Assembly (NCBI GenBank): GCA_035530075.1 | Contig: DATKVM010000005.1 | Span: 87,861 to 151,860 of the forward strand | DNA length: 64,000 nt | Source: Patescibacteria group bacterium | Lineage (GTDB): Bacteria; Patescibacteriota; Microgenomatia; UM-FILTER-40-11 | Reading direction: 5' to 3' | Shown: positions 1 through 64,000 of the stretch, piece after piece | Position numbering within the stretch: position 1 is the first letter of the stretch | Layout: each line of letters starts with the position of its first letter | Made by a program: the position numbers and the translations under genes | The notes under the pieces: generated by a model | Told to the model about the DNA's origin: nothing | What the model saw: the letters and a program-made list of their open reading frames with translations, nothing else | Database searches by the model: none

Positions 1-578
1 AATAAAGGGCTTTCTTTTCTAAAAGCAAAACTACTCCCCGAAAGTTCTGTTCTTTACCCATCGGATAGGCCAAGATCGCCGGGTTAACGCCTAAACGCTC
101 TACAATCATCGCTAAGGTGCCTTCAAAGTCGGCTCCCAACTTGTCCATTTTATTGATAAAGATTAGTCGCGGCACATGATATTTATCGGCTTGGCGCCAA
201 ACTGTCTCGGATTGGGATTGCACCCCTTCTTGAGCATCAAAAACCGTCACTCCGCCATCAAGAACGCGCATTGATCGCTCCACCTCCGCTGTAAAATCCA
301 CATGACCCGGAGTGTCGATAATATTAATTCGGTAATCTTTCCAGAAGGTGGTAATCGCCGCGGAAACAATCGTGATGCCTCTTTCTCTTTCCTGGTCCAT
401 CCAGTCGGTGACCGTTGTCCCTTCGTCAATATTGCCGAGCTTATAAGTTTTCCCGGTATAGAAAAGAATTCTTTCGGTCGTAGTAGTTTTGCCCGCGTCA
501 ATGTGGGCAATAATGCCAATGTTCCTCACTTTGCTAAGAGGAACTTCGCGTTGAGTCGTTTTCTGAATTTGCGCCATA
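1..578 (-). CDS. fusA: Elongation factor G, N-terminal part (gene continues beyond the window start)
   Basis: Reverse-strand translation from the ATG at 578 reads [43 protein letters not shown]...DTPGHVDF, a translational GTPase G-domain; it lies downstream of rpsL-rpsG as in str operons. Confidence 0.9.
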
Positions 579-603
579 CAAAATTTCCCTTTAAATACCT
601 TTC

Positions 604-645
604 AATCAAGAAAACTCCGCCTTCCTGTTGCTTTTTCTGGCGGAG
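604..645 (-). terminator. Hairpin (CTCCGCC/GGCGGAG, 17-nt loop) followed by a U-run on the minus strand, after the ATP-cone gene
   Basis: Inverted repeat 615-621/639-645 with TTTTCTTGATT downstream on the minus strand; the large loop lowers confidence. Confidence 0.3.
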
Positions 646-759
646 CTAGCCTACTTACCCTCCGAAGCTTCTAGCGAAGGAGAGCTTCAACTCTATTTAT
701 TTTACCAAAACCCCAGGCTCAAAGCAACCAGAATTAAATTAATGCCTTTCTTTTAACTC

Positions 760-1014
760 TTAAAATTGCTTTTTGTAGGCTTGGTAATCACCGGCGACAG
801 TTGGGTTAAGGGGGGTCAAAATCTCAATTATTTTCGCTCGGACCGCTTGAGAATCAATTACCCCGCTAACTGCAACCGAAGGCAGCCAAGTTTCAACCTC
901 GGTGGCAATTTTTTCCGCTTCTTCTCGGGTAGCCCCCGCTCGCATAATACTTTCAAAAACCTTGTTGCGGTCAAAATCCTGCAAGCTCCCATCTTTCTTT
1001 TTGACTTTAAACAA
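760..1014 (-). CDS. Stand-alone ATP-cone domain protein (84 aa)
   Basis: MFKVKKKDGSLQDFDRNKVFESIMRAGA matches the ATP-cone pattern (KRDG..E.FD..KI); TTG start preceded by a GGAGGTGA Shine-Dalgarno. Confidence 0.5.
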   Translation of the reverse strand: MFKVKKKDGSLQDFDRNKVFESIMRAGATREEAEKIATEVETWLPSVAVSGVIDSQAVRAKIIEILTPLNPTVAGDYQAYKKQF

Positions 1015-1175
1015 TTTTTCTCACCTCCTTTTTGAGGAAACTACTAATGTTGACTAAAACCAGGTTAACACAGTTTGGAAAATGAGAAAAGGCTTTGTTG
1101 TCTTTCGCCATATCTTCTGTATCGCTCCATGTTAATATGGAAATAACTATAGTTTTCTGAAAGAGACTTAAATTT

Positions 1176-2759
1176 ATGGGCAAAATACCGAAAGCGACGA
1201 AGATCCCCTGGTTAATTTTTCTTCTTTCGGTGATTTTTGTTGGACATTTTTCTAAAAAACTTTATTATTTCCGTTGGATAGGCTATGAGAGTATTCCTGG
1301 AGGAACCGCCATCCTCGATGAAAAAAACTACGTTAGTGCTGGGTATAGTTTCCGTAAAACCGGTATCCCCACTGCTTGGTCTAACCTTGATGCCTACGTC
1401 ATTTTGGCTAAGGAAAAGAAAAGAGCGAATTCAACCGAATTCAATGGTATTAGCATAACCCTTGGCGGGAATACTCCTGACCTTAAAAACAAAAAAAACT
1501 TTGACTACCCAATAATTCATGTTGCTGATGTGGATATTGGCAAAGGGCAAGAGAGTATCCTTATCGTTCAGCCTTTTTTTGACCATTCTCCTCTATCTGG
1601 TATTTTTTATTCGTTAGGAGTAAAAAATCCCCCCCGTTTTTTTGCCGATTTTAAAATGGAAGAATATCGAAAGGGTGCCCTTGTTTTGGGTATTTTAACG
1701 AGCGTTCTTCTCTTCTATTGTGCTTATCTTTTGACAAAAAGTTGGTGGGCAGCCGGTTTTTCTTTCTTTGTCTATTCGCTGGCACCGACATACATTCTAA
1801 CCTCTCGTTATGCCCTAATTGAAAATTTCCTAATTCCCCTCTCCCTACTCGTCATCATTTTTCTACAACTGTTTAAACAAAAAAGGCAATCAATCTGGCT
1901 AATATTGGGAGGAATTGCCACTGGCCTGGCGATTTCAACCAAAGAAACCGGAATATTCGTACTCATTATGGGGCTGGTAATACTCATAAGGGAAAGATTG
2001 CCAATTAAAAAATTGTTAATTTACTTAATCCCTGGTTTAATTATTGGGCTGATATTTTACTTTTACGCCTTTTGGCTAGCTCCAGAATTATGGCAAAATC
2101 TATTCTTAAATCAGGCAAACCGTGGTTTTTTTGGGCCTTTGAATATCCTCTATTCGGCTAGCCAGTTACACTTTGCCGGATTTCCTCTTGATGGGTTTTG
2201 GTTGTGGGGATTAATCTTGATACCGGTTTTGTTTTTTAGAAAAGAAAGGCCGGGGGAAATACTTATTGGTTTTGCCAGTTACTTATTGGTTCTCCTGATA
2301 TTTGCCGGCAGTAACTATCCCTGGTATTATCTGCCGTTCATTCCCTTCCTGGTTTTAGCGAGCGGCTGTGAGCTCGCCTATCTCCTTAAACAGCCCAATA
2401 TTGCTTCCTTAGCGCTTTTTTTCCTCTTACCTTTTTCAACGGCATTGTATTGGGGAAGAAACGTTTACAGAAGGGGTGGGCAAGTGGGTTTTTACAGATT
2501 AATCATTATGCTTTTCCTTGCCTCCCTAGTCGTTGCCAAACTAAGAAGGGTGAATTGGGCAATAGTAAAGAGAAAAACACCAAAATTTCTTTTGCCAATA
2601 ATCGATCTTTTCGGATGGAAAGACGGCCTTGTGTTCCAAGTAGGATGGTATTTATCTTTTGGATTATTCCTTTATCTTACCTATAAATGGAGTCGACAGG
2701 GATTTCAGTATATTATCGCCAATTGGAATAAGCTCCCCGAACAGTTCAGGCTAAAGTAA
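1176..2759 (+). CDS. Polytopic membrane protein, GT-C type glycosyltransferase-like (PMT/ArnT-like)
   Basis: 527 aa with many hydrophobic segments and a STKETG-like loop typical of PMT/ArnT family GT-C enzymes; inserted on the opposite strand between rpsG and fusA. Confidence 0.5.
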   Translation: MGKIPKATKIPWLIFLLSVIFVGHFSKKLYYFRWIGYESIPGGTAILDEKNYVSAGYSFRKTGIPTAWSNLDAYVILAKEKKRANSTEFNGISITLGGNTPDLKNKKNFDYPIIHVADVDIGKGQESILIVQPFFDHSPLSGIFYSLGVKNPPRFFADFKMEEYRKGALVLGILTSVLLFYCAYLLTKSWWAAGFSFFVYSLAPTYILTSRYALIENFLIPLSLLVIIFLQLFKQKRQSIWLILGGIATGLAISTKETGIFVLIMGLVILIRERLPIKKLLIYLIPGLIIGLIFYFYAFWLAPELWQNLFLNQANRGFFGPLNILYSASQLHFAGFPLDGFWLWGLILIPVLFFRKERPGEILIGFASYLLVLLIFAGSNYPWYYLPFIPFLVLASGCELAYLLKQPNIASLALFFLLPFSTALYWGRNVYRRGGQVGFYRLIIMLFLASLVVAKLRRVNWAIVKRKTPKFLLPIIDLFGWKDGLVFQVGWYLSFGLFLYLTYKWSRQGFQYIIANWNKLPEQFRLK

Positions 2760-2784
2760 TTTGTCTAAAGAAGTTATCCAAATC

Positions 2785-3264
2785 TTACCAACGGAAGTGA
2801 GCAAAAGCTTTATTCGCTTCGGCCATACGATGAGTATCTTCTCTTTTCTTAACGGCCCCCCCGGTATTATTAAAAGCATCAAGAAGTTCCGCCGCTAATT
2901 TTTCGGCAAAAGTGTGAAATTCAGTACTGGGCCGCTTCTGAGCCGCCAAAATAATCCAGCGAATCGCCAGCGATTCCCGACGGTCACCCCGAACGGGAGC
3001 CGGCACTTGATAAGCCGCTCCACCAATACGCCGAGAACGAACTTCCATCTGCGGCTTAACATTTTCCAAAGCTTGGCGAAAAACCAAAAGCGGGTCCTGG
3101 TTAATTTTAGCCTTAATAATTTCCAAAGCGCCGTGGACCTGCTTTTCCGCGGCCGATTTCTTACCGCTGCGCATCACGCGGTTAACTAATTTTGCCACTA
3201 ACTTATCGCCGTAAACGGTATCTGGAATAACCTCTCTTTTGGAAATTTTTCCCGCTCTTGACAT
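2785..3264 (-). CDS. rpsG: 30S ribosomal protein S7
   Basis: [15 protein letters not shown]...[21 protein letters not shown]... canonical S7 sequence. Confidence 0.95.
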
Positions 3265-3280
3265 CTTTCTCCTCTAAAAA

Positions 3281-3730
3281 TTAAGCTTTAGCCGCTGCTG
3301 CCGGGGCCCGACCGCCCTTACCTTCCTCCGCCTTAGTCCCATATTTGGAGCGACTGCTTTTGCGACCAATAACCCCTGAAGTATCAAATTTGCCCCGGAC
3401 AATATGATATTTTACTCCCGGTAAATCCCTGACCCGGCCGCTCCGAACTAAAACAATGGCGTGCTCTGATAAATCGTGGCCGATTCCCTGAATGTAGGCC
3501 GTGACTTCTTGCTTATTGGAGAGTCTTACCCGGGCGACTTTCCGCAAAGCGGAGTTAGGTTTCTTGGGGGTCATTGTCTTTACCAAAGTTACGACACCCC
3601 GCTTTTGGGGGTTAATTGACTCAACCATTCGTCGAGTACGAGCATTAAAAGAACGCCGCATCGCGGTCGCTTTTACTTTTTTCGGGAGTTTCTTTCTCCC
3701 CTTACGCACTAATTGTGAAATTGTGGGCAT
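3281..3730 (-). CDS. rpsL: 30S ribosomal protein S12 (with an internal insertion and a C-terminal Ala/Gly-rich extension)
   Basis: [14 protein letters not shown]...[16 protein letters not shown]...HNLQEH-like...[12 protein letters not shown]; 149 aa against roughly 124 aa for canonical S12. Confidence 0.93.
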
Positions 3731-3810
3731 CTTTTTTAAAATCCTTTCTTTAGGAAATCGCTCTCATTCCTCCAGGAATCCATCTATTTTAGCAGTTTTG
3801 GCTTCAAAAC

Positions 3811-6800
3811 TCAAGGCTTCAGTTTCGCCCTTTCCGGGCTAACCGGAATTAAGCGGCCGATAATGACATTTTCTTTCAGTCCGAGTAACTGGTCTTCTTT
3901 GCCCAAAATCGCCGCGTCGGCCAAAATATTGCTGGTTTCTTGGAAAGAGGCCGCCGATAGCCAAGATTCAGTGTATAAAGCAGCGCGAGTTATTCCCAAG
4001 ATAACTTGTTCCGCCGTTGCCAGCGTGCCTTTCTGGGACTTAACTAATTCATTTTCTTCCTCCAGACGCTGTTTGTTAACCAAATCACCAACCAAGAAAA
4101 CGGTTGTCCCTGGGTTCTTAATCCGGACATTTTCGCTCATCATCCGCACCACCGTCTCAAAATGGCGATCGTTAATGGGAATCCCCTGAGATTCATACAC
4201 TGCCTGAATTTCGTTCACCAAATAGCTTTGAGCGTCTCGCAAGCCTTTAACCGCCAAAATGTTTCTCACGTCCAAAGCCCCGGAGGCCAGCTGAGTCCCG
4301 GCAGTCACTTCTTCACCATCCTGAACCTTAAGAGTACTGGTCAATGGAATAATATATTCTCTTTTTTCTCCACCCTTTTTGCTTTCGGCAACCACTATTC
4401 GATAACCGTTATCTTCGGAAACTACTTCTACCTTACCGTCAATTTCCGCCAGCGGAGAAAGCGTTTTCGGCATTCTCACTTCCAAAAGCTCAGTCACCCG
4501 CGGCAGACCCTGGGTCACATCCAAACCGACAATTCCCGCCTGATGCTTCGTTTTGAGAGTTAATTGAGTCCCCGGCTCACCGATAGACTCGGCCGCCAAA
4601 ACCCCTACCGGCACTCCCAATTCTACCGGCTTACGGTTAGCAAAGTTCCACCCATAACATTTCTGGCAAACCCCATGTCGGGCTCGACAAGTTAGGGGCG
4701 AACGAACCACCACCCTTTTAACTTCGCTTTCATCCAAAATCCGAACCTTTACCTCGTCAATTTCCTCATCCCGTTTAAAAAGCGGTTTACCTGTCTTTGA
4801 ATCAATTACCGGCTCCGCCAGATATCGGCCCAAAATTCGAGCAGCAAAGGCTTTACCGCGCGGACCCTCCTTACTAATCTCAACTCCTTCTTTGATGCCG
4901 CAATTTTCCTCGCGTACAATCGCTTCATGAGAAACATCAACTAATTTCCGCGTTAAGTAACCGGCATCTGAGGTCTTCAAGGCCGTATCGGTCAAACCCT
5001 TCCGGGAACCGCGGGTAGTCGTCACATACTCAAAGACGGAAAGACCTTCCCGGAAATTGCTCTTGGTCGGCAAATCCACGATTCTTCCCATCGGGTCGAC
5101 GACTAAACCTCTCATTGCCGAAATCTGTTTAATCGTATCTCGGGAAACCCGGCCCACTCGGGCATCAATGACCAACTTAATGGGATTAGTCTCGTCAATC
5201 ACTTCCCAAGTTTTATCGGCCAGTTCCTCCGTCGTCTCCATCCAAACCCCGCGCACCAATCTCCTTTCTTCATCCAAAGTAATTAAACCCTGGCGGTAAG
5301 TTTCTTCGATTTCAGCCACTCTCTTATCCGCATTGGCGATAATTTGGGCTTTTTCCGGACTCATCTGGCAATCTCTAATGGACAAAGAAACACCGGAAAC
5401 GGTCCCGGCATAAAAACCCAAACTTTTCAAATTGTCAATCAAGGTCACTACTTCTTCGTGGGAGCATTGCTTTAAAGCCTTAGTGAAAAGCTGCTTAATC
5501 GTTCCTTGCTGAACGGCCGTATTAACAAAGCGCAAATTTTCCGGTAAGGCTTCATTGAAAAACAAGCGACCGACCGAAGTCTCCAACACTCCACTGTCGT
5601 TTGGTTTGACCAAAATCGGTTCCCGCAGTTGAGCTTTGCCGCTCTGGTAAGCCAAAATTGCTTCCCGCTCACTATAAACCTTTTCTTTTGCTTTCAGGGT
5701 TGGCTCAAAGGAGGTCAAGTAATAAATGCCCAAAGCCATTTCCTTGCGGTCAGGGGCGTTAATTGGGGTACCGTCCGCCGGTCGCAATAAGTTGTGGTCC
5801 GGCATCATTAAGCTAATCGCTTCTTCCCTCGATTTCCGAGAAAGCGGAACATGAACCGCCATTTGGTCACCATCAAAGTCCGCATTATACCCCTGACAGA
5901 CGCAGGGGTGAATTCTAATGGCGTTCCCCTCAATTAAAATAGGATAAAAAGCCTGAATTCCCAATTTATGGAGGGTGGGGGCACGGTTTAGCAAAACCGG
6001 GTGATTACGGGTAATTTCCTCCAAAATATCGAAAACCTCCGGCGGCCTTCTCTCCAGGATGTTTTTAGCGCTCCGAACATTAGGCGCCACTCCCCGGACA
6101 ATCATTTCCCGTAAGACAAACGGCTTAAACATCTCCAGAGCCATTTCTTTGGGTAAACCACACTGGTTTAAATTCAACTCCGGACCGACAACAATGACTG
6201 ACCGGCCGGAATAATCAACTCTTTTGCCCAAAAGATTTTGTCTAAAGCGACCCTGTTTGCCGCGCAACATATCAGATAAAGAGCGCAAGGCTAGCGTTCT
6301 TCTCGCCCTTTTCTCCCGAACACTCTTCGTCGAATCAATTAGGGAATCAACCGCTTCCTGCAGCATTCTTTTCTCATTGCGCAGAATAATCTCCGGTGCT
6401 CCCAAATCAATTAAATGCTTTAAGCGGTTATTGCGGTTAATGACTCGCCGATAAAGATCATTTAAATCGCTGGTGGCGAACCGGCCACCCGTTAGCTGGA
6501 CCATTGGCCGCAAGTCAGGGGGAATAACGGGCAGAATGGTCAAAACTAGCCAAGAGGGCTCCTGATTGGAACGCAACATTCCCTCAGCCACCCTTAGTCG
6601 CTTAACCGCTCTGATGTACCGCTGTCCGCTAGATTTCTGCATTTCTTCCTTAAGCTCAGCGGTTAATTTTTTAAGGTCAAGTTTCTCAAGGACTTCCAGA
6701 AGGCTTTCTGCTCCCATTGCCACTTTAAAGAAACCGGCAGCGCCGACATCTTTAAGCCGCAGAAAATCTTCTTCTGAAAGAGTCGAGAGTTTCTTTAAGG

Positions 6801-7509
6801 TTTTAACCCGGTCGGTTAAAATCGCTAATTCTTCTTTCAGCTGATTAAGCTCGGAAGTAAGTTTATCTTCAAACCATTTCTCCTTCTGTTTATGAGATAA
6901 CTCCAACTCTTTTTCCGCCAAGGCCAAGGCCTCTTTATTTTTAACTTTCTCTTTGAGCTCTGCTTTCGCCTTTTTAAAATCTTCGACCAACTCTTTTTTC
7001 TTTTCTGCTGTATTCTTTTTCGCCTCTTCTTCCCGTTTTTGATAGTTCTCCGTCAAGGTCTCAATTGCTTTTTTCCTCTTTTCTTCTTCCACCTCCACTA
7101 TCAAATATTGAGCAAAATAGACTACCGCTTCCAAACTCTTAGCGGGGATATCCAAAAGTAAAGACAATCTTGAAGGAGCTCCCCTAAAGTACCAAACATG
7201 AGCCACCGGGCAAGCCAAATCGATATGACCCATTCTTTCTCGTCTTACCCGCGAGAGGGTAACTTCCACTCCACACTTGTCGCAAACAATGCCACGGTAA
7301 CGAATCCTCTTATACTTGCCGCAATAACACTCCCAGTCCTTCGTCGGCCCAAAAATCCGCTCGCAGAAAAGGCCGTCTTTTTCCGGCTTTAGAGTCCGGT
7401 AATTAATTGTCTCTGGTTTGGTAACTTCACCGTGAGACCACCCCTGAATTTCCTCGGGCGAGGCAATTTTAATTAACAAAGACTTAAAATCAGCAATACC
7501 TTTAATCAT
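3811..7509 (-). CDS. rpoC: DNA-directed RNA polymerase subunit beta'
   Basis: 1232 aa with CYCGKYKRIRYRGIVCDKCGVEV zinc motif and NADFDGDQMAVH catalytic motif; overlaps the rpoB stop by 4 bp. Confidence 0.97.
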   Translation of the reverse strand: MIKGIADFKSLLIKIASPEEIQGWSHGEVTKPETINYRTLKPEKDGLFCERIFGPTKDWECYCGKYKRIRYRGIVCDKCGVEVTLSRVRRERMGHIDLACPVAHVWYFRGAPSRLSLLLDIPAKSLEAVVYFAQYLIVEVEEEKRKKAIETLTENYQKREEEAKKNTAEKKKELVEDFKKAKAELKEKVKNKEALALAEKELELSHKQKEKWFEDKLTSELNQLKEELAILTDRVKTLKKLSTLSEEDFLRLKDVGAAGFFKVAMGAESLLEVLEKLDLKKLTAELKEEMQKSSGQRYIRAVKRLRVAEGMLRSNQEPSWLVLTILPVIPPDLRPMVQLTGGRFATSDLNDLYRRVINRNNRLKHLIDLGAPEIILRNEKRMLQEAVDSLIDSTKSVREKRARRTLALRSLSDMLRGKQGRFRQNLLGKRVDYSGRSVIVVGPELNLNQCGLPKEMALEMFKPFVLREMIVRGVAPNVRSAKNILERRPPEVFDILEEITRNHPVLLNRAPTLHKLGIQAFYPILIEGNAIRIHPCVCQGYNADFDGDQMAVHVPLSRKSREEAISLMMPDHNLLRPADGTPINAPDRKEMALGIYYLTSFEPTLKAKEKVYSEREAILAYQSGKAQLREPILVKPNDSGVLETSVGRLFFNEALPENLRFVNTAVQQGTIKQLFTKALKQCSHEEVVTLIDNLKSLGFYAGTVSGVSLSIRDCQMSPEKAQIIANADKRVAEIEETYRQGLITLDEERRLVRGVWMETTEELADKTWEVIDETNPIKLVIDARVGRVSRDTIKQISAMRGLVVDPMGRIVDLPTKSNFREGLSVFEYVTTTRGSRKGLTDTALKTSDAGYLTRKLVDVSHEAIVREENCGIKEGVEISKEGPRGKAFAARILGRYLAEPVIDSKTGKPLFKRDEEIDEVKVRILDESEVKRVVVRSPLTCRARHGVCQKCYGWNFANRKPVELGVPVGVLAAESIGEPGTQLTLKTKHQAGIVGLDVTQGLPRVTELLEVRMPKTLSPLAEIDGKVEVVSEDNGYRIVVAESKKGGEKREYIIPLTSTLKVQDGEEVTAGTQLASGALDVRNILAVKGLRDAQSYLVNEIQAVYESQGIPINDRHFETVVRMMSENVRIKNPGTTVFLVGDLVNKQRLEEENELVKSQKGTLATAEQVILGITRAALYTESWLSAASFQETSNILADAAILGKEDQLLGLKENVIIGRLIPVSPERAKLKP

Positions 7510-10500
7510 TGGGCTTCCTCCTCACTTAATTTTTGAATTCCTTCCGTTGGTTGGCCTTTTTCAACCTCCGCTTCCATTGTTGCCCCGGCTATTTCCGCCA
7601 GCTCTTCCGCCGCTTTGCCCATTTTGGCTTCCTCTGCCGTGATCGCTTCATCAACTGGCTTTTCGATTACTCCCTGCGGAATAACATTTAAACCTAAAGC
7701 TTTCAATTCGTTGACCAAAACATTAAACGATTCGGGAACCGAAGCTTCAGGAATATCCACTCCTTTAACTATCGCCTCAAATGCTTTGGCCCGGCCAACC
7801 ACATCATCGGATTTAATCGTCAACATTTCTTGTAAAACATGGGCTGCCTGATGAGCCTCCATCGCCCAAACTTCCATCTCTCCCAAGCGCTGGCCACCCA
7901 TTTGCGCCTTACCGCCAAGCGGCTGTTGAGTGACTAAAGAGTAAGGTCCGGTGGAACGGGCATGGGTTTTGTCTTCCACCATGTGGATTAACTTCATAAT
8001 GTAAGCCACGCCAACCGTTACCTCTTGGTTCATCGCTTCGCCAGTTCTCCCGTCATAAAGCTTGACTTTACCGTTAGCGGGAATATTGGCTTTCTTCATT
8101 TCCTCTTCCATCCGCTCTTCGGCAAACTCTTCGAAAACCGGGATGGCCACTCGATAACCTAACTTCTTGGCTGCCCAGCCTAGATGAGCCTCCAACAATT
8201 GACCCAAGTTCATTCTCGCCAGCACCGAAAGGGGAGAAATAACAATGTCGACTGGTGTTCCATCGGCCAAATAAGGCATATCTTCCACCGACACGACTTT
8301 GGAAATCACTCCCTTGTTGCCGTGTCGACCGGCTAATTTGTCTCCTTCGGTGATTTTTCTGATTTGGGCAACTTTCACTTTGACGACCACATTGACCCCC
8401 GGCTCTAGTTCATCGCCTTTTTCCCGATCTAAAACCTGCACTCCGACGACAATTCCCCGCTCGCCGTGAGGCATTCTTAAGGAAGTATCCCTCACTTCCC
8501 GAGCCTTCTCACCGAAAATCGCCCGGAGGAGCCTTTCTTCCGCTGAAAGCTCAGTTTCTCCCTTGGGAGCAATTTTCCCAACCAAGATATCATTCGGTTC
8601 GACTTCGGCCCCAACGACCACAATTCCATCTTCGGCTAAGTTAGCCAAGTCATGCTCACTAACATTCGGAATGTCACGAGTGAGTTCTTCTGGCCCCAAC
8701 TTTGTATCTACTACTTGCGCTTCGTATTCTTCAATTGAAATCGAGGTGAAAAGGTCTTCCTTGACCAAACGATCAGAAACCACAATCGCATCCTCAAAAC
8801 CCAAACCCTCATATTGAGCATAAGCGATAAGCAAATTTCGACCCAAAGCCAGTTCACCTTCTTCGCATGAAGGGCCATCGATAATCAGCTGACCTTCTTT
8901 TACTGTCTCACCAATCTTAACTAAAGGCTTTTGGGAATAGCAGGTACCAACCGGATTGGTTCGGCGAAATTTAACTACCCGATAAGTTTCCAAATCTCCT
9001 TCTTTGCGATAGAAATCCTCGATAATCTTTTCCTTAACCTTTTTATCGCTTTTAATGACCACTTTCTCGCTATCAACATAAACAACTTTCCCTTTGCCTC
9101 TAGCCTTGATAACCATTCCCATCGCTTCCGCAATTTTATTTTCCATTCCCGTTCCGATAATGGGGGCTTCCGGCGACAATAACGGCACCGCCTGAGTCTG
9201 CATATGAGTTCCCATCAGGGCTCGGTTTGGCTCATCGTTAGCAATAAAAGGAATTAAAGAAGCAGAAGTCCCGACAACCTGTTGCGGAGAAACATCGATT
9301 AAATCCACTCGGTCGCGGGTTACTTCCAAAAAGTCCCCCTTATAACGGACCGGCACCAGCTCGTCTCCAATATAACCATGGCGGTCAATCTTAATCCCCG
9401 CGTGAGTAATGCAAAAATCCTTTTCGTCATCGGCTTGCAGGTAGACAATTTTGTCCGTCACTTTCATTTTCGCCTTGCCATCCACTTTGACTTTTTCTAC
9501 CCGACGATAAGGCGCTTCCAAAAAACCAAATTCATTCACTCGGGCATAAAGGGAAAGATAAGTGACCAAACCGATATTTGGGCCCTCAGGAGAACGCACT
9601 GGGCAAATCCGACTGTACTGCGAAGCATTAATATCTCTAATGGAGAAGGAGGCGCGCTCACGAGTGATTCCTCCTTGACCCATAACCGAAAGCCGGCGCA
9701 AATTATCCAGTTCGGAAAGAGGATTGGTCTGGTCAAGAATTTGCGACAATTGCCCTTGGCGGTAAAATTCATTAATCGCTGAAATAAGCGGTCGAGCATT
9801 AATTAAGGCGCTGGGCTGGACTTTTTCCTCCGTGCTCATCAGAGCCATTCTTTCCTTAATCATTCTCTCCAAACGCAATAGTCCCACTTTAACCGCCGTT
9901 TGAAGAACTAACTCGCCGACTCGCCGAACCCGGCGGTTGGCTAGATGGTCAATATCATCCACTTCGCCTCGGCCAGTCTGCAGATTAACCAGATAAGTGA
10001 TAATTGCGTTCAAATCGGTCCGATTCAAAGTCCAGTTCTCTGGGGCATTGGGAAAATTGAGGCCTAAGCGCTTATTGATTTTGTAGCGGCCAACTTTACT
10101 TAAATCATACCGTCGATTGCTTAAAAACAAATTACGGAAAAATTCTTGAGCATTTTCTAAAATCGCTGGCTCACCCGGACGCAACTTCTTATAAATTTCA
10201 ATTAGGGCTTCTTCGCGAGTCTTAGTCGGATCATATTTGAGAGTCTTTTCAATGAAGGAGCGACCTTTTTCGCCCAAAGTGTCAAAGGCGGAAAGAATTT
10301 CTTCGTCCGTAGAAAAACCAAATGCTCGCAAAAGAACGGTGATGGGAAATTTCCGGCGTCGGTCAATCCGAACGGAAACAACATCATTCCGACCAACAAA
10401 GAATTCTAGCCAAGAACCCTTGACGGGCCTGACTTCAGCCATAAAAAGAGTCCGGCCAGTATTAGGATCAACTTCGCCGGAAAAATAAACACCGGGGGCT

Positions 10501-10940
10501 CGGACAATTTGATTAATGACGCAGCGCTCAATCCCGTTAATGATAAAGGTGGCCCGAGGGGTCATCTCGGGAATATCCCCCAGAAAAATTTCTTGCTCGA
10601 CTGCTTTTCCCGTCTGTTTATTAAGAAGGCGAGCCTTCACTTTAAGAGACCGCTCATAAGAAAGGCCTTTGACTTGCGCCTCTTCAATCGCTCGCACCGG
10701 CTCGCTTAAGGAATAATCTAAAAATTCCAGCTGCCAGTTTTTTCCGGCAAAATCTTCAATCGGAGAAATTTCTTGAAGTGCCTCCCCCAACCCTTCTTTT
10801 TTAAACCATTCCCAAGATCCCTTTTGGACTTGAATTAAGTCCATTGGCGGCAAAACGGAGTAAGTTTTCCCCCAATTAATGCGTTCTTTGCTGGCTTTAC
10901 TGGCTTTTAAATTTAGGCTAGTTTGGCTGGCTTTTTTCAT
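7506..10940 (-). CDS. rpoB: DNA-directed RNA polymerase subunit beta
   Basis: 1144 aa; the conserved beta-subunit motif run ...GDKLAGRHGNKGVISKV... is present in the ORF-track translation. Confidence 0.97.
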   Translation of the reverse strand: MKKASQTSLNLKASKASKERINWGKTYSVLPPMDLIQVQKGSWEWFKKEGLGEALQEISPIEDFAGKNWQLEFLDYSLSEPVRAIEEAQVKGLSYERSLKVKARLLNKQTGKAVEQEIFLGDIPEMTPRATFIINGIERCVINQIVRAPGVYFSGEVDPNTGRTLFMAEVRPVKGSWLEFFVGRNDVVSVRIDRRRKFPITVLLRAFGFSTDEEILSAFDTLGEKGRSFIEKTLKYDPTKTREEALIEIYKKLRPGEPAILENAQEFFRNLFLSNRRYDLSKVGRYKINKRLGLNFPNAPENWTLNRTDLNAIITYLVNLQTGRGEVDDIDHLANRRVRRVGELVLQTAVKVGLLRLERMIKERMALMSTEEKVQPSALINARPLISAINEFYRQGQLSQILDQTNPLSELDNLRRLSVMGQGGITRERASFSIRDINASQYSRICPVRSPEGPNIGLVTYLSLYARVNEFGFLEAPYRRVEKVKVDGKAKMKVTDKIVYLQADDEKDFCITHAGIKIDRHGYIGDELVPVRYKGDFLEVTRDRVDLIDVSPQQVVGTSASLIPFIANDEPNRALMGTHMQTQAVPLLSPEAPIIGTGMENKIAEAMGMVIKARGKGKVVYVDSEKVVIKSDKKVKEKIIEDFYRKEGDLETYRVVKFRRTNPVGTCYSQKPLVKIGETVKEGQLIIDGPSCEEGELALGRNLLIAYAQYEGLGFEDAIVVSDRLVKEDLFTSISIEEYEAQVVDTKLGPEELTRDIPNVSEHDLANLAEDGIVVVGAEVEPNDILVGKIAPKGETELSAEERLLRAIFGEKAREVRDTSLRMPHGERGIVVGVQVLDREKGDELEPGVNVVVKVKVAQIRKITEGDKLAGRHGNKGVISKVVSVEDMPYLADGTPVDIVISPLSVLARMNLGQLLEAHLGWAAKKLGYRVAIPVFEEFAEERMEEEMKKANIPANGKVKLYDGRTGEAMNQEVTVGVAYIMKLIHMVEDKTHARSTGPYSLVTQQPLGGKAQMGGQRLGEMEVWAMEAHQAAHVLQEMLTIKSDDVVGRAKAFEAIVKGVDIPEASVPESFNVLVNELKALGLNVIPQGVIEKPVDEAITAEEAKMGKAAEELAEIAGATMEAEVEKGQPTEGIQKLSEEEAQ

Positions 10941-11064
10941 TAAAAATCGAGTAAGGCTCTATTCTTTTTTCTAATAAAAAAATATCGCCAAAAATTCTCT
11001 TTTGGCGACGCAAAAGATACGGACAATATAAATGTCCGTTACCATTTCTTTTACTGACAAAGCC

Positions 11065-11093
11065 AGTATAACCCGCTAATTTTCCTTTGTCAA
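11065..11093 (-). promoter_or_regulatory. Sigma70-like promoter for rpoB-rpoC (-35 TTGACA, 17-nt spacer, -10 TATACT on the minus strand)
   Basis: Reverse complement of 11088-11093 is TTGACA and of 11065-11070 is TATACT with exact 17-nt spacing; about 120 nt upstream of the rpoB ATG. Confidence 0.45.
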
Positions 11094-11105
11094 GGGGGGA
11101 TATAA

Positions 11106-12230
11106 TTATCTTAGGTATTTCCCAATATTGGCCACCTGTTCTTCGTCGGTTTTGGCGTAATGCATTGTCCCGTTTTCATCGTTAAGATAATACCAATAGG
11201 GAGAATCTTCCGGATTTAAAACCGCTTTAACCGAAGAAAGGCCGGGGTTACAAATTGGTCCCGGAGGCAAGCCCTGATAAACATAAGTATTATAAGCGGA
11301 TTTAACTTGTAAATCGCTTTGGTTCAGACCCTTGGGCCACCATTCACAAAAAAGTCCCGGCACTTTGCATTTAGCGCTAGCCACCGCGTACTGAACCGTT
11401 GCATCTGCCTGAAGCGGCCAGCCGCGGCGCCACCTTTTTAAAATAATGCTGGCGACCAAGCGACGATCCTTATCGGCCCGAGCTTCTCTTTCAACTATCG
11501 AAGCCAGCGTCAAAACCCCTTTTAAGCTCAAACCGCTCGCCTGGATTTCTGCCTCCAACCCGACTTTGGCTTTTTTCTCAAAATTACGACTAATAATCTT
11601 TAAGATTGCCCCCTGAGTCGCTTTGGGCGGGAAAAAGTAAGTATCGGGAAAAAGCTCACCCTCCAACTTTTGATCGGCAATTGTCTGACACCACTCCTTT
11701 AAGTCAATCACAAAGCCTTTTTCCACCAAAAGTTCGCCAATTTCCTCCTGCCGCAAACCCTCAACAATCGTCACCCGCTGGTCAGTTATCCCTTTAATCA
11801 GTAGCCGGGCAATTTCCGAAACGCCCATCGAAGGGGCAAACTGGTAGACCCCGGCCTGAACTTTCTTGGCTTTACCCGTTAAAAAAAGATAAAGCTTGAA
11901 ATGAAAAGGGCTTCTGATTAAATTGACCTCCTTTAAGCGACTGGCAATCTGAGCCATTGTCTCTCCACGGTCAATCGTAAAAACAACGGTTTTTTGTTTA
12001 CTGGAATCGACCGGCCGTAAACCGCCCAGCCACCAAAAAATTATGGCCAACCAAAGGACAAAAATTAAAATTAGGCCGTAAAAAGCCCACGAAAAAAGTT
12101 CTCTTTTACCAATTTTGGGTTTTAACATCAACTGCCGACTTTTAAACTTCTTCAAAAAGAGCCCGTCGATACTTCTTTGTTTTCCTATCAAGAATGAAAA
12201 TTCGACCGCATTTACAAGTGATTTTCTCAC
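11106..12230 (-). CDS. mltG: Endolytic murein transglycosylase MltG (YceG-like); the true start may be the internal Met at 12128
   Basis: N-terminal TM segment followed by a YceG-like domain (…LPPGPICNPG…, QADATVQYA). Confidence 0.8.
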   Translation of the reverse strand: MRKSLVNAVEFSFLIGKQRSIDGLFLKKFKSRQLMLKPKIGKRELFSWAFYGLILIFVLWLAIIFWWLGGLRPVDSSKQKTVVFTIDRGETMAQIASRLKEVNLIRSPFHFKLYLFLTGKAKKVQAGVYQFAPSMGVSEIARLLIKGITDQRVTIVEGLRQEEIGELLVEKGFVIDLKEWCQTIADQKLEGELFPDTYFFPPKATQGAILKIISRNFEKKAKVGLEAEIQASGLSLKGVLTLASIVEREARADKDRRLVASIILKRWRRGWPLQADATVQYAVASAKCKVPGLFCEWWPKGLNQSDLQVKSAYNTYVYQGLPPGPICNPGLSSVKAVLNPEDSPYWYYLNDENGTMHYAKTDEEQVANIGKYLR

Positions 12231-12342
12231 TCTCTCCCTGCCAATTTTCTTTCTTCCCCGCGCTCAATAAAGCCCCGCAACCAACGCATTGGCCCCGCGA
12301 GAGTAACCAAGCCTGAACCGGAGCGATAATATTCTTGAACAT
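12142..12342 (-). CDS. Small Cys-rich (zinc-ribbon-like) protein, 66 aa
   Basis: CVGCG...CKCG pattern; ATG preceded by AAGGAGGG 7 nt upstream and by a conserved leader hairpin shared with infB. Confidence 0.4.
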   Translation of the reverse strand: MFKNIIAPVQAWLLSRGQCVGCGALLSAGKKENWQGESEKITCKCGRIFILDRKTKKYRRALFEEV

Positions 12343-12371
12343 CTTAGGCCCTCCTTCGACTCGCCGTAGTT

Positions 12372-12755
12372 TTAATGAAGGCGGTCTAAATAAAATTCTA
12401 ACATAATTGCTGCCGCAAAAGCATCCTCTTTTTCGTGCCTAAATTTCCTTTTTCTCTTCAGCTTAAGGAGGAGTTTCTGAGCCTCCTGGCTCGTGAGCGT
12501 TTCATCGAAAAATTCCACTGCCAATCCCGTCTGCTTTCGCAACCGTTCACCAAACCGCCTAATTTCTTCTTCCATCTTCCCTCCCGGCACCCCGACAACA
12601 ATCTTCTCCACTCCTAATTCTTTGGCTAACTTTGCACTTTGCACTTTGAACTTTGAACTTGGCCAGACGGCCAACGGTTCCACCAACCGCGTTTGGGTCT
12701 CCCCCACGGCCAGCCCAATTTTCGCTCTCCCATAATCTATTCCTAATATTTTCAT
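12372..12755 (-). CDS. ruvX: Holliday-junction resolvase-like / pre-16S rRNA nuclease YqgF (RuvX)
   Basis: MKILGIDYGRAKIGLAVGE... canonical RuvX N-terminus, 127 aa. Confidence 0.85.
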   Translation of the reverse strand: MKILGIDYGRAKIGLAVGETQTRLVEPLAVWPSSKFKVQSAKLAKELGVEKIVVGVPGGKMEEEIRRFGERLRKQTGLAVEFFDETLTSQEAQKLLLKLKRKRKFRHEKEDAFAAAIMLEFYLDRLH

Positions 12756-12764
12756 ATGCTTGCT

Positions 12765-12803
12765 ACTAACTACTGGCTACTGGCTACTGGCTACTGGCTA
12801 CTA
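12765..12803. repeat. Tandem heptanucleotide repeat (ctactgg/ctggcta), about 5.5 copies
   Basis: ctactaa ctactgg ctactgg ctactgg ctactgg ctactat read directly; lies between the sortase stop and the ruvX start, and the last unit supplies the sortase stop codon. Confidence 0.9.
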
Positions 12804-13547
12804 TATTTTCGTCAGTCTCGCCCTGATAATCAACCTTCTTAAGTAAGTTCCTGGGGGAACACAAGTAATTAAAGTCAAATAAGCATCATCATAGCGCTGG
12901 GCCAAGATGGAAATATCGTTCGGCGCCACTTCGATCATTTGTTCTATCACAAATTTGTACCTAACCTGGCCATAATCAACAAAGATTTCATCACCGATTT
13001 TTAAGGTCGGCAGAGTCGAAAAAATTGTCAGATAGTTTTTCGGATTAAAAAATTGGGGCAAAACTGAATGGCCAAAAATAACCGTGTTACCAAACCGACC
13101 AGGGGAGGCGGTGCCCGGATATTGAACAAGACTCTTCTTCAAATCCTCCATTCCCACTACAACCACCGCTTTATCAATCCCCAGCTTGGGAATAGAAAAT
13201 TGATAAGTGTTAACCGCCTCTTCCGCAAAGGCGGTGTTTTCTTCCGGAAACCAATTGCTAGCTTTAGTGTAATCTACCAAATCAATTTCCGTTCCCAAAA
13301 CTTCCGTCTCGCCGTTGGGCGGGCCAAAAGTCTGAGCAATCGCGGCGTCCGAATTGGGACTAATAAAAGCCGTCGAAAAACGCGGGGAAATTAAGAGCTG
13401 ATAAGAAATAATGGGATAAGCGGCATTAATGAAAAAAAAGAGGCCAACGACGACTAACAAAACGGCCATAAACCGCGCGTTTAAGCGGCTAGCCTTACCC
13501 GCCGCTTTAGAGGGAGTCTGCCTTTTAACGTAGCGATAAGGGACCAT
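12801..13547 (-). CDS. Sortase family transpeptidase
   Basis: N-terminal TM, VIFGHS (His) and TLITCVPPG (catalytic Cys TLxTC) motifs. Confidence 0.8.
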   Translation of the reverse strand: MVPYRYVKRQTPSKAAGKASRLNARFMAVLLVVVGLFFFINAAYPIISYQLLISPRFSTAFISPNSDAAIAQTFGPPNGETEVLGTEIDLVDYTKASNWFPEENTAFAEEAVNTYQFSIPKLGIDKAVVVVGMEDLKKSLVQYPGTASPGRFGNTVIFGHSVLPQFFNPKNYLTIFSTLPTLKIGDEIFVDYGQVRYKFVIEQMIEVAPNDISILAQRYDDAYLTLITCVPPGTYLRRLIIRARLTKI

Positions 13548-15941
13548 TTAGAGTGTTTCAATCGTGACGTTAATATTCTGCTCTCGCAGAGGGAAAATCC
13601 TGAAGAAAGCAAAAAAACGGGGTTTGACCGTGACTTCCAAGCCAATTGACTGGCTCAAGCTCTTCAGGTAATTTTCTCCTTTACTAAAAGTCTTTCCCTT
13701 CAGCTCAACCGGGATTTTCTCCACCGCCATCTCGGGCAAAAATTCCTCTTTGACCCGCGCGGTATAAATTCCTTTCACCTTATCTTTAACTGCCGAGCTT
13801 CTCTCTTCCTTAAGCGGCTCTTTTTGATAACCGGATGGCACTAGACCGGCTACCGCTTTATCCGCTAAAATCCGGAAATTTTCATCCTTAATATAGGCCA
13901 GGGCAAAAACCGCTTTTTCCTCCAGGGTTAAGCTAGTCACTTCATCTCCAACCTCATGATTAAAACGGTCAGTTTTATTTTTTAATAATATGGTGCCAGT
14001 TAACGGGTGATCATTTTCTCCCAGTTTAGCTAAAAGCTCCTCCTTTGCCTTGGCTTCCAGCTCTGCTAAAAGGGCCTTTTGTAAATTTTCCCGGTCCTCG
14101 CGAGAAACTGCCTGGATTTCTCGGCTAGCGCCGCCGGAAAAAGCAGTGGTATTTTTGATTTTCAAATTACTAAAGAGGCCCTTTTCCGGAGAAAACTCCG
14201 AATTATTCGCTACATTATACTGGGTGCCAATATCAGCCGCCGTCACTGTCACTTTACCCTCACCCAGTTTAGCTTGAGGCGGGTTAGCCGCCCAATCAAC
14301 GCTGGCAGAAGCGATTTTCACTTCCTGGTCTAGGACAAATTTGGTTCCACTCGGACCTTTAATGACTGCTCCCTTAGCAAAAATCACCACCTTCGTATCC
14401 CCATTGTAAATCGTCACTTCGCCCTTGGCCTTGTCTCCCACTGTCTTTTTACCCTTCACTTCAGCCGCTTTGCTGCCTGATATCTCTGTCGTTATTTCGC
14501 TAGCCGGAACAATCATCTTCTCACTGTCCACCGCGCCCACTTCGTCAGAAACGGAGAATTCAAACTCTTTATCCACTCGCTGCGGCTGAACAAATATCTT
14601 CACTTGAGCCCGAGCAAAACGCCAAAAGCCGAAAAAAACCATTCCCAAAACAAAAATTAGGCTCGCCCCCAATAAAACCAAAGCGCGGTGCGAGGCAAAA
14701 CTAAAAGCCAACCGAGGAGTCGGCAAATGAAGCCCCGTCCCTGATTGAGGAACTTTTAATCGGCCAAAAGCTTTTTTGGGCAGAGAGAAAATAGCGGCTA
14801 AGGCGGAAAGCCGAGAACTTTGGGGAAAGGGGGCTTCCGGCAGGGACATTTCCGACTCCGCCGGTACTGTTTCTTCAGGTGAAGCAAAAGTTCCTGGCGG
14901 CGAAGGTGACTCATTGGCCATCGCCTCTACCGCTCCCGTCAATAAAATATCCTCTCCTTTGACGAAACCAAAATCACCCCCTGAAAGGCTTTCTTCTCTT
15001 TTCTCGCGGCTGACTTCCTCTTCCAGCTTTTCGGCTGATTCTTCTTTCACTACAGCGGGCGTTTCAACTTTCGCCTCGACAGTCTCTTCTTTCGCCGCTA
15101 CCTCCGACGCCGGGGCCGTCTCTTGAAGAGTCGCTTCAACTTTCTCTGCTGCCAAACCCAACTCGTGTTTACCGGCAATCATCACTGCCTTGACCTCAAA
15201 ACCGTCCAGAGCAATTTCCACTTTAGGGAACTGCAAAAAATTAAGCTTCTTGCCATTTTCCGGCCCCACCCACGGATAAGCAACTAAAGCTTGACGCAAT
15301 TCTTCAATCTCGCCAATCTCCGCGTCCTCAATTAAAAAGATACGGTTAGGCAAAACCCCCTGATAATTGAACCTCAATAATCCTTCCTCTAAATCAAGTG
15401 CCACGCTATCACTGCGGCCCACGACTTTACTCCCTACAAATTTCCCTTGGTTAATCAGAGAAACAACCATCTCGGTCTCGCCCAAATTTAGCAAAATAAT
15501 ATTCGGTAAGCCGCCCTCTTCTTTTTTAAGATAATGAGCGATCGCTTCCGGCGTCACCACAAACCCCAGTGATTTCAAAAGCAATTTCTTACAAAGGGCT
15601 TGAAGAATAATTCCCCTTTTCTTCTCCACATTATTACCCTCTACCCAATGCTCCGGTAAACCCAAGATTACTTTCGTCGGTTGCTGACCATCCAGATGGG
15701 GAAGTTTTGTCACCGCCGTCGCAATCGAAGCATCGGCCGCCACTACCAGCTCTTCCGCACTGTCATTACTCCAGCTTTCAGTTGAACCAAAAGTAATTTC
15801 TTCGCTTCCTGCTCCTCCCAGATTCCAAATGGCGCTCTTGACTTTTCTTTCGCTAATGACCAGGCCAAGACAGAATTCTACTGAAGATTGATTTTTTTCC
15901 AAAGGATTGATTTTATCTAAAATATTGGACAGTGGCAGCAT
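13548..15941 (-). CDS. Large membrane protein: N-terminal actin-like (FtsA/PilM-like) ATPase domain, E/K-rich linker, one TM helix, about 380-aa extracytoplasmic C-terminal domain
   Basis: Motifs LGLVISERKVKSAIWNLGG and ILLNLGETEMVVSLINQGKF...GRSDSV resemble the phosphate-1/phosphate-2 motifs of the actin fold; TM ALVLLGASLIFVLGMVFFGFW; start set at the Met at 15941 so that it abuts rather than overlaps alaS. Confidence 0.45.
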   Translation of the reverse strand: MLPLSNILDKINPLEKNQSSVEFCLGLVISERKVKSAIWNLGGAGSEEITFGSTESWSNDSAEELVVAADASIATAVTKLPHLDGQQPTKVILGLPEHWVEGNNVEKKRGIILQALCKKLLLKSLGFVVTPEAIAHYLKKEEGGLPNIILLNLGETEMVVSLINQGKFVGSKVVGRSDSVALDLEEGLLRFNYQGVLPNRIFLIEDAEIGEIEELRQALVAYPWVGPENGKKLNFLQFPKVEIALDGFEVKAVMIAGKHELGLAAEKVEATLQETAPASEVAAKEETVEAKVETPAVVKEESAEKLEEEVSREKREESLSGGDFGFVKGEDILLTGAVEAMANESPSPPGTFASPEETVPAESEMSLPEAPFPQSSRLSALAAIFSLPKKAFGRLKVPQSGTGLHLPTPRLAFSFASHRALVLLGASLIFVLGMVFFGFWRFARAQVKIFVQPQRVDKEFEFSVSDEVGAVDSEKMIVPASEITTEISGSKAAEVKGKKTVGDKAKGEVTIYNGDTKVVIFAKGAVIKGPSGTKFVLDQEVKIASASVDWAANPPQAKLGEGKVTVTAADIGTQYNVANNSEFSPEKGLFSNLKIKNTTAFSGGASREIQAVSREDRENLQKALLAELEAKAKEELLAKLGENDHPLTGTILLKNKTDRFNHEVGDEVTSLTLEEKAVFALAYIKDENFRILADKAVAGLVPSGYQKEPLKEERSSAVKDKVKGIYTARVKEEFLPEMAVEKIPVELKGKTFSKGENYLKSLSQSIGLEVTVKPRFFAFFRIFPLREQNINVTIETL

Positions 15942-15942
15942 G

Positions 15943-17751
15943 CTATTCCAATATAGCATAAATCCGTCTTTTGCCGGCTCCCGATGATTCTTCTTTCGTG
16001 ATTTTGAACCTACCCAAGACTCCAGTCCGTTCCGCATGAGGACCGCCACACACCTCTTTGGAGAGTTCACCAATGGTATAAACCTTTACCTGCTCCGCAT
16101 ATTTTTGTTCAAAAAAAGCTAAAGCGCCTTTTTCTTTCGCTTCCGCCAACCCCATGGTTTCCGCCGTCACCGGCAAATCCTTTTCAATTTGCTCATTCAC
16201 TAAATCTTCCACTTCTTTAATTTGCTCCTCAGTTAATTTTTCCGGCCAAGTAAAATCAAAACGCAAACGCTCGGCAGTTAAGTTTGACCCGACTTGATGA
16301 ACTTCGGATCCCAAAACTTGCCGCAAAGCCGCGTGCAAAAGATGAGTGGCAGTATGGTATTTGACTACCTGTTCCGACTGATCAGCCAATCCCCCAGCAA
16401 ACTTCTTTTCCGCCCCCGCCCGGGAAAGTTTTTGATGCTCGGCCGAAGCTCGGTCAAATTCTGCTTCATTCACATTGATATCTTTTTCTTTGGCCATCTC
16501 GGCCGTCAGTTCAATTGGAAAGCCAAAAGTCTCATACAAGAAAAAGGCAGTTTTACCTGGTAGTTTTTCTCCACTCGGGAGCCCGCCGATGATTTTTTCA
16601 AATTCTTTAATCCCTCGGGATAAAGTCTTACTAAACCTTTCCTCTTCTTTACTCAATTCCGCCAAAATTTTAACTTTTTCTTGAATAATTTCTGGGTAAA
16701 CCTCGCCCATTGTCTCCATCACCGACTCGGCCACTTCGGTGGCAAAAGGTTTCTCAATCCCGAGCATTTTTCCAAAACGAATGGCTCTTCGGATTAATCT
16801 TCTTAAAACATAGCCCTGCTCCGTGTTTGAAGGAATTATTCCATCTGCAATCAAAAACGTGGCCGCTCTAATATGGTCTGCTATAATTCTGAACCGCTTC
16901 CTTACATCAACCCAGCATTGCTTACCATCCTTTATATACTCCTCATCTGACTTTTCGCCATATTTCAAACCCGATAATCCTTCAATCTTTTGAACAATCG
17001 GCCAAAGAACATCTGTTCTGTAAGCGTCATACTCATTGTTCATAACCATTAGCATCCGCTCGACCCCCATGCCCGTATCAATATTCTTTTGCTTCAGCGG
17101 CTCAAATCTTCCCTCGGCCGTACAGTTATACTGCATAAAGACATCGTTCCAGAATTCTAGATACTTTCCACAACCACAGCCGGGGCGGCAATCAGGCCCA
17201 CAGGCTTCCTCCCCTGTGTCGTAATACATTTCCGAGTCTGGCCCACACGGCCCAATTTTACCAGCCGGACCCCACCAATTATCTTTTTTTCCGAGAAAGT
17301 AAATTCTTTCTTTAGGAATGCCGACTTTCTCCCACAAAGCGGCGGTCTCATCATCGCGCGGAGCATCTTCATCCCCGGCAAAACAAGTGACAGAAATCTT
17401 CTCTTCTGGAATTCCCATCACTTTCGTCATGAATTCATAACTCCAAGGAATCATCTCTTTCTTCCAATAATCGCCAAGCGACCAGTTTCCCATCATCTCA
17501 AAAAATGTCTGATGGCAAGTATCACCAACCTCGTCAATATCCACCGTCCGCAAACATTTTTGGACACTGGCCAGTCTTTTTCCTAAAGGATGCGGCTCAC
17601 CCAAAAGATAGGGGACTAAAGGGTGCATGCCGGCGGAAATAAATAAAGTGGTGGGGTCATTTTCCGGAATCAGCGAAGCCGAAGGTAAAACCTTATGCCC
17701 TTTTTCCCTAAAAAAATCCAAATACTTTTTCCTAAGTTCTTTAGAAGTCAT
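15943..17751 (-). CDS. alaS: Alanine--tRNA ligase, short form (602 aa, lacks C-terminal DHHA1 region)
   Basis: MTSKELRKKYLDFFREKGHKVLPSASLIP...FTNAGM-like...editing-domain HTATHLLHAAL...CGGPH. Confidence 0.93.
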   Translation of the reverse strand: MTSKELRKKYLDFFREKGHKVLPSASLIPENDPTTLFISAGMHPLVPYLLGEPHPLGKRLASVQKCLRTVDIDEVGDTCHQTFFEMMGNWSLGDYWKKEMIPWSYEFMTKVMGIPEEKISVTCFAGDEDAPRDDETAALWEKVGIPKERIYFLGKKDNWWGPAGKIGPCGPDSEMYYDTGEEACGPDCRPGCGCGKYLEFWNDVFMQYNCTAEGRFEPLKQKNIDTGMGVERMLMVMNNEYDAYRTDVLWPIVQKIEGLSGLKYGEKSDEEYIKDGKQCWVDVRKRFRIIADHIRAATFLIADGIIPSNTEQGYVLRRLIRRAIRFGKMLGIEKPFATEVAESVMETMGEVYPEIIQEKVKILAELSKEEERFSKTLSRGIKEFEKIIGGLPSGEKLPGKTAFFLYETFGFPIELTAEMAKEKDINVNEAEFDRASAEHQKLSRAGAEKKFAGGLADQSEQVVKYHTATHLLHAALRQVLGSEVHQVGSNLTAERLRFDFTWPEKLTEEQIKEVEDLVNEQIEKDLPVTAETMGLAEAKEKGALAFFEQKYAEQVKVYTIGELSKEVCGGPHAERTGVLGRFKITKEESSGAGKRRIYAILE

Positions 17752-17878
17752 AATTTTCTTATTTCTTATCTCCTATTTCTTATTTCTTAAATAGAAGTAT
17801 ATCCCAAATCAGCCTCATGGGCAAACGGGAAAAAGCAGATGACGACAAAAAGAGTTCCTGGAAAAAAATTTAAAATAA

Positions 17879-17900
17879 CCCTTGGCCTCAGAATTTTCTC
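17879..17900 (+). repeat. Island motif copy 1 (degenerate): ccttggcctcagaattttctc
   Basis: Member of a 9-copy family with consensus tCCCCTTGCCCCCGAATTTTCTG; preceded by cctggaaaaaaatttaaaataac, which recurs at 18398. Confidence 0.6.
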
Positions 17901-17960
17901 ATCAAAGATTTCATAACTGTACTGTTGAAAGTTACCACATTTTTGTCATAATTAAATAAG

Positions 17961-18383
17961 ATGAGTTGGAGCAAAATTGTTTACCTTATTTTTTCAAACT
18001 TCTTGGCTTTTTTGTTTTATTATGTTGCAACCGCTTTCCTGTTTGATTATTCCCAATTTTGGTTGTTTTGGGTATTCTTCTCTTTGAATTTTGCCCTCTC
18101 CTTGGTTCTGATTTTAACCACAAAAAATAAAGGCATAAGCAAGAAAAGTTTTTTGTTGCATTTGGCTCCTGCAATTATCTTTATCGACATCTTTTTCCTT
18201 CCTTCAAAATTTTGCGGAACTGAAAGCAAAGGGGGAACCATAAGCTCATGTGAATGTCGGGGAATTCTAAAGAATAGGAGTCTTTTTTCTACTGCTTGTA
18301 TCGGCAAAAGGGTCAAGTGCTATGAGCATTTGCTCTATTCTCAAGGTGGAGGCGTAGTTGAAATACCTTGCCCCGATTACTAG
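17961..18383 (+). CDS. Hypothetical small membrane protein (140 aa)
   Basis: ORF with hydrophobic N-terminal half; plausible promoter TTGAAA-16-CATAAT upstream; bracketed by two copies of a 23-nt direct repeat. Confidence 0.3.
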   Translation: MSWSKIVYLIFSNFLAFLFYYVATAFLFDYSQFWLFWVFFSLNFALSLVLILTTKNKGISKKSFLLHLAPAIIFIDIFFLPSKFCGTESKGGTISSCECRGILKNRSLFSTACIGKRVKCYEHLLYSQGGGVVEIPCPDY

Positions 18384-18420
18384 AAAAAACTCAATATCCT
18401 GGAAAAAAATTTAAAATAAC

Positions 18421-18444
18421 TCCTTGTTTCCCTCCGAAATTCTC
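18421..18444 (+). repeat. Island motif copy 2 (degenerate): tccttgtttccctccgaaattctc
   Basis: Preceded by the identical 23-mer cctggaaaaaaatttaaaataac (18398-18420), as in copy 1. Confidence 0.6.
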
Positions 18445-18457
18445 TTAAAAGCACATA

Positions 18458-18949
18458 TCAGGGTAAAAGCTCTTGGAGGACTTGGTTGATAAATTCCCAC
18501 TGGCCGGGAAAGACAAAGTGACTGGAAAGGTTTTCTCTTTTAACCCACTTGACTTGACGAATCTCGTCTTTTTTAAATTTAATTTCTTTCATTGAACCAG
18601 TAAACTTTACCAAAAAATGCGTTTGTTGTTGACCTCTCCAAGTTTCACCTTCTTTTCTGAGCCTACTCAAAATTACTCCCATTGGCCATTCATATTGGCT
18701 GCGGTATTGACTAACGCCAATTAGTTCAAAATTACTGGTTCCCAACTCTTCTACTAGTTCCCTCAATAGTGCCCCCTGAGGGCTTTCTCCATCATCAATT
18801 CCTCCACCCGGAAACCGCCACTCGTTTTCTTTATAATCAACCATCTGGACAATCAAAAAATTGTTGTTTTTATCGACAACCACCCCTACTGTCCCCTGGC
18901 GATAACCAAGTTTTTCTATATCAATACTGTTTTCATCGATAGCCGCCAT
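18458..18949 (-). CDS. NUDIX hydrolase
   Basis: Nudix box GGGIDDGESPQGALLRELVEELG (G-x5-E-x7-REUxEExGU). Confidence 0.8.
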   Translation of the reverse strand: MAAIDENSIDIEKLGYRQGTVGVVVDKNNNFLIVQMVDYKENEWRFPGGGIDDGESPQGALLRELVEELGTSNFELIGVSQYRSQYEWPMGVILSRLRKEGETWRGQQQTHFLVKFTGSMKEIKFKKDEIRQVKWVKRENLSSHFVFPGQWEFINQVLQELLP

Positions 18950-19014
18950 TCGTAATCATATTTTACCAAATAATTATTTTCTTGCCTTACCTAACATTCT
19001 TCGATGCTTGATTT

Positions 19015-19110
19015 TTCTATGTTTATATTGAAAAGCCAGTTAAAACAGGTGTCGGTTCTGAATTCAGCGTTTTTGGGCCGTATAAGACCTGTTACACCTG
19101 GAAGCTATAA
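19015..19110 (+). pseudogene. 3'-terminal gene fragment homologous to the C-terminus of the 22203-22817 gene
   Basis: 19023-19110 is about 85% identical to 22721-22810, encoding ...EKPVKTGVGSEFSVFGPYKT..., but there is no upstream ORF; part of a direct repeat that also carries the island motif. Confidence 0.5.
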
Positions 19111-19162
19111 AGCTAGATAACAAAATAGCAATGTAACAATTTAACAATGGAACAATGAAATT

Positions 19163-19188
19163 CTCCCCTTTTCCCCCGAATTTTCTTA
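19163..19188 (+). repeat. Island motif copy 3: ctccccttttcccccgaattttctta
   Basis: 28 nt upstream of the ASCH-like gene ATG; followed by TGgTAAAAT extended -10-like sequence. Confidence 0.7.
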
Positions 19189-19215
19189 TTTCCCACTTCT
19201 GGTAAAATTAAAGAA

Positions 19216-19515
19216 ATGAACTGTATTCCTTTCCCTTCCTCCTACAAAAAGTCTCTGCTTAGTAAAACCAAAAACATAACGATTCGAATTAAGAATGAAT
19301 TGGGCAAATATAAAGTCGGAAAAATCTATAAAGCAACTTCTTGTTCCGGGAAAGAATGGGGTATTAGACTTAAAGTTAATCGGGTAAACAAAACCACGGT
19401 TGATAAACTATCAAGTTATGCTATCCCCCAAAAAACAATTAATCCACTTCTTAAAAAAGGAGATGTTTCACCCAAAAGTATGGTTGAAGTTGTTAGCTTT
19501 GAAGTAATTGATTAA
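19216..19515 (+). CDS. Small protein, possibly ASCH/PUA-like (99 aa)
   Basis: Size and the pattern ...KNITIRIKN...YKVGKIY...VVSFEVID loosely fit ASCH domains; weak. Confidence 0.35.
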   Translation: MNCIPFPSSYKKSLLSKTKNITIRIKNELGKYKVGKIYKATSCSGKEWGIRLKVNRVNKTTVDKLSSYAIPQKTINPLLKKGDVSPKSMVEVVSFEVID

Positions 19516-19539
19516 CTCACTTACTGGCACAATGTTTTT

Positions 19540-19570
19540 CTTTCCCCATTTTTGCCCCCGAATTCTCTGG
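19540..19570 (+). repeat. Island motif copy 4: ctttccccatttttgcccccgaattctctgg
   Basis: 40 nt upstream of the GNAT gene ATG. Confidence 0.7.
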
Positions 19571-19610
19571 AGCCAAATCATTCAACATTAGTTTTGTTAT
19601 AATCAGGACA

Positions 19611-20159
19611 ATGAAAAGATTTGAAATTCCAGTTGATAAGGATCTGGTTATTCAATCCTGGAAACTGGAAAGTGCGGCTGAATTATTTCAACTAACCGAT
19701 AAAAACAGGAAACAACTCCAAGGATGGTTAGTTTGGGTTCCAGAAACAAAGGGGGAAGAAGATTCCCGAAAATTCATCCAAAGGTGCCTTAAAGAGTATG
19801 AGGAGCAAACCGGTTTGGAATTGGGAATTTGGTATAAAGATAAATTAATTGGTTGTATCGGACTTCATGATATTAATAAAAACAGCCGAAGAGCTAGCAT
19901 TGGTTATTGGTTAGCAGCTGAATATCAAGGAAAGGGAATAATGACAAAGGCAGTCAGGAATTTAATAAATTTTGGCTTCAAGAAGCTCGATTTAAACAGA
20001 ATCGGTCTTGGGGCGGGAAAAGAAAACTTAAAAAGCCGAGCAATTGCTGAAAGACTAGGATTTACCCAAGAAGGAACTTTAAGGAAATATGAGTTTATTG
20101 ATGGCCGATTTGTTGACCATGTAGTCTACAGTATTCTTCAAGAAGAGTGGAAGGGATAG
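19611..20159 (+). CDS. GNAT family N-acetyltransferase (RimL/RimJ-like)
   Basis: ...IGCIGLHDINKNSRRASIGYWLAAEYQGKGIMTKAV...RIGLGAGKENLKSRAIAERLGF typical of RimL-type GNATs. Confidence 0.8.
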   Translation: MKRFEIPVDKDLVIQSWKLESAAELFQLTDKNRKQLQGWLVWVPETKGEEDSRKFIQRCLKEYEEQTGLELGIWYKDKLIGCIGLHDINKNSRRASIGYWLAAEYQGKGIMTKAVRNLINFGFKKLDLNRIGLGAGKENLKSRAIAERLGFTQEGTLRKYEFIDGRFVDHVVYSILQEEWKG

Positions 20160-20169
20160 AATTAAAGAG

Positions 20170-20508
20170 ATGCGGCCCATTGCCCCTTATTTAAAAAAGA
20201 ACCGACTTCTTTTTTGGAAAATAATCCTTTGGTTGATTTTGCTTTACGCCATCCAACACACAGTAAGAGATATCCTTCAGCAGTTCTTTGGAATTAATAA
20301 TGTCTTTACGGGATTCGCTCACAGAGAAGCCTCGAACGCCATCTGGTGCGGGCAGTATTGTAAATGGACCACTCTTCCGGTAAAAATCTTTTATATCTTT
20401 TCCTCAATTTATCTCTTGCGGAAGCAAAAATTTGGTTGGTTGGGATGGATGATGATTATCATTATTATCCCTGTTCTTCTTCAATACCTCGACCTTATTA
20501 TTAAATGA
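20170..20508 (+). CDS. Hypothetical membrane protein (112 aa)
   Basis: Two or three hydrophobic segments; only ORF-level support. Confidence 0.3.
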   Translation: MRPIAPYLKKNRLLFWKIILWLILLYAIQHTVRDILQQFFGINNVFTGFAHREASNAIWCGQYCKWTTLPVKIFYIFSSIYLLRKQKFGWLGWMMIIIIIPVLLQYLDLIIK

Positions 20509-20533
20509 GATTCCCCCTTGCCCCAAATTTTCG
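20509..20533 (+). repeat. Island motif copy 5: attcccccttgccccaaattttcgg
   Basis: Immediately after the stop of the 20170-20508 ORF; no plus-strand gene follows directly (a minus-strand gene does). Confidence 0.6.
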
Positions 20534-20542
20534 GTTTTTCTT

Positions 20543-20914
20543 TTAGCGAAAAAGGCGTTCCATGGAGAAATACGAAGAATGGATTATCTCTCCTACTTCC
20601 AAAAACCTAAAAACTAGGATAGTCACTAAATTCACCACTAAAAATATTGTCAGAATTTTTAATGGCCTGGTTTTGCTTTTAAACCAGAGGAAAGCAAACA
20701 AAAATAATTCCGCTAAACTCATAAATATTCCTAAATACAACGGCTGGGTTTCATTATAATGGAGATTTAAAGCCGGGAAAGGAAGATAAAACAAAAACCC
20801 TTGCCCAAGCAGTAAGCCGTCAGAAGGGAAAATTTTATTAGCAAGAGAATTCCCAACCACCAAAAAAAGAGAGTAAAGCAAAATTGCCGTCGTCCCTTTT
20901 ATTACCTTGGCCAT
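20543..20914 (-). CDS. Hypothetical polytopic membrane protein (123 aa)
   Basis: Four hydrophobic helices; the only minus-strand gene inside the island. Confidence 0.4.
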   Translation of the reverse strand: MAKVIKGTTAILLYSLFLVVGNSLANKIFPSDGLLLGQGFLFYLPFPALNLHYNETQPLYLGIFMSLAELFLFAFLWFKSKTRPLKILTIFLVVNLVTILVFRFLEVGEIIHSSYFSMERLFR

Positions 20915-20929
20915 AGTCTAATTGTATCA

Positions 20930-20955
20930 CTTTCCCCTTGCCCCCGAATTTTCTG
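20930..20955 (+). repeat. Island motif copy 6: tttccccttgcccccgaattttctga
   Basis: About 95 nt upstream of the ATG at 21053; TATAAT at 21037-21042. Confidence 0.7.
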
Positions 20956-21052
20956 AAGTCTTATTCTGGAAGAAAAATTGCTTGGGAAACCTGGAACTCT
21001 CTAAACCTATAATTTGACAAAGTTTGGAAAGCTTTCTATAATTCCAACCCAT

Positions 21053-21574
21053 ATGGCAACAGAAGATTTAACCGGCAGGCAAGACATCCCAGTTTCACGG
21101 ATCCGAACCTTGCAAGAAGGTGTTGAAGACGTAAGGACTCTACTTGGAGGAATGACAGATACGATTTTGCCTCAAGGTAGAGAGGTAATTCAACTACAAC
21201 GAGAAAATTATCAATCAAGAACCTTCCAAAGAGCAGCTTTTGATGCAATGCCAGAAAGGTATGGTCGCTTCGATAGGTCTCTAATCATTATCACTTTTGA
21301 CAATAGAGCCCAAACATTTATCGTAACCGGAAGAACTTCGTCAGGAAATCCTTTTGAAGTAATGCACGCAACAATGGAGGGTTTAGATTTAAGAGGAACA
21401 CATACTGTAATCTATGAATATGACGGAAATGAAACCATTGTTGAAAGAAATCCCACGGGAGAAATTAACACTTGCCAGGGAGAATACGGCAAACCGGAAG
21501 CATTACTGCCACTTATCAGAAAAAGATTGGGTATCTTAGTGGGGGAGGAATTTATACAACCCCAAGAAGGCTAA
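21053..21574 (+). CDS. Hypothetical protein (about 173 aa from ATG 21053; the ORF track starts at TTG 21014)
   Basis: MATEDLTGRQDIPVSRIRTLQEG...; no recognisable domain; TATAAT 10 nt upstream of the ATG. Confidence 0.5.
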   Translation: MATEDLTGRQDIPVSRIRTLQEGVEDVRTLLGGMTDTILPQGREVIQLQRENYQSRTFQRAAFDAMPERYGRFDRSLIIITFDNRAQTFIVTGRTSSGNPFEVMHATMEGLDLRGTHTVIYEYDGNETIVERNPTGEINTCQGEYGKPEALLPLIRKRLGILVGEEFIQPQEG

Positions 21575-21589
21575 TCTCTTCCAAGCTAA

Positions 21590-21617
21590 TTTTTCCCCTT
21601 GCCCCCGAATTTCCTGA
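21590..21617 (+). repeat. Island motif copy 7: tttttccccttgcccccgaatttcctga
   Basis: Followed by TGgTAGAAT and the ATG of the NUDIX gene 20 nt later. Confidence 0.7.
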
Positions 21618-21636
21618 TTTCTGGTAGAATTGGGTT

Positions 21637-22155
21637 ATGGCTGATTTTCAAAAAGTCCCAAAACTGGGAGATGAATATTTATATATCCCTTTTGTCGGGG
21701 CAATCATTGAAAGAAGTTTCCAGGGAGAAAAACAAATCTTAGTCCAAACCAGGGTAAAGAAGGTGGATGTAAAATACAGCGGCAGTTTGGAAATTCCTGG
21801 GGGAAAATTAAGGGCCTTTGAAGATGTTTACGAAACCCTAAGAAGAGAGGTAAAAGAAGAGTGCGGCTTAGAACTTATTTCTATTGAAGGAGAGGATAAG
21901 AGAGAGTCGTTTATCAACCGAGAGGATAAATCAGACTTGATTGAACCGCTCTGTGTTACTCAAATGAAAAATGGTCCATTTATTGGCTTAATTTTTCTTT
22001 GCCGAGCGGAAGGGGAACCTTTAATCAAAACCGATGAAACGAAAGAGGCTCAATGGATGAACGTTAGTGAACTGAAGAAAATCGTTGAAGAAACTCCGGA
22101 ACAAATATATACTGCTTTTTTGGCTCCTCTGAAAAAATATATAAGGCAAGTTTAG
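21637..22155 (+). CDS. NUDIX hydrolase (second, divergent)
   Basis: Nudix box GGKLRAFEDVYETLRREVKEECGL. Confidence 0.75.
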   Translation: MADFQKVPKLGDEYLYIPFVGAIIERSFQGEKQILVQTRVKKVDVKYSGSLEIPGGKLRAFEDVYETLRREVKEECGLELISIEGEDKRESFINREDKSDLIEPLCVTQMKNGPFIGLIFLCRAEGEPLIKTDETKEAQWMNVSELKKIVEETPEQIYTAFLAPLKKYIRQV

Positions 22156-22160
22156 TAATT

Positions 22161-22177
22161 GTTCCCGAATTTTTTGA
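22161..22177 (+). repeat. Island motif copy 8 (truncated): gttcccgaattttttga
   Basis: Followed by GGTAGAAT and the ATG at 22203. Confidence 0.5.
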
Positions 22178-22202
22178 TTTCTTCTTTTGGTAGAATTAGT
22201 AA

Positions 22203-22817
22203 ATGAGTAATATCGCTTCAGCAAAAGCATTTGGGCGCTTTGCAACTTCAATAATCCCTCAAAAAGCCACTGATCAAGAAAAAATAGAAGTTATCCAAAA
22301 AGCAGCCAAAAGATACAACTCAGCTGCAGAACCCGAAAAACAGATTTCTCTTTTGTATCATTTTACTGACACGCAAGGAGCGCAGGCAATCAAAGAAACG
22401 CAAATAATAGGTAGAAGAGGGGCAAGACTATATCTTACCCCCGTTTCTCCTAAAATGGCTCAACCATTATGTTCGCCTGAAAATGCCCGCGGGTATGAGA
22501 AATATTTTCGGGACAAAGTTATGCCGGCAAACCTAAAAGAACACTTGGAAAGATTTGTTCTCGGACTTAAGTTTAAATGGGAATATGGTATCCAAATGAA
22601 GGCAAGACAAAAGAAAGGAGAAGCAGTTATTCCCGTTGGAGCTCACAAGCTGGAGAATGTGTTCGCGCTAGCCACTAAAGTCAATAACCCCTCTCTTAAA
22701 AGAGACCAGCAGGGAGAAATTTATATTGAAAAGCCCGTTAAAACAGGTACCGGTTCTGAATTTAGCGTTTTTGGACCGTATAGGCCTGTTACGCCTGGAA
22801 GGTATAAAGCTAGATAA
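22203..22817 (+). CDS. Hypothetical protein (204 aa); its C-terminus is duplicated as a fragment at 19015-19110
   Basis: No domain recognised; ...LLYHFTDTQGAQAIKETQIIG...; 3' end followed by a GC-rich hairpin at 22837-22880. Confidence 0.55.
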   Translation: MSNIASAKAFGRFATSIIPQKATDQEKIEVIQKAAKRYNSAAEPEKQISLLYHFTDTQGAQAIKETQIIGRRGARLYLTPVSPKMAQPLCSPENARGYEKYFRDKVMPANLKEHLERFVLGLKFKWEYGIQMKARQKKGEAVIPVGAHKLENVFALATKVNNPSLKRDQQGEIYIEKPVKTGTGSEFSVFGPYRPVTPGRYKAR

Positions 22818-22898
22818 CGAGATAACAATCTAGCAACCCGCCTGCCTTCGCCTAATGGCAAAACCCATGGCGGGCAGGTGTAACAATGAAACAATAGA

Positions 22899-22925
22899 AT
22901 CTCCCCTTGCCCCCGAATTTTCTGA
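22899..22925 (+). repeat. Island motif copy 9: atctccccttgcccccgaattttctga
   Basis: Part of the 22713-22927 direct repeat that matches 19015-19190. Confidence 0.7.
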
Positions 22926-23109
22926 GGCCGGTTTTGGACTTTGGGGTAACTTATGTTTGCCTGTTAAAGGCTATTGTGATATACTACTTTCAGAACAGAT
23001 TGGAACTAATCAATTTGTTTAAATTTGATTTTGCCTCTCGAAGGACAGAGACTTCTCCAATTTAGACAGCTTCATTCGTTTACAATCAGTTTGCAGGAGG
23101 AGGCAGTCA

Positions 23110-23373
23110 ATGACTAATCCAGCGGGAAATGTTTGCATTCGTTGCGGTAAAATCCGGGTAATCGCCAAGACCTGGGAAGAACAATCAGGGACATCGACCC
23201 TTACCTGCTCTTCTTTTGTCTGCCCGAATGCGGATTGTCAAAAAATTGTCGAGAAAGAGTTGGCTAAAAGGAAAAGGGACAAAGAAACGAGCGAAAGAGA
23301 ACGGGCAGAAAGAATCCTAGCCAACAGAAAACCTCGTCCCGCCTCGCCGGGAGAAAAGAAAGACAAGAGGTAA
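23110..23373 (+). CDS. Small zinc-ribbon protein with a K/R/E-rich tail (87 aa)
   Basis: CIRCGK...CSSFVCPNADC four-Cys pattern; strong SD GCAGGAGGAGG upstream. Confidence 0.5.
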   Translation: MTNPAGNVCIRCGKIRVIAKTWEEQSGTSTLTCSSFVCPNADCQKIVEKELAKRKRDKETSERERAERILANRKPRPASPGEKKDKR

Positions 23374-23374
23374 T

Positions 23375-23671
23375 TTATTTTTTCTTGCGCCAGAAGAACC
23401 TTTTGCTGGGCTTACTTATTTTCTTCACTACCGGCTCAATCTTTTCCGGTAATTCTTCTACCTTTTCCAAAACCGCTTTCCCCAGCTCTCCCCCTTTTTC
23501 CGCCGCTTCTTTACTAAAATCTTCCAGGCTCTCCAAAATCTCTTTACCTTTGGCAATCAGTTTCTTTTTATCTTTTTCATCTGCCACGGCCAAATAGGAA
23601 GCCACTGCCCCGGCTAACCCACCAACAACTATCCCTAGCCAAAAGCCATTGTGATTTTCTTCATTCTCCAT
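23375..23671 (-). CDS. YtxH-like small membrane-anchored protein
   Basis: N-terminal TM with GxxxGxxxA spacing followed by a K/E-rich coiled region. Confidence 0.45.
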   Translation of the reverse strand: MENEENHNGFWLGIVVGGLAGAVASYLAVADEKDKKKLIAKGKEILESLEDFSKEAAEKGGELGKAVLEKVEELPEKIEPVVKKISKPSKRFFWRKKK

Positions 23672-23957
23672 TCTTTTTAGCCTCCGAAGTTTTCTTGCCT
23701 GAGCGGTTCTTAATAAAGAAATTAAATAAATCCGTTCCGCTTTTTAGGCCGGTCACAAAACCGGAAATGCCGGCAATCGGCTTGGCTATCGAAGAAGTAA
23801 CTACTTGAAAATCATCCACAATTTTATTGGTTTTTTTCATCATTGTCTTTAGCTCGCTCAAAATGTGGATAACCTGAATACCGGCAATGGTTAAAAGAGT
23901 CGTTAAAACAGCCACAACAAGGAAAAGAAGAATTTGATTAAGGTAAGGTATTTGCAT
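23661..23957 (-). CDS. Small membrane protein (DUF948-like)
   Basis: Single N-terminal TM followed by an amphipathic region; 98 aa. Confidence 0.4.
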   Translation of the reverse strand: MQIPYLNQILLFLVVAVLTTLLTIAGIQVIHILSELKTMMKKTNKIVDDFQVVTSSIAKPIAGISGFVTGLKSGTDLFNFFIKNRSGKKTSEAKKNGE

Positions 23958-24015
23958 TTGGCTAAATCTAGTCTAAGAGTTTCCGAAAACCTTGTCAACG
24001 GTTAAGCAAGGAGAT

Positions 24016-24648
24016 TTACTCTACCTTCACTTTTAAAGTGACTGTCCTTTTTTTCCCCTGACGGTTACTGGATTCTACAATCAGCATATTCTCCCCCCGT
24101 GGCAAAATAATTTCTTCCTTGAAGCTTCCGTCTTCGGCAATAGAAATGAGACTGCCATTGATTTTCACCGAAGCATCTTTATCGGTTTTACCTACTATTG
24201 GCACTTTCTCCTTAAAAAGCTGGCCATCTTTCGGCGAAGTCACCTCCAAAGGAGGCGCGGAAGAAAAACTCATATATTGCCGGACAAAGAAAAAGACAAA
24301 GCCCAAAATCAAAAGGGAGACCCCGGCAATGAGCGTGGCCTTGGGCGTCCAGTAATAATTTTTCTCGGCCAAAGACTCCACCATTCCTCGGGGAATAATT
24401 TGTCCCTTTTGGTTTTCCCGAAAATCCCGCCGGAAAACCGCCAAAACGCTGCTCACTTCTAACTCCAAAGCTTGGGCGTAATTACGGATAAAGCCCTTAA
24501 CAATGGTGCTTTCCGCGATGACGGCAAAATCATTCTTTTCAATTGCTTCCAGATACTTGCGCCGGATTTTGGTTTCCTTTTCAATTTCTTCTAAAGAAAG
24601 CCCCAAGTCTTTTCTTTTTTCGGAAAGAATTTCGCCGACAGTCCTCAT
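24016..24648 (-). CDS. rodZ: RodZ-like cytoskeleton protein (XRE-type HTH + TM + C-terminal domain)
   Basis: N-terminal HTH LSEKRKDLGLSLEEIEKETKIRRKYLEAIE, one TM, C-terminal beta-rich domain. Confidence 0.65.
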   Translation of the reverse strand: MRTVGEILSEKRKDLGLSLEEIEKETKIRRKYLEAIEKNDFAVIAESTIVKGFIRNYAQALELEVSSVLAVFRRDFRENQKGQIIPRGMVESLAEKNYYWTPKATLIAGVSLLILGFVFFFVRQYMSFSSAPPLEVTSPKDGQLFKEKVPIVGKTDKDASVKINGSLISIAEDGSFKEEIILPRGENMLIVESSNRQGKKRTVTLKVKVE

Positions 24649-24654
24649 GAAGCT

Positions 24655-26721
24655 TTAACCTTCCTGGGAAGCGTAATCGCCGGCATTTTTCATTAACACT
24701 TCTCTTGGTTTGGCTCCCTCTCCCAGGCCAATAATGCCTGCCGCTTCCAGCTGGTCAATAATGCGAGCCGCCCGGTTATAACCAATCGATAGTCGCCGCT
24801 GCAGCAAAGAAGCGGAGGCCCGGTCAAACTGGCAAACAATTTTCACCGCTTCCTCAAAAAATTCATCTCGGTCGCCGGCACCCCCCGCCCCACCGCCAGC
24901 AGCTGGTCCCACATCTTCCGTCACTTCTTCGGTATAAACCGGCCGGACGCCGGTTTTGTTCAGGAATTCAATGAGCTTCTGAACCTCACCATCGGAAACA
25001 AAAGCACCTTGAATCCGACTCGGTTTAGCCTGATCCGGCGGAATATAAAGCATATCTCCTCGACCCAAAAGCTTCTCCGCCCCCGGGCTGTCTAAAATTA
25101 CCCGAGAGTCAGTCATTGAGGCGACGGCAAAGGAAAGCCGGGCCGGAATGTTGGCCTTAATTAAGCCTGTCAAAACATCAACGGAGGGTCGCTGAGTCGC
25201 AATCACTAAGTGAATTCCTGTTGCTCGGGCCATTTGGGCCAGGCGGCAGATATTATCCTCCACTTCCGCCGGGGCAAACAAAATAATATCAGCCAGCTCG
25301 TCAATGATAATGACAATGTAGGGCAAGGCCTGGAAACCGGAAAGCTCATTAAACATTTCAATATTACGCGCTCCTGCCTGGGCAAAGAGCTTGTAGCGAC
25401 GGTCCATTTCCCGAGTGGCCCACTTTAAAGCCTTAACGACATTTTCCGGCTCGACAATCACCGGCGTTAGCAAATGAGGCACACCGGCGTATTGAGTGAA
25501 TTCTACTCGTTTAGGGTCAACTAAGATTAGTCTCACTTCAGAAGGAGTGGTCCGAAAAAGGAAAGTGGAAATCCAAGAGTTAAGGAGAACCGATTTTCCG
25601 CTACCGGTTTGGCCGGCAATCAAAACATGAGGCATTTTACTGATGTTGGCTGTTTTTGGCTGGCCAGAAACATCTAACCCCAAGGGGGTCAAAAGCTTGT
25701 TTTTTGGATCGCGCATCGCGGAGCTACTAAGAATTTGCCTTAGGGTCACTATTTCCAAAGAGCGGTTAGGCAGTTCAATTCCCACTAAAGACCGGCCGGG
25801 AATCGGCGCTTCCACCCGGATTTGGCCGGTCGGGGCCGCTAAAGCTAAGGCTAGGTCATTGGCTAAAGCGGTAATTTTAGAAAGCTTGGTCCCTAAAGCA
25901 ACTTCAATCGCATATTGAGTCACTGCCGGCCCATCATTAATTTCCACCACCCGGGCAGAAATGCCAAAAGAATCAAATGTCCGTTCAATGGTCGCCGCAT
26001 TGGTCTTTACATCCCCTCGGTCTGCTTTACCCCCGGCACTATCAATTAAGAGCGAAAGGGGCGGATAATTCCAAACCGCATTTTGCGCCCCCGGCACATT
26101 GGCTGCCGCTGCCGGTAAATCTTCGATTTCATCTGTCCCCGGCTTTGTCTGCTCCCGAGTCATTTCAGAACGAGTCACCACCGATTTATTCCCCAACTTC
26201 CCCTGAATAAATTGAGGGGTCTTCGCTTTACCCGAGACGCCTCTAAAAGAGCGGAAAAATTCCAAAACCGCTAAGATAATTTGGTCAAATGAAGTATTCG
26301 AAAGAACCACAAAACCAACCAGGGTGCAACTCACCAAAACTAAATAAGTCCCCACCGGCGTGATTAAATAAGCCAACTGGGCAAAAATTTGCTCGCCCAC
26401 CAAACCGGACTTAGTTAAGCTCATTAAGGCCGTGGCCATCAACCCTCCACCCGCTAAAACCGCCGCCTGATTCCAGGGAAGGTCAAACCGCGTCAGCATT
26501 AACCCGCCTAAGAGGGAGAAAAAAACCAAGAAAATCGTTCCCCAGCCGAAAATCTTTAACAAAAACAAATTGAGTTGATATAAAACTATTCCCTGTTGAG
26601 TAAAAGAAAGCGCTACCAATAAGGCAAAACAAAAAAGGAAAATGTAAGAAATAGAGTAAAGGGCGTCTTTTTTAAGCTTCAGCCGAAAACGGCGCTTTAA
26701 CCAACCTTTTCTCCTGGCCAT
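24655..26721 (-). CDS. ftsK: DNA translocase FtsK/SpoIIIE
   Basis: Four N-terminal TM helices; Walker A GQTGSGKS; gamma domain ...LLQRRLSIGYNRAARIIDQLE. Confidence 0.92.
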   Translation of the reverse strand: MARRKGWLKRRFRLKLKKDALYSISYIFLFCFALLVALSFTQQGIVLYQLNLFLLKIFGWGTIFLVFFSLLGGLMLTRFDLPWNQAAVLAGGGLMATALMSLTKSGLVGEQIFAQLAYLITPVGTYLVLVSCTLVGFVVLSNTSFDQIILAVLEFFRSFRGVSGKAKTPQFIQGKLGNKSVVTRSEMTREQTKPGTDEIEDLPAAAANVPGAQNAVWNYPPLSLLIDSAGGKADRGDVKTNAATIERTFDSFGISARVVEINDGPAVTQYAIEVALGTKLSKITALANDLALALAAPTGQIRVEAPIPGRSLVGIELPNRSLEIVTLRQILSSSAMRDPKNKLLTPLGLDVSGQPKTANISKMPHVLIAGQTGSGKSVLLNSWISTFLFRTTPSEVRLILVDPKRVEFTQYAGVPHLLTPVIVEPENVVKALKWATREMDRRYKLFAQAGARNIEMFNELSGFQALPYIVIIIDELADIILFAPAEVEDNICRLAQMARATGIHLVIATQRPSVDVLTGLIKANIPARLSFAVASMTDSRVILDSPGAEKLLGRGDMLYIPPDQAKPSRIQGAFVSDGEVQKLIEFLNKTGVRPVYTEEVTEDVGPAAGGGAGGAGDRDEFFEEAVKIVCQFDRASASLLQRRLSIGYNRAARIIDQLEAAGIIGLGEGAKPREVLMKNAGDYASQEG

Positions 26722-26797
26722 AAGGAAATTATAACAGCTAGGGCCAAAGAGTGGAAGAGTTGAAGTATTCAGTTTATGATGACCTTAGCCAAATTAT

Positions 26798-28303
26798 ATG
26801 AGCAAAAGTGTCGCCACCTTCTGTTTGGGAGTTATTCTTCTTACGGGCTTTTTAATTAAAGTTATCCCTCCAAAAAATAATAATTTTTACTTTACGATGG
26901 ACCAGGGGAGAGACAGTATTCAAGTTCGAGAAATCTTAGCCCAGCATCGCCTACCTTTAAAAGGACCCGAAACCGGCATTCCCGGATTTTTTGCCGGCCC
27001 GCTCTGGTATTACTTTATTGCTAGCGGTTACTGGTTTTCCCGCGGTCACCCTTTCGGGGCTCTTTTCACCCTTATCCTCCTTAACACTCTCTTAACCGGT
27101 ATCCTGATGTGGCAGCTTACCAAAAAGGTTTCTCTCTCCGCTGCCTTTTCGATCGGGATTTCTCTTCAGTTTTTTTGGCCGTTCTATGACACTTCCCGTT
27201 ACGCTTTTAATCCCTTCCCCCTGGTTTTTCTTTCTTTTCTCTTAATTCTTCTTTTAACTAAAGTGCTGGAAGGGAAAGAAAAATATTTTCTCTTTGCTGC
27301 CCTTCCGGTCGGGCTGGCTTTTCAAACTGAAATCGCTGGCGCGATTGCCTTCCTCCTTTTTTTCCTCTTCCTCGGCGGGGTTTTTATCGCTAAGCATATT
27401 ATTGCTCCCAAAATCTTGGCCGCAGCGATTTTATTAATCTCTTTTTTCTTTTTACCCCATGTAATCTCGGAACTAAATTCTAACTTTGCTCAAGCCAAAG
27501 CTTTGCTCAATCACCTCACTGCCACCGAGAGCGTGCTTGCCGGCACCAATTTTAAAGTTATTTCCGTTGAGTTTTTAGGACTGATTAGCCAAAGCGCGAT
27601 TCCTCAAAGTCCGCTTGTAAGCTTACTTTTATTTTTGGCGACGGGATTCCTTTTTATTCGCTCAAAAACTAATGATTTTACTAAACGATTCGTCTATCTA
27701 ACCTTAATCATCTTTTTCATCTCTTGGCTTTGGTTTAGTAGCAGTAAGGGGTGGCAGACCTGGCAGACCGTTTATCTACCCCCACTTCTTTTCGTTTCAC
27801 TCATCTTAATGATTTGGCAGCTGCCCAAGAAAATCGCTTTGGTGGTTTTAACTTTGCTTCTGGCCTCCCAATTTTGGTTTTTCAAAGACCGCTATTTTCA
27901 AAACCTTTACCCCTCAGATGATCCAAGTTTGCTTTCAAACGAAATCAAGGCCGTTGATTGGGTTTACCAACAGGCTGAAGGCAAGGGGTTTTTTGTTTAT
28001 CATTATCTTCCTTCCGTTCTTGATTATCCTTATCAATATCTTTTTGGGTGGTATGGGCGGCAAAAATATCACTACCTCCCTTGTGAATATTCCAGTTACC
28101 CCGGCTCACCTAAACTTTTTATTCGTGACAGCCAAAAGTATCAAGAACCCCAAAGACCTTGCACCAAACTGCGGTTCTTAATTATTGAACTAGACGAGAA
28201 TCTGGAAAATCAGAACCGCTGGCTGGAAGGAACTAGAGAAGGAACGACACCCGTTAAACAAAGTGAAGTGGGGAAAATCAAGATTGAGATGAGATCTTAT
28301 TAA
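26798..28303 (+). CDS. GT-C type membrane glycosyltransferase (PMT/ArnT-like) with a C-terminal soluble domain
   Basis: 501 aa, about 10 TM segments, conserved acidic loop near the N-terminus; paralogous in architecture to 56789, 58446 and 60210. Confidence 0.55.
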   Translation: MSKSVATFCLGVILLTGFLIKVIPPKNNNFYFTMDQGRDSIQVREILAQHRLPLKGPETGIPGFFAGPLWYYFIASGYWFSRGHPFGALFTLILLNTLLTGILMWQLTKKVSLSAAFSIGISLQFFWPFYDTSRYAFNPFPLVFLSFLLILLLTKVLEGKEKYFLFAALPVGLAFQTEIAGAIAFLLFFLFLGGVFIAKHIIAPKILAAAILLISFFFLPHVISELNSNFAQAKALLNHLTATESVLAGTNFKVISVEFLGLISQSAIPQSPLVSLLLFLATGFLFIRSKTNDFTKRFVYLTLIIFFISWLWFSSSKGWQTWQTVYLPPLLFVSLILMIWQLPKKIALVVLTLLLASQFWFFKDRYFQNLYPSDDPSLLSNEIKAVDWVYQQAEGKGFFVYHYLPSVLDYPYQYLFGWYGRQKYHYLPCEYSSYPGSPKLFIRDSQKYQEPQRPCTKLRFLIIELDENLENQNRWLEGTREGTTPVKQSEVGKIKIEMRSY

Positions 28304-29978
28304 TTACTTCTTCCAAACTCATAAGATCACTCTCTTTTTTATCTCTTTCCCTATATTCTATTTTGTTTTCGGTTTTCTCGCTCACTACCAAGCGCACCGG
28401 AATCCCGATTAAATCCGCGTCGGCAAATTTTACTCCAGCCGAAACATCCTCCCGGTCGTCATAAAGGACATCAACACCACTTCTTCTTAATTCCTCATAA
28501 ACTTTCTCTGCCCGCCCGCCATTAAGTCCAATTAAATGAACATCGAACGGGGCTACCGCTTTGGGCCAAATAATTCCCTTCTCGTCATGGTGACCTTCAA
28601 CAATAATCGCCATTGCCCGCTCAATCCCAATCCCATAAGCGCCCATTAACAAAAACTTTTCCTGGCCATCCTTGTCAACGAAAGTCGCACCCATCGCTTT
28701 TGAATAAAAATCGTCATACTTAAAAACATGACCAAACTCAATTCCCCGAACTTCTTTTAATTTGTCTTTCTTGCAAGTGCTGCACAAAAAGCCTGCTTTG
28801 GCTTCAGCAACATCGCCGACTAAACCCGGCTGATAATCCCGACCAAAGTTAATGTTCACTAAGTCACGATATTTTTTGTTGGCGCCGCCATAAGCATTTT
28901 TAACTGATTTCAAAGACTCATCTGCTACTATGATAAGTTCCACTCCCGCTGCTAAGTTATCTTTAATGCCAACTGGAGAAATAAAGCCTGGCTCACTGCC
29001 AAGCTTTTCTCTAATTTCTTCATCTTCGGCGTGCCGCAGCTCGTGAGCATCGGTCAAATTCATCAATCTAATCTCATTAACATCCAAATCACCCCTAATA
29101 ACTGCCAAGATAAAGCGGCCTTTCTCATCGACGAACATTACGTCCTTAATCTGTTGCCAAAGCGGTTTTTCGTGTAACTTCACCCCATCCTCCATCGTGT
29201 TACCTCGTTTCGCTTCCACTTCCTCAAGCAGTCTTTCTTCTTCTCCTGGGTTTAAATCTTCTTTAAAAAAAGTTGCCCGCTCACGATTAGCTCGGTATCC
29301 GCACTCGCAAGTAAAAATCGTGTCCTCTCCATATGGAGTCGGGGAAATAAACTCATGGCAAAAGTCCCCGCCTAAAGCGCCAGGATCAGCTTCAACAGCA
29401 ACTACTTTAATCCCCAACTTTTCCGCAATCCGCTCATAAGCATGATAATGATCCCAATAAGTTTTCATAAAGCTCTCTTCATCCGCGGCAAAAGAATAAG
29501 AATCTTTCATAATAAATTCCCGAACTCGAATTAGGCCACCCCGGGCACGAAGTTCATCTCTAAACTTTTGTGAGAATTGATAGATCACAATTGGTAAATC
29601 TTTCCAGGAAGGCTTGAATTTCTTGACAAATTCCGTCATTACTGCCTCGGCTGTCGCGCCAATGGCAAACCAAGCACCTCGGCGGTCTTTGACTCGCATT
29701 AGCCCGGCGCCAAATGCCTCATCACGATGAGTCGCTTGCCAAAGCTCTAAGGGGTGCAAGGTAGGGGTTACAACTCTTTCTCCGCCAATTGCCTTCATCT
29801 CCTCGTCAATAATCTTCATTATCTTTTCGATAACTCGATAACCAAGAGGGGTAAACATATAGCGGCCGGCAACCAAATCACGAATATATCCTGCCCGATA
29901 AAGAAGTTTGTGGCTCGCCAAAACTGCATCTTTAGGAGCTTCTCTAACCGTTTTCCCAAAAAGTTTTGAGTATCTCAT
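28278..29978 (-). CDS. proS: Proline--tRNA ligase
   Basis: MRYSKLFGKTVREAPKDAVLASHKLLYRAGYIRDLVAGRYMFTPLG..., class II aaRS motifs. Confidence 0.95.
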   Translation of the reverse strand: MRYSKLFGKTVREAPKDAVLASHKLLYRAGYIRDLVAGRYMFTPLGYRVIEKIMKIIDEEMKAIGGERVVTPTLHPLELWQATHRDEAFGAGLMRVKDRRGAWFAIGATAEAVMTEFVKKFKPSWKDLPIVIYQFSQKFRDELRARGGLIRVREFIMKDSYSFAADEESFMKTYWDHYHAYERIAEKLGIKVVAVEADPGALGGDFCHEFISPTPYGEDTIFTCECGYRANRERATFFKEDLNPGEEERLLEEVEAKRGNTMEDGVKLHEKPLWQQIKDVMFVDEKGRFILAVIRGDLDVNEIRLMNLTDAHELRHAEDEEIREKLGSEPGFISPVGIKDNLAAGVELIIVADESLKSVKNAYGGANKKYRDLVNINFGRDYQPGLVGDVAEAKAGFLCSTCKKDKLKEVRGIEFGHVFKYDDFYSKAMGATFVDKDGQEKFLLMGAYGIGIERAMAIIVEGHHDEKGIIWPKAVAPFDVHLIGLNGGRAEKVYEELRRSGVDVLYDDREDVSAGVKFADADLIGIPVRLVVSEKTENKIEYRERDKKESDLMSLEEVINKISSQS

Positions 29979-30060
29979 TGATTAATTTTAACACACCCAA
30001 GGCTAAGAGCGCCATTTTGAAAATCGCATTGTATACTTAGTTAACTAGCTTTCCAATTTT

Positions 30061-31509
30061 ATGGCTGAAGAACCAATAGAAGTTGCTGAAGTAGGAGAAG
30101 AAGCAGAAACACTACCCCAAGAGAGAACAACTGAAAAAGGGTCGTTTAACCCCCCTTGGGAAAAAATCGAACTTAAGGACGACCAGACAGATCTAAAAAG
30201 AACTTTATACGTTTTTAAAGCAGAAGCCTTGGGAGTAAGGGGCAGAAAAGAAATTCCCATCGTTTTTAAGCACCTGCTAGACCCTTTAACTTCAGCAGAT
30301 TTAGGTAACAAAGCAATTCCTACTAGAAAGAGTTTTGACTCTGTTTTAAAAGCTCTCGACTACTTTGAAGTTCCCAGAACACAACTTGCAACTTCATTCT
30401 CGCCCAGGAGCATCCCCCGACCCGGCAATTTCGATTATGAAATTGTTACTGCTATCGCCACCTGTTCTTTATATGACGAAGAAGGAAAGTTAAAGCCTTA
30501 CGATGATGCCGAGGGTTGGGCTTTCTTCACCTCATATTTGATGTCGGCGGAGCCTAATCCCGAAATGGCCGATCAATGTTTGTCAAGATTAAAGCAAAGA
30601 ATGAGATTTTTGCCGATCGAAGAAAGTGGCGATACTCAGTCAACAATGAGATTATTAGGAGAAAAACCATCGTGGGGAAAGATCCCTTTGGAGAAAGTTA
30701 CTATGGTCCATGTGACTAATTATTTACCGAAATTAGGAGTCGAAGGGGCCGCAATTTTACCAAGAATTGACACCGATGGGGTTCCACGCTGGACTATCCA
30801 TTTTTTTGGCAATGGAATGGTAGAAGAACATGGTATTGCCGGGCTAAATCAACAATCATGGGAAATACAAAAATACGTAATTATTGCAAATTTTGCTGAA
30901 GCGGTTTTAACCAATGGGCTCCCGGCCAATATTTTTAGGCCAGATACTTTTTGGTCAATTTTCCCAGGCAGAGGCTTCAGGTTGACTCCGAGAACTACAA
31001 TTATAGCTCCGCTGCCAGAAGTTGAAGGCCTGGAAGAAAAGTATAGTCCTTTTGGTGTCGAAGTTAGGGGTTACCAAGAAAGCACCCCTCTAAGAACAGC
31101 CACATCGGAAATGTTCAGACAAAAAGATATTCCCTGGATTGAAGGGCTCGATCCAAAAGTTGCTGGCGAAGGAGATCATCGTTTGGGAAATTTTCTGGGG
31201 CTCCCCGACAAAAGTCATGAACGCACTAATGAGGGCCATTTAGACTATGGATATGGAAGATGTTGGGAAGCAGTTCTTCTTGGTTCTGAGTACACAACAA
31301 AACCGGGAAGAAGATACCTAGATGATAAAGAGGCTAAAAACATCGCCCCCCTAGGAACACAATTTGGACCTTTAGTTGAAAGAGCTCGAGCGCTTTCAAC
31401 AGCAATAGGAAATACCAGAGAATACGTTGTTGAAAGGCTGAGAAGGAAAGACAATGATAGGATTAGCGAAAAAGCCTTGCAAGTGGCGCTACTATCCGGC
31501 TTCCTTTAA
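30061..31509 (+). CDS. Hypothetical protein (482 aa), no recognisable domain
   Basis: Long ORF with an acidic N-terminus; nothing I can assign from the sequence. Confidence 0.55.
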   Translation: MAEEPIEVAEVGEEAETLPQERTTEKGSFNPPWEKIELKDDQTDLKRTLYVFKAEALGVRGRKEIPIVFKHLLDPLTSADLGNKAIPTRKSFDSVLKALDYFEVPRTQLATSFSPRSIPRPGNFDYEIVTAIATCSLYDEEGKLKPYDDAEGWAFFTSYLMSAEPNPEMADQCLSRLKQRMRFLPIEESGDTQSTMRLLGEKPSWGKIPLEKVTMVHVTNYLPKLGVEGAAILPRIDTDGVPRWTIHFFGNGMVEEHGIAGLNQQSWEIQKYVIIANFAEAVLTNGLPANIFRPDTFWSIFPGRGFRLTPRTTIIAPLPEVEGLEEKYSPFGVEVRGYQESTPLRTATSEMFRQKDIPWIEGLDPKVAGEGDHRLGNFLGLPDKSHERTNEGHLDYGYGRCWEAVLLGSEYTTKPGRRYLDDKEAKNIAPLGTQFGPLVERARALSTAIGNTREYVVERLRRKDNDRISEKALQVALLSGFL

Positions 31510-31680
31510 GGCAAATACTTTCCCTTGGTAATCTTACCAACGCCGTTGGCTTTTTGCCCAGGCTTATTAACCCCTAAGACTAGCCATAAAAATTGACATT
31601 AACGCTCTGGCGTTAACTTGTCAAAGATCTAGCTCCTTCAGGAAACAATTTAAGTATTAAGGTAAGTGGGATTTTGAAAG

Positions 31681-32757
31681 GTGAAGACTGTAATAGAAAG
31701 TGCTAAAATCTACCCCATGAATCTCGCTTTCACCTATCATGACCCAGAAGAAAAATTTGCCGACGATTTTGTCTATTTTTTAGGATTAATGTCGGATATG
31801 AGGGCGGGGGGTAAAATATATGTCCAGGCATCAAGCGCCATGCGTGGTACCCAAGTTTTAAGCTTGCTTGATTCCATCGCCAGAAGATCCCTGGAGGGTT
31901 TAATCCTTGGCATTGCACCTGAAGGTCCTCTCGGACCGGGAAGAGACTTTGAATGTCTTGCTACCGGAATTAAACGGCTTTCCGGCCCAACCTTGATAAT
32001 TGACGCTGACAAGGGAACAATGGTGGGCCGTTATTTCCCTGAAGATTTGGATTGGTTTGTCAGGAGAACTAAAGACGCCTTTAAAGATGGTGACGTTGGT
32101 GTGGTTGAGCTTGAAAGGTCCCAAAAGGCAATGGAAACCTATCCCCCTTCTCAAAGATTAACTGAACCTGTAATTAATGGCGCTTTCGGGAAGTATGCTG
32201 GAATTGAAGCGACAGATGTCACCTCAGGAGCGTTTGCCATTAGCGAGGAAGTAGCCAAGGAATGGAGAAAGGGGACCTTGTCTTTTTCGCCATATCTCCA
32301 CCGCAGCAATTTCATGCCCGAACCCCCTCTTCTTGCCCAATATCTTGGAAAAAGAGTAATCGGCATTCCGGCAAAATACCTGGGAGCTTTTGAAACTCAA
32401 ATTATGTCGTTAGACAGTGAACTTAGACCGAAGAAGTATACCTTTAGTCAAACCACTGAGGAAAGACCAACCTTTCCTCGGGAAAAAGAGAGATGGTTAA
32501 AAAGGCTTGACACGACAATCGACTGGCTCTATGCTTTGTCAGATTATTGCATAACACAGGAAAAAGAGGCTTCCCAAAAAGAAGTAGGCGATTTAAAAAG
32601 AATGGTATGGGAGACACTACTTGCCAAGGATCCACAGGCAGCTTTTCTCCACGCATTATTAGAGGAAGGCTGGATAGAGAAATTGAGTCTTCAAGAGCAT
32701 CCGGGGTTCGGACCCGAATTCTTAAATCATCAAATAAGAGGGGTTGAAAGAAGATAA
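31681..32757 (+). CDS. Hypothetical protein (358 aa, GTG start), no recognisable domain
   Basis: Co-directional with and 170 nt downstream of the 30061 gene; likely a two-gene unit. Confidence 0.5.
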   Translation: MKTVIESAKIYPMNLAFTYHDPEEKFADDFVYFLGLMSDMRAGGKIYVQASSAMRGTQVLSLLDSIARRSLEGLILGIAPEGPLGPGRDFECLATGIKRLSGPTLIIDADKGTMVGRYFPEDLDWFVRRTKDAFKDGDVGVVELERSQKAMETYPPSQRLTEPVINGAFGKYAGIEATDVTSGAFAISEEVAKEWRKGTLSFSPYLHRSNFMPEPPLLAQYLGKRVIGIPAKYLGAFETQIMSLDSELRPKKYTFSQTTEERPTFPREKERWLKRLDTTIDWLYALSDYCITQEKEASQKEVGDLKRMVWETLLAKDPQAAFLHALLEEGWIEKLSLQEHPGFGPEFLNHQIRGVERR

Positions 32758-32763
32758 CTCATT

Positions 32764-33723
32764 TTATTTATTCAGACTTATGAGAGTTTCTTTTAGTTCC
32801 TGGATACTTTCATAATCATAAATTGAAGAAACCAAAATCTCTCTTTTGGTTGGCTTAAGCTCAGCTTGGATTTTTTTAATCTTCTCCGGCGTCACTAAAT
32901 CCGACTTGTGAATCAAAATCATCTCAGGTTTTTCGAGAAGCTGCGGGTCATATTCTCTTAATTCTTTTCTCACTACCTCATAATCATAAAAAGGAGTTCT
33001 TGATTCAGCAGAAATCACATGAACCAAAGCTTTGGTTCGGCGGATATGTTTTAAGAATTTAATTCCCAAACCCTTGCCAGTTGAGGCACCGGCAATCAAT
33101 CCCGGCAAATCAGCCAAGATAAGTCTGTCCATTGCTCCCAAATTCGGCTCCAAAGTCGTAAAAGGATACTCTGCGGTTTTCACTGAGGCAGCCGTCAGCT
33201 CGTTAAGCAAACTGGATTTACCCACTGAAGGCAAGCCAATAAAGCCAATATCAGCAATCAAGCGCAATTCCAAAAACAATTCTCTTTTTTGGCCATATGT
33301 GCCATACTCAAATTTTCTTGGTGCCTGGTTAGTAGCAGAACGAAAATGCCAATTACCCCGTCCGCCCTTACCTCCTTGGGCAACGAGAAGTTTCTCTTCT
33401 ATCGCTCTCACTTCCCACTTTCCCCCGCTTCCATCCGCAATCACTGTTCCCACGGGTACTGTTAAAACCAAATCTTCTCCTGAAACTCCGGTTTTGCGGC
33501 TCTTACCCCCAGGTTTTCCATCTTCCGCCTTAAATTCCTTTTGATATTGATAACGGTTTAAGGCAGTAATATCTTCTACTCCTACCAGATACACATTCCC
33601 ACCGTCTCCACCGTCACCGCCATCCGGCCCGCCTTTGGGAACAAACTTTTCTCGGCGAAAGGAAACCGCTCCATTTCCGCCATCCCCGGCCTTAACCTTA
33701 ATTTGTACCTCATCAACTAACAT
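32764..33723 (-). CDS. obg: GTPase Obg (short form)
   Basis: Gly-rich N-terminal Obg fold (GGDGGDGGNV...) and GTPase motifs GLPSVGKSS / DLPG. Confidence 0.9.
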   Translation of the reverse strand: MLVDEVQIKVKAGDGGNGAVSFRREKFVPKGGPDGGDGGDGGNVYLVGVEDITALNRYQYQKEFKAEDGKPGGKSRKTGVSGEDLVLTVPVGTVIADGSGGKWEVRAIEEKLLVAQGGKGGRGNWHFRSATNQAPRKFEYGTYGQKRELFLELRLIADIGFIGLPSVGKSSLLNELTAASVKTAEYPFTTLEPNLGAMDRLILADLPGLIAGASTGKGLGIKFLKHIRRTKALVHVISAESRTPFYDYEVVRKELREYDPQLLEKPEMILIHKSDLVTPEKIKKIQAELKPTKREILVSSIYDYESIQELKETLISLNK

Positions 33724-33784
33724 ATTTGAAAACTTAAAACTTAAAACTACAATTTAAAAAAATAACTCCAACTAGTATTCTATC

Positions 33785-34555
33785 TCAAACGGTCTCTATC
33801 TCCAACATTATCGGGCAATGGTCAGAGCCAAAAACATTTTTCAATATCACGGATTTTTTGACTTTGTCTTTCAAGTTTGAAGAAATTAAAAAATAATCAT
33901 AACGCCAACCCTTGTCCTGCAATCTTTTTGGGTCACGTAAACTCCACCAGGTATCGTGCCCGCCACCTTTTTCAAAAAGCCGGAAAGTGTCGGTCAGCCC
34001 GATTGCCAACAGCTGGTCAAATATTTTCCTGGCCTCAAGGAGAAAACCGGAGCTTTGCAGATTTGTTTTTGGCGAATAAAGATCAAGTTCCGTATGGGCA
34101 ACATTCATATCCGCCCCAATAACCACTGATTGCTTTGCTGATAAAAGCTTTTGGATAAAGTCGCCTATTTGTTGTAAGAATTGATGTTTGTACTTCAATC
34201 TTTTCCCACCACCACTACCGTTGGGGACATAAAAATTGAAAAGGTGCCAATTGGCCAAAAGGCCATAAATAGCTCTTCCTTCCGTATCCAAAACCTCATT
34301 ACCGACTTTGGTAGTGATTTGCGAGAATGGCAGCTGCCGACGATAATAAATCGCTGTCCCGCCATAGCCGGGTCGGCCGGAATGATTGAAAATCGCCTCG
34401 TAACCCGGAACAAACTTTAGAAAAAGCGAAAGCTGGTCCGGATGGGCTCTTACCTCCTGAAGCATGACCACCTCTGGCTGCTCAGAGTTTAGAAACTGCA
34501 GAAATTTTTCCTCGGCCGATCTTAAACTATTAACATTCCAAGAAACCAATTTCAT
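33785..34555 (-). CDS. xth: Exodeoxyribonuclease III (EEP family AP endonuclease)
   Basis: MKLVSWNVNSLR...VVMLQEV...GSDHCPIMLE motifs. Confidence 0.85.
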   Translation of the reverse strand: MKLVSWNVNSLRSAEEKFLQFLNSEQPEVVMLQEVRAHPDQLSLFLKFVPGYEAIFNHSGRPGYGGTAIYYRRQLPFSQITTKVGNEVLDTEGRAIYGLLANWHLFNFYVPNGSGGGKRLKYKHQFLQQIGDFIQKLLSAKQSVVIGADMNVAHTELDLYSPKTNLQSSGFLLEARKIFDQLLAIGLTDTFRLFEKGGGHDTWWSLRDPKRLQDKGWRYDYFLISSNLKDKVKKSVILKNVFGSDHCPIMLEIETV

Positions 34556-34557
34556 AG

Positions 34558-35154
34558 TCAGATTATACAACCCGCTATTGAAAACAATTTCTTTCTCTTT
34601 TTCAAATAACTTTTCTCTAATTTTTTAGCTAAAAAAGAAAATTGATTGACATCTCGCCAGTCTCTTTCCAATTTGGCTAGGACGAATTTTGCTCTTTCTC
34701 GCATTCCTCCTAGTCTTTCATCAGTCATTATTGACTCGTGGGTTCCATCGGTAAAGTGAGCAGTCGAATCAGCGGCAACGACGATCTTTGCCTCAATCGT
34801 CTCTGGTTCAACATCCCGGTTACGATGGCATCTCACTATATGAGTAACGGATTTTATTAATTCCTCTCTAGCCCCTAGAGATAACAGAATTTCCCTTGCT
34901 CTGATTTCGCCCAAAATCGCGTGGTCGGTCGTTAAAAAATCCCTGCCCATAATTAGACCACAATCGTGGAGCCAGGCGCCCAAAAGGACTATCTCAATAT
35001 TTGCTTCCGGAGCCTTTTTACTCAAATACTTAGTCCATTTGATCACTTCAGGGATATGCGATGCCATTTTAGCTTTTATTATTTGCCAGGAATCAAAAAC
35101 ATCTGCCTGGGGAAGAATAATTTCCTCAGCCTGAGTAATTAGTTTATTTTTCAT
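34558..35154 (-). CDS. HD-domain phosphohydrolase
   Basis: ...LGAWLHDCGL... H..HD...D pattern. Confidence 0.65.
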   Translation of the reverse strand: MKNKLITQAEEIILPQADVFDSWQIIKAKMASHIPEVIKWTKYLSKKAPEANIEIVLLGAWLHDCGLIMGRDFLTTDHAILGEIRAREILLSLGAREELIKSVTHIVRCHRNRDVEPETIEAKIVVAADSTAHFTDGTHESIMTDERLGGMRERAKFVLAKLERDWRDVNQFSFLAKKLEKSYLKKRKKLFSIAGCII

Positions 35155-35194
35155 TAGACATCTTTATAATTAATAATCTGCAAGACAAAAAATA

Positions 35195-35869
35195 TTAGGA
35201 AATTTTAGCTTGTAGAGAAAAGCGACCCAAAATCTTCGTATTTTCCGGAGTCAAAAATTTGTCATTCAGGACCAAATCCGCCTTGTTAAAAGTTACGCTC
35301 GGAACCTCAATCACTGTCAGGTTTTTTAGGATTTGCTTTTCGCCTTTGGTAAATTCAGCAGAATGTCGGGTCAAACTTCCCCAAATTAAGTCGTAGTATT
35401 CCTCCCTAAATCCCGGAGCTACCCCGAAAGAAAGAAAAATCTCCTCTAATTTTCTCCTTAAAGAACGAATCTCTTCTTCCATTTCGGTAGTAAAAATGCT
35501 AAGCATTCCCCCTCTACCAAAATGAGGAAAGGAGATTGTCCCGGTTATGGACGGGGTTTTTGAGAACAGCTGATTCAAAGTTTGGGAAAATTGCGGAACA
35601 TCCAAACCTTCAAGATTATCCTTGGGCGACCAGAAAAGAGTCAGATGATACCCTTCCGAAGGCTGAAAAATTATTTTGCCTTTTAAGTTTTCCGGAACAA
35701 CCCGATTCAAATCCTCTCTTATTTTCTGGCTTAAATCTGGAGAAAGTCTGAAAACCAAAGACAAAGCCCTTTTAAAATTACTTTCTTCTTTAAAAACTTC
35801 AACATTACCCTCCTCAATAATCTTCCAATGTTCGCCAAGAAGTTTCTGCCAACTTTTAGACAAAGGCAT
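35195..35869 (-). CDS. Hypothetical; possibly 2H-phosphoesterase (LigT-like) fold
   Basis: GYHLTLFW resembles the first H-x-T-x motif of the 2H family; the second motif is unclear. Confidence 0.35.
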   Translation of the reverse strand: MPLSKSWQKLLGEHWKIIEEGNVEVFKEESNFKRALSLVFRLSPDLSQKIREDLNRVVPENLKGKIIFQPSEGYHLTLFWSPKDNLEGLDVPQFSQTLNQLFSKTPSITGTISFPHFGRGGMLSIFTTEMEEEIRSLRRKLEEIFLSFGVAPGFREEYYDLIWGSLTRHSAEFTKGEKQILKNLTVIEVPSVTFNKADLVLNDKFLTPENTKILGRFSLQAKIS

Positions 35870-35872
35870 AAC

Positions 35873-37540
35873 TTAAACCTCAATAATTACCACCAAGACC
35901 ATTGGTCTTCTTCCGGTTTTGGCAAAGAAGAGCTTTTCCAAAAAGTCCTGGACCCGCTCCCGAATTAAGCGATGGTCAATTCTGGCGCGCTGTGGCAGGG
36001 ACTTAAGCGCCCGGTGAATACCCTGACGGGTTTCTTCCAAAAGCTCCAGGTTCTCCCGAATGTAAACAAAGCCGCGGGAAACTATTTCCGGCTCCCCTTC
36101 CAGCTTAAAGGTAGTTTCATTAATCGGCAAAATGGTCACCACAATCCCTTCTTCGGACAAAATCTTCCGGTCACGCAAAACGACATTGCCAACATCGCCC
36201 ACTCCCAGAGCGTCAACCATTATTTGACCAATTTGAACTCGGCCCTTAGTCGGGACCAAACCTTTTTCGTTAAATTCGATGATTTCTCCATCGTCTTTTA
36301 AAAGCACTTGATTTGGGCGATAGCCATTTTTCTCCGCTAATTTTTGGTAGGCGACCATATGCCGGAAGTTGCCCCCAATCGGCACTAAGTACCCAGGTTT
36401 AACCAACTCCATTAATTTGGTTAAATCTCCTTGAGAGCCGTGACCGGAGACATGAATAATGCTCCGAACATCCGAGTAAGCGACATCCGCCCCCAGCCGG
36501 TAGATATTATCGATAAGGTTGTAAATGGCGCTTTCGTTACCGGGAATGTAATCGGTCGAGAAAACCACTTTGTCGCCCGGCTTAATCTTAATTTGCTCAA
36601 TTTCACCGCTGACCAACCGGTCCATGGCTGACCCTAACTGGCCTTGACTGCCCGCTACCAGTAAAGTCAGTTCACTGGGTTTAAAGCGATTAATTATCTT
36701 TTTCGGGACAAAAGTCTCGGGCGAATAGTTAATATACTTAAGCTTCGTCGCAATGCTCATATTTTTATCAATTGAGCGCCCGACTAAAACCACTTTTCGG
36801 CCGTGTTTAATCGAAACATCAATTGCCTGCTTCAGCCGAGACAAATTGGAAGACATTGTCGTCACAATAAATTTTCCCTGGCAATTTTCAATTTCTTCTT
36901 CGAAAACTTCTTCCAGCCTTGCTTCCGGCGGAGTAAAGCCCGGATTTTCTGCTCGCAGACAGTCGGAAAGCATGCAAGCCACACCCCGGCTGCCAATCGC
37001 CCGAATTAACTCCTGATTGGTCGGTGGCCCCATTACCGGCCGCAAATCCAACTTAAAGTCCGGCGCGTGGTAAAAAAGCCCGACCGGAGTTTTAATCACC
37101 AAATGGAGCGTATCGGGGATGGAATGCGTCACTCGGACAAATTCCACCGAAAAATCTCCCACATTGACTCGTTTACCTTCGCCAACTTCTTCCAAATTTG
37201 GCGTAACTCCAAATTCAGCTAATTTATCGGTCACTAAAGCGCCCGCCCAACGAGAAGCAAAAATCGGCAGCCTCTCACCTAACTTTGGCAAAAGGTAAGG
37301 TAGAGCCCCAATATGATCATCATGACCATGAGTAAGAAAAATGGCTCTAATCTTGTCTTTTTTATCTTGTAAATAACTGACGTCGGGAATGACTAAATCG
37401 ACTCCCAACATTTCCTCTTCAGGAAAACCGACGCCGCAATCGACAATAATAATGTCGCGCGCCGTTTCGTAAACAAACATATTTTTCGTTACGTGACCAA
37501 AACCACCCAACGAAACAATTCTTAAAAAATTTCTGGCCAT
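35873..37540 (-). CDS. rnj: Ribonuclease J (metallo-beta-lactamase / beta-CASP)
   Basis: ...IFLTHGHDDHIGALPYLL... and beta-CASP architecture, 555 aa. Confidence 0.9.
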   Translation of the reverse strand: MARNFLRIVSLGGFGHVTKNMFVYETARDIIIVDCGVGFPEEEMLGVDLVIPDVSYLQDKKDKIRAIFLTHGHDDHIGALPYLLPKLGERLPIFASRWAGALVTDKLAEFGVTPNLEEVGEGKRVNVGDFSVEFVRVTHSIPDTLHLVIKTPVGLFYHAPDFKLDLRPVMGPPTNQELIRAIGSRGVACMLSDCLRAENPGFTPPEARLEEVFEEEIENCQGKFIVTTMSSNLSRLKQAIDVSIKHGRKVVLVGRSIDKNMSIATKLKYINYSPETFVPKKIINRFKPSELTLLVAGSQGQLGSAMDRLVSGEIEQIKIKPGDKVVFSTDYIPGNESAIYNLIDNIYRLGADVAYSDVRSIIHVSGHGSQGDLTKLMELVKPGYLVPIGGNFRHMVAYQKLAEKNGYRPNQVLLKDDGEIIEFNEKGLVPTKGRVQIGQIMVDALGVGDVGNVVLRDRKILSEEGIVVTILPINETTFKLEGEPEIVSRGFVYIRENLELLEETRQGIHRALKSLPQRARIDHRLIRERVQDFLEKLFFAKTGRRPMVLVVIIEV

Positions 37541-37589
37541 ATTTTTCCTTTTTTCAAAAAATAAATTTTGATATTTAATTTTAAATTGA

Positions 37590-38231
37590 TTATATTAACG
37601 TTAATTGTTCTTCTTTATCCGGCTTTTTTTCCTCGGGCCCAGCCGGCGAATTAAGGGATTTTCCCAATCTTTTTACTTCCGCCGGGATATTCTTAAAGTC
37701 TTCTTTAAGCTGCCGGTTCACTTCTCCGGCTCGCAAAGCTGCCGCCGGATGATACATCGGGATTAAAATTAACCGCTGGCCGGCAGACTCAATTACCTTC
37801 CCCTGACCGTGGTCACGGCTGATTTTCCCCAGGGGCAAAAAGTGATACATCGCAAACCGCCCCAAGGTAATAATTACTTTAGGCTGAATCACATTAATCT
37901 GCCGCTCTAAAAACGGCTGGCAGACTTTAACTTCCTCTGGCGAAGGGTCACGATTATTCGGCGGCCGATGTTTCAAGACATTAGTAACGAAAACCTTTTC
38001 CCGACTAAGGTCAATCGAGGCTAAAAGTTCATCTAAAAGTTTGCCCGCTACTCCGACAAAAGGAATGCCTTTTTGATCTTCCCAATACCCCGGCGCTTCC
38101 CCAATAAGCATTATTTCAGCATTCGGATTACCATTCCCGGGAACAGGATGAGTCGCCGATTTAGCCAGAGAGCAGGTGCGGCAAACCTCCACTTCTTGGG
38201 CAACTTTTCCCAATTCTTTTTGCTTATCCAT
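37590..38231 (-). CDS. Uracil-DNA glycosylase, family 4
   Basis: CRTCSLAK Fe-S Cys and the GEAPGYWED family-4 motif. Confidence 0.85.
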   Translation of the reverse strand: MDKQKELGKVAQEVEVCRTCSLAKSATHPVPGNGNPNAEIMLIGEAPGYWEDQKGIPFVGVAGKLLDELLASIDLSREKVFVTNVLKHRPPNNRDPSPEEVKVCQPFLERQINVIQPKVIITLGRFAMYHFLPLGKISRDHGQGKVIESAGQRLILIPMYHPAAALRAGEVNRQLKEDFKNIPAEVKRLGKSLNSPAGPEEKKPDKEEQLTLI

Positions 38232-38258
38232 TAAAGACTTCTTCCTCTCCGGCGCAGG

Positions 38259-39323
38259 CTACCAAGTTTGGACAAATTCTTTTAAATTTTCTTCGCCAAC
38301 CACGATCTTCCCTCTTTGGCCTTCGACAATCATTTTAGCCGCCTTCCGGCAAATGGCGGCAATATTGCGCTCCAGCGTTCTGACCCCGGCATCAAATCCC
38401 AAAGGCCGGACAATTTTCGGCCAAACTACCGAGGCAATCTCCAAATCATTAACCGAAAGTCCCATTGACTTCATTGTCCTCGGCAAAATGTAGCGCTGGC
38501 CAATAGTCGTCTTTTCCTCATCATTATACGAAGGCATTTGCATCGGCTCAAGCCGGTCTAAAACGGCCGTGGAAATATTGGTGGTATTGTTGGCGGTCGC
38601 AATAAAGAGAACCTCGCTTAAGTCAAACGGATAGTCAAGATAATTATCGGCGAAGCGTTCATTTTGCTCCGGATCCAGTAACTCCACTAAGACACCCATA
38701 ATGGTTGCTCGTGATTCTTCAACTACCCGGTCGACCTCATCCAGTAAGATAACCGGGTTTTTTGAACTGGCTGACTTTAGAGCCTTAATGACTTGCCCAG
38801 GCTCTGAATCGGGAAACATCCGTGATTGGCCCCTTAAAAAACCCGGGTCGCCCAAACCTCCGAAAGGAATACGAGCAAATTTTCGGCCTAAACTTTGGGC
38901 AATTGAATAAGCCAAAGTGGTTTTCCCCGTCCCGACCAAGCCGACAAAACAAAGAATCGGGGCGCGGACTTTTTCCTTACCGCCTCTGTCCTTTTGCAAT
39001 TTTAAAACCGCTAGGTACTCCAAAATTCTTTCTTTAATCAGGGCCAAACCATAGTGATTTCCATCCAACACTTTGCGGGCAAAATTAAGGTCTAAAATGT
39101 CTTCCGTCTTTTTATTCCAAGGCAAATTGCTTACCCAATCCACATATCGGCTCACTTCTTCCAGACTCCGGGAATAGTTTTCGTAGCGAAAGGCTCGCTT
39201 CAGCCTTTCAATGGAGGCAACGACATTCTCTCGCAAATCCGGGGGTAAATCGACCGCCGCAATTTTTTCTTCCAGCTTTTTGATTTCTAAGGAAAAATCA
39301 TCCGTGGAGTTCTGATTCATCAT
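38259..39323 (-). CDS. Lon-like AAA+ ATPase module without LON N-domain or S16 protease domain
   Basis: ...ILCFVGLVGTGKTTLAYSIAQSLGRKFARIPFGGLGDPGFLRGQSRMF...VILLDEVD...VLFIATANN...LDRLEPMQMPSY parallels the Lon AAA+ core; the ORF ends right after the alpha-helical lid. Confidence 0.7.
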   Translation of the reverse strand: MMNQNSTDDFSLEIKKLEEKIAAVDLPPDLRENVVASIERLKRAFRYENYSRSLEEVSRYVDWVSNLPWNKKTEDILDLNFARKVLDGNHYGLALIKERILEYLAVLKLQKDRGGKEKVRAPILCFVGLVGTGKTTLAYSIAQSLGRKFARIPFGGLGDPGFLRGQSRMFPDSEPGQVIKALKSASSKNPVILLDEVDRVVEESRATIMGVLVELLDPEQNERFADNYLDYPFDLSEVLFIATANNTTNISTAVLDRLEPMQMPSYNDEEKTTIGQRYILPRTMKSMGLSVNDLEIASVVWPKIVRPLGFDAGVRTLERNIAAICRKAAKMIVEGQRGKIVVGEENLKEFVQTW

Positions 39324-39367
39324 GCAACCCCTGTCCTAATCAATGATACCACAAGGAAGGAGAAAAA

Positions 39368-41575
39368 TTAGCGGCGAAAACGGGAACGGTCACCGCCTGA
39401 GCCCCGACTACCAAAGCCAAACGAGCTATTTCTGAAAGACGGCTGCTTAGGCGCAAATTCTCTTCTGGGCCGTCTATCTTCCTCAATTTTCTTTTCCCCG
39501 TCTAAAAGCATTGTTAAGTTAATCCGACCCCTCTCGTCAATTTCGGTTACTTTAACCTTAACTTTCTGACCTAAAGAAACCACTTCGTTGGGGTCTTTAA
39601 CAAAGCCTGCTCCCATCCGGGAAACATGAACTAACCCCTCCTTGCCGGGCAATATCTCGACAAACGCGCCAAATGGTTGAATTCGCTTCACTTCTCCTTC
39701 ATAGATTTGGCCGACTTCTGCCTCTTGAGTTAAGCCTTCAATTTTTTGAATGGCTGAAGCGACGGAGGCGTCGTCCACTCCGGAAATACTCACTGAACCG
39801 TCATCTTGCACTTCAATATTGGTGCCGGTTTCTTCAATCAGCTTCCGAATTATTCGGCCACCCGGCCCAATTACTTCGCCAATTTTATCCTGGTCAATAT
39901 GGACAACCGCTACCCGCGGCGCATATTGAGAAATCTTTTGTCGCGGTTGGGCCAAAACCGCCAGCATCTTCCTTAAAATAAACGCTCGCCCTTCCTTTGC
40001 TTGATCAAGAGTCTTTTCAATTATCTCATCTGTCAAACCAGAGATTTTTACATCCAGTTGAACCGCGGTAATCCCTTTTTCTGTGCCCGTAATTTTAAAA
40101 TCCATATCGCCGTTAAAATCTTCAATGCCAGCAATATCCGTCAAAACCACATAGTCACCCTCCGCCCCCGCTTTTTCACCCGTCACCAATCCCATCGCTA
40201 CTCCGGAAACCGGAGCCGCAACTGGAACCCCGGCATCCATTAAAGATAAGGTCGAGCCGCAAGTTGAGGCCATCGAAGTCGACCCGTTAGAAGAAAGCAC
40301 TTCGGAAACTACCCGGACAGTGTAAGGAAACTTATCTTCTCTCGGAATCACTGGCCCAAGGGCTCTTTCCGCTAAAGCCCCATGACCGATTTCCCGGCGG
40401 GAAAGGCCGCCGATACGACCGACTTCACCCATGGAATAGGGAGGCATCGAATAATGATGAATATAGCGTTTGGATTCTTCCCCCGTCGCACTTTCAATTA
40501 GTTGCTGCAAAGACGGTGCTCCCAGGGTAGTTACGGTTAAGACTTGAGTTAAGCCGCGTTTAAACATTGCGCTGCCGTGAGTTCGCGGTAAAATTCCTAC
40601 CTCAACTTCAATCGGCCTAACTTCTGTCACCGCCCGACCATCGATTCTCTTCCCGACCATAACTTTTTCGCGGAAAATTTTCTTCCAAAAATAATCAAAG
40701 GCCCCAGCCGCTTCTTTTTTCTCCTCACCAGCGTAATCAAGCAAGAAAGTCTCTCGAACGCCTTCCATGCCGCTACCGGCAATCTCTTTCCCTTTTTCCG
40801 CCGCAAAAACTTCATCTAAATGTTTTTTGACAAATTTTTGGGCCGCATTCTTGATATCAGAATTAAGCTCTTTCTTTATAATTTTTACTTTGGGCCTGCC
40901 AACAGCTTTTTGGAGCTCTTCGATTAAAGCAATTATCTTTTGGGCCTCGCTTTTGGCAAATTTAACCGTTTCCAGCAACTGGTTTTCCGGAATTTCATTG
41001 GCCTCACCCTCAATCATCACTACCCGTTCCTTGGTCGCCGCAATTACCATATCCAAGTCGGAAAACTGTTGTTCCGTCTCAGTCGGATTAGTAAAGGCAA
41101 CATTCTCTTTAAGACCCGCCGCCACCGCCCCAATCGGGCCATTCCAAGGAATCTCGGAAATCGCCAAAGCGGCAGAAGTGGCAATAATCGAAAGCACATC
41201 CGGATCATTCTCCAGATCGACGGATAAAACCGTAATCGTTACTTGAACCTCTTCGTTATAATCTTTAGGAAAAAGCGGCCTAATCGAGCGGTCGACTAAA
41301 CGACCAGCCAATATCGCCTCGTCTGAAGGCCGGCCTTCCCGCTTCACCCAGCGGGACCCCTTAATCCGGCCGCCAGCATAAAGCCGCTCGACATATTCAA
41401 CGCTCAGAGGGAAATAACCCAAATCCTCTTTCGGAGTCGCCCGAACCACACTAGCCAAGACCATCGTTTCTCCATATTGGGCGAGAACCGAGGCGCTGGT
41501 TTGCGGAGCAAAGCGGCCTACTTCTAGGCGCAATTTTCGGCCGCCAATTTCACTCTCTTTGGAAACAATATTCAT
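39368..41575 (-). CDS. pnp: Polyribonucleotide nucleotidyltransferase (PNPase) with KH/S1 and an RGG-rich tail
   Basis: 735 aa; two RNase PH domains, KH and S1 at the C-terminus, ...GSRGSGGDRSRFRR. Confidence 0.95.
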   Translation of the reverse strand: MNIVSKESEIGGRKLRLEVGRFAPQTSASVLAQYGETMVLASVVRATPKEDLGYFPLSVEYVERLYAGGRIKGSRWVKREGRPSDEAILAGRLVDRSIRPLFPKDYNEEVQVTITVLSVDLENDPDVLSIIATSAALAISEIPWNGPIGAVAAGLKENVAFTNPTETEQQFSDLDMVIAATKERVVMIEGEANEIPENQLLETVKFAKSEAQKIIALIEELQKAVGRPKVKIIKKELNSDIKNAAQKFVKKHLDEVFAAEKGKEIAGSGMEGVRETFLLDYAGEEKKEAAGAFDYFWKKIFREKVMVGKRIDGRAVTEVRPIEVEVGILPRTHGSAMFKRGLTQVLTVTTLGAPSLQQLIESATGEESKRYIHHYSMPPYSMGEVGRIGGLSRREIGHGALAERALGPVIPREDKFPYTVRVVSEVLSSNGSTSMASTCGSTLSLMDAGVPVAAPVSGVAMGLVTGEKAGAEGDYVVLTDIAGIEDFNGDMDFKITGTEKGITAVQLDVKISGLTDEIIEKTLDQAKEGRAFILRKMLAVLAQPRQKISQYAPRVAVVHIDQDKIGEVIGPGGRIIRKLIEETGTNIEVQDDGSVSISGVDDASVASAIQKIEGLTQEAEVGQIYEGEVKRIQPFGAFVEILPGKEGLVHVSRMGAGFVKDPNEVVSLGQKVKVKVTEIDERGRINLTMLLDGEKKIEEDRRPRREFAPKQPSFRNSSFGFGSRGSGGDRSRFRR

Positions 41576-41600
41576 TTTTTATCTAAAATTACGAGGAACC

Positions 41601-41870
41601 TTATTTGGAAAGTCCTAAATCTTTCACGACCCGGCGGTATCGCTCTTCGTCCTTTTTCAAAAGATAATTCAGCAATCTTCTTCTTTTAGAGACCATAGAG
41701 AGTAGCCCCCGACGAGAATGGACATCCTTCTTATTAATCTTCAAGTGAGAGGTTAACCGATCAACTTTCCCCGACAATAAAGCAATCTGCACTTCCGGAG
41801 AACCGGTATCATCCTTAGCGGTGGCATATTTCTCAATGATTTTTTTCTTTTCTGTTGTATCTAAAGCCAT
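41601..41870 (-). CDS. rpsO: 30S ribosomal protein S15
   Basis: [44 protein letters not shown]... Confidence 0.95.
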
Positions 41871-41906
41871 TTAAATTTAAAGTTAAAAATTAATCTTTCT
41901 TTGCTT

Positions 41907-41935
41907 ATTATATTAAATTTCTTGCTCTACCGCAA
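41907..41935 (-). promoter_or_regulatory. Sigma70-like promoter for rpsO-pnp (-35 TTGCGG, 17 nt, -10 TATAAT on the minus strand)
   Basis: Reverse complement of 41930-41935 is TTGCGG and of 41907-41912 is TATAAT; preceded by two small hairpins that may terminate the upstream gene. Confidence 0.4.
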
Positions 41936-41946
41936 GAAGGAAAGCT

Positions 41947-42870
41947 TTACGAAGTAAAGTTCGTCCCTTTAAAAATTTTCGGTTCGAACCAATCAGCCGG
42001 TGGTTTGCTTGGAGGTTGAGGTTTTTCTTCGCTTGCCTTCTTTTCTTCCTGGGGCTTAACAAAAGTGGGGGTAGCCGGCGCTCCCTCCCGCCCCTCAGAT
42101 TTTGCCTTGGGAGTAAAAATCGCTTCCCTTTTAAACGGGGCCGTTTCTTCAAGAGGTTTTTGAGCCCCACTTCTCAAGGCAATCGCCACCGCCTCGTAAG
42201 TGTTCGCTCCTGTTTGGGGTGCCGTTAATCCTCTCGTTCGCCGCCATATTCCCGAAAGCACATTCTGAGCAATATCCACGCTTACCTTTAAACCCAACCC
42301 GACAACTAATCCCAAAGCCACTTCTGACAAAGCCGCCGCTTCTAAATCCACAATATTCAAATGCCCGAAACCAACATTTTGAGGGTCGGCGTCAATATTA
42401 ACTAAAAAACTGTCATTTAAGTTAAAACCCAACGACTGAAGCTGATTTAAGTCCTTAATTCCCAAAGTCATTATTAAGTCTGCTCCCGCTCCCGCGTAAG
42501 CAAAGCCTACTTGATTTCCCTTCAGGGCAGGAGCGCCCACTTTCGGCTGAATGATCACATTTGGACGGTTGTTATCGTCATTGTAGCTCACCTTTTCCAC
42601 CTGGTCGGCCGGATAATTCAAAGAGATAATTAAATCTGTCCCTTGAGCTTCTCCCGCAATCCGATTGACACCAACTAAATGGTTAAATTCCACCGTCATC
42701 GCTGTTGAACAAACTACCGAAACGTTTTTGGCCATTTCTTCCAAGGCCAAAGAAAGCGACAGCCCCGCCGCCACTTGGTCAAAAGAAGGCTTGGCCGGAA
42801 GTAAAATCAAAATCTTTTGGGCCTGATCAAGTCTTTGTCTTAATTCGGGGAAAGGGTAGTCTTGGTTCAT
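41947..42870 (-). CDS. DHH-family-like protein (degenerate; canonical DHH residues not obvious) with a Pro/Lys-rich C-terminal tail
   Basis: N-terminus KILILLPAKPSFDQVAAGLSL resembles the NrnA/DHH start; sits in the infB-...-rpsO operon position where a DHH protein occurs in some bacteria. Confidence 0.45.
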   Translation of the reverse strand: MNQDYPFPELRQRLDQAQKILILLPAKPSFDQVAAGLSLSLALEEMAKNVSVVCSTAMTVEFNHLVGVNRIAGEAQGTDLIISLNYPADQVEKVSYNDDNNRPNVIIQPKVGAPALKGNQVGFAYAGAGADLIMTLGIKDLNQLQSLGFNLNDSFLVNIDADPQNVGFGHLNIVDLEAAALSEVALGLVVGLGLKVSVDIAQNVLSGIWRRTRGLTAPQTGANTYEAVAIALRSGAQKPLEETAPFKREAIFTPKAKSEGREGAPATPTFVKPQEEKKASEEKPQPPSKPPADWFEPKIFKGTNFTS

Positions 42871-42892
42871 CTTTTTTCTATGTTAGCCCTTA

Positions 42893-44320
42893 TTATTTTT
42901 CCTCTAGGCTGTAAGATAATATCATATCCCCTTCTTTAAAATCAACTTTGCCGGCAAAGACAATACCAAATTCTGTGCCCACCACTGCCTCATTAATGTC
43001 TTGCTTTTCCTGCTTTAACGAGGTAACTTTAGTTTCGGCAATAATTTGGTTATCTCTCTGCACCACAATCGGCCGATTGCGATTGATTTTCCCTTCTAAA
43101 ACCCGGGCACCCGCAATTTTTTCGCCTCGGATATCAAAAGCGGCAATAATCTCCGCTTTGCCTAGTATTTTACGATCAATTGTCGGCTCCAATATCTTTA
43201 AAATTCTTTTCTCTAGGTCTCCTAAAAGATCATAAATGATTCTAAAACTCTTCACTTTTACTCCTTCGGTTTCCGCCAATTTAGCCACTGTTCCCCGGAG
43301 AGGCAAATTAAAAGTATAGATTCCCACTCCAAAGGTTTTAGCCAGCAGAACATCTGATTCCGTTACCTCCCCAACCCCGGCTTCGGCCACCTGAACTTCA
43401 TCTGGTAAACAATTTAAAATTGCTTCCAAAGAACCGGCCACATCGGCTTTAAGAATAATGCTTAATTTTCCCTCTGGTTTCGGCGCTAAAGCCGGCCTTT
43501 GACTAACAGCGGCTGCCTCCCCCTCCGGGGGTATTTCACCCAAGCGCCGAACTACGGCTCCCACCGCCGGCAAAGAAGTGAAACCTAGAATCTGCGCCGG
43601 GTCAGCCGGTTTAGCGTCGCTAACTGCCCGACCCCACTCATCTTTTAAAAGCTTCACTTTAGCCGTCACCCCATCCGCCGTTAGCCGGTCACCTTTCTTC
43701 AGCGTGCCGTTCTTAATCACCACGGTTCCCACTGGTCCGCAGAATTTATCGGCTTTAGCCTCAATAACTTCCGCTTCTAGAGTTCCGGCCGGGTCAGCTT
43801 TTAGCTCTTCCATTTCCGCTGTCAGCAAAATCATTTCCAAAAGCTGGTCTACTCCTTGACCGGTTTTAGCCGAAAGGGGAACGGCCACGACATTACCACC
43901 ATAGCCTTCCACTAAAACTCCATTCTCCGCCAGCTGGGTTTTAACTTTGTCAATTGATGCTCCCGGCAAGTCAATTTTGTTTAACGCAATAATCACGGGA
44001 ACATTGGCCTCCTTAATAATCTTAATTGACTCCAGGGTCTGAGGCATCACTCCATCGTTGACCGCGATAACCAAAACCACGATGTCAGCTACCTTTGCTC
44101 CTCGACTGCGCATTTCGGAAAAGGCAGCGTGACCTGGGGTATCGATAAAAGTGATTTTTTTGCCCTTAAACTCAATCTGGTAAGCGCCAATCGCCTGGGT
44201 AATTTCCCCAATCTCTTTGGCGGCCAGTTTAGTTTTGCGGATATAATCCAAAAGCGTCGTTTTGCCGTGGTCAACATGGCCTAAGATAGTCACGACTGGT
44301 GGTTTTTCTGGAAGTGCCAT
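42893..44320 (-). CDS. infB: Translation initiation factor IF-2 (short form, G domain onward)
   Basis: PVVTILGHVDHGKTTLLD...DTPGHAAF...NKID GTPase motifs; 475 aa. Confidence 0.93.
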   Translation of the reverse strand: MALPEKPPVVTILGHVDHGKTTLLDYIRKTKLAAKEIGEITQAIGAYQIEFKGKKITFIDTPGHAAFSEMRSRGAKVADIVVLVIAVNDGVMPQTLESIKIIKEANVPVIIALNKIDLPGASIDKVKTQLAENGVLVEGYGGNVVAVPLSAKTGQGVDQLLEMILLTAEMEELKADPAGTLEAEVIEAKADKFCGPVGTVVIKNGTLKKGDRLTADGVTAKVKLLKDEWGRAVSDAKPADPAQILGFTSLPAVGAVVRRLGEIPPEGEAAAVSQRPALAPKPEGKLSIILKADVAGSLEAILNCLPDEVQVAEAGVGEVTESDVLLAKTFGVGIYTFNLPLRGTVAKLAETEGVKVKSFRIIYDLLGDLEKRILKILEPTIDRKILGKAEIIAAFDIRGEKIAGARVLEGKINRNRPIVVQRDNQIIAETKVTSLKQEKQDINEAVVGTEFGIVFAGKVDFKEGDMILSYSLEEK

Positions 44321-44405
44321 ATCTTCCCTCCTTGGTTTGCCGTAGTTTTAACGAAGGCAACCTTAAACTGCCCATATCTACCAGCTGCCAAGAAGGCAAC
44401 TAATT

Positions 44406-45512
44406 TTATTTTGGCTCGGCTGGCTTTTCTTCTTTTTTCTTTCTTTTCGCCTTAACCGGCTTTCTCGCCGGTTTCTGACTCGCTTTTTCTTTCTCTTCTT
44501 CGGCTTTCTCGCCGGTTTCTTCGACCGTCGCTTTCTCTTCCGGTTTCATTCCCTTGCCTTGAATATCAATTTTAAAACCGGTCAATTTCATTGCTAAACG
44601 GACATTCTGGCCACCTTTCCCAATCGCCAAAGACAACTGGTCTTCCGGGGCTAAAACCAACGCCGTCTTTCTTCCCTCATCCACTTTAATTTCTAAATTC
44701 TCTGCCGGCGCTAACGCGGCCGAGATAAATTTCTGCAGGTCCTCGCTAAACTGAATAATATCGATTTTTTCGCCGTTAAGTTCATTGATAACCGCTTGAA
44801 CCCGGACGCCTTTTTGGCCGACACAAGAGCCAACGGGGTCAACTCCCACCTGCTGGGAAGAAACAGCCATTTTGGTCCGCGAGCCAGCTTCACGAGCAAT
44901 GACCGCAATTTCCACTGCCCTGGAAGCGACTTCTGGTACTTCGCGCCGGAAAAGGCCAATTACCAAACCTTCATGGGCCCGAGAAACAATAATTTGCCGT
45001 CCTTTCATCGTTTCCCGAATCCCCTCAAGGTAAAAAACCATCCGCAGATTGAGTCGATAAGAATCGCCTTTACTCTGTTCTGACGGTGGCATCAAGGCCT
45101 CGCCTTTGCCTAAATCAACCAGGATATTATCGCCCTCAAAGCGTAAAATCATCCCATTGACCAGAGTACCAATTCTTTTTTCGTATTCTTCCAAGATGGA
45201 GTTTTTCTCCGCTTCGCGGATTTTCTGGACAATGATATTACGGGCTTGCTGAGCGGCAATCCGGCCAAAACCGGCCGGCGTAATTTCTTCTCTCTTCTCC
45301 GCGTGTTCTACCGGCCAAGCAAAAAGGTGCGATTCCCCCGTTTGAGGATCAACTTCCACTTCATATTCATAATCATCCTGGGTCCCATAATCCTTCTTAT
45401 AAGCGGTTAAAATCGCCAGTTTAATTGACTCCAAAACTTGAGAAACATCAATTCCTCGCTCAGCCGCAACTTGAGCTAAAGCGGCCGCAAATTCAGTTCT
45501 TGGTATATTCAT
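44406..45512 (-). CDS. nusA: Transcription termination/antitermination factor NusA with a Lys-rich tail
   Basis: N-terminal domain, S1 and two KH domains recognisable; 368 aa. Confidence 0.93.
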   Translation of the reverse strand: MNIPRTEFAAALAQVAAERGIDVSQVLESIKLAILTAYKKDYGTQDDYEYEVEVDPQTGESHLFAWPVEHAEKREEITPAGFGRIAAQQARNIIVQKIREAEKNSILEEYEKRIGTLVNGMILRFEGDNILVDLGKGEALMPPSEQSKGDSYRLNLRMVFYLEGIRETMKGRQIIVSRAHEGLVIGLFRREVPEVASRAVEIAVIAREAGSRTKMAVSSQQVGVDPVGSCVGQKGVRVQAVINELNGEKIDIIQFSEDLQKFISAALAPAENLEIKVDEGRKTALVLAPEDQLSLAIGKGGQNVRLAMKLTGFKIDIQGKGMKPEEKATVEETGEKAEEEKEKASQKPARKPVKAKRKKKEEKPAEPK

Positions 45513-45533
45513 ATTTTTAATAAAAACTTAATT

Positions 45534-45556
45534 AAAAAGGCGAGTTTCCTCGCCCC
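45534..45556 (-). terminator. Hairpin GGCGAG-gaaa-CTCGCC plus UUUUU on the minus strand, 22 nt upstream of the nusA ATG (terminator or attenuator)
   Basis: Perfect 6-bp GC-rich stem at 45539-45544/45549-45554 followed by a T5 run on the minus strand. Confidence 0.4.
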
Positions 45557-45682
45557 TATTTCTTTTCAAAGCTAGTAAACTCTATTAACTCACCACTGGA
45601 CTTATTCTACCACTAAAAAACCAAATGGTCAACCAAGGCCGGCCCTAGTTTTTACTCCTCAAACCCCTCCAGGATTTCTCTC

Positions 45683-46276
45683 TTAGAAAGAATCATATCC
45701 TGCTTTCCAAGGAATTTTACCTTTTTGGTATTGTTTTTTTAACTCTTTTTTAACAATAACCAAAACTTCCCTTAGCTCGGGCACTTTCTTAACCTGGATA
45801 TCGGCATAACCAGCGATAAAATCAGTCGCCTCATGAAAAATCTTATAACCGGTTTCCGCAAATTGAGTCAATGTTTCCAGTTTGTCCAAGGCTTTAATAT
45901 ATTTTGCCTCGGCCGTTTCTTGCTGTTCATATTCTTCCCCTAAAGAATAAACTTCATTTCCGCGCTCTTTCGGCAATAATCGCTGAAGCTTCTTCATTCC
46001 CATCTTTTCCGCTTTTTCTTTATCCCTTTTTGAGATTTTACCCTGAGCAACATCATAGGAATCAAAATCGCCCACTACCGCCTCCGCCAAATCATGGACC
46101 AAGGCCATTTTTACCGCCTTAAGGTAATCAATCTTAAGATTCAATTCCTCCGCAATTAAGAAGGCCATTAGAGAAAGCCGCCAGCTATGCTCAGCCGAAG
46201 ATTCCTTTCTCTCACTGGTAGTTGTGTTGTATCTTAAGGGTCGACTTGAGCTTCTCGATTTGATGGAGGAAGTCAA
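45683..46276 (-). CDS. HD-domain 5'-deoxynucleotidase-like (YfbR-like)
   Basis: ...SAEHSWRLSLMAFLIAEEL...ALVHDLAEAVVGD... HD motif. Confidence 0.7.
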   Translation of the reverse strand: MTSSIKSRSSSRPLRYNTTTSERKESSAEHSWRLSLMAFLIAEELNLKIDYLKAVKMALVHDLAEAVVGDFDSYDVAQGKISKRDKEKAEKMGMKKLQRLLPKERGNEVYSLGEEYEQQETAEAKYIKALDKLETLTQFAETGYKIFHEATDFIAGYADIQVKKVPELREVLVIVKKELKKQYQKGKIPWKAGYDSF

Positions 46277-46297
46277 AAATCTTGGAAAGATTGCTTT

Positions 46298-47185
46298 TCA
46301 TTCTTCCTCGAACTCCTGCAAAATTTCTTTTTGGCGACGGGATAAGTGGGAAGGAACCGTTACTTGCAAGCGGACATATTCATCGCCGACGCCACCTCCA
46401 CGAGGATTCTTAATGCCTTTGCCGCGCAGCCGGACCATGGTTCCCGGTTGCGTCCCGGGCCGGACGCGCAAGCTAACTTCTCCATCAATGGTCGGCACTT
46501 CCACAACTGCCCCTAAAGCCGCCTGGGAAAAGCTAATTTCTTCCTCCGTGTAAACATCCAATCCCTCCCGGCGGAAAATTTTATCCGGCAAAACCTCAAC
46601 CGTCACATAAAAGTCCCCGAAATTAACCACCGAGCCGTCATCCACCCCGGCGGGAATTTTCAACTTTCTCTTCTTTCCCTCGACATTGACCGTTTTCTCC
46701 ACTCCCTTAGCCGCTTCCATAAAAGTCAGCGAAATGCCATATCGAGGTTTTCTTGACGCTCGGCCACCAAAAGGGGAAGCGCCCCCAAAAAATTGAGCAA
46801 AAATTTCAAACGGGTCGGAAAAGCCGTCGAAATCAAAACCGATATCCGGTCCTTGGCCACCCCCATAAGTAGTGTAAGTATAAGTAAACGGCCCTTGTCT
46901 GTAAGTTTGCTCTCGGCCGGCAAAAGGCCCCTGCGCCCCGCCAAATCCCGCTCCCGGCTCAAAAGCGGCGTGTCCAAACTGATCATAAGCCGCCCTTTTA
47001 TCTTTATTGAATAAAACTTCGTAAGCTTCGTTTATTTCCTTAAACCGGGCTTCCGCCTCTTTAGATTTATTTTTATCCGGATGCCACTGCAACGCCTGTT
47101 TCCGGTAAGCCGATTTTATCTCCGCTTCGGTGGCATTTTTGGAAATCCCTAAGACCTCGTAATAATCTCTTTTCGTAGCCATCAT
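46298..47185 (-). CDS. dnaJ: DnaJ-family co-chaperone, type II/CbpA-like (J domain + G/F region + C-terminal domains, no CxxCxGxG zinc finger)
   Basis: YYEVLGISKNATEAEIKSAYRKQALQWHPDKN J-domain with HPD. Confidence 0.85.
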   Translation of the reverse strand: MMATKRDYYEVLGISKNATEAEIKSAYRKQALQWHPDKNKSKEAEARFKEINEAYEVLFNKDKRAAYDQFGHAAFEPGAGFGGAQGPFAGREQTYRQGPFTYTYTTYGGGQGPDIGFDFDGFSDPFEIFAQFFGGASPFGGRASRKPRYGISLTFMEAAKGVEKTVNVEGKKRKLKIPAGVDDGSVVNFGDFYVTVEVLPDKIFRREGLDVYTEEEISFSQAALGAVVEVPTIDGEVSLRVRPGTQPGTMVRLRGKGIKNPRGGGVGDEYVRLQVTVPSHLSRRQKEILQEFEEE

Positions 47186-47197
47186 CTAGCACTAAAA

Positions 47198-47217
47198 TGG
47201 CGGGGCCAACCCCACCA
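47198..47217 (-). promoter_or_regulatory. GC hairpin (TGGTGGGG-uugg-CCCCGCCA) plus U-run on the minus strand, 13 nt upstream of the dnaJ start
   Basis: Inverted repeat read directly; possible dnaK-dnaJ intergenic attenuator. Confidence 0.3.
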
Positions 47218-47329
47218 TCTAGTTTAAAATTCAAAGTTAAAAATTAAAAGTTACAATTTAAAGTTAAAAGCTTGAAGACTTTGAACTTTACTCGCCTCGC
47301 TTTGTGGTCGAAGCGGGCACTTTGCACTT

Positions 47330-49237
47330 TTAACTGACTACCTCGCCTTCTTCGACTTTATCCTCGGCTTTGGGTTCTTCACCTTTAGTCTCTGCCTCGC
47401 CCGCCGAAGCTTCGGCGGAGGCGGGTCCACCTTGCTGTCCTGCCGAACCATACATCGCCGCTCCGACTTTCTGGATGGCTTCGGATAAAGCGTTGGTTCC
47501 GCTCTCGATCTCTGAAACCTGCTCGCTTTTAAGCGCTTCTCTTAGAGTCGCAATTTTATCTTCGACTGCCTTCTTCTCGGCCGCCTTCACTTTATCACCA
47601 GCGTCTTTAAGCGTTTTCTCGCTGGTATAGATAAGGTTTTCCGCTTGGTTCTTGGTCTCAATGACTTTCCTTTTCGTCTCGTCCTCGGTCGCATGCGCCT
47701 CCGCTTCCTTAGTCATCTTCTCCACTTCGTCCTTAGAAAGGCCGGTGGAACCCTTAATAGAAACGCTTTGACTGCGACCAGTCGCCTTATCCTTGGCGGT
47801 AACATTCAAAATGCCATTGGCATCCAAATCAAAGGAAACTTCAATTTGGGGCACTCCTCGCGGAGCCGGGGGAATTCCGTCCAGAATAAACCGTCCCAAC
47901 GACTGGTTGTCCACTGCCATTGGCCGTTCTCCCTGCAAGACATTAATTTCCACCTGAGTCTGGTTATCAGCGGCGGTGGAAAAAACCTGAGATTTGGCGG
48001 TTGGAATAGTAGTGTTCCGGGCAATCAAAGGCGTAGAAACCCCTCCCAAGGTTTCAATCCCCAAAGTTAGAGGAGTCACATCCAGCAAGAGGACATCTTT
48101 CACTTCACCCCCCAAAACTCCTCCTTGAATCGCGGCGCCAATGGCCACCACCTCGTCCGGATTTACCGAACGGTTCGGTTCTTTGCCAAAAAATTTCTTG
48201 ACTGTCTCAAAAACTTTCGGCATCCGGGTCATTCCTCCCACCATCACGATTTCATCAATGTCTTTAATCTCTTTGCTAGCATCCTTCAGGCAAAGTTTAA
48301 CCGGTTCTACCGTTTTTTGAACCAGCTCGTCAACTAAGCTTTCCAACTTAGATCGACTTAGCTTCATCGTTAAGTGAAGCGGATTGCCGTTTTTGCCCTG
48401 AGTAATAAATGGCTGGTTAATCTCTGCCTCCATTGAGGAAGAGAGTTCAATTTTGACTTTCTCTGCCGCTTCGCGCAATCGCTGCAAAGCCTGGGGGTCC
48501 TTACGCAAATCAACCCCGTTTTCTTTCTTAAATTCCTCGGCGATAAAATTCAAAATCACCTGGTCAAAATCATCACCACCCAGATGAGTATCACCATTAG
48601 TTGCCTTAACCTCATAAACACCGTCGCCCAGCTCCAAAATGGAAATATCGAAAGTTCCCCCTCCTAAATCATAAACGGCAATGGTGTGAGCATTTTTCTT
48701 ATCCAAGCCATAAGCCAAAGCGGCCGCCGTCGGCTCATTAATAATTCTTAAAACTTCGAGTCCGGCGATTTCTCCTGCTTGCTTAGTTGCTTGCCTTTGT
48801 GAATCATCAAAGTAAGCAGGAACAGTGATTACCGCTTGAATAACTTTGCCCCCTAAGTAGGCCTCGGCATCCGCTTTAATTTTCTGCAAAATCATCGCGG
48901 ATATCTCTTGAGGGGTAAAATTCCTGCCTCGAACTTCGACTACCGCCATACCGTCTCGCCCCTCTTTAATGCTGTAAGGCAGCCACTGAATATCATGCTG
49001 TACCGACTTCTCGGAATATTTTTTGCCCATCAGCCTTTTAATAGAAAAAACCGTCTCTTTAGGCTTAATCACCATTTGCCTTTTAGCAACATCTCCAACG
49101 ACATGAGCAATCGGATCGACGATTGAAGGAATCACGTTTCTTCCCTCGGCCGAATAAATTACTTTTGGGCTGCCACCCTCCATTACGGCGACGCAAGAGT
49201 TGGTAGTACCTAAATCAATGCCAATTATTTTTCCCAT
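47330..49237 (-). CDS. dnaK: Molecular chaperone DnaK (Hsp70)
   Basis: [18 protein letters not shown]...DLGGGTFD... canonical Hsp70. Confidence 0.97.
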
Positions 49238-49250
49238 AAAAGCCTCCTTT

Positions 49251-49709
49251 TTACTGATGGCGCTTACTAACTTTAACTTTGGCCACCCTAATAACTTTAT
49301 TCTTTAAGCGATACCCCTTACTGACCACTTCAACCGCTTCATTTTCTTCCTCACCCTCAACCGTTTCCACCGCCTCCATCTCCTGCGGGTCAAATTGCTT
49401 GCCCAAAACTTCAATCTCCATCAACCCTTCCTCAGCCAAAACGCGCTTAAACTCTTTTATGGCCATCGCCAAACCTTCATCCTGCAAATGGCCTTGGGCC
49501 CTTTCTAAATGGTCCAAGACCGAAAGCTGCTTTAGAATCAAATTGTTATTGGCATGCTGAACAAAATCGGCTTTTTCTCGCTCAAATCTTCTTTCCAAAT
49601 TTTGATAATCAGCCAGCGCCCTTTTCCATAGGTTAGTCAATTCTTCAACCCGACTCTTTAATTCTACCAGGTTTTTTTCCGCCCCTAATTTTTTCTCCTG
49701 TTTAACCAT
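49251..49709 (-). CDS. grpE: Nucleotide exchange factor GrpE
   Basis: Coiled-coil N-terminus and GrpE core; operon position between hrcA and dnaK. Confidence 0.9.
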
Positions 49710-49712
49710 CTT

Positions 49713-50441
49713 TTAGCGTCCTCCCAAAATCTCATCAATTAATTCGCCAAAATAACGCATTGTTGGAAAAACACGATTGAAATTCACTCTCGCCGGCCCG
49801 ATGACACCAATGACTCCTCGATAAGAATCGGTTTCAAAACGATGGAAAATAAAGCCGCAGGGCTCAAAAAGCTCATCACCCAAATCATCGCCCAAAAGTA
49901 ATTCAATTGGACCTTGAGTTGTTGGCCGATTGATTAAGTTCAGCCAAAAGCCGATTTCATCAAGATGGGAAAGCAGAGCTTTAGTCAAATCGATATCAAA
50001 AAATTCGGGTGCTTCCAGGATGTTAGCCATTCCCGCGGCATAAAGATCTCCTCGATCCGTCGTGGCGACGGCTAACTCTTTGGTCCGCATAGCCAACTCT
50101 CGAGTCATTTCCCGCAAAAGCCGGTCTAACTCATGTCGATGATCCCAAACTTTTTCCTTGACCGCGACTTCCTCAGCCACTGAAAGCTGTTGTTCCTTCA
50201 GTAAATTATTAACATAATATTTAAGGGCCAGCGGAGTTGGCATCCGGCCGGAAGAAGAATGAATCTTTTTAAAAAATCCCGCCTCCGTAAGGGCCATCAT
50301 TTCGTTGCGGATAGTCGCTGGAGAAACATTAAGGCTGTATTTCTTTTCCAAGGTGTTGGAGCCCACGGGCAAAGCCGTTGCGATATATTCGTCAATAACG
50401 GCCTTAAGAATCTTGATTTGTCTGTCCGTCAAGTCTGCCAT
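49713..50441 (-). CDS. hrcA: Heat-inducible transcription repressor HrcA (start at ATG 50441 = MADLTDRQ)
   Basis: LTDRQIKILKAVIDEYIATALPVGSNTLEKKY winged-helix N-terminus typical of HrcA. Confidence 0.88.
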   Translation of the reverse strand: MADLTDRQIKILKAVIDEYIATALPVGSNTLEKKYSLNVSPATIRNEMMALTEAGFFKKIHSSSGRMPTPLALKYYVNNLLKEQQLSVAEEVAVKEKVWDHRHELDRLLREMTRELAMRTKELAVATTDRGDLYAAGMANILEAPEFFDIDLTKALLSHLDEIGFWLNLINRPTTQGPIELLLGDDLGDELFEPCGFIFHRFETDSYRGVIGVIGPARVNFNRVFPTMRYFGELIDEILGGR

Positions 50442-50467
50442 TAGCAATGATATAACACGATTGCTAA
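50441..50467. promoter_or_regulatory. CIRCE operator (TTAGCAATG-N9-GATTGCTAA) abutting the hrcA start codon
   Basis: 9-9-9 inverted repeat matching CIRCE TTAGCACTC-N9-GAGTGCTAA at about 14/18 positions; located exactly where CIRCE is expected for the hrcA-grpE-dnaK operon. Confidence 0.7.
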
Positions 50468-50477
50468 AATTTGTCAA
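50449..50477 (-). promoter_or_regulatory. Putative hrcA operon promoter (-35 TTGACA, 17 nt, -10 TATATC on the minus strand) overlapping CIRCE; would give a leaderless or near-leaderless transcript
   Basis: Reverse complement of 50472-50477 is TTGACA and of 50449-50454 is TATATC. Confidence 0.4.
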
Positions 50478-50498
50478 TAGTAAAAGAGGGGAAAATAA

Positions 50499-52175
50499 TT
50501 AAATTCCGCTGACGGTATCCGGATGAGGCTCGATAATTTCTTCTACTGCGAATAAAGCTTTTTGCCATTGGGAAATTTTCCTTCCCAGCCCCAAAACAGC
50601 CTCCAATTCCTTAAATTTAAATAATCGCGCTAACAGCAAATAAATCAACAGGCCACCCAAAGCTGCCATAATAGTTAAAACTAAAAGCGGAAGAGCTCGG
50701 CTAGTTTCAAAAACGAACAGGTCTAAAATTCTCATTAGCCCCCAAGAAGACAACCCAGCCAAACCGGCGGCAAAAGTCATCTTTAACCAAGAAAACACAT
50801 CTCTGCTTTCAATGAACCGCACTTTTCTCCAGTTAAAAAGAAATAAAAGCAGGAGGAAATTCAAAAAGTTGGCCAGAGAAAAAGCCAGGGCCAGGCCAAA
50901 AATTCCCAGCTGAAAACTGAAAATAAAAAGCAAGCTAAGAAAGACATTAACCGCCACCGAAAGCAAGCTAACCAAAAAAGGATTGGCTGTATCATGCAAG
51001 GCATAAAAACCCCTCACCAAGAGTTGGACGGCGCTTTGGGAAAAGATGGAAAAAGTCACCGCGGCTAGAGTTTGGCCAGTAATAATCGTCGCCGTCCAGG
51101 GGAAAGTTTTCGCCCCATAAGCAAAACGAACCAATTGAACTCGCAAAACTAAGAAAATGGCCGTTATCGGGAGAGCGATAAATAAAATCTGTCCTAAAGA
51201 ATGATTTAAAGTTCCTTTGAATTCTTCCTCTTTCCCCTCGGCAAGCTGCCGGGAAAGCAAGGGCAGAGCCGCCTGACCGACTGAAGTCCCCAGAAGCCTG
51301 ACCGGTAAATCAACTAATCTCTGGGCCAAATAATAGATTGTCAGCGAGCCGGGCGAAAGTGAGGTGGCCAAGAAAAGAGAAACCGTCGCTTCTACTTGAC
51401 TAGCCGCTAAGGCCAAAGTCCGGGGCAACATTAATTTAATCACTCGCCGGACGCCAGAATTCTGCCAATCAAGAGCAAAAGAATACCGAAAACCTAACTT
51501 GATAGCTAAAGGAACCTGAATAAGAAAATGGAAAAAAGCTCCAATTAAAACTCCAATCGAAGCCGCCCATATCCCCAACGGTCCGGAAAAAAGAAAAACC
51601 GAAAGGATAATCCCCAGGTTATAAACAACGGGCGAAAGCGCCGGTAAAAGAAAACGCTGATGAGACTGAGCAATCGCCGAGAGAAAGTTAGAGAGTAAGA
51701 AAAAAATCTGGGCCAGAAGCATCACTCGAGTCATCTGAGCCATCAAATCCACTTGCCAAACGGTAAAGTTGCCAGTAATTAAAGCGGAAAAGGGCCGAGC
51801 CGCCGCAAAAATTACCAGGGCCAAAATCACGAAAAAACCCAAAAGCAAATTGATTAAAGAAGACGCTAACCGGTAGGCGCCTTCTTCGTCTCGAGAAAGC
51901 TTTTCCGAAAAGACCGGAATAAAGGCCGCGGCCAAAGCGCCAATGACCACCAGCTGAAAAATCATATCCGGTAAACGGAAGGCCGCGTAATAAACATCCA
52001 GGTGCTGCCGGCAGCAGGCATAAAAACGGGCAACCAAAAGTCTCTCTCTTAAAATTCCCAAAACCATGGAAACACCATAAGTAGCGGCGATAACGAAGGC
52101 CGCGGAGAGAATGCTCGATTGCCGGCGAGTCAAAAGATTGCGCCCATTGAGCCAGAAATTTTTAACTTTAACCAT
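50499..52175 (-). CDS. murJ: Lipid II flippase MurJ (MviN)
   Basis: 558 aa, about 14 TM segments, N-terminus ...SAAFVIAATYGVSMVLGILRERLLVARF typical of MurJ. Confidence 0.85.
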   Translation of the reverse strand: MVKVKNFWLNGRNLLTRRQSSILSAAFVIAATYGVSMVLGILRERLLVARFYACCRQHLDVYYAAFRLPDMIFQLVVIGALAAAFIPVFSEKLSRDEEGAYRLASSLINLLLGFFVILALVIFAAARPFSALITGNFTVWQVDLMAQMTRVMLLAQIFFLLSNFLSAIAQSHQRFLLPALSPVVYNLGIILSVFLFSGPLGIWAASIGVLIGAFFHFLIQVPLAIKLGFRYSFALDWQNSGVRRVIKLMLPRTLALAASQVEATVSLFLATSLSPGSLTIYYLAQRLVDLPVRLLGTSVGQAALPLLSRQLAEGKEEEFKGTLNHSLGQILFIALPITAIFLVLRVQLVRFAYGAKTFPWTATIITGQTLAAVTFSIFSQSAVQLLVRGFYALHDTANPFLVSLLSVAVNVFLSLLFIFSFQLGIFGLALAFSLANFLNFLLLLFLFNWRKVRFIESRDVFSWLKMTFAAGLAGLSSWGLMRILDLFVFETSRALPLLVLTIMAALGGLLIYLLLARLFKFKELEAVLGLGRKISQWQKALFAVEEIIEPHPDTVSGI

Positions 52176-52260
52176 ATTTTCTCGTCTCTCAAAAGAGGCC
52201 GGAAGGAAACAGATGAAGAAATTCCCCTCCCTTGCTAACCCGCAGTATACGAAAAAAGGC

Positions 52261-52289
52261 TTGCATTTTAAAGGGGTAATTGATAGGAT
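52261..52289 (+). promoter_or_regulatory. Sigma70-like promoter for rpsT (-35 TTGCAT, 17 nt, -10 TAGGAT)
   Basis: Read directly; 24 nt upstream of the rpsT ATG. Confidence 0.45.
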
Positions 52290-52312
52290 ATACCAGCACT
52301 AGAGGTCAAAAA

Positions 52313-52579
52313 ATGCCCATTATCAAAAGCGCCAAAAAGGCTTTAAGACAAACAAAGAAAAGAACGCTCGCTAATCGAAGCAAGAAAAATCTTTTGCAAA
52401 CCCAAATGCGAGCTTTCAAAAAAGGGAAAAATCAAAAATCGCTTTCAGCGATTTACGCCTTAGTGGACAAAATGGCTAAGACTGGCGTTATTCACAAAAA
52501 CAAAGCGGCTCGGATTAAGAGCCGGTTTAGCCGTCTAACCGCTAAAGCCAACCCGCCCAAAAAAACGGCTACCGCTTAA
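52313..52579 (+). CDS. rpsT: 30S ribosomal protein S20
   Basis: MPIIKSAKKALRQTKKRTLANRSKKN... canonical S20 N-terminus. Confidence 0.9.
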   Translation: MPIIKSAKKALRQTKKRTLANRSKKNLLQTQMRAFKKGKNQKSLSAIYALVDKMAKTGVIHKNKAARIKSRFSRLTAKANPPKKTATA

Positions 52580-52650
52580 ACTCCTTTTTAGCAAAATTTA
52601 GCTTCGCTGCGGCTTTGACAATCAACCTTTGGCTTTAATATACTAGTTTT

Positions 52651-53220
52651 ATGCCTCAAGATAAGAGAATCAACCTTCTTCCTAAGGATAAGTTCGAATC
52701 CTCTACTCTGGGCAGATTTCTCAAGTGGTCCACTTCCACTGGTCGAGCCATTGTTGTTCTAACTGAGTTCGTGGTTATTTGCGCCTTTCTCTCCCGTTTC
52801 TATTTCGATACTCGACTAGCTAATCTTTTTGATGAAATCAATCAAAAAAAAGCGATTGTTGCTTCGGCGGCTGCCTTTGAAGAGGACTTTCGCCGAACCC
52901 AAGAAAAAATTCAAGTCATCAAAGTTCTCTTGACCCAAGAATCAAAACCCTCCGTTTTAATTAGCGAAATCAGTCAGCTTTTGCCCTTGGATGTTTCTCT
53001 AACCGCTCTCAATTTGGAGGAAAAGGACATCACTCTCAGTGGCTATACTTTTACCGAAAATGGCTTACGCCTTTTCTGGATTAGTCTTAATCAATATCCG
53101 GAATTGGAAGAAGTAACCCTGACTAATATCTCTTCTCGCAAAGAAGGTATGCCCGGTCTTGATTTCGTCATCAAGGCCACAATTAAAGCTAAAAAGACAG
53201 TTGGTGAAACTAAAAAATAA
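52651..53220 (+). CDS. pilN: PilN-like type IV pilus assembly protein
   Basis: RINLLP N-terminal signature, single TM, about 190 aa. Confidence 0.55.
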   Translation: MPQDKRINLLPKDKFESSTLGRFLKWSTSTGRAIVVLTEFVVICAFLSRFYFDTRLANLFDEINQKKAIVASAAAFEEDFRRTQEKIQVIKVLLTQESKPSVLISEISQLLPLDVSLTALNLEEKDITLSGYTFTENGLRLFWISLNQYPELEEVTLTNISSRKEGMPGLDFVIKATIKAKKTVGETKK

Positions 53221-53253
53221 ACTGAAAAATAAAAAAGGGAAGAAAAATCGACT

Positions 53254-53919
53254 ATGAATTTCGACTGGAAAACGGAATATTATCGTTACCGACGCTACTT
53301 CTTTAGCCTGGGCAAAATCGGCAAAACAGCGCCAGTGCGTTCTTTCGCTTGGCTTTCTTTAACGCTTTTTGCCATTGCTTTTTTCGCGGTAATGGCAATT
53401 CGGCCGACTTTAATAACCATCGCTAAACTTAATCGAGAAATTAAGGACAAGAAAGACGCCAGTCAAAAACTACAAACTAAAATCAATGCGATCGTTGCCG
53501 CTCAAGCTCTCTACGCGCGAAACTTAGACCATCTCCCTTTGTTGGAGGAAGCGCTCCCGGAAAAAAGCGAATTTCCCCGGCTGGCCTTCTTTTTCGAAGA
53601 AAACGCCACTGCCTCAAACGTAGAGCTTAAAACTCTAAACTTTGAAAAAATCGGCGTAAGCGAAAAAGGCTCTTCGTCTTCATCTTCGACGGCGAATTCT
53701 CTTTATTTCTCCCTCAATGTTGCGGGTGATTATGCCTATCTCAAAGACTTCACTCGCCGCTTGGAAACTTCCCGCCGAATTCTTAAAATTGATTCCGCCG
53801 CCTTTAGTCAAGTTAAAAAGGAAGAAGGCTGGCAACTTACTTTGCGAGTAACTGGCCAAGCTTCATTTAGTAAAAATCAAGTTGAGCCTAAACCGACTCA
53901 AGCACCGAGCCAAAAATGA
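53254..53919 (+). CDS. pilO: PilO-like type IV pilus assembly protein
   Basis: Single TM followed by a coiled-coil and a C-terminal alpha/beta domain; directly downstream of the PilN-like gene. Confidence 0.45.
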   Translation: MNFDWKTEYYRYRRYFFSLGKIGKTAPVRSFAWLSLTLFAIAFFAVMAIRPTLITIAKLNREIKDKKDASQKLQTKINAIVAAQALYARNLDHLPLLEEALPEKSEFPRLAFFFEENATASNVELKTLNFEKIGVSEKGSSSSSSTANSLYFSLNVAGDYAYLKDFTRRLETSRRILKIDSAAFSQVKKEEGWQLTLRVTGQASFSKNQVEPKPTQAPSQK

Positions 53920-54113
53920 AAAAAAACTATAGCCAAGAAATTTTTATTATTTCCATTTTAACTCTGACTATCACCGTCCTTTGGGTTTATCTAGGCATCC
54001 ATTTTGCCCTGCAAAAGAGTGAAAAGCCGGCTTTAACCCCTCAAGAAACTCGCATTTTAAACCCCCAACTCGATGAAAGCGTTTTCGAAGAATTAAAAGC
54101 CAGAAAAATTTAA
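53916..54113 (+). CDS. Small single-TM protein (65 aa)
   Basis: Overlaps the upstream gene stop by 4 bp (translational coupling); one hydrophobic helix. Confidence 0.3.
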   Translation: MKKNYSQEIFIISILTLTITVLWVYLGIHFALQKSEKPALTPQETRILNPQLDESVFEELKARKI

Positions 54114-54122
54114 GGGCAAGAA

Positions 54123-55481
54123 GTGAAAAAACTTCTCCAACCAAAAAGCTTACCCGCTCCTCTTGGCCTCGCACTGGCCCTATTGGGGCTTTTAGGGGGC
54201 GTTTTAGCGATTAATCGCATCCAAAACTTGGCCTCCCGCGCTTCTTTAGAAACCGTTCCCCAGCAGCTGAAAATTACCAATATCGGCAGTTCTTCCTTTG
54301 TCGTCAGTTGGACCACGGCCGAAAAAACCACCGGGGCCATTGCTGTCGGTGAAACGACAGAAATGGGAGAAATTAAAAAGGACTTTCGTGACCTAGAATC
54401 ATCAACCTTCACTTCTTCCTCGGTTCATTTTGTTTTTATCGATAACCTCAAACCCCAAACCAAGTATTACTTCAAAATTATTTGCGGTGGCAAAAATTAT
54501 GACGATTCAGGAAAGCCTTTCGAGGTTGTCACTGCTCCAGCCAAAGTGCCCCCCGATAACGATTTAGCTTTTGGGAAAATCCTAACTCCTGAGGGTCAAC
54601 CGGCAGCAGGAGCAATTGTCTATCTCTCCCTCGCCAACACTCTTCCTCAAGCGGCGCTTACGGATAAGGAGGGTAATTGGGTTATCGCTCTTTCGACGGC
54701 TCGGACGACCGACCTGCAAGACTTTTCTCACTATGATCGGAGCGCTCAAATCGAAGAAATTTATGTCCGAGCCGAAAACGAGACTGCCACCGCAACGATC
54801 TCGACCGGCAATGACAGTCCTGTTCCCGATATTATTCTTGGCCAAAATTATAACTTTTTGAGCATAATGCCGATTCTTTCCCCAACCCCCAACCCGGTAG
54901 TAGGCCGCGGTGGCTTACCCCAAAGCGACTTGTCCCATACTTCTGTCGAAGAATTGGAATTGGCGATTACTTCTCCGGCCGAAAATGAAGAAATCAGTAC
55001 GGGGTTACCGGAATTTTTTGGCACTGGACCAAAAAGCGAAAGACTCCAAATCACGGTAGAATCTAACGAAAAAATTAATAGCCAAGTCACCGTTAATTCG
55101 ACCGGAGAGTGGAGTTGGACACCTCAAGCTTCCCTTTCTCCAGGCGAACACCAATTAACCGTTTCCTATACGGACGCCAAAGGAATATTGCAAAAGGTAA
55201 CCCGCTCCTTTATTGTCTTGGCCGCCGGTGAAAGTAGCTTGCCGTCTTTTACCGCTACTCCCTCGGGGGAAACTGCTGTTCCCCCGCCAACGGCGACCCC
55301 CACTCCCAAAGCAAAAGCTTCACCCACGGCGACGCCCAAACCGACCGCCACTCCTCAACCCACTACTTTGCCTTCAACTGAAAGCGCGGCTCCCTCTTCC
55401 GGTAACTTCTTGCCCACTAAAATTTTCTTAGGCATAGGAGCCGCTATTCTCATTGTCGGTGCAGCTCTTTTGCTACTCTAA
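54123..55481 (+). CDS. Surface protein with signal/TM anchor, fibronectin-III-like domain(s), Pro/Thr-rich linker and a C-terminal LPTK + hydrophobic anchor
   Basis: ...SSFVVSWTTAEKTTGAIAVG...KPQTKYYFKI... FN3-like; ...PTATPTPKAKASPTATPKPTATPQPTT... linker; C-terminus NFLPTKIFLGIGAAILIVGAALLLL. Confidence 0.6.
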   Translation: MKKLLQPKSLPAPLGLALALLGLLGGVLAINRIQNLASRASLETVPQQLKITNIGSSSFVVSWTTAEKTTGAIAVGETTEMGEIKKDFRDLESSTFTSSSVHFVFIDNLKPQTKYYFKIICGGKNYDDSGKPFEVVTAPAKVPPDNDLAFGKILTPEGQPAAGAIVYLSLANTLPQAALTDKEGNWVIALSTARTTDLQDFSHYDRSAQIEEIYVRAENETATATISTGNDSPVPDIILGQNYNFLSIMPILSPTPNPVVGRGGLPQSDLSHTSVEELELAITSPAENEEISTGLPEFFGTGPKSERLQITVESNEKINSQVTVNSTGEWSWTPQASLSPGEHQLTVSYTDAKGILQKVTRSFIVLAAGESSLPSFTATPSGETAVPPPTATPTPKAKASPTATPKPTATPQPTTLPSTESAAPSSGNFLPTKIFLGIGAAILIVGAALLLL

Positions 55482-55518
55482 CCTCGTTTTGCGGTCAACA
55501 TTGTATTAAAATACCGGT

Positions 55519-56805
55519 ATGAAAATCGCCATTATTGGCGGAGGGTTCACCGGATTAACGGCTGCCCTCCGTTTAGCTAAAGAAGGTCATCTGGTGACTC
55601 TCTTTGAGAAAGAGGATCAGCTGGGAGGATTGGCCTCCTCGTTCAAAAAAAACGGCTGGGATTGGCCCTTGGAACATTATTTCCACCATTATTTTAGTTC
55701 CGATCAAGCAGTAAAAAGGTTAGTCCAAGAGCTGCATCTGGAAAAAAAATTATCTTACTTTAAACCGAAAACCTCGGTTTATCTTGAAGGAAAGGTCTCT
55801 CGTTTTGATAGTTTCTCAAGCCTCCTTTTTTTTCCCAAACTAAAATTGACCGACAAATTAAGAACCGGACTGACTATTCTTTTTTTGAAATTTAACCCTT
55901 TTTGGCAACCCTTAGAAAAGATTCCGGCAGCCACTTTTATCCAAAAAACCATGGGGAAAGAAACTTACCGTCTAATCTGGCAGCCACTTTTGCAAAGTAA
56001 GTTTGGAGCCTTGGCTAACCAAATTCCCGCTTCTTGGTTTTGGACAAGAATCAAAAAAAGAAGTTTTGCCTTAGGATATTTAAACGGGGGAACTGCCGCT
56101 CTCCTTAGCGCCTTAACAGAAGAAATCAAAAAGAAACAGGGGCAAATTCTTCTGGGCCAAGCAGTCAGCCAGATTAAAAAAGCTCCAGACGGATTTGTCC
56201 TTTATTTCCAAAGCCAGCCGTATCCGACCAAATTTGAAAAAGTAATGGCCACCGTTCCTCCAGCCACTTTGGCCAAAATCGCTAGCGAACTTCCATTGAC
56301 AGAGAAAGCCAGCCTCCAAGCCCTTAAAAGTTTGGGCAGTCTTTGCCTGATTCTGGCTCTCAAGAAAAGCCTGCTTACCGACGGGACTTATTGGCTTAAT
56401 GTTAACGAAAGCCATTTCCCCTTCGTCGCTGTCGTTGAACATACCAATTTAATAGACAAAAAACATTACGGTCAAAATGTTCTTTTATATATTGGCGGTT
56501 ATTACCCGGCCCAACATCCCTTTTTCCGCCAAAATAAAGCGGCTCTTTTCCGGAAATTTCTTCCTTATTTGCAAAAGATTAATCCTTCCTTCGACTTTAA
56601 TCAAAACCTGAACGAATACTGGCTTTTCAAGAATGAATACAGTCAGCCGATAGTTTCGGCTAACTATTCTCAGAATCGGCCATTGGTTAAAACTAGCCTT
56701 CCGGGTCTTTATTGGGCTAGCCTTCATCATATTTACCCGGAAGACCGTGGGGTTAACTCTGCTATTCTTTTAGGAGAAAAACTTGCCAATGAAATTGTTT
56801 CTTAA
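55519..56805 (+). CDS. FAD/NAD(P)-binding oxidoreductase (amine-oxidase/protoporphyrinogen-oxidase/UGM-like superfamily)
   Basis: MKIAIIGGGFTGLTAALRLAKEGHLVTLFEKEDQLGG Rossmann dinucleotide-binding motif. Confidence 0.7.
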   Translation: MKIAIIGGGFTGLTAALRLAKEGHLVTLFEKEDQLGGLASSFKKNGWDWPLEHYFHHYFSSDQAVKRLVQELHLEKKLSYFKPKTSVYLEGKVSRFDSFSSLLFFPKLKLTDKLRTGLTILFLKFNPFWQPLEKIPAATFIQKTMGKETYRLIWQPLLQSKFGALANQIPASWFWTRIKKRSFALGYLNGGTAALLSALTEEIKKKQGQILLGQAVSQIKKAPDGFVLYFQSQPYPTKFEKVMATVPPATLAKIASELPLTEKASLQALKSLGSLCLILALKKSLLTDGTYWLNVNESHFPFVAVVEHTNLIDKKHYGQNVLLYIGGYYPAQHPFFRQNKAALFRKFLPYLQKINPSFDFNQNLNEYWLFKNEYSQPIVSANYSQNRPLVKTSLPGLYWASLHHIYPEDRGVNSAILLGEKLANEIVS

Positions 56806-58471
56806 AAAGAATTTCAAGCTACTGGCAATTCTTTTGGTCGCTTTTTTTCTGCGTTTTGTGGGAATTTCCTGGGGACTTCCTTATCACTTCCACCCTGATG
56901 AGTGGAATATGGCCAATGCTGTTTCTCAACTTTCTTGGGCCGATAAACTGCAGCCTCACTTTTTTGCCTATGGCCAGCTACCTCTTTACCTAAGCTTTTT
57001 TTCTGGCCGACTTTATAACCTTATCCCCTGGATTAATCTTGACCAAGTAAGTCCAACTGAGGCAACCTTTTTTCTGCGTTTCTGGTCCGCCCTCGCTGGC
57101 GTCGGCACTGTCTCCCTCGTTTACCTAATTACAAAGCGTCTGCTGACTACTAACTACTGTCTACTGGCTACTCTGTTGGCCGCTTTCACTCCCGGCTTAA
57201 TTCAAATTGCCCATTTTGGCACTACCGAATCCTTGCTCTCCTTTTTCTTTCTGGCAACTGTCTATTTTTCAATAAAAATCGTTGAAGAAAATCGATCAAG
57301 AAACTATTTTTTTGCCGGATTGCTTTTAGGACTGGCCTTAGGAACTAAAATCAGCGCCCTGGTTTTTGCCTTTCCGATCATTTTTGCTCTTCTCTTAAAA
57401 CTTCGGCAAGCGATGATTAAGAAGTCTTCGTGGTGTAGAGGGGGTGGTCTCTTCTTCCTTTTTCTTTGCGCCACCGCCATCTTTTTCTTTGTCTCTTCCC
57501 CATATGTTATCCTCAATTTCTCGGAAACAAAAAGAATCCTTCTTTACGAGGCTCAAGTGGCCAGTGGCCAAATCCCTGTCTTTTACACCCGACAATTCTT
57601 GAAGACCACTCCTGTTTTGTTTCAACTGGAAAAAATTTTCCCTTATGCCCTCGGCTGGCCAATTTTTATCCTCGGAATGGCCGGATTTCTTTTAATATTA
57701 TTTTTAATAGCCAAAAAATTACTCAAAACAAAACATTTTTCTTTTACCCTTACTACTTACTACTTACTACTGACTACTTTTCTGGTTTACTTCTTTTCCC
57801 AGGCTTTTCTTTTTTGCAAATGGACGCGCTTTATGGCCCCCATTTTTGCCTTCTTCCCCATCTTCGCCACTTTCTTCCTAAGTTACCTAAGTAACTTAAG
57901 AATTAAGGCTTTTTTAGTCGGAATTGCTCTTCTTCCGGGAATAGTCTTTTCTTCAATCTATTTCCGGCCCGATATCCGCTTTCAGGCCTCGGACTGGATT
58001 TATAAAAACATTCCTGCCAGCTCGCGAATTTTATCGGAGACCGGTAATGTCATCGACATCCCTATTCTCCCGCTTTCTAATCCTGACCACTCCCTCTCTT
58101 CCGTATCCTTCGACTTTTATCGCCTCGATGAAAATCCCCGGCTTCTCTCCCAATTGCTAGATTCACTCAGCAACAGCGACTACGTCTTTGTTCCTAGTCG
58201 CCGGTTATTCGCCAACCACTTAAGACTACCCCAAGACTACCCACTCACCGCCAAATATTATAAGCTTTTGTTTTCGGGTCAATTAGGTTTCACCGAAATT
58301 AAAAAATTCCAACCCTTTCCCAACTTATCACTTATCACTTATCACTTATCACTTTCCGACGAATCTGCCGAAGAAACTTGGTCAGTCTTTGACCACCCGG
58401 TCGTTAGAGTTTTCCAAAAAAAGGTCAGTCTAACTCGCCAGCAATATGAAGAACTATTTAAAGAAGATTAA
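56789..58471 (+). CDS. GT-C type membrane glycosyltransferase (PMT/ArnT-like, HPDE loop) containing heptanucleotide repeats
   Basis: GLPYHFHPDEWN loop, at least 10 TM segments, C-terminal soluble domain; ATG 56789 preferred over TTG 56783. Confidence 0.6.
   Translation: MKLFLKKNFKLLAILLVAFFLRFVGISWGLPYHFHPDEWNMANAVSQLSWADKLQPHFFAYGQLPLYLSFFSGRLYNLIPWINLDQVSPTEATFFLRFWSALAGVGTVSLVYLITKRLLTTNYCLLATLLAAFTPGLIQIAHFGTTESLLSFFFLATVYFSIKIVEENRSRNYFFAGLLLGLALGTKISALVFAFPIIFALLLKLRQAMIKKSSWCRGGGLFFLFLCATAIFFFVSSPYVILNFSETKRILLYEAQVASGQIPVFYTRQFLKTTPVLFQLEKIFPYALGWPIFILGMAGFLLILFLIAKKLLKTKHFSFTLTTYYLLLTTFLVYFFSQAFLFCKWTRFMAPIFAFFPIFATFFLSYLSNLRIKAFLVGIALLPGIVFSSIYFRPDIRFQASDWIYKNIPASSRILSETGNVIDIPILPLSNPDHSLSSVSFDFYRLDENPRLLSQLLDSLSNSDYVFVPSRRLFANHLRLPQDYPLTAKYYKLLFSGQLGFTEIKKFQPFPNLSLITYHLSLSDESAEETWSVFDHPVVRVFQKKVSLTRQQYEELFKED
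57749..57776. repeat. Heptanucleotide tandem repeat (cttacta x3 + ctgacta) inside a GT-C CDS
   Basis: Read directly; encodes TLTTYYLLLTT. Confidence 0.8.
58324..58354. repeat. Perfect heptanucleotide tandem repeat (cttatca x4.4) inside a GT-C CDS
   Basis: cttatcacttatcacttatcacttatcactt read directly; encodes LSLITYHLSLS. Confidence 0.9.
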
Positions 58472-60200
58472 AGTTTTTTTCCCCAGATTAAGCCCAAAAC
58501 TAATTCTCGGGCTTATTCTTTTCTTGGCGGCTTTTCTGCGTCTATATGGTCTTAATTGGGACCAGGGCCAGCATCTCCATCCGGATGAGCGCTTTTTAAC
58601 GATGGTGGAAACTGCCCTCAGCCTTCCTCAAACTTTCAACGAATACCTTAACCCTCAAACTTCCCCGATGAATCCTCACAACCGAGGCTATCAATTTTTT
58701 GTTTATGGAACTTTTCCTCTTTTCCTAACGAAGCTGGCCGGGGAACTGACTAATTATTCCGACTACGATCAGATTCATTTTATCGGTCGATTCCTTTCCG
58801 CCCTGTTCGACTTAAGTACGATATTAATCATATTTAAAATCGGTCAAAGGGTTTTTAACACTAAGGCCGGCATCCTCGCTGCTTTCTTATACTCCTCCAT
58901 GGTCCTCCCACTTCAACTTTCTCACTTCTTTGCGGTGGACACTTTCCTAACTTTTTTCCTCGTACTTTCGTTTTACTTTCTTGTTTTGCTGACAACTGAC
59001 TTTCGATTGCTAACTACTGCCACTCTCGGCATTTCCTTCGGTTTCGCCCTCGCTTGCAAAATTTCGGCTTTGTTTTTTGGGCCAGTTATTGTCGGGGGGT
59101 TACTTTTTATCTTAATTAAGAAATCAAAACAGCCAATTAAAATCTGCCTTGGGTTAATTACCGTCTTGGCTTTTTCCGCCCTCGCTTTTAGGCTTAGTCA
59201 GCCTTCTGCTTTCGCGACCGCCTCATTTGGCCAATGGCGGATTAACCCTCAGTTCGTGGTTAACTTAAAAGAACTAAGACAATATGACAATCCGGAAACT
59301 CTTTTTCCACCCTCAATCCAATGGCTGGCCACTAAACCAATACTGTTTCCCTTGAAAAATTTAATTTTCTGGGGGGTAGGATTACCTTTAGGAATCACGG
59401 CTGTTTTTTCTCTTCTTTACGCCATCGCTCAACTACTTAACTTTTCGATTTCCGTCAGAGGGAGAACCTTCAAACTAGAGGCGAAAAAATTTTTATATTT
59501 TTTGGCTCTTTTCTGGATTCTTGGCATTTTTTTCTATCAAGGCAGTCAGTTTTCTAAAAATATGCGCTATTTTTTGCCAATTTATCCCTTTTTGGCCCTC
59601 TTGTCGGCCGATTTCTTGCTTAAAATTATCGATTTATTGAGAGGAAAACTGTCGAAAAGGGCTCTTTTTGTTTCCGTTAGCCTGTTTTTTTCTCTCTTCT
59701 TAATTTATCCTCTCTCTTTTATGTCAATTTACGCCCAGCCCAACACCCGCATGGCCGCCTCAAATTGGATTTATCAAAATATCCCGGCCGGAGCCACTCT
59801 TCTTAATGAAGAATGGGACGACCCGCTCCCCCTTAACTTACCTCAAGAAAATTCTTCAATTTACACTCAAGAATATGTTTTTATGTATGCCCCCGATACC
59901 CCCGAGAAGTGGAAAAAGATTAATTCCCAACTAGAGAAAGTTGACTATATTGTTCTTTCCTCCAATCGAGCTTACGGCTCCACTATGCGCCTCGCCGATA
60001 GGTACCCTCAAACCATCGCCTATTATCAATCGCTTTTTACGGGAAGTGGAAAGTTTCAAAAGGTAGCCGAGTTTTACTCCTATCCTTGTCTTCCCCACCT
60101 CGGAGCACTTTCAATTTGTTTTAATGACGACGACGCCGAAGAATCCTTTACCGTCTACGATCATCCCAAAGTTATCATTTTTAAGAAAGCTTCTCACTAA
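58446..60200 (+). CDS. GT-C type membrane glycosyltransferase (PMT/ArnT-like, HPDE loop), paralogue of 56789
   Basis: GLNWDQGQHLHPDERF loop; same architecture and C-terminal ...DDAEESFTVYDHPKVIIF ending as the upstream paralogue (…SAEETWSVFDHPVVRVF). Confidence 0.6.
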   Translation: MKNYLKKIKVFFPRLSPKLILGLILFLAAFLRLYGLNWDQGQHLHPDERFLTMVETALSLPQTFNEYLNPQTSPMNPHNRGYQFFVYGTFPLFLTKLAGELTNYSDYDQIHFIGRFLSALFDLSTILIIFKIGQRVFNTKAGILAAFLYSSMVLPLQLSHFFAVDTFLTFFLVLSFYFLVLLTTDFRLLTTATLGISFGFALACKISALFFGPVIVGGLLFILIKKSKQPIKICLGLITVLAFSALAFRLSQPSAFATASFGQWRINPQFVVNLKELRQYDNPETLFPPSIQWLATKPILFPLKNLIFWGVGLPLGITAVFSLLYAIAQLLNFSISVRGRTFKLEAKKFLYFLALFWILGIFFYQGSQFSKNMRYFLPIYPFLALLSADFLLKIIDLLRGKLSKRALFVSVSLFFSLFLIYPLSFMSIYAQPNTRMAASNWIYQNIPAGATLLNEEWDDPLPLNLPQENSSIYTQEYVFMYAPDTPEKWKKINSQLEKVDYIVLSSNRAYGSTMRLADRYPQTIAYYQSLFTGSGKFQKVAEFYSYPCLPHLGALSICFNDDDAEESFTVYDHPKVIIFKKASH

Positions 60201-60209
60201 CCCTTAAGA

Positions 60210-61745
60210 TTAAAATCCATTTTGGTATTCCCAGAAAATGACTTTTCCTTCTGGGCTTTTGACTTCCTTAAAAATCCCCCCTGGAAAGCACAATTCAAGC
60301 TGCGACAAGAAATCTTTTCCCCGGGGGTCAAGGGCAAAATAATAATTTCCCTTTCTCGAGCGGCAATAAAAACTGCCTTCCTTAAGGAAATTAATTTCTT
60401 TTGGGCTTCTAAGAGAAAACTTAATTGCCTCCGGCTCCGGTTGGCCCCATTCTCCCCAGCAACAAGAATAAACAAAAACTTCCGCGCTCTCAGGTAGTTG
60501 GTCTATTCTGGAAGCAATAATCTTCCCAAAAGGAACATTGCCGTTGGGCAGTCCCCGGGTATAGTCAAAAAAATAACTTTTGAAATTCAGAGCCAAAGCC
60601 ATCAAAAAAAGCCAGGCAAACATAAGTTTCGCCAATAAAGGCTTTCTTTCACTTATTTTCCGAAAAGACCAACTTGCCCCTAGAGCGACGATTAAACAAA
60701 CAAAGGGCAAAGCCCCAATTGAACGAGTCGCCGAAGGAATATCAATGGGAAAATTAAGCACCAAAACGGAAGGTAACTGAAGGACAATCAGGGGCAATAA
60801 AACAAACGGCCAAAGTTGGCGCTTACCGAATAAGTAAACGCCGCCGAGAAGGAAGAAAAGCCCGCTTAATAAATCCAGCTGAGGTGCTCGGGGAGGATTG
60901 ACTCTAAAGACAATATCTCCCCTTAAATGAAGCATTGCCGCCTGGTTAACTAAATTAGTCAGCAACACTTTTATTAAATCGGAAAGTGTCTTTCCCTGAG
61001 AATTAATCATTCTGGCGGGGTGATGCCAATAACTGAGGGGGGATTTCCAAGCATAAATTGCCAACGGAGCAAAAACTAGGGCAAAACTTAAAGAGACTAT
61101 CGCCATCCCTTTTAAGAGAAAAATCTTCTCTCGCCTTTGCTTTTGCCAAAAAGCCCAAAAATAACCAGTCAGAATCAAAATCGGCATCACCCTAAAAGCG
61201 GTGTAAGTATACATTCCTAGGCCTAAGAATAAACCCGTGACCAAAAAATCAACTAACTTTAATTTCCGAATCGATTTGAGGAAAAAAATAAAAACCAAGG
61301 AAACAAACAGGGGCATTAAAATCGCCCGCAACCCCAACCGGCTAAAGGTCAGGTGCCAACGGGAGATAGCTAGAAAGAAAGCGGCTAACAAGCCCACCTT
61401 TTTATCCACTAGTTCCTTCCCTAAAAAGTAAATCGCCAAAACCCCCGCTAAACCGATCAGCGCCGTAGTGATTTTTTGCGTTAAATAACTTAAGCCAAGA
61501 AACCGGGCAATAATCGCAGTTAAATAAAAAAGCATTCCTTCGCGTCCGGTATTTTTGGGGAAAAAAATGGCCAGTTTTCCCGACATAATCTCAGCGATGT
61601 CTTTAAAATTTTCGTTGACATCACCAAACATTTCTCCGGGTAACTCCTCCAAAAGATAAAATCTTAAAAAAACCGCTACCGAAAAAATCAGAAAAAAAGG
61701 TAAGATTTTCTTCAGAGTGGATAGAAGCAGTTTCTTGCTTATCAT
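60210..61745 (-). CDS. GT-C type membrane glycosyltransferase (ArnT-like)
   Basis: 511 aa, polytopic, N-terminal acidic loop ...EELPGEMFGDVNENF... Confidence 0.55.
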   Translation of the reverse strand: MISKKLLLSTLKKILPFFLIFSVAVFLRFYLLEELPGEMFGDVNENFKDIAEIMSGKLAIFFPKNTGREGMLFYLTAIIARFLGLSYLTQKITTALIGLAGVLAIYFLGKELVDKKVGLLAAFFLAISRWHLTFSRLGLRAILMPLFVSLVFIFFLKSIRKLKLVDFLVTGLFLGLGMYTYTAFRVMPILILTGYFWAFWQKQRREKIFLLKGMAIVSLSFALVFAPLAIYAWKSPLSYWHHPARMINSQGKTLSDLIKVLLTNLVNQAAMLHLRGDIVFRVNPPRAPQLDLLSGLFFLLGGVYLFGKRQLWPFVLLPLIVLQLPSVLVLNFPIDIPSATRSIGALPFVCLIVALGASWSFRKISERKPLLAKLMFAWLFLMALALNFKSYFFDYTRGLPNGNVPFGKIIASRIDQLPESAEVFVYSCCWGEWGQPEPEAIKFSLRSPKEINFLKEGSFYCRSRKGNYYFALDPRGKDFLSQLELCFPGGIFKEVKSPEGKVIFWEYQNGF

Positions 61746-61760
61746 TAAATTTCCTTCCGA

Positions 61761-62927
61761 CTAATAATCAAATTTATTTCCCGAGGGGAAAAGTAAGCTT
61801 TGAAATTGGTCAATGGCTTTCTCCAGGGAAAAAATTTCTTTTGCCCGCCGCCCATTTTTAACATAACGGTTTTTATTCTTAATCACTTTAATAATGGCCC
61901 GGCTGATTTCTTGAGGGTTTCGGGGAGAGACGACTTCCCCCATTTGAGTTAATTTCACCGGCACCCTTACCCCCGGTAAATTACTGGCCACTACCGGGCA
62001 ACCACTGACCATCGCTTCCATTTGAATCATACCAAAAGCTTCCGTAGAATTGACACTGGGTAGAACTAAAACATCCAGTTTTCGAAGAAAGGAAACCAAC
62101 TCTTCATCGGTCAGTTTGCCCAAGAAAACAGCTTTCCCTAAATATCTCTGGGACAAAGAATTAATCTCCCGCCAATATTTTTCTTCCCCGACCGTCTCCT
62201 TGGGCCCAACCAAAAAAAGCCCAAAATCTTTTAGTTCTTCTCCCAAGTAAGGTATAGCCTGAAGTAAATATTCAATTCCTTTGTCGGCGGCCACTCTTCC
62301 CACATAACCAATTTTGTCTTTCCTTCCCTTAAGTTTCTCAAGAACAATTTTATCCGCTTCCGTTTCACCTGAGTCTTTCCTCAAGAAAATTTTATCCAGT
62401 GGCGGATAAATAATAACCACTTTATTTAAAAAATGCCTCAGGACGGGAGAATGCTTGGCATAATCTTCACTAGAATTAATAACTTTTTGAGCCAGGGCGC
62501 AACAGAGAAAATTAATTGCCATTAGCGTTTTCCCAATAATCTTATTGACCAAACTCGAAGCGAAAACAACATCACAGTGGTAAACGACCAAAGCTTTTTT
62601 CTTAAAAAGCCTGGCCAGGAAAAGCAACCATAATGATTCCGGCTGAGGTAAATGACAAATAACGCTATCGGCCGCCCTTACTTTTTGGTAACCTTGCCAT
62701 AACCAGGCGGGCATAACCAGGCCCTTATTTACCCGCCAAAGAAAAGGCACCCGGGTAACCAAAACTTTCCCTATTTTCTCTTTTTTGGCCAATTTCTTGT
62801 CATACTGTGCCGTGAGAATCTCTACCGTCTCTCCTTTGTCACTCAACCCCTCGGCTAACCGTTTAGCATAAACGCTCACGCCAGAAAGATAGGGATCATA
62901 ATAGGAAAGTGAAAAAAGGACTTTCAT
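61761..62927 (-). CDS. GT-B glycosyltransferase, family 4-like
   Basis: ...EAFGMIQMEAMVSGCPVVAS... E-x7-E motif. Confidence 0.85.
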   Translation of the reverse strand: MKVLFSLSYYDPYLSGVSVYAKRLAEGLSDKGETVEILTAQYDKKLAKKEKIGKVLVTRVPFLWRVNKGLVMPAWLWQGYQKVRAADSVICHLPQPESLWLLFLARLFKKKALVVYHCDVVFASSLVNKIIGKTLMAINFLCCALAQKVINSSEDYAKHSPVLRHFLNKVVIIYPPLDKIFLRKDSGETEADKIVLEKLKGRKDKIGYVGRVAADKGIEYLLQAIPYLGEELKDFGLFLVGPKETVGEEKYWREINSLSQRYLGKAVFLGKLTDEELVSFLRKLDVLVLPSVNSTEAFGMIQMEAMVSGCPVVASNLPGVRVPVKLTQMGEVVSPRNPQEISRAIIKVIKNKNRYVKNGRRAKEIFSLEKAIDQFQSLLFPSGNKFDY

Positions 62928-62938
62928 TTTTCCTCAAG

Positions 62939-63460
62939 TTAATTACAAATTGAAGAAATTTCAATCTTTTTATTTGAAGGACAAACAACTTTTAGGGAAG
63001 AAAGTTTCTCTTTCAGAAAGGAAGCAATTTCTTCATCGTCTTCAACGAAAATATCTGCTTTTATCTTCCTCAGCATTCTTTCCTTAAATAAGTGCGGCTG
63101 CTCATCGCCAAGATTAACGAATACTTCGGCGAAAAGATCCTCTAGTTCTCTTTTTTTCAACCAGTTTTTGGTTTCGTCTTTCAAAAAAGAGTAACGCCCC
63201 GAGATAACAAAAAGCTCATACTCCTTTTCCCGGGCAAGCCGGCGAATAAGAGCAATATTATTGCCGATAGGCGGCCGGAATAAATAATAATGAGATATCT
63301 TTCTCAGATATTTTTCCAACTTAAATCTGGGAAAACGATACCGAAGCTCTCTCTGATTGCCACCTTTAAAAAGCCGGTCAATTAATCGCTGAGGAATTAA
63401 CGGTGGTTTATCGACAATGACGCCGTCCAGGTCAAAAGCAACCCTGATTTTCCTCGCCAT
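62939..63460 (-). CDS. HAD-superfamily hydrolase-like protein
   Basis: VAFDLDGVIVD motif I (DxDG). Confidence 0.55.
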   Translation of the reverse strand: MARKIRVAFDLDGVIVDKPPLIPQRLIDRLFKGGNQRELRYRFPRFKLEKYLRKISHYYLFRPPIGNNIALIRRLAREKEYELFVISGRYSFLKDETKNWLKKRELEDLFAEVFVNLGDEQPHLFKERMLRKIKADIFVEDDEEIASFLKEKLSSLKVVCPSNKKIEISSICN

Positions 63461-63553
63461 TTGGCTGATTATACCCCGAGATAGGCAACCAGCGCAAAAA
63501 AAGATAAAGTCCCGCCTGATTGCAATCCAGAGAGGGTAATTTTAAAATACGCT

Positions 63554-64000
63554 TATGCTCGCGGACCTAAAAATTATTTTTGTTTGGTGGGGTTATCTTT
63601 TTGCCATTGGTTTGATATTTCTACCGCTTAGCCGACGCCTCTTTTCCTCCTTCTTCGATCAAGGTTATCTCTTCGCCAAAGTTTTAGGAATTTTGTTTTC
63701 TTCTTACTTGGTCTGGCTTCTGGCTTCTTTAAAAATCTTACCTTTTACCCTTATGTCGATTTGGGGGGCTTTCCTTTTGGGTTTATTTTGCAACCTTTTT
63801 CTTCTCAAACAAGATACCACCCTAAGGAAAGCAACCCGCCCGCTGGCGCTTACCTGGATGGGAGAGGAGCTCTTATTCCTTCTAGCTTTGGCGACTTGGT
63901 CTTTTGTCCGTGGTTTTCAGCCAGATATTCAAGGCCTAGAAAAATTTATGGATTTTGGCTTTGTTAACTCGATTCTGCGCAGCCGTTTTTTTCCGCCAGC
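63554..64000 (+). CDS. Polytopic membrane protein, DUF2298-like (N-terminal part; continues beyond the window end)
   Basis: ...EKFMDFGFVNSILRSRFFPP... resembles the MDFAFLNSILRS..FPP signature I recall for DUF2298 / chlor_Arch_YYY proteins. Confidence 0.4.

What the first reader, a model, noticed from the sequence alone, without database searches (positions are those of the whole stretch)
38259..39323. Stand-alone Lon-type AAA+ module lacking both the LON substrate-binding domain and the S16 protease domain
The 354-aa protein aligns by eye with the Lon ATPase core (Walker A GLVGTGKTT, ...ILLDEVD..., sensor and lid helices) and stops where the protease domain would begin. No protease ORF follows (the next gene is udg). 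It could be a Lon-derived unfoldase or regulator, or a split Lon with its partner elsewhere. The DEVD Walker B retains Asp-Glu, so it may be ATPase-active.
Basis: partly seen in the sequence, partly recalled or inferred. Interest (0 to 1): 0.5.

Follow-up and report, generated by a model that had tools for sequence, protein, structure and literature searches.

The report
Protease-less Lon ATPase of Microgenomates bacteria
This gene encodes a naturally "beheaded and de-clawed" Lon: only the ATP-burning motor of the Lon protease is left. The form is conserved in hundreds of ultra-small Microgenomates (CPR) bacteria, and the substrate-gripping tyrosine of its pore loop is gone, so it is probably an ATP-driven protein remodeller and not a protease.

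Summary
ORF 38259..39323 (-) encodes a 354-aa protein that matches LonA only over its three-helix bundle plus AAA+ module (TIGR00763 positions 252-569 of 795). It has the same boundaries as the engineered E. coli Lon(235-584) fragment, PDB 6N2I.

It is not a pseudogene or a split gene at this locus. The flanking genes abut it, and no Lon N-domain or S16 remnant occurs in any frame of the window or in 1.29 Mb around 86 homologous loci.

It belongs to an old, uniform family found in at least 595 GTDB species representatives. The named ones are Microgenomates-type Patescibacteria, and one member is from Dojkabacteria. None of the members examined has a protease domain.

All ATPase residues are invariant. 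The pore-loop-1 Tyr, present in 59 of 59 canonical LonA, is unconstrained here, and both pore loops are rewritten (…P-[DE]-[AS]-E-P-G). No protease-bearing intermediate with this signature was found.

Gene context is rpsO-pnp-LonAAA-(udg)-rnj in most Microgenomates and divergent groES-groEL in a subclade.

My best reading (about 0.45) is a ring-forming, ATP-hydrolysing, non-proteolytic chaperone or remodeller. A split Lon, a partner of RNA-decay enzymes, or a modulator of another protease remain possible. Whether these genomes carry a separate S16 domain elsewhere could not be tested.

Verdict: a new variant of a known kind, of moderate interest.

The parts
38259..39323 (-). Complete gene for the 354-aa protease-less LonA-derived AAA+ protein (NTD three-helix bundle, AAA+ large subdomain and lid).
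   Evidence: ORF. Pfam AAA plus Lon_lid. TIGR00763 positions 252-569. LonA structures. AF2 model with pLDDT 87.8. Foldseek match to 6n2i with TM 0.85/0.89.
38988..39314 (-). Residues about 4-112. They form three helices (4-23, 28-45, 50-65), equivalent to the Lon NTD-3H / C-terminal part of HI(CC), followed by the pre-AAA helices. Y60 and W63 correspond to Lon Y294 and W297. Y50 aligns with Lon M284.
   Evidence: Secondary structure. Column statistics. Residue roles from PMC7239648 and PMC6722904.
38538..38960 (-). Residues about 122-262, the AAA+ alpha/beta subdomain. It holds Walker A 128-136 (GLVGTGKTT), remodelled pore loop 1 at 164-176 (RGQSRMFPDSEPG), Walker B 191-196, remodelled pore loop 2 at 198-210, the PS1-beta-hairpin at 224-233, sensor-1 N245 and Arg finger R257.
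   Evidence: Alignment of 119 close members, 14 distant members and 59 canonical LonA.
38262..38526 (-). Residues about 266-354, the Lon-type lid (small) subdomain with sensor-2 R315 and the family-specific W301/P307/L308/G309. The C-terminal ...EF[LV][PQ][ST]W tail ends where the protease linker begins in Lon.
   Evidence: Pfam Lon_lid. Column statistics. W354 is present in 116 of 119 close members but not in the distant ones.
39324..39367 (-). 44-nt pnp-to-LonAAA spacer with a GGA..GGGG ribosome-binding site and no terminator-like hairpin.
   Evidence: Sequence. Terminator scan.
39368..41575 (-). pnp (polynucleotide phosphorylase), the conserved upstream neighbour.
   Evidence: Pfam labels. 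Synteny.
37590..38231 (-). udg (family 4/5-type uracil-DNA glycosylase). It is a facultative insert between LonAAA and rnj and starts 27 nt after the LonAAA stop.
   Evidence: Pfam UDG. Present in only some loci.
35873..37540 (-). rnj (RNase J), the conserved downstream neighbour.
   Evidence: Pfam. It lies downstream within 2.5 kb in 52 of 63 evaluable loci.

Best explanation
The gene encodes a functional, non-proteolytic descendant of LonA. It consists of the Lon three-helix bundle plus a complete AAA+ ATPase module and nothing else.

I infer that it assembles into a Lon-like ring or spiral, because its ATP sites need the trans-acting arginine finger of a neighbouring subunit. I infer that it hydrolyses ATP.

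It has no protease chamber to feed, and its pore loops have been rewritten. The gripping Tyr-Ile pair is replaced by a variable residue followed by a conserved acidic P-[DE]-[AS]-E-P-G turn. I therefore propose that it works as an ATP-driven chaperone or remodeller of proteins or protein complexes, not as a degradation motor. Possible contact points are the conserved aromatic at the entry bundle (Y50) and the acidic pore.

Shown: the domain content, the intact ATPase residues, the altered pore loops, family-wide conservation, and the absence of a protease domain at the locus.

Inferred: oligomerisation, ATP hydrolysis, and the remodelling function and its clients.
For: Domain boundaries and fold.
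- The domain boundaries are clean.
- The AF2 model is confident (pLDDT 87.8, pTM 0.83). It superposes on LonA structures and best, reciprocally, on the E. coli Lon AAA+ fragment 6n2i (TMq 0.85, TMt 0.89, rmsd 2.5 A).

Purifying selection.
- More than 120 cluster representatives of 343-381 aa share 62-83% identity.
- At least 595 GTDB species representatives carry a relative.
- Divergent members at 39-55% identity share the same derived signature.

ATPase residues. K134, D195, E196, N245, R257 and R315 are invariant in 119 close members, 14 distant members and 59 canonical sequences.

Pore loops.
- The pore-loop-1 Tyr is present in 59 of 59 canonical LonA. In the family that position is L37/R20/H16/Y15/I8.
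- The flanking P171, [DE]172, E174, P175 and G176 are conserved.
- The net charge of the loop falls from +3.0 to +0.7.
- In Lon, Y398 and I399 grip the substrate (PMC7239648).

No intermediates. None of the Lon_C-bearing single-module proteins among the 150 representatives has the family's combined signature of Walker A G[LVI]xGxGKT plus the Tyr-less acidic pore loop; five Lon_C-bearing proteins have other non-GPPG Walker A variants.

Ring assembly without the protease domain. Protease-free Lon fragments still pack as hexamers in crystals: EcLon 235-584 as an open helical hexamer with ADP, and MtaLon 207-492 as a closed ring (PMC6722904).

Context. In a subclade the gene sits divergently beside groES-groEL (7 loci; 6 of 58). 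In the window it lies in the same gene-dense block as hrcA-grpE-dnaK-dnaJ.
Against: - No biochemical data exist for any member.
- Oligomeric state and ATPase activity are inferred from sequence only.
- Loss of the pore-loop aromatic is also compatible with a non-threading regulatory role, or with a role as a subunit of another complex.
- No CIRCE/HrcA operator lies next to the gene in the window or in the groES-adjacent loci, allowing up to 4 mismatches. A heat-shock link is therefore not demonstrated.
- The commonest neighbours are RNA-decay genes, not chaperones.
- I could not establish whether the same genomes also encode a full Lon or a free S16 domain.
Confidence: 0.45

Rival explanations
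1. Split Lon. The ATPase docks onto a separately encoded S16 (Lon_C) or other peptidase ring elsewhere in the genome and still powers proteolysis, as ClpX does with ClpP or HslU with HslV.
For: - The ATPase site is intact.
- A conserved C-terminal aromatic tail (…[PQ][ST]W, 116 of 119 close members) sits exactly where the linker to the protease domain starts in Lon. It could be a docking motif.
- Two-component AAA+ proteases are well established (general knowledge).
Against: - No Lon_C or Lon_N coding potential exists in the 64-kb window or in 1.29 Mb around 86 homologous loci. Partners of two-component proteases are usually, though not always, adjacent.
- Feeding a protease needs threading, yet the pore-loop-1 Tyr is unconstrained and both pore loops are rewritten.
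- The C-terminal Trp is not conserved in the divergent members, several of which carry long disordered C-terminal tails instead.
Confidence: 0.12
2. An RNA-decay accessory. The ATPase works with PNPase and RNase J, for example by stripping basic RNA-binding or ribosomal proteins from RNA, or by organising a degradosome-like complex.
For: - The rpsO-pnp-LonAAA-(udg)-rnj order is conserved. pnp lies immediately upstream in at least 37 of 58 evaluable loci, and rnj is adjacent in 30 of 63 and lies after one or two intervening genes (within 2.5 kb) in a further 22 of 63.
- Junctions are tight or overlapping: 3 nt in L004 and a 7-nt overlap with rnj in L005.
- No terminator lies between the genes in the window.
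- The acidic pore loop would suit basic clients (inference).
Against: - The whole nusA-infB-X-rpsO-pnp…rnj-ftsK block is collinear in these genomes, so the linkage may simply be inherited gene order.
- An unrelated udg is tolerated between the genes.
- The linkage is lost in the Roizmanbacteria-type subclade, where the neighbour is groESL.
- It is also lost in divergent members: P0155 from Dojkabacteria, P0144 next to M16/M23 peptidases, and P0167 without rnj.
- The protein has no RNA-binding domain and is not unusually basic.
Confidence: 0.15
3. A modulator subunit. It co-assembles with, or caps, a full-length Lon or another AAA+ machine encoded elsewhere. It would tune that machine's activity without acting on substrates itself.
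For: - It retains the ring-interface elements of Lon: the Arg finger, the PS1-beta-hairpin residue Y/F228, and D230 (PMC7239648).
- Its substrate-gripping residues are relaxed, as expected for a non-translocating subunit.
- Proteins with two or three tandem Lon AAA+ modules in front of one Lon_C exist. This shows that stacked or mixed Lon modules can occur.
Against: - Each module of those tandem proteins is no closer to this family (36-40% identity) than ordinary LonA is (42-44%). They are not fusions of this family.
- No full-length LonA specific to these bacteria surfaced. The nearest full-length representatives that carry an organism name (four of the ten looked up) come from Clostridiales, Ktedonobacterales, Anaerolineales and Binataceae.
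- The remodelled pore loop is itself strongly conserved (E174, P175, G176), which argues for a function of its own.
Confidence: 0.13
4. A pseudogene, truncated gene call or assembly artefact of an ordinary lon gene.
For: JGI labels several members 'ATP-dependent Lon protease'. The protein stops exactly at a domain boundary.
Against: - An identical protein occurs on 15 independent contigs from several samples.
- Length is uniform at about 350 aa in more than 120 clusters and at least 595 species.
- The catalytic residues are invariant.
- Functional genes abut on both sides, and no remnant exists in any frame.
Confidence: 0.01

Closest known systems
LonA protease (endopeptidase La; MEROPS S16, TIGR00763), AAA+ module plus NTD three-helix bundle
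   Same: - 36-44% identity over the whole protein.
- The same fold.
- The same Walker A/B, sensor-1, Arg finger, sensor-2, PS1-beta-hairpin and Lon-type lid.
- The conserved Y..W/LPW/DHYGL/KERILEYLAV segment that links the bundle to the ATPase.
   Different: - No N-terminal LON/PUA-like substrate-binding domain and no long coiled coil.
- No S16 Ser-Lys protease domain.
- Walker A is GLVGTGKTT instead of GPPGVGKTS.
- The pore-loop-1 Tyr-[IV]-Gly is replaced by x-P-[DE], and one of the tandem Arg residues becomes Ser.
- Pore loop 2 [FY]RGDP is replaced by SR[AS]TIM.
- YTRE before sensor-2 is replaced by LG[FY]D.
E. coli Lon(235-584) fragment, PDB 6N2I, a laboratory product of limited proteolysis
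   Same: Essentially identical boundaries (query 8-350 aligns with chain 5-338) and structure (TM 0.85/0.89). The fragment is a stable unit that binds ADP and packs as an open hexameric helix (PMC6722904).
   Different: 6N2I is an artificial fragment with canonical pore loops. The protein here is a natural, independently evolving gene product with remodelled pore loops.
Stand-alone HCLR-clade unfoldases and chaperones (ClpX, HslU, ClpB NBD2)
   Same: They belong to the same AAA+ clade as Lon. They are ATPase rings without a covalently attached protease. LonA HI(CC)+AAA+ has been likened to the ClpB H1(M)-NBD2 unit (PMC6722904).
   Different: - Sequence similarity is only generic (Pfam AAA_2 E=0.014, ClpA TIGRFAM E=0.0095).
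- Those machines keep an aromatic pore-loop residue.
- ClpX and HslU have dedicated peptidase-docking elements (general knowledge).
LonC / LonB / LonBA subfamilies
   Same: They are members of the wider Lon family with variant ATPase modules.
   Different: All recognised Lon subfamilies contain an ATPase domain followed by a protease domain (PMC9569914). LonB has a membrane insertion, and LonC has a degenerate ATPase (general knowledge). This protein has an intact ATPase, no protease domain and no membrane segment.
BrxL and other Lon-like defence ATPases
   Same: None beyond a P-loop.
   Different: PADLOC gives only weak generic AAA hits (best is DolB at E=1.5e-5, with no BrxL hit). The context is housekeeping genes, not a defence island.

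Membership tests
LonA protease (endopeptidase La, TIGR00763 / MEROPS S16) | C-terminal S16 protease domain with a Ser-Lys dyad (Pfam Lon_C) | tested here: not met
   Pfam gives no Lon_C hit. The protein ends 3 residues after the lid. A custom Lon_C HMM finds nothing in six frames of the window or of 86 loci.
LonA protease (endopeptidase La, TIGR00763 / MEROPS S16) | N-terminal LON substrate-binding domain (PF02190) plus the long coiled-coil helix | tested here: not met
   Pfam gives no hit. The match starts at TIGR00763 position 252. A custom Lon_N HMM is negative.
LonA protease (endopeptidase La, TIGR00763 / MEROPS S16) | Score above the curated equivalog cutoff | tested here: not met
   322 bits against a cutoff of 608 (TIGR00763). 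250 bits against a cutoff of 891 (NF008053).
LonA-type AAA+ module (HCLR clade) | Walker A Lys, Walker B Asp-Glu, sensor-1 Asn, trans Arg finger, sensor-2 Arg, Lon-type lid | tested here: met
   K134, D195, E196, N245, R257 and R315 are invariant. Pfam Lon_lid has E=5e-12. Foldseek's best matches are LonA structures.
LonA-type AAA+ module (HCLR clade) | Pore-loop-1 aromatic-hydrophobic pair (Lon Y398-I399) that grips substrate | tested here: not met
   Tyr is present in 59 of 59 canonical LonA. In the family the position is L37/R20/H16/Y15/I8 and the next residue is mostly Pro (67 of 119 close members, 7 of 14 distant). The residue roles come from PMC7239648.
LonA-type AAA+ module (HCLR clade) | Hexameric ring assembly and ATP hydrolysis | not testable with these tools
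   This is only inferred, from the conserved trans-acting Arg finger and from crystal packing of protease-free Lon fragments (PMC6722904).
Two-component (split) AAA+ protease | A cognate peptidase gene in the same genome, usually adjacent | tested here: inconclusive
   No such gene lies within about 10 kb in 89 loci or within the 64-kb window. Whole genomes could not be searched.
BrxL / Lon-like defence ATPases | Match to BrxL or defence-system profiles, and a defence-island context | tested here: not met
   PADLOC gives only weak generic AAA hits. The context is housekeeping genes.

The most novel reading that the evidence does not exclude
A previously undescribed class of AAA+ machine. It would be a Lon-derived ring that has given up polypeptide threading: no pore-loop aromatic, an acidic pore, and a conserved Tyr at the entry bundle. 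It would act as the ATP-dependent partner of the PNPase/RNase J RNA-decay enzymes in Microgenomates. For example, it might strip basic proteins off RNA or ribosomal particles in organisms with a minimal helicase and chaperone complement.
Probability: 0.12. Interest if true: 0.75.

Novelty: new variant of a known kind. Interest (0 to 1): 0.5.

Why it matters
Current classifications state that every Lon contains an ATPase domain followed by a protease domain (PMC9569914). Here a whole class-level lineage of ultra-small CPR bacteria keeps only the Lon motor, under strong purifying selection and with its substrate-gripping loops redesigned.

- If the protein is a chaperone or remodeller, it is a natural experiment that separates Lon's long-debated protease-independent 'chaperone' activity from proteolysis.
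- It bears on how reduced genomes maintain proteostasis.
- It offers a compact 354-aa AAA+ module for mechanistic work on what pore loops without an aromatic residue can do.
- Databases currently label it either 'AAA family ATPase' or, wrongly, 'ATP-dependent Lon protease'.

Tried and rejected
1. Frameshifted or remnant protease. HMMs of the Lon N-domain and Lon_C, run against six-frame translations of the window and 86 loci, found only noise. Rejected.
2. Rosetta-stone idea. Tandem-AAA Lon proteins topped the representative search. Per-module identity is 36-40%, below that of ordinary LonA, so their rank is a summed-score effect. Rejected as special relatives.
3. Extensions in divergent members. 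These are low-complexity Q/P/S/T-rich tails without Pfam domains, so they give no informative fusion.
4. Heat-shock co-regulation. The only CIRCE-like site in the window is in front of hrcA (50441-50467). None lies in the groES/LonAAA intergenic regions at up to 4 mismatches. Not supported.
5. Defence-system membership. PADLOC gave only generic hits. Rejected.
6. A CPR-specific full-length 'parent' Lon. Among the nearest full-length representatives, the four that carry an organism name are from Clostridiales, Ktedonobacterales, Anaerolineales and Binataceae. None identified.
7. Literature. Six full-text searches found no description of a protease-less Lon family or of Lon in Patescibacteria within the held library. 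That library lacks most subscription journals.
8. Whole-genome co-occurrence with an S16 domain.

Full report
**1. Observation**

The ORF at 38259..39323 (minus strand, ATG, 354 aa) exists exactly as described. Three independent searches place it in LonA but only over part of that protein:

- Pfam detects AAA (residues 124-259) and the Lon-specific lid (286-337). It detects no LON N-domain and no Lon_C.
- NCBIfam's endopeptidase La model hits at E=1e-95, but only over model positions 252-569 of 795. The score of 322 bits is well below the 608-bit equivalog cutoff.
- All the best PDB sequence matches are LonA. The engineered E. coli Lon 235-584 fragment (6n2i) covers query residues 8-350.

The gene is tightly packed. 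pnp ends 44 nt upstream and udg starts 27 nt downstream. Both spacers carry a ribosome-binding site, and no terminator-like hairpin lies between the genes. The window is a gene-dense, housekeeping stretch of a small-genome bacterium. It contains rpoBC, S12/S7, hrcA-grpE-dnaK-dnaJ, nusA-infB, rpsO-pnp, rnj and obg.

**2. Not a broken lon gene**

I built HMMs from the N-terminal regions and the protease domains of 59 canonical 760-850-aa LonA proteins. I searched them, with HMMER's filters off, against all six frames of the window. The best E-values were 1.7 and 8.5, which is noise. The same search over 86 homologous loci (1.29 Mb) was also empty for Lon_C and gave E≥0.4 for the N-domain. The identical protein is found on 15 independent contigs from different samples.

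**3. A large, old, uniform family**

- The word-indexed search returned more than 120 cluster representatives of 343-381 aa at 62-83% identity. All have AAA plus Lon_lid and none has Lon_C. Where named, they come from Patescibacteria, Shapirobacteria or Microgenomates.
The named records span Shapiro-, Gottesman-, Roizman-, Woese-, Levy-, Ames-, Davies- and Collierbacteria.
- The exhaustive search of 50%-identity representatives adds more divergent short forms at 39-55% identity. Some carry Q/P/S/T-rich low-complexity tails but no extra domain. One of them is from Dojkabacteria.
- All of these share the same derived sequence signature. I therefore read the family as having a single origin, not as repeated truncations.
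- Canonical LonA from many phyla sits at 42-44% identity. No full-length 'parent' specific to these bacteria surfaced.
- The multi-AAA Lon proteins that topped the list do so only because their modules' scores add up. Each module is 36-40% identical to the query.

**4. Anatomy**

AlphaFold2 run on a 17-sequence family alignment gives a confident model (pLDDT 87.8, pTM 0.83). The model has these parts:

- Three N-terminal helices (4-23, 28-45, 50-65).
- Two pre-AAA helices.
- A short variable K/E-rich linker (113-121).
- The α/β subdomain.
- The helical lid.

Foldseek returns only LonA structures at the top. The best reciprocal match is 6n2i (TM 0.85/0.89, rmsd 2.5 Å). That fragment, described as the 'C-terminal part of HI(CC) plus the full AAA+ module', is what survives limited proteolysis of E. 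coli Lon. It binds ADP and packs as an open hexameric helix. A Meiothermus fragment lacking the protease domain forms a closed ring in crystals (PMC6722904). The natural protein therefore corresponds to a known autonomous folding and assembly unit of Lon.

**5. What is kept and what is changed**

I aligned 119 close members, 14 distant members and 59 canonical LonA proteins.

Kept:
- The nucleotide-site residues are invariant in all three groups: Walker A K134, Walker B D195-E196, sensor-1 N245, the trans Arg finger R257 and sensor-2 R315.
- The residues that tie the bundle and the PS1-β-hairpin together in Lon are retained. Y294 and W297 correspond to Y60 and W63, Y456 to Y/F228, and E458 to D230 (roles from PMC7239648).

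Changed:
- The pore-loop-1 motif R-G-H-R-R-T-Y-[IV]-G-[AS]-[ML]-P-G becomes R-G-[QR]-S-R-x-x-P-[DE]-[AS]-E-P-G. In canonical LonA the Tyr is present in 59 of 59 sequences, and Y398/I399 form the substrate 'pincer' (PMC7239648).
- The Tyr position is unconstrained in the family: L37, R20, H16, Y15, I8 in close members, and F, S, Q, N, E in distant ones.
- The acidic turn that follows is conserved. E174 is present in 115 of 119 close and 12 of 14 distant members.
- The net charge of the loop drops from +3.0 to +0.7.
- Pore loop 2 is also rewritten, from [FY]-R-G-D-P to S-R-[AS]-T-I-M.
- Nineteen positions are near-invariant in the family yet differ from canonical LonA. Examples are L129, G158, E174, K180, R199, W301, P307, L308, G309 and D311.
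- Among the 150 representatives, this signature never occurs in a single-module protein that still carries Lon_C.
- Y50 is aromatic in 119 of 119 close members. It aligns with Lon M284, the bundle residue that contacts substrate above the pore. This mapping rests on the alignment and is an inference.

**6. Genomic context**

- In the Microgenomates core the order nusA-infB-(unknown 270-307 aa)-rpsO-pnp-LonAAA-(udg)-rnj-ftsK is highly stable.
- pnp is immediately upstream in at least 37 of 58 evaluable species loci. rnj is directly downstream in 30 of 63 and follows after one or two genes in another 22.
- Junctions can be 3 nt long or can overlap.
- In a Roizmanbacteria-type subclade the gene instead lies divergently beside groES-groEL (7 loci; 6 of 58).
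- In other loci it follows a PfkB-type kinase.
- In the most divergent members the neighbours are unrelated.
- The RNA-decay linkage is therefore real but restricted to one lineage, inside a generally collinear block. It is suggestive of function, not compelling.
- I found no CIRCE operator next to the gene.

**7. Interpretation**

The data show a functional, selected, ATPase-competent Lon motor without a protease and without the classical substrate grip.

My best explanation, at about 0.45, is a ring-forming, non-proteolytic, ATP-driven chaperone or remodeller. In effect it would be the protease-independent activity of Lon made permanent.

The rivals are:
- A split protease with a distant partner (about 0.12). 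The rewritten pore loops and the lack of any adjacent peptidase weaken this.
- An accessory of PNPase/RNase J (about 0.15).
- A modulator of another AAA+ machine (about 0.13).
- A pseudogene or artefact (about 0.01).

The key missing test is a whole-genome census for S16 or other peptidases and for a second Lon in these organisms. I could not run it with the tools and caps available.

**8. Novelty**

The recognised Lon subfamilies (A, B, C, BA) are all defined as an ATPase domain followed by a protease domain (PMC9569914). Full-text searches of the held library found no description of a protease-less Lon family or of Lon in Patescibacteria. Public annotations read 'AAA family ATPase' or, incorrectly, 'ATP-dependent Lon protease'.

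I rate this a new variant of a known kind, with interest 0.5. The fold and ancestry are ordinary. The surprising parts are the family-wide loss of both flanking domains together with redesigned pore loops, and its spread across a very large bacterial lineage.

Noticed in passing
Database proteins P0121 (1113 aa), P0123 (1075 aa), P0122, P0131 and P0132; not in the window: These proteins have two or three tandem Lon-type AAA+ modules in front of a single Lon_C protease domain. Some have a pore loop RGHNRTW..QPG, with Trp instead of Tyr. Their origin is unknown and they could be gene-model fusions.
   Followed up: partly
window 41947-42870 (-): A 307-aa ORF lies between infB and rpsO. It is conserved at this position in nearly all Microgenomates loci examined but has no Pfam hit. 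It occupies the slot where rbfA/truB sit in many bacteria.
   Followed up: partly
window 30061-31509 (+), 31681-32757 (+), 35195-35869 (-): Three sizeable ORFs (482, 358 and 224 aa) have no Pfam match at E≤0.001.
   Followed up: no
window 50441-50467: A CIRCE-like inverted repeat (TTAGCAATG-N9-GATTGCTAA, 3 mismatches) lies at the start of the hrcA-grpE-dnaK-dnaJ cluster. It is the only such site in the window.
   Followed up: partly
Loci L012, L013, L015, L019, L022, L050 and others: GTDB/INSDC records that carry this typical Microgenomates gene block are titled 'uncultured Gammaproteobacteria', 'uncultured Pseudomonadales', 'Candidatus Bathyarchaeia archaeon' or 'Candidatus Methanoperedens sp.'. 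These are probably mislabelled MAG submissions.
   Followed up: no
L016, L034, L053, L063, L082 (e.g. L053:11041-11511, minus strand): In the groESL-adjacent subclade a conserved 156-aa PF04308 RNaseH_like (YkuK-type) gene lies convergently just downstream of the Lon-AAA gene.
   Followed up: partly
window 42893-44320 (-): IF-2 is short (475 aa), with no long N-terminal region before the GTPase domain. This was seen consistently (475-490 aa) in the related loci.
   Followed up: no
L016:2393-2503, L034:9879-9994, L053:9848-10003, L063:6529-6670: The groES/LonAAA intergenic regions share a conserved TTGTCAAG.GG…(T)TAGTCTGCTAAC element just upstream of the Lon-AAA start. It may be a promoter or operator. 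It is not a canonical CIRCE.
   Followed up: no

What the first reader, a model, noticed from the sequence alone, without database searches (positions are those of the whole stretch)
44341..44366. Conserved leader hairpin with covarying stem upstream of infB and of the small zinc-ribbon ORF/mltG (second copy 12353-12380)
On the minus strand the two leaders read uuGCC-UUCGUUAAAACUAC-GGCaa (infB) and CGCC-UUCAUUAAAACUAC-GGCG (12342 ORF). They share an almost identical 14-nt loop, while the stems differ but stay complementary. Both are followed about 10 nt later by AAGGAGGG and an ATG. Covariation plus a conserved loop suggests a structured cis-regulatory RNA rather than chance similarity.
Basis: seen in the sequence. 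Interest (0 to 1): 0.55.

Follow-up and report, generated by a model that had tools for sequence, protein, structure and literature searches.

The report
Widespread mobile hairpin, not infB leader
The two look-alike hairpins in front of infB and a small ORF are real, but they are copies of a ~30-nt palindromic repeat scattered through the genomes of many bacterial phyla (between genes, inside genes, in both orientations), not a regulatory leader dedicated to these genes.

Summary
On the minus strand, GCCTTCGTTAAAACTACGGC (44339-44358) and GCCTTCATTAAAACTACGGC (12363-12382) each sit in a 7-bp bulged hairpin directly 5' of AAGGAGGG and an ATG. The "dedicated leader RNA" reading does not hold.

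- The same 20-mer occurs in at least 118 stretches from 96 MAGs of roughly 15 or more phyla. About 2 are expected by chance.
- The consensus is YCCGCC-TTCGTTAAAACTAC-GGCGGR-CAAG. The outer stem covaries and the apical 14 nt are fixed.
- Copies lie in both orientations, between genes and in frame inside real genes (truB, pheT, uvrA, uvrC, recA, hsp20).
- In Berkiella MAGs a 31-nt unit sits precisely in the loop of GTAG-type REPs, with no target duplication.
- Five close relatives (IF2 71-83% identical) have 15-30-nt nusA-infB spacers without the element.
- The ruvX copy supplies the last codons and the stop codon of ruvX. It is older: 91% identical in relatives whose third codon positions are only 46-71% identical, decayed in two relatives and absent in one.

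Best reading: a REP-like miniature mobile hairpin, probably recognised as a folded single strand. Its mobilising factor is unknown, and it may have been co-opted at the ruvX junction. It was not found in Rfam or in the literature searched.

The parts
44334..44362 (-). Copy 1 of the hairpin repeat, in the nusA-infB spacer: arms GGTTGCC / GGCAA(A)CC with a bulged A, apical 14 nt TTCGTTAAAACTAC (44342-44355), 20-nt core 44339-44358
   Evidence: Sequence. Exact core match. CM hit of 44.8 bits, E = 1.8e-8. Fold. Absent from the orthologous spacers of L119 and L207-L210.
12358..12386 (-). Copy 2 of the hairpin repeat, at the ruvX / 66-aa ORF junction: arms GACCGCC / GGCG(A)GTC with a bulged A, apical 14 nt TTCATTAAAACTAC (12366-12379), 20-nt core 12363-12382
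   Evidence: Sequence. CM hit of 37.6 bits. Orthologous copies in L202 and L203 (29/32 identical), decayed in L204 and L206, absent in L205.
12372..12374 (-). TAA stop codon of ruvX, lying inside the loop of copy 2. The last four ruvX codons (DRLH) are element sequence
   Evidence: ORF 12372-12755 is RuvX (Pfam). The C-termini of relatives read DRLH, DRFH, DRLR, DRLC, GRLC or SRLR, against LKNV in relatives without the element.
44326..44333 (-). Shine-Dalgarno AAGGAGGG of infB, abutting the 3' arm of copy 1. It is pre-existing host sequence, not part of the repeat
   Evidence: Relatives without the element keep ...ctcAAGGAGGaagATG.
12349..12356 (-). Shine-Dalgarno AAGGAGGG of the 66-aa ORF (ATG 12340-12342). 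It starts two bases (12356-12357) after the 3' arm of copy 2
   Evidence: L205 has GGAGGacttaaaaATG without the element.
44366..44401 (-). Extra spacer sequence specific to this lineage, upstream of copy 1. It holds a second hairpin, AGTTGCC-TTCTTGGCAGCTGGTAGATATG-GGCAGTT, that repeats the 5' arm GTTGCCTTC. It may be a degenerate or rearranged second copy; this is unexplained
   Evidence: Hairpin listing. Sequence. The whole ~64 nt is absent from relatives, whose spacers are 15-30 nt.
47400..47425 (-). Weak relative with the same arms and tail but another loop: CCCGCC-TCCGCCGAAGCTTC-GGCGGG-CGAGG, inside the 3' coding tail of the ORF 47330-49237
   Evidence: CM hit of 17 bits, E = 0.06. Sequence. 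Membership is tentative. The ORF was not scanned here. It is presumed to be dnaK because the syntenic gene in relatives, between grpE and dnaJ, carries HSP70.
615..685 (.). Two adjacent weak relatives in opposite orientation: CTCCGCC-17 nt-GGCGGAG (615-645, +) and CTCC-TTCGCTAGAAGCTTC-GGAG-GGTAAG (657-685, -)
   Evidence: CM hits of 14.5 and 7.9 bits. Sequences. Tentative.
22840..22875 (+). Weak relative GCCTGCC-TTCGCCTAATGGCAAAACCCAT-GGCGGGC-AGG, downstream of ORF 22203-22817
   Evidence: CM hit of 12.3 bits. Sequence. Tentative.

Best explanation
The two hairpins are copies of a dispersed, REP-like miniature palindromic DNA element about 30 nt long. Its consensus is A-YCCGCC-TTCGTTAAAACTAC-GGCGGR-CAAG.

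Shown:
- The element is interspersed in many genomes of many phyla.
- Its 6-bp stem is kept by compensatory changes while the apical 14 nt are nearly invariant.
- It is gained and lost at orthologous sites.
- It is tolerated in both orientations, in spacers and in frame inside genes.
- In one lineage it is inserted as an exact 31-nt unit into the single-stranded loop of another repeat, without target duplication.

Inferred:
- It spreads by insertion of a folded single strand. The single strand is probably DNA exposed on the lagging-strand template.
- Its loop and mismatched inner stem are read by a trans-acting enzyme, most likely of the HUH/Y1 kind that handles REPs and IS200/IS605 ends. No such enzyme was identified here.

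In this window:
- Copy 1 is a recent, lineage-specific insertion directly 5' of the pre-existing infB Shine-Dalgarno.
- Copy 2 is an older insertion that replaced the overlapping ruvX-stop / ORF-start arrangement. It now provides the last four codons and the stop of ruvX.
- Both copies are transcribed within operons. They will form an intercistronic mRNA hairpin that abuts the SD without sequestering it.
- Any effect on mRNA stability or translational coupling is a by-product. Such a by-product may have become useful at the ruvX junction.
For: Distribution:
My calculation for 596 Gb at equal base frequencies gives about 2 expected by chance.
- The flanks form covarying arms.
- Both orientations occur relative to genes.

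Copies inside genes:
- In-frame copies lie in TruB, UvrC, PheT, UvrA, Hsp20, RecA and a PLP decarboxylase (sense, encoding AFVKTTAGK or PSLKLR). They also lie in an M23 peptidase and FecR (antisense, encoding AVVLTKAG).
- Most sit in linkers or at termini.

Mobility:
- In Berkiella, empty REPs read GTAGGGGACGAC-CTCTGTG-TCGTCCC. Filled REPs read GTAGGGGACGAC-CTCTG[CCTGCCTTGCCGTAGTTTTAACGAAGGCAGG]TG-TCGT.
- Lineage-specific longer repeats embed the hairpin, including nested copies.
- The infB copy is absent from L119 and L207-L210 (IF2 71-83% identical), which have 15-30-nt spacers.
- The ruvX copy is present in L202 and L203, decayed in L204 and L206, and absent in L205.

Strand:
- C.A and G.T mismatches in the arms are about equally common in the two senses (26 against 35). 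This argues against selection on one RNA strand.
- The motif strand is the G-rich strand in 64/103 loci, and in 25/33 loci with strong skew.
- Both window copies lie on the G-rich strand.

Other searches:
- No Rfam family matches.
Against: - No transposase or any other protein family is enriched within 8 kb of the copies.
- Copy number looks low. There are 2 copies in this 64-kb window and no others in 98 kb of close relatives. A mismatch search (up to 3 substitutions) of ~480 kb of infB neighbourhoods found one variant. Classical REPs are high-copy.
- Identity of the 20-nt core across phyla is unlike REP families, which are species- or genus-specific. It demands either very recent wide transfer or a universal reader.
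- The ruvX copy is 91% identical in relatives whose codon third positions are only 46-71% identical. That suggests selection at that site rather than pure selfishness.
- The replication-strand bias is only moderate and is confounded with gene orientation.
- All hits are MAGs. There are none in 7.3 Gb of plasmids or 2.3 Gb of phages, and one in 2.9 million viral contigs.
Confidence: 0.7

Rival explanations
1. A dedicated cis-regulatory leader RNA. The sense-strand hairpin would bind a protein or ligand and control translation of infB and of the small ORF/mltG.
For: - Both window copies are sense, in 5' leaders, and abut a strong SD.
- The stem covaries and the loop is conserved.
- In other Patescibacteria some copies also sit just upstream of highly expressed genes. 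By my reading of the first codons these are tuf (L030), groEL (L026), rpsB (L096) and ssb (L113).
Against: - The element is absent from all five orthologous infB leaders of close relatives.
- About a third of copies are antisense to the local gene, and about a fifth lie inside coding sequence.
- Copies sit inside loops of other repeats and in an rRNA operon spacer.
- The SD is not sequestered by the hairpin.
- There is no Rfam match.
Confidence: 0.06
2. A domesticated intercistronic mRNA hairpin at the ruvX junction. Whatever its origin, copy 2 would now be kept by selection. It could set the ruvX stop, uncouple or tune translation of the 66-aa ORF and mltG, or protect or process the polycistronic mRNA, as E. 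coli REPs do.
For: - 29/32 nt are identical in L202 and L203, although third codon positions of the flanking genes are only 46-71% identical.
- L202 carries a compensatory C-G to T-A change in the innermost pair.
- The 17 non-coding nt after the stop are 88-94% conserved.
- The stop codon lies in the loop and the SD follows the 3' arm.
Against: - Part of the conserved stretch is constrained anyway, because it holds ruvX codons, the stop codon and the SD neighbourhood.
- The copy is decayed in L204 and L206 and absent in L205 and in the P0008 lineage. In L205 the genes simply overlap (ATGTTTAA). It is therefore dispensable.
- The comparison rests on only 32 nt.
Confidence: 0.25
3. A DNA-level recognition site for a conserved host protein involved in replication, repair or topology. 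The site would act on the folded lagging-strand template, be vertically kept, and not be mobile.
For: - The core is identical across phyla and the copy number is low.
- Orientation is independent of transcription.
- There is a moderate bias to the G-rich strand.
- In the finished chromosome CP070735.1 the three copies at 0.13-1.0 Mb are on the + strand and the one at 2.9 Mb is on the - strand.
Against: - Presence/absence at orthologous sites, insertion into REP loops and into genes, and lineage-specific compound repeats all indicate insertion events rather than conserved sites.
- No candidate protein is known.
- The origin position of CP070735.1 was not verified.
Confidence: 0.1
4. Chance similarity, or a local duplication within this genome.
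For: Only two copies occur in the window, and the stems are short.
Against: - 0.02 matches are expected in shuffles against 2 found.
- There are at least 124 exact copies elsewhere.
- The flanks of the two copies are unrelated.
Confidence: 0.01

Closest known systems
REP elements (repetitive extragenic palindromes), GTAG- and CGTC-tagged super-families, with RAYT (Y1/HUH) transposases (Di Nocera et al. 2013, PMC3733652)
   Same: - A 20-40-nt imperfect palindrome, interspersed and occurring in either orientation.
- Sometimes intragenic.
- Carries a short unpaired tail at one end.
- Often clustered or nested with other repeats.
- Transcribed within operons as an mRNA hairpin.
   Different: - The tail is CAAG/CAGG, not GTAG or CGTC. 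A GTAG does occur, but inside the loop on the complementary strand.
- The conserved part is the loop and the variable part is the stem.
- The same 20-nt core is shared by about 15 or more phyla instead of one genus.
- Copy number appears low.
- No RAYT was seen.
- In Berkiella the element is inserted into genuine GTAG REPs, so it is distinct from them.
Rickettsia palindromic elements (RPE), 'selfish DNA in protein-coding genes' (Ogata et al. 2000; from my own knowledge)
   Same: A palindromic repeat inserted in frame into housekeeping genes. It adds a short peptide at permissive positions.
   Different: RPEs are about 100-150 bp and restricted to Rickettsia. This element is about 30 nt, adds 9-10 residues, and is found across phyla.
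IS200/IS605 subterminal hairpins and their non-autonomous derivatives (PATEs); single-strand 'peel and paste' transposition (PMC6006769 for the HUH superfamily; mechanism from my own knowledge)
   Same: - An imperfect hairpin with a mismatched inner stem serves as the recognition unit.
- Insertion occurs without target-site duplication.
- There is a hint of a bias to the strand exposed on the lagging-strand template.
   Different: - Those elements need two different ends and are at least 100 bp. Here a single 31-nt hairpin appears to be the whole unit.
- No conserved target tetranucleotide could be established.
- No transposase was found.
REP-mediated control of translation and mRNA stability in E. 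coli (Newbury et al. 1987; Liang, Rudd and Deutscher 2015; from my own knowledge)
   Same: A repeat hairpin within a few nucleotides of a stop codon, inside an operon, as in copy 2.
   Different: Nothing functional was tested here. In copy 2 the stop codon lies inside the loop rather than upstream of the hairpin.

Membership tests
REP elements (GTAG/CGTC-tagged) | Imperfect palindrome of 20-40 bp, interspersed in the genome | tested here: met
   The unit is 29-31 nt with a 6-7-bp stem. At least 124 exact-core copies exist. Covariation is shown.
REP elements (GTAG/CGTC-tagged) | Unpaired GTAG or CGTC tag at one end of the palindrome | tested here: not met
   The consensus tail is CAAG/CAGG at the 3' end. 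GTAG lies inside the loop on the complementary strand.
REP elements (GTAG/CGTC-tagged) | High copy number within a genome (tens to hundreds) | tested here: inconclusive
   There are 2 copies in this 64-kb window and no additional copies in 98 kb of close relatives. A mismatch search (up to 3 substitutions) of ~480 kb of infB neighbourhoods found 1 variant. Up to 5 loci per assembly were seen in a truncated scan. No whole genome could be censused.
REP elements (GTAG/CGTC-tagged) | Cognate RAYT (Y1 transposase) gene in the same genome | not testable with these tools
   Only 8-kb flanks were available. No protein family is enriched in them.
REP elements (GTAG/CGTC-tagged) | Family restricted to a species, genus or related group | tested here: not met
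   The identical 20-nt core occurs in Patescibacteria, Planctomycetota, Bacteroidota, Pseudomonadota, Acidobacteriota, Armatimonadota and others, as named in the record titles.
Cis-regulatory leader RNA (riboswitch or protein-binding leader) | Conserved position upstream of orthologous genes | tested here: not met
   infB: absent in L119 and L207-L210. ruvX junction: present in some relatives, decayed or absent in others.
Cis-regulatory leader RNA (riboswitch or protein-binding leader) | Always on the sense strand of the regulated gene | tested here: not met
   Between co-directional genes, 17 copies are sense and 10 antisense. Inside long ORFs, 17 are sense and 9 antisense.
Cis-regulatory leader RNA (riboswitch or protein-binding leader) | Base-pair covariation supporting a structure | tested here: met
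   The core pairs were fixed by the search pattern, so only the three outer pairs are informative.
Cis-regulatory leader RNA (riboswitch or protein-binding leader) | Match to a curated RNA family | tested here: not met
   Rfam 15 gave nothing relevant at gathering or E-value thresholds.
IS200/IS605-type single-strand (HUH) mobile DNA | Insertion without target-site duplication | tested here: met
   Empty against filled Berkiella REP loops show an exact 31-nt insertion, with a boundary ambiguity of 1 nt.
IS200/IS605-type single-strand (HUH) mobile DNA | Orientation bias relative to replication (lagging-strand template) | tested here: inconclusive
   The motif strand is G-rich in 64/103 loci (p = 0.018), and in 25/33 loci with |skew| > 0.08. 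This is confounded with gene orientation (r = 0.61).
IS200/IS605-type single-strand (HUH) mobile DNA | Insertion 3' of a fixed tetra- or pentanucleotide; two distinct hairpin ends; a TnpA gene | tested here: inconclusive
   On the complementary strand the three clear sites follow CCTCC (both window copies) or CTCTG (Berkiella). No common target could be defined. Only one hairpin is present and no TnpA was seen.
Rickettsia palindromic elements | In-frame insertion into protein-coding genes | tested here: met
Rickettsia palindromic elements | Length about 100-150 bp; genus Rickettsia | tested here: not met
   The unit is about 30 nt and is found in many phyla.

The most novel reading that the evidence does not exclude
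A single 31-nt hairpin would be a complete mobile unit, among the smallest known, whose 20-nt core is kept identical across roughly 15 or more bacterial phyla, including the reduced genomes of Patescibacteria. That conservation would arise because the hairpin is read by a universally conserved host factor acting on folded single-stranded nucleic acid, rather than by a dedicated transposase. Individual copies, such as the one at the ruvX junction, would have been recruited as intercistronic signals.
Probability: 0.25. Interest if true: 0.8.

Novelty: new variant of a known kind. Interest (0 to 1): 0.55.

Why it matters
For annotation, this hairpin should not be scored as an infB riboswitch or leader. 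In-frame copies add AFVKTTAGK, PSLKLRR or AVVLTKAG peptides to real proteins, and copies in spacers spawn spurious ORFs.

For biology, REP-like repeats are thought to be lineage-specific and tied to lineage-specific RAYTs. A hairpin whose loop is invariant from Patescibacteria to Planctomycetota and Gammaproteobacteria while its stem drifts does not fit that picture. Nor does a hairpin that inserts into single-stranded loops without target duplication. Together these point to either a very promiscuous mobilising system or a universal reader of folded single strands.

The ruvX-junction copy offers a natural series (intact, compensated, decayed, absent) for asking when selfish hairpins become useful mRNA signals.

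Tried and rejected
- **Rfam:** the whole window at gathering thresholds, the leader at E <= 10, and eight loci at E <= 0.1 gave nothing overlapping the element.
- **Literature:** full-text searches for the DNA and RNA strings, the encoded peptides, and REP, RAYT or in-frame palindromic elements found no description of this sequence.
- **Plasmids and phages:** blastn gave only chance partial hits. Exact search of viral contigs gave one hit.
- **Longer duplication between the two window loci:** rejected. The GGCAGC shared further upstream lies in conserved ruvX codons.
- **Neighbouring protein families, including transposases:** none enriched.
- **Sigma-54 or sigma-70 promoter reading of the motif:** the spacings do not fit. 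This was by inspection only.
- **tRNA T-loop mimic (UUCRA):** position 5 is U, not A.
- **Sarcin-ricin or loop-E motif on the complementary strand (GUA/GAA):** the register is incompatible with the GCC/GGC stem.
- **Resemblance to the tmRNA tag region or to 16S GCCGUAAACGAUG:** needs gaps, and is judged to be chance.
- **Programmed translational bypass of in-gene copies:** no evidence. All detected in-gene copies keep the frame open.
- **Group II intron association (L063, L090):** the introns are about 1 kb or more from the copies, so no direct link could be made.

Full report
**1. Observation**

On the minus strand the nusA-infB spacer reads ...ggttGCCTTCGTTAAAACTACGGCaaaccAAGGAGGGaagatATG. 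The ruvX / 66-aa-ORF junction reads ...gaccGCCTTCATTAAAACTACGGCgagtcgAAGGAGGGcctaagATG. The hairpins span 44334-44362 and 12358-12386. Each has a 7-bp stem with one bulged A and a 14-nt apical segment that differs at one base between the two copies.

A 19-mer allowing up to three mismatches hits only these two places, against 0.02 expected from shuffles. The two loci share nothing else beyond the Shine-Dalgarno, so this is not a longer duplication. Pfam identifies the neighbours as NusA, a short IF2, RuvX and YceG/MltG. The TAA in the second loop is the ruvX stop codon. Predicted stabilities are modest.

**2. The element is not specific to these leaders**

By accession prefix they come from 96 assemblies. 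About 2 matches are expected by chance in 596 Gb (my calculation, assuming equal base frequencies).

The records are all MAGs. Their titles name these groups:
- Many Patescibacteria classes
- Planctomycetota
- Verrucomicrobiota and Lentisphaeria
- Bacteroidota and Ignavibacteria
- Cloacimonadota
- Armatimonadota
- Acidobacteriota
- Fibrobacteria
- Spirochaetia
- Alpha- and Gammaproteobacteria, including several Berkiella contigs
- Deltaproteobacteria and Syntrophobacterales
- Dependentiae
- Methylomirabilis
- Others

Aligning 119 distinct copies gives the consensus A-YCCGCC-TTCGTTAAAACTAC-GGCGGR-CAAG. The three outer pairs were not fixed by the search, and two of them covary clearly:
- Columns 6-31: CG 52, UA 30, UG 17, AU 6.
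- Columns 8-29: CG 80, UA 16, AU 6, UG 5.
- The covariation score is 0.191 against 0.099 in shuffles, with 0 of 500 shuffles as high. Slid registers fall to 25-50% paired, against 86% for the proposed structure.

**3. Context across genomes**

Relative to long ORFs the copies have no fixed orientation. Between co-directional genes 17 are sense and 10 antisense. Eleven lie between convergent or divergent genes. Twenty-six lie inside long ORFs, 17 sense and 9 antisense.

The in-ORF copies are in real genes:
- Sense copies, adding AFVKTTAGK or PSLKLR: TruB, UvrC, PheT, UvrA, Hsp20, RecA and a PLP decarboxylase.
- Antisense copies, adding AVVLTKAG: an M23 peptidase and FecR.
- Most lie at termini or between Pfam domains.

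Four of the six reading frames through the element are open. The sense frame with TAA is the one used as the ruvX stop.

Mismatches in the arms are about equally often of the kind that would be a wobble in the sense RNA (26) as in the antisense RNA (35). That gives no sign of selection on one RNA strand.

**4. Evidence for insertion**

(a) infB site. Five close relatives (IF2 71-83% identical; L119, L207-L210) have nusA-infB spacers of 15-30 nt. Four of them read TAA-tatttgctctc-AAGGAGG-aag-ATG or a close variant of it. L210's 15-nt spacer is different and carries no AAGGAGG. None holds the element. The window has 85 nt.

(b) ruvX site.
- L205 (RuvX 79% identical) has the genes overlapping (GGAGGACTTAAAAATGTTTAA) and no element.
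- The window, L202 and L203 carry a 32-nt insert between TATTTA and GGAGG.
- L204 and L206 carry decayed versions. In L204 the frame has shifted, so RuvX ends ...ETAFVKTAAN.

(c) Berkiella. Ordinary GTAG REPs (GTAGGGGACGAC-CTCTGTG-TCGTCCC) coexist with REPs whose loop holds exactly CCTGCCTTGCCGTAGTTTTAACGAAGGCAGG. The boundaries are defined to within 1 nt and there is no target duplication.

(d) Longer repeats. In Deltaproteobacteria, Syntrophobacterales, Ignavibacteria and Pirellulales the hairpin is embedded in longer lineage-specific repeats, some of which look like one hairpin nested in the loop of a related one.

A covariance model built from the alignment finds only the two strong copies in the window. 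It also finds four weak relatives with the same arms and other loops, at 47400-47425, 615-645, 657-685 and 22840-22875. In 98 kb of close relatives it finds only the ruvX-site copies.

**5. Hints about mechanism**

The motif strand is the G-rich strand in 64 of 103 loci (p = 0.018), and in 25 of 33 loci with strong skew. The window's plus strand has negative GC skew throughout, so both copies are on the G-rich strand.

In the finished chromosome CP070735.1 the three copies at 0.13-1.0 Mb are on the plus strand and the one at 2.9 Mb is on the minus strand. This fits a preference for the strand exposed on the lagging-strand template. However, it is confounded with gene orientation (r = 0.61) and the origin position is unverified.

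No protein family, transposase or otherwise, is enriched in the 8-kb flanks. The element is essentially absent from plasmid and phage collections. Covarying arms combined with a fixed loop imply recognition of a folded single strand. Which molecule reads it is not known.

**6. Local consequences in the window**

Both copies are co-transcribed with their operons: nusA-infB-...-rpsO-pnp, and alaS-sortase-ruvX-orf66-mltG. The hairpins abut the SD but do not sequester it.

Copy 1 is dispensable, since relatives lack it. Copy 2 is 29/32 identical in L202 and in L203, while third codon positions of ruvX and orf66 are only 46-71% identical. L202 also carries a compensatory C-G to T-A change. That suggests constraint. 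Part of the stretch is coding or next to the SD, though, and other relatives have lost or never had the element. A co-opted role in stop definition, translational coupling or mRNA stability is plausible but unproven.

**7. Comparison with known systems**

The closest kind is the REP element (PMC3733652).
- Shared: size, palindromy, dispersal, occasional intragenic copies, an unpaired tail.
- Different: the defining GTAG or CGTC tag is absent; the conserved part is the loop rather than the stem; the family spans phyla; copy number looks low; no RAYT was seen.

The element resembles Rickettsia palindromic elements in its in-frame insertion, but it is four times shorter. It resembles IS200/IS605 ends in being a recognised imperfect hairpin inserted without target duplication, but it has only one hairpin.

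It matches no Rfam family. No paper in the searchable library contains the sequence or its peptides. That library is incomplete, so prior description cannot be excluded.

**8. Verdict**

The finding as interpreted, a leader riboregulator of infB, is not supported. What is there is a member of a dispersed hairpin-repeat family, a variant of a known kind with unusual cross-phylum conservation. I found no description of it. Interest is moderate: the local biology is probably incidental, but the family itself deserves a proper census.

Noticed in passing
window 44366-44401 (-): The nusA-infB spacer carries about 55 extra nt upstream of copy 1. They fold as AGTTGCC-22 nt-GGCAGTT and repeat the arm GTTGCCTTC. 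This may be a rearranged second copy. The whole stretch is absent from relatives.
   Followed up: partly
window 47400-47425 (-), 3' coding tail of ORF 47330-49237 (presumed dnaK): CCCGCC-TCCGCCGAAGCTTC-GGCGGG-CGAGG encodes [12 protein letters not shown]. It looks like a sister variant of the repeat inside a gene. L122 has a similar GCCTCCGCTAAAGCTACGGC (PASAKATAGK) in the nusA 3' tail.
   Followed up: partly
window 12142-12342 (-): The 66-aa Cys-rich ORF between ruvX and mltG has no Pfam hit. It is nevertheless kept at exactly 66 aa, with 82-93% identity at codon positions 1 and 2, in all five relatives, so it is a real gene. It overlaps the listed (longest-ORF, GTG) mltG start in the window.
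   Followed up: partly
window 41947-42870 (-): A 307-aa ORF directly downstream of infB has no Pfam family. It is conserved in position and length (307-319 aa) in relatives L207-L210.
   Followed up: no
window 42893-44320 (-): IF2 is only 475 aa and begins at the G domain (MALPEKPPVVTILGHVDHGKTT). It has no N-terminal region, and the same holds for all relatives retrieved.
   Followed up: no
L008, L018, L069, L076, L037, L074 (Berkiella MAGs): These loci hold abundant classical GTAG-tagged REPs (GTAGGGGnnnnC-CTCYGYG-...CCC), often in inverted pairs. Several have the 31-nt hairpin in their loop.
   Followed up: yes
L003 6928-7094 (Dojkabacteria): Two tandem 86-nt units, each with a hairpin copy, lie in an rRNA operon. 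They follow the 16S rRNA (3748-5345) and two tRNAs.
   Followed up: no
L063 1712-1867 and 6399-6491; L090 265-362 (Ignavibacteria): Group II intron segments lie in the same repeat-rich contigs that carry hairpin copies with identical 70-270-nt flanks. No direct link was established.
   Followed up: partly
L206 4300-5202: An rve_3 integrase (IS-like) gene lies between mltG and rpoB in one relative. It is absent from the window and from the other relatives.
   Followed up: no
L010, L013, L022, L025, L027, L031, L062, L112 (Deltaproteobacteria, Syntrophobacterales, Verrucomicrobiota): An ~80-nt compound repeat, TCCGCC-TTCGCTAGAGCT-[hairpin]-ACAAGTC-GGCGGA-CAGG, looks like one hairpin nested in the loop of a related one. 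The same module occurs inside uvrA in L098.
   Followed up: partly

What the first reader, a model, noticed from the sequence alone, without database searches (positions are those of the whole stretch)
52651..64000. Surface-structure / glycosylation locus: PilN-PilO-like, FN3 surface protein, FAD oxidoreductase, three GT-C, one GT4, HAD, DUF2298-like
A co-directional block (52651-60200, plus strand) encodes PilN/PilO-like assembly proteins, a small TM protein, a 452-aa FN3-domain protein with a PT-rich stalk, a flavin oxidoreductase and two paralogous GT-C enzymes. It is followed on the minus strand by a third GT-C, a GT4 and a HAD hydrolase, then by a DUF2298-like polytopic protein. PMT/ArnT-like GT-C enzymes use lipid-linked sugars to glycosylate proteins or lipids on the outer face. 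The arrangement suggests an O-glycosylated pilus-associated or S-layer-like surface protein system. Five GT-C genes fall in 64 kb (1176, 26798, 56789, 58446, 60210), which is a high density.
Basis: partly seen in the sequence, partly recalled or inferred. Interest (0 to 1): 0.6.

Follow-up and report, generated by a model that had tools for sequence, protein, structure and literature searches.

The report
Conserved Microgenomates pilN–pilO surface-glycosylation gene block
This stretch of an uncultured ultra-small bacterium (Patescibacteria, Microgenomates type) holds a gene block, conserved across that group, that joins two pilus-assembly proteins, a stalked wall-anchored surface protein and many membrane sugar-transferases; the parts are known families, but the combination appears undescribed.

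Summary
HAD is weak, and ORF 26798 looks GT-C-like only by profile-profile comparison.

New findings:
- pilN to GT-C B is a tightly packed operon behind a near-consensus promoter.
- The order PilN-PilO-small TM-FN3-(inserts)-flavoprotein-GT-C...DUF2298-LCP recurs in about 45 other Microgenomates genomes, down to 40% identity, and persists where the upstream neighbours differ.
- The FN3 protein family ends in a P/T-rich stalk, a [LIV]PxxG sortase-type signal (LPPTG in distant orthologs, degenerate APSSG here) and a membrane helix. A sortase gene lies in the window.
- The locus continues past the window end with a full Chlor_Arch_YYY/DUF2298 protein and an LCP transferase.
- The flavoprotein (NCBIfam PRK07233, protoporphyrinogen-oxidase/phytoene-desaturase fold) is followed by a polytopic GT-C-like gene in 54 of 65 loci and by a GT2 in 6.

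Best reading: an envelope operon coupling type IV pilus alignment proteins with a wall-anchored, probably O-glycosylated stalk protein and lipid-linked glycan assembly. The acceptor, the flavoprotein substrate and the pilus link are inferred. No pilM, pilB, pilC or pilin genes occur in the window. It is a new variant of known kinds, of moderate interest.

The parts
52615..52644 (+). sigma-70-like promoter match (TTGACA-18-TATACT, 11/12), 7 bp upstream of the pilN start codon and downstream of rpsT
   Evidence: Best-scoring promoter-like site in 52100-64000. This is a pattern match only.
52651..53220 (+). PilN-like bitopic membrane protein (189 aa) with an N-terminal RINLLPK motif
   Evidence: Pfam PilN 41.2 bits, cut-off 22.8. 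One TM near residue 34. The INL motif is conserved in orthologs. The ortholog profile hits M. xanthus PilN 3jc8 at E 4.2e-5.
53254..53919 (+). PilO-like bitopic membrane protein (221 aa)
   Evidence: Pfam PilO 28.1 bits, cut-off 22. One TM. It follows PilN in 45 of 46 FN3-bearing loci.
53916..54113 (+). small single-pass membrane protein (65 aa); its start overlaps the pilO stop by 4 nt
   Evidence: ORF listed. No family found. Orthologs (65-130 aa) are detected in the same position in about 20 loci, and a 116-129-aa ORF family fills the slot in 8 more.
54123..55481 (+). 452-aa surface protein. Layout: N-terminal signal/anchor helix, FN3 domain, a second beta-sandwich, an Ig (Big_13) domain, a conserved LPSFTATPSG motif, a 55-residue P/T/S-rich stalk, a PxxG motif (APSSG) and a C-terminal hydrophobic helix.
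   Evidence: Pfam hits. AF2 model with three confident beta-sandwich domains and disordered linkers. Family alignment. C-terminal LPPTG-type signals in distant orthologs. Stalk composition.
55519..56805 (+). FAD-dependent oxidoreductase, NCBIfam NF005560/PRK07233, with a protoporphyrinogen-oxidase/phytoene-desaturase fold
   Evidence: NCBIfam 432.6 bits, cut-off 252. Pfam Amino_oxidase 102.6. AF2 pLDDT 92. Foldseek to PPOX and PDS 5mog with TM 0.84 at 16% identity.
56789..58471 (+). GT-C glycosyltransferase A (PMT_2/PMT-like, about 560 aa) with an invariant HPDE loop motif; overlaps the flavoprotein gene
   Evidence: Pfam. HPDE conserved in 28/28 orthologs. About 9 hydrophobic segments. The 560-aa start was called by external gene callers.
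58446..60200 (+). GT-C glycosyltransferase B, a paralog of A (584 aa), with the HPDE motif
   Evidence: Pfam PMT_2 47.6. 30% identity to A, E 3e-58. PDE conserved in 22/22 orthologs.
60210..61745 (-). GT-C glycosyltransferase C (511 aa). The loop Asp is kept, but the usual following Glu is Val in this copy.
   Evidence: Pfam PMT_2 41.2. hhalign to A and B at 99.4-99.5%. Motif count.
61761..62927 (-). GT4 (GT-B fold) nucleotide-sugar glycosyltransferase, no TM segment
   Evidence: Pfam Glycos_transf_1 102 bits and Glyco_transf_4 42 bits. No TM segment.
62939..63460 (-). small HAD-like phosphatase candidate (173 aa) with an FDLDGV motif I
   Evidence: Only sub-threshold HMM hits. Motif seen. Orthologs lie next to DUF2298 in 15 loci.
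63555..64000 (+). N-terminal 148 aa of a 709-aa Chlor_Arch_YYY/DUF2298 polytopic protein, cut by the window end. An LCP (LytR-CpsA-Psr) gene follows on the minus strand beyond the window.
   Evidence: Pfam DUF2298 70.1 bits for the fragment. Full length on L001: DUF2298 339.6 bits and TIGR03662 529 bits, cut-off 300. LCP: Pfam 123 bits and TIGR00350 102 bits.
12801..13547 (-). sortase (248 aa, TLITC active-site motif), a candidate processing enzyme for the FN3 protein, 40 kb away
   Evidence: Pfam Sortase 79.5 bits. NCBIfam sortase_fam 54.5 bits, cut-off 39. Sequence.

Best explanation
The region is a conserved cell-envelope locus of Microgenomates-type Patescibacteria. It has two linked modules.

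Module 1 is pilN-pilO-small TM gene-FN3 gene.
- It encodes the membrane alignment pair of a type IV pilus machine. Its PilM partner and the motor genes must lie elsewhere.
- It also encodes a Sec-exported protein of three beta-sandwich domains on a P/T-rich stalk.
- That protein is held by a C-terminal helix behind a sortase-type PxxG signal.

Module 2 runs from the flavoprotein gene through GT-C A, B and C, GT4 and HAD to Chlor_Arch_YYY/DUF2298 and LCP.
- It assembles glycans from polyprenyl-phosphate-linked sugars on the outer face of the membrane.
- It transfers them to Ser/Thr of the stalk (PMT-like), or through LCP to the protein or to peptidoglycan.

Shown here:
- the family memberships;
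- the operon-like packing;
- the conserved gene order;
- the conserved catalytic loop motif of the GT-C enzymes;
- the conserved stalk and C-terminal signal.

Inferred:
- the acceptor;
- the sugar;
- the role of the flavoprotein, which probably acts on a lipid-linked intermediate or on the polyprenyl carrier;
- any physical link between PilN/PilO and the FN3 protein.
For: Family assignments:
- Most calls pass curated cut-offs.

Operon structure:
- Gaps from pilN to GT-C B are 33, -4, 9, 37, -23 and -26 nt.
- The best promoter-like site of the region sits just before pilN.

Synteny:
- 64 non-self loci have at least 4.5 kb upstream of the flavoprotein gene. Of these, 46 carry the FN3 gene upstream, and 45 of them have a contiguous PilN-PilO-FN3.
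- 54 loci have at least 8 kb downstream. Of these, 40 carry DUF2298, and 31 have an adjacent minus-strand LCP.
- In L087 the block PilN...DUF2298 persists with UvrD in place of murJ-rpsT upstream.
- In L085 the FN3 module sits next to a different GT-C, a PMT with PMT_4TMC, plus LCP and no flavoprotein. So the FN3 module is repeatedly paired with GT-C and LCP genes.

Protein features:
- HPDE is invariant in 28/28 GT-C A orthologs, and PDE in 22/22 GT-C B orthologs.
- The FN3 family is uniform in length and architecture and restricted to Patescibacteria.
- It always carries a P/T-rich stalk and a PxxG motif followed by a helix. Distant orthologs have LPPTG plus a basic tail.
- An active-looking sortase is in the window.
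- The PilN N-terminal INL motif is conserved.

Flavoprotein:
- Its gene is followed by a protein of at least 6 TM segments in 54 of 65 loci, and by a GT2 in 6.
- Its fold is that of membrane-associated enzymes acting on hydrophobic substrates.

Precedent:
- In Actinomyces oris an LCP enzyme glycosylates the surface protein GspA (PMC6381275). The cited Wu et al. [quoted passage not shown]
Against: - rpsT and murJ are conserved as neighbours in most of these loci too (S20 next to PilN in 36 of 46). Adjacency alone therefore does not prove a shared function.
- In 17 of 46 loci other genes separate the FN3 gene from the flavoprotein gene.
- In 18 of 64 loci the flavoprotein/GT-C module occurs without PilN, PilO or FN3 nearby.
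- No pilM, pilB, pilC, pilT, pilD or prepilin gene is in the window, and pilM is not adjacent to pilN in any locus.
- The window's own FN3 copy has APSSG rather than LPXTG and has no basic tail. It may simply stay membrane-anchored.
- The GT-C genes are not members of the curated Pmt or Agl23 families. They lack the PMT_4TMC domain, so protein O-mannosylation is only one option.
- No GT2 polyprenyl-phosphate-sugar synthase lies in this copy of the locus.
- There are no expression, glycan or structural data.
Confidence: 0.55

Rival explanations
1. Two unrelated modules are neighbours only by inheritance. One is a type IV pilus alignment pair with a wall protein. The other is a secondary cell-wall glycopolymer pathway (GT-C, GT4, DUF2298). 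In this reading LCP ligates the polymer to peptidoglycan, and the FN3 protein is not glycosylated by these enzymes.
For: - rpsT and murJ are comparably conserved as neighbours (S20 next to PilN in 36 of 46 FN3-bearing loci) although functionally unrelated.
- Inserts separate the modules in 17 of 46 loci.
- The flavoprotein/GT-C module stands alone in 18 of 64 loci.
- The classical role of LCP enzymes is glycopolymer-to-peptidoglycan transfer (NCBIfam names; PMC6381275 abstract).
Against: - From pilN through GT-C B the genes overlap or are at most 37 nt apart, with no strong plus-strand terminator between them.
- The whole block persists where the upstream neighbours are replaced (L087).
- The FN3 module is again next to a GT-C and LCP in a locus that lacks the flavoprotein and DUF2298 (L085).
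- The P/T-rich stalk is a classical O-glycosylation substrate (established knowledge for actinobacterial Pmt).
Confidence: 0.28
2. The PMT_2-type proteins act on lipids rather than on proteins or wall polymers. They could be ArnT-like glycosylators of membrane lipids or lipoglycans, or Agl23-like helpers of lipid-linked sugar translocation.
For: - PMT_2 is a broad family that includes ArnT-like enzymes (established knowledge).
- GT-C A and C give weak hits to TIGR03663/Agl23, at 33 and 31 bits.
- Agl23 of Haloarcula is reported as a putative hexose-P-dolichol flippase. It translocated a lipid-linked oligosaccharide in a reconstituted assay (PMC11182771).
- The Chlor_Arch_YYY protein is of unknown function.
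Against: - The Agl23 scores are far below the cut-off of 126.
- The invariant HPDE loop motif fits a transferase active site.
- An LCP gene and a stalked, sortase-signal protein flank the genes, which points to wall or protein acceptors.
Confidence: 0.1
3. The PilN/PilO-like pair is not part of a pilus machine in these organisms. It has instead been recruited as a membrane scaffold for export or assembly of the FN3 surface protein.
For: - pilM is never adjacent to pilN in 47 loci, unlike the contiguous pilM-N-O sets of Saccharibacteria TM7x.
- PilN-PilO-small TM-FN3 is contiguous in 45 of 46 loci.
Against: - The N-terminal INL(L/I) motif, which in PilN binds PilM (established knowledge), is conserved.
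- The profile matches a genuine T4aP PilN.
- PilM homologs are reported in most Patescibacteria phyla (PMC11623550).
Confidence: 0.07

Closest known systems
Type IVa pilus alignment subcomplex PilM-PilN-PilO-PilP(-PilQ) of Pseudomonas and Myxococcus, and the pilM-N-O sets of Saccharibacteria TM7x
   Same: - PilN and PilO are bitopic proteins encoded in tandem.
- PilN has the N-terminal INLLP-type motif.
- The PilN profile hits Myxococcus PilN.
- A small membrane protein and a beta-sandwich-rich envelope protein occupy the gene positions that pilP and pilQ hold in Gram-negative operons.
   Different: - There is no adjacent pilM, no secretin and no lipoprotein PilP.
- The downstream protein is an FN3/Ig protein with a sortase-type signal.
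- The operon runs on into glycosyltransferase genes.
- The resemblance to PilP/PilQ is positional only.
[quoted passage not shown] 2014 as cited in PMC11623550)
   Same: A surface protein with a sortase-type C-terminal signal, an LCP transferase gene and a sortase gene occur together with lipid-linked glycan genes.
   Different: - Here the glycan genes are dominated by GT-C enzymes, a Chlor_Arch_YYY protein and a flavoprotein.
- The sorting motif of this copy is degenerate.
- The locus includes PilN/PilO.
- No biochemical evidence exists for this locus.
Actinobacterial protein O-mannosylation by Pmt (GT39) of Pro/Thr-rich regions of Sec-exported proteins
   Same: - GT-C A hits Pfam PMT and PMT_2 and has the acidic loop motif.
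- A Sec-type exported protein with a P/T-rich stalk is encoded two genes upstream of GT-C A.
   Different: - There is no PMT_4TMC domain and no hit to the NCBIfam Pmt equivalog.
- Three paralogs replace one enzyme.
- No Ppm1-like GT2 lies in this copy of the locus.
- One related locus (L085) does carry a PMT with PMT_4TMC.
Mycobacterial arabinogalactan assembly (DprE1/DprE2 epimerisation of a decaprenyl-phosphate sugar, GT-C arabinosyltransferases, Lcp1 ligation to peptidoglycan)
   Same: A flavoenzyme, several GT-C enzymes and an LCP gene are clustered. Some related loci add an NAD-dependent epimerase/SDR and a GT87-like protein.
   Different: - The flavoprotein has the PPOX/phytoene-desaturase fold, whereas DprE1 is a vanillyl-alcohol-oxidase-type flavoenzyme (from memory).
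- No UbiA-type prenyl-phosphate phosphoribosyltransferase was seen.
- The SDR is absent from this copy.
Chlor_Arch_YYY (TIGR03662) with TIGR03663/Agl23-like GT-C proteins of Chloroflexi and Archaea
   Same: - The DUF2298 protein is a member of TIGR03662: 529 bits against a cut-off of 300, with the NYYYFGH motif.
- PMT-like GT-C genes lie beside it, as the TIGRFAM authors noted for the two families (from memory).
   Different: - The GT-C genes here fall far below the TIGR03663 cut-off.
- The organism is a Patescibacterium.
- PilN/PilO, the sortase-signal protein, the flavoprotein and LCP are additional to that pairing.

Membership tests
PilN (PF05137) | Profile match above the curated cut-off | tested here: met
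   41.2 bits against 22.8. The ortholog profile hits M. xanthus PilN 3jc8 at E 4.2e-5.
PilN (PF05137) | Short cytoplasmic N-terminus with the INLLP-type PilM-binding motif, then a single TM helix | tested here: met
   The protein starts MPQDKRINLLPK and has a TM near residue 34. The INL motif is conserved in orthologs.
PilN (PF05137) | Encoded with pilM and pilO | tested here: inconclusive
   pilO is adjacent. pilM is absent from the window and from all 47 loci around pilN. The rest of the genome could not be read.
PilO (PF04350) | Profile match above the cut-off, bitopic topology, directly after pilN | tested here: met
   28.1 bits against 22. It has one TM, and the gap to pilN is 33 nt.
Complete type IV pilus system | PilB/PilT ATPases, PilC platform, PilD peptidase, PilM and prepilins with a G/FTLIE-type signal | tested here: not met
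   None were found among the window's ORFs or in a six-frame motif scan. Presence elsewhere in the genome is not testable with these tools.
GT-C, PMT_2 (PF13231) | Profile match above the cut-off, polytopic, acidic (D-E) motif in the first outside loop | tested here: met
   - Scores are 65.2, 47.6 and 41.2 bits against 26.1.
- Each has 7-11 hydrophobic segments.
- HPDE/PDE is invariant in A and B.
- C keeps the Asp only.
Bacterial protein O-mannosyltransferase Pmt (GT39; NCBIfam NF058602) | Equivalog score and the C-terminal PMT_4TMC domain | tested here: not met
   No NF058602 hit and no PMT_4TMC for the three window GT-C genes. Only GT-C A hits PF02366, at 55.6 bits.
Agl23 / TIGR03663 | Score of at least 126 bits | tested here: not met
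   33.3 bits for GT-C A and 30.7 bits for GT-C C.
Chlor_Arch_YYY / DUF2298 (TIGR03662, PF10060) | Profile match above the cut-off and the YYYxG motif | tested here: met
   - The window fragment scores 70.1 bits against 27.8.
- The full length on L001 scores 529 bits against 300.
- NYYYFGH is conserved.
Sortase substrate (cell-wall sorting signal) | LPXTG-type motif, then a hydrophobic segment, then a basic tail; N-terminal signal peptide | tested here: inconclusive
   - The window copy has APSSG, a helix and no basic tail.
- The G is invariant and the P nearly so in the family alignment.
- Distant orthologs have LPPTG, a helix and a basic tail.
- The signal peptide is inferred from an N-terminal helix and an ASRA motif. 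No signal-peptide predictor was available.
NF005560 / PRK07233 flavoprotein | Equivalog score of at least 252 bits | tested here: met
   432.6 bits over the full length. The family has no assigned function. No paper was found.
Protoporphyrinogen oxidase / phytoene desaturase | Equivalog-level sequence match | tested here: not met
   The fold matches (TM 0.76-0.84) at only 16-18% identity. TIGR00562 scores 50 bits against 98, and phytoene desaturase 42 bits against 569.
HAD phosphatase | Profile match above the cut-off; DxD motif I | tested here: inconclusive
   Pfam HAD_2 and Hydrolase score about 15 bits against cut-offs of 24-26. BT0820 scores 23 bits against 165. The motif FDLDGV is present.
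GT4 (Glycos_transf_1 + Glyco_transf_4) | Both GT-B half-domains above their cut-offs | tested here: met
   102.1 and 42.4 bits.
LCP (LytR-CpsA-Psr) | Profile match above the cut-off, N-terminal TM anchor | tested here: met
   Tested on L001, just beyond the window end. Pfam scores 123 bits and TIGR00350 scores 102 bits against 62. It has one TM.

The most novel reading that the evidence does not exclude
In Microgenomates the FN3/Ig stalk protein and the small TM protein may be dedicated parts of the type IV pilus machine. They would form a peptidoglycan-anchored, glycosylated collar that does for a wall-bearing, outer-membrane-less cell what PilP/PilQ do in Gram-negatives. The pilus base would then be built together with its own glycan coat.

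In the same reading, the PRK07233 flavoprotein is a new kind of oxidoreductase. It would act on polyprenyl-phosphate sugars or on the polyprenyl carrier itself, as a functional analogue of DprE1 or of a polyprenol reductase with a phytoene-desaturase fold.
Probability: 0.15. Interest if true: 0.75.

Novelty: new variant of a known kind. Interest (0 to 1): 0.45.

Why it matters
Patescibacteria (CPR) are thought to depend on surface contact with other cells. The cultivated ones live as episymbionts, and type IV pili are conserved across the group (PMC11623550). Their envelopes are still almost uncharacterised.

This block gives a concrete, widely conserved set of candidate envelope genes for one large CPR group:
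- a uniform stalked surface protein;
- the pilus alignment pair encoded with it;
- a lipid-linked glycan toolkit containing three families with no known function: PRK07233, Chlor_Arch_YYY/DUF2298, and an unnamed 550-aa GT-C-like family.

If the coupling is functional, it points to how a wall-bearing ultra-small cell builds and decorates its pilus base or surface layer. It would also give the first functional context for DUF2298 and PRK07233. If it is only inherited gene order, the locus is an ordinary cell-wall glycosylation cluster.

Tried and rejected
- Single-sequence PDB searches with PilN and PilO found nothing relevant. Only the PilN ortholog profile worked.
- BLASTP of DUF2298 against GT-C B, and of ORF 26798 against GT-C C, gave no similarity. 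Profile-profile comparison was needed.
- Foldseek with the FN3 model returned only generic tandem FN3/Ig proteins (contactins, SiiE, SlaB, SbsB) at low TM-scores. It is not informative about function.
- Literature searches found nothing relevant. They covered PRK07233, DUF2298, TIGR03662/TIGR03663, polyprenol reductase with phytoene desaturase, and Microgenomates or Patescibacteria with sortase or glycosyltransferase terms.
- The supplement of the Saccharibacteria pilus paper is not held, so per-phylum PilM presence could not be read.
- I considered protoporphyrinogen oxidase or carotenoid desaturase for the flavoprotein and rejected both. The curated equivalog scores are far below their cut-offs, and the gene is embedded among GT-C or GT2 genes in 60 of 65 loci.
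- I considered UDP-galactopyranose mutase. Only the N-terminal Rossmann segment matches.
- I suspected that the 800-aa protein next to the sortase might carry a PilM/GspL-like actin-fold domain. Neither Pfam, nor its homologs' Pfam records, nor a profile-versus-PDB search supported or excluded this.

Full report
**1. What is there**

The window is a housekeeping stretch of a Patescibacteria genome.
- It carries rpoB/rpoC-sized ORFs, alaS, proS, ftsK, obg, RNase J, pnp, infB, nusA, dnaK/dnaJ/grpE/hrcA and murJ.
- The flavoprotein of the locus is identical to a protein named from a 'Patescibacteria group bacterium' MAG on a 322-kb contig.

Pfam places most of them above gathering cut-offs:

| Gene | Family | Bits (cut-off) |
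|---|---|---|
| 52651-53220 | PilN | 41.2 (22.8) |
| 53254-53919 | PilO | 28.1 (22) |
| 54123-55481 | fn3 / Pur_ac_phosph_N / Big_13 | 28.6 (25) / 37.9 (30) / 38.2 (27) |
| 55519-56805 | Amino_oxidase | 102.6 |
| 56783-58471 | PMT_2 (+ PMT) | 65.2 (+ 55.6) |
| 58446-60200 | PMT_2 | 47.6 |
| 60210-61745(-) | PMT_2 | 41.2 |
| 61761-62927(-) | GT4 halves | 102 and 42 |

Further points:
- The 65-aa ORF at 53916-54113 has one hydrophobic helix and no family.
- The ORF cut by the window end is DUF2298, at 70 bits.
- The HAD call is the weakest. All HMM scores are sub-threshold, but an FDLDGV motif I is present.
- GT-C A and B are paralogs: 30% identity, E 3e-58.
- Of the two other 'GT-C' genes elsewhere in the window, 1176-2759 passes Pfam PMT.
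- ORF 26798-28303 has no Pfam or NCBIfam hit. It joins the GT-C C family only by hhalign, at 96.7% probability and E 3e-10.

**2. The locus continues beyond the window**

A metagenome contig carrying identical genes (L001) shows two more genes.
- The DUF2298 protein is 709 aa. It scores 339.6 bits on Pfam and 529 bits on TIGR03662 Chlor_Arch_YYY (cut-off 300).
- A convergent LytR-CpsA-Psr (LCP) transferase gene follows it.

By hhalign, DUF2298 is related to an unnamed 550-aa polytopic family found in sister loci (97.8%). That family is in turn related to the PMT_2-type proteins (95-97%). DUF2298 is therefore best seen as a distant GT-C relative.

**3. Operon structure**

- From pilN to GT-C B the gaps are 33, -4, 9, 37, -23 and -26 nt.
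- The best sigma-70-like match of the whole 12 kb (TTGACA-18-TATACT) lies between rpsT and pilN.
- GT-C C, GT4 and HAD form a second tight, convergent unit with gaps of 15 and 11 nt.
- These are sequence patterns, not expression data.

**4. Conservation**

I anchored on the flavoprotein and fetched 80 genome loci at 40-58% identity. I then searched their ORFs with the window's proteins.
- The order murJ(-) | rpsT, PilN, PilO, small TM, FN3, [inserts], flavoprotein, GT-C..., (GT4/HAD), DUF2298 | LCP(-) recurs. It is seen in Shapiro-, Levy-, Blackburn- and other Microgenomates genomes.
- 64 loci have enough upstream sequence. Of these, 46 carry the FN3 gene, and 45 of those have a contiguous PilN-PilO-FN3.
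- 54 loci have enough downstream sequence. Of these, 40 carry DUF2298, and 31 have LCP next to it.
- The variable middle holds more GT-C-like polytopic proteins (PMT_2, GT87-like, the 550-aa family).
- It also holds a SAM methyltransferase, an NAD-dependent epimerase and extra small P/T-rich proteins with LPxxG ends.
- Woese-, Ames-bacteria and Anaerolineae loci have the flavoprotein with GT-C and GT2 genes but no PilN, PilO or FN3.

One caveat applies. rpsT and murJ are about as conserved as neighbours, so part of the synteny is inheritance.

Two FN3-anchored look-ups speak against pure inheritance.
- In L087 the upstream genes are different (UvrD-like, with no murJ or rpsT). Yet PilN-PilO-88 aa-FN3-...-flavoprotein-555 aa-DUF2298 persists.
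- In L085 there is no flavoprotein or DUF2298. The FN3 module still sits beside a GT-C (a PMT with PMT_4TMC) and an LCP gene.

**5. The surface protein**

- The FN3 family was found only in Patescibacteria. Its members are uniform in length (about 430-500 aa) and architecture. That is unusual for an adhesin and more typical of a structural component.
- The AlphaFold model (pLDDT 78) shows, in order:
  - an N-terminal helix (residues 12-38);
  - three confident beta-sandwich domains;
  - a disordered linker (249-276);
  - a disordered stalk (370-429);
  - a C-terminal helix.
- The alignment shows an almost invariant LPSFTATPSG motif before the stalk.
- The stalk is P/T-rich and of variable length.
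- A conserved P-x-[ST]-G...P-T motif precedes the last helix.
- In Levybacteria-type orthologs this motif is LPPTG[SN], followed by a helix and a basic tail. That is a classical sortase sorting signal.
- The window's copy is degenerate (APSSG, no basic tail), so its processing is uncertain.
- A sortase with the TLITC motif lies at 12801-13547.
- In one locus (L047) a sortase gene occupies the place next to DUF2298 that LCP takes elsewhere.
- Foldseek gave only generic tandem FN3/Ig matches.

**6. PilN/PilO**

- Both are bitopic.
- PilN begins with RINLLPK, and the INL motif is conserved among orthologs. In characterised systems this motif binds PilM (established knowledge).
- An ortholog profile finds Myxococcus PilN (3jc8) as its only clear PDB hit, at E 4e-5.
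- No pilM, motor, platform, peptidase or prepilin gene is in the window.
- pilM is never adjacent to pilN in the 47 loci. In Saccharibacteria TM7x the pilM-N-O genes are contiguous (PMC11623550).
- Whether the genome has a pilus machine could not be tested with the tools available.

**7. The enzymes**

- GT-C A and B keep an invariant (H)PDE motif in the first outside loop: 28/28 and 22/22 orthologs. GT-C C keeps only the Asp.
- They are not members of the curated Pmt or Agl23 families. Their acceptor is therefore open.
- The flavoprotein belongs to NF005560/PRK07233, a family with no assigned function (432.6 bits). I found no paper on it.
- Its model (pLDDT 92) matches protoporphyrinogen oxidases and plant phytoene desaturase (TM up to 0.84) at only 16-18% identity.
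- Equivalog scores for those enzymes are far below their cut-offs.
- Its gene is followed on the same strand by a protein of at least 6 TM segments in 54 of 65 informative loci, and by a GT2 in 6.
- I therefore infer that it acts on a hydrophobic, probably polyprenyl-linked intermediate of the same glycosylation pathway. This rests only on fold and neighbourhood.

**8. Mechanism proposed**

Steps shown are marked (S) and steps inferred are marked (I).
- (S) One tightly packed gene string encodes PilN, PilO, a small TM protein, the stalk protein, the flavoprotein and two GT-C enzymes.
- (I) PilN and PilO form the membrane alignment pair of a type IV pilus whose other parts are encoded elsewhere.
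- (I) The stalk protein is exported by Sec. It is held by its C-terminal helix and, at least in orthologs with LPPTG, is transferred by sortase to peptidoglycan.
- (I) GT4, the HAD phosphatase and the flavoprotein prepare lipid-linked sugars on the inner face of the membrane.
- (I) The GT-C enzymes and the Chlor_Arch_YYY protein use these sugars outside the membrane. They either act directly on Ser/Thr of the stalk or extend a lipid-linked glycan.
- (I) LCP then transfers that glycan to the protein or to peptidoglycan. LcpA does this for GspA in Actinomyces oris (PMC6381275).

**9. Comparison and verdict**

- Every part belongs to, or resembles, a known family.
- I found no description of the combination: the PilN/PilO operon with a sortase-signal stalk protein, PRK07233, several GT-C, Chlor_Arch_YYY and LCP, conserved across a CPR superphylum.
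- It is a new variant of known kinds, not a new kind of system.
- The main uncertainty is whether the pilus pair and the glycosylation genes are functionally coupled (best explanation, 0.55). The alternative is that they merely travel together (main rival, 0.28).
- Interest is moderate at 0.45. It would rise if the stalk protein proved to be a wall-anchored pilus component, or if the flavoprotein proved to be a new lipid-linked-sugar oxidoreductase.

Noticed in passing
window 13551-15959 (-): An ~800-aa membrane protein whose stop abuts the sortase start.
- It is conserved only in Microgenomates: 67 homologs, with no Pfam domain apart from a weak Baseplate_J hit.
- Layout: a ~300-aa cytoplasmic domain, an acidic linker, one TM and a ~330-aa outside domain.
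- By eye the N-domain has degenerate actin-fold (FtsA/PilM/GspL-like) motifs. This could be relevant to the missing PilM.
- Profile searches neither confirmed nor excluded it.
   Followed up: partly
window 30061-31509 (+) and 31681-32757 (+): Two adjacent ORFs (482 and 358 aa) have no Pfam hit even at E<=1.
   Followed up: partly
window ~18000-22900: A low-GC patch (0.37-0.39 against ~0.45).
- It carries two NUDIX genes and a GNAT acetyltransferase.
- It also carries an ORF (22203-22817) with a weak ADP-ribosyltransferase toxin-like hit (Tox-ART-HYD1, 20 bits, below cut-off).
- It may be an acquired island.
   Followed up: no
window 24016-24648 (-): A protein with HTH_25 and a Glucodextran_B-like Ig domain (RodZ-like layout) lies directly downstream of ftsK.
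   Followed up: no
window 54123-55481, residues ~373-382; alignment A2: The motif LPSFTATPSG, just before the P/T-rich stalk, is almost invariant across the FN3 protein family. Its role is unknown; it could be a processing or glycosylation site or a domain cap.
   Followed up: partly
L047 16300-17046 (-); L085 13911-17384 (-): - In L047 a sortase gene sits next to DUF2298, where LCP sits in other loci.
- In L085 the PilN-PilO-FN3 module is paired with an 824-aa PMT (with PMT_4TMC) and LCP, but with no flavoprotein or DUF2298.
   Followed up: partly
L009, L015, L016, L021, L024, L034, L055, L073 (between the FN3 and flavoprotein genes): Extra genes encode small or Cys-rich secreted proteins with P/T-rich tracts. 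Some of them end in LP(S/T)AG-type motifs plus a helix, so they are further candidate sortase substrates inserted in the block.
   Followed up: partly
loci L005-L084 (record titles): Many MAG records carrying this Microgenomates-type block are titled Gammaproteobacteria, Clostridia, Bathyarchaeia, Nevskiaceae or Sulfotelmatobacter. These taxonomy labels are probably wrong.
   Followed up: no
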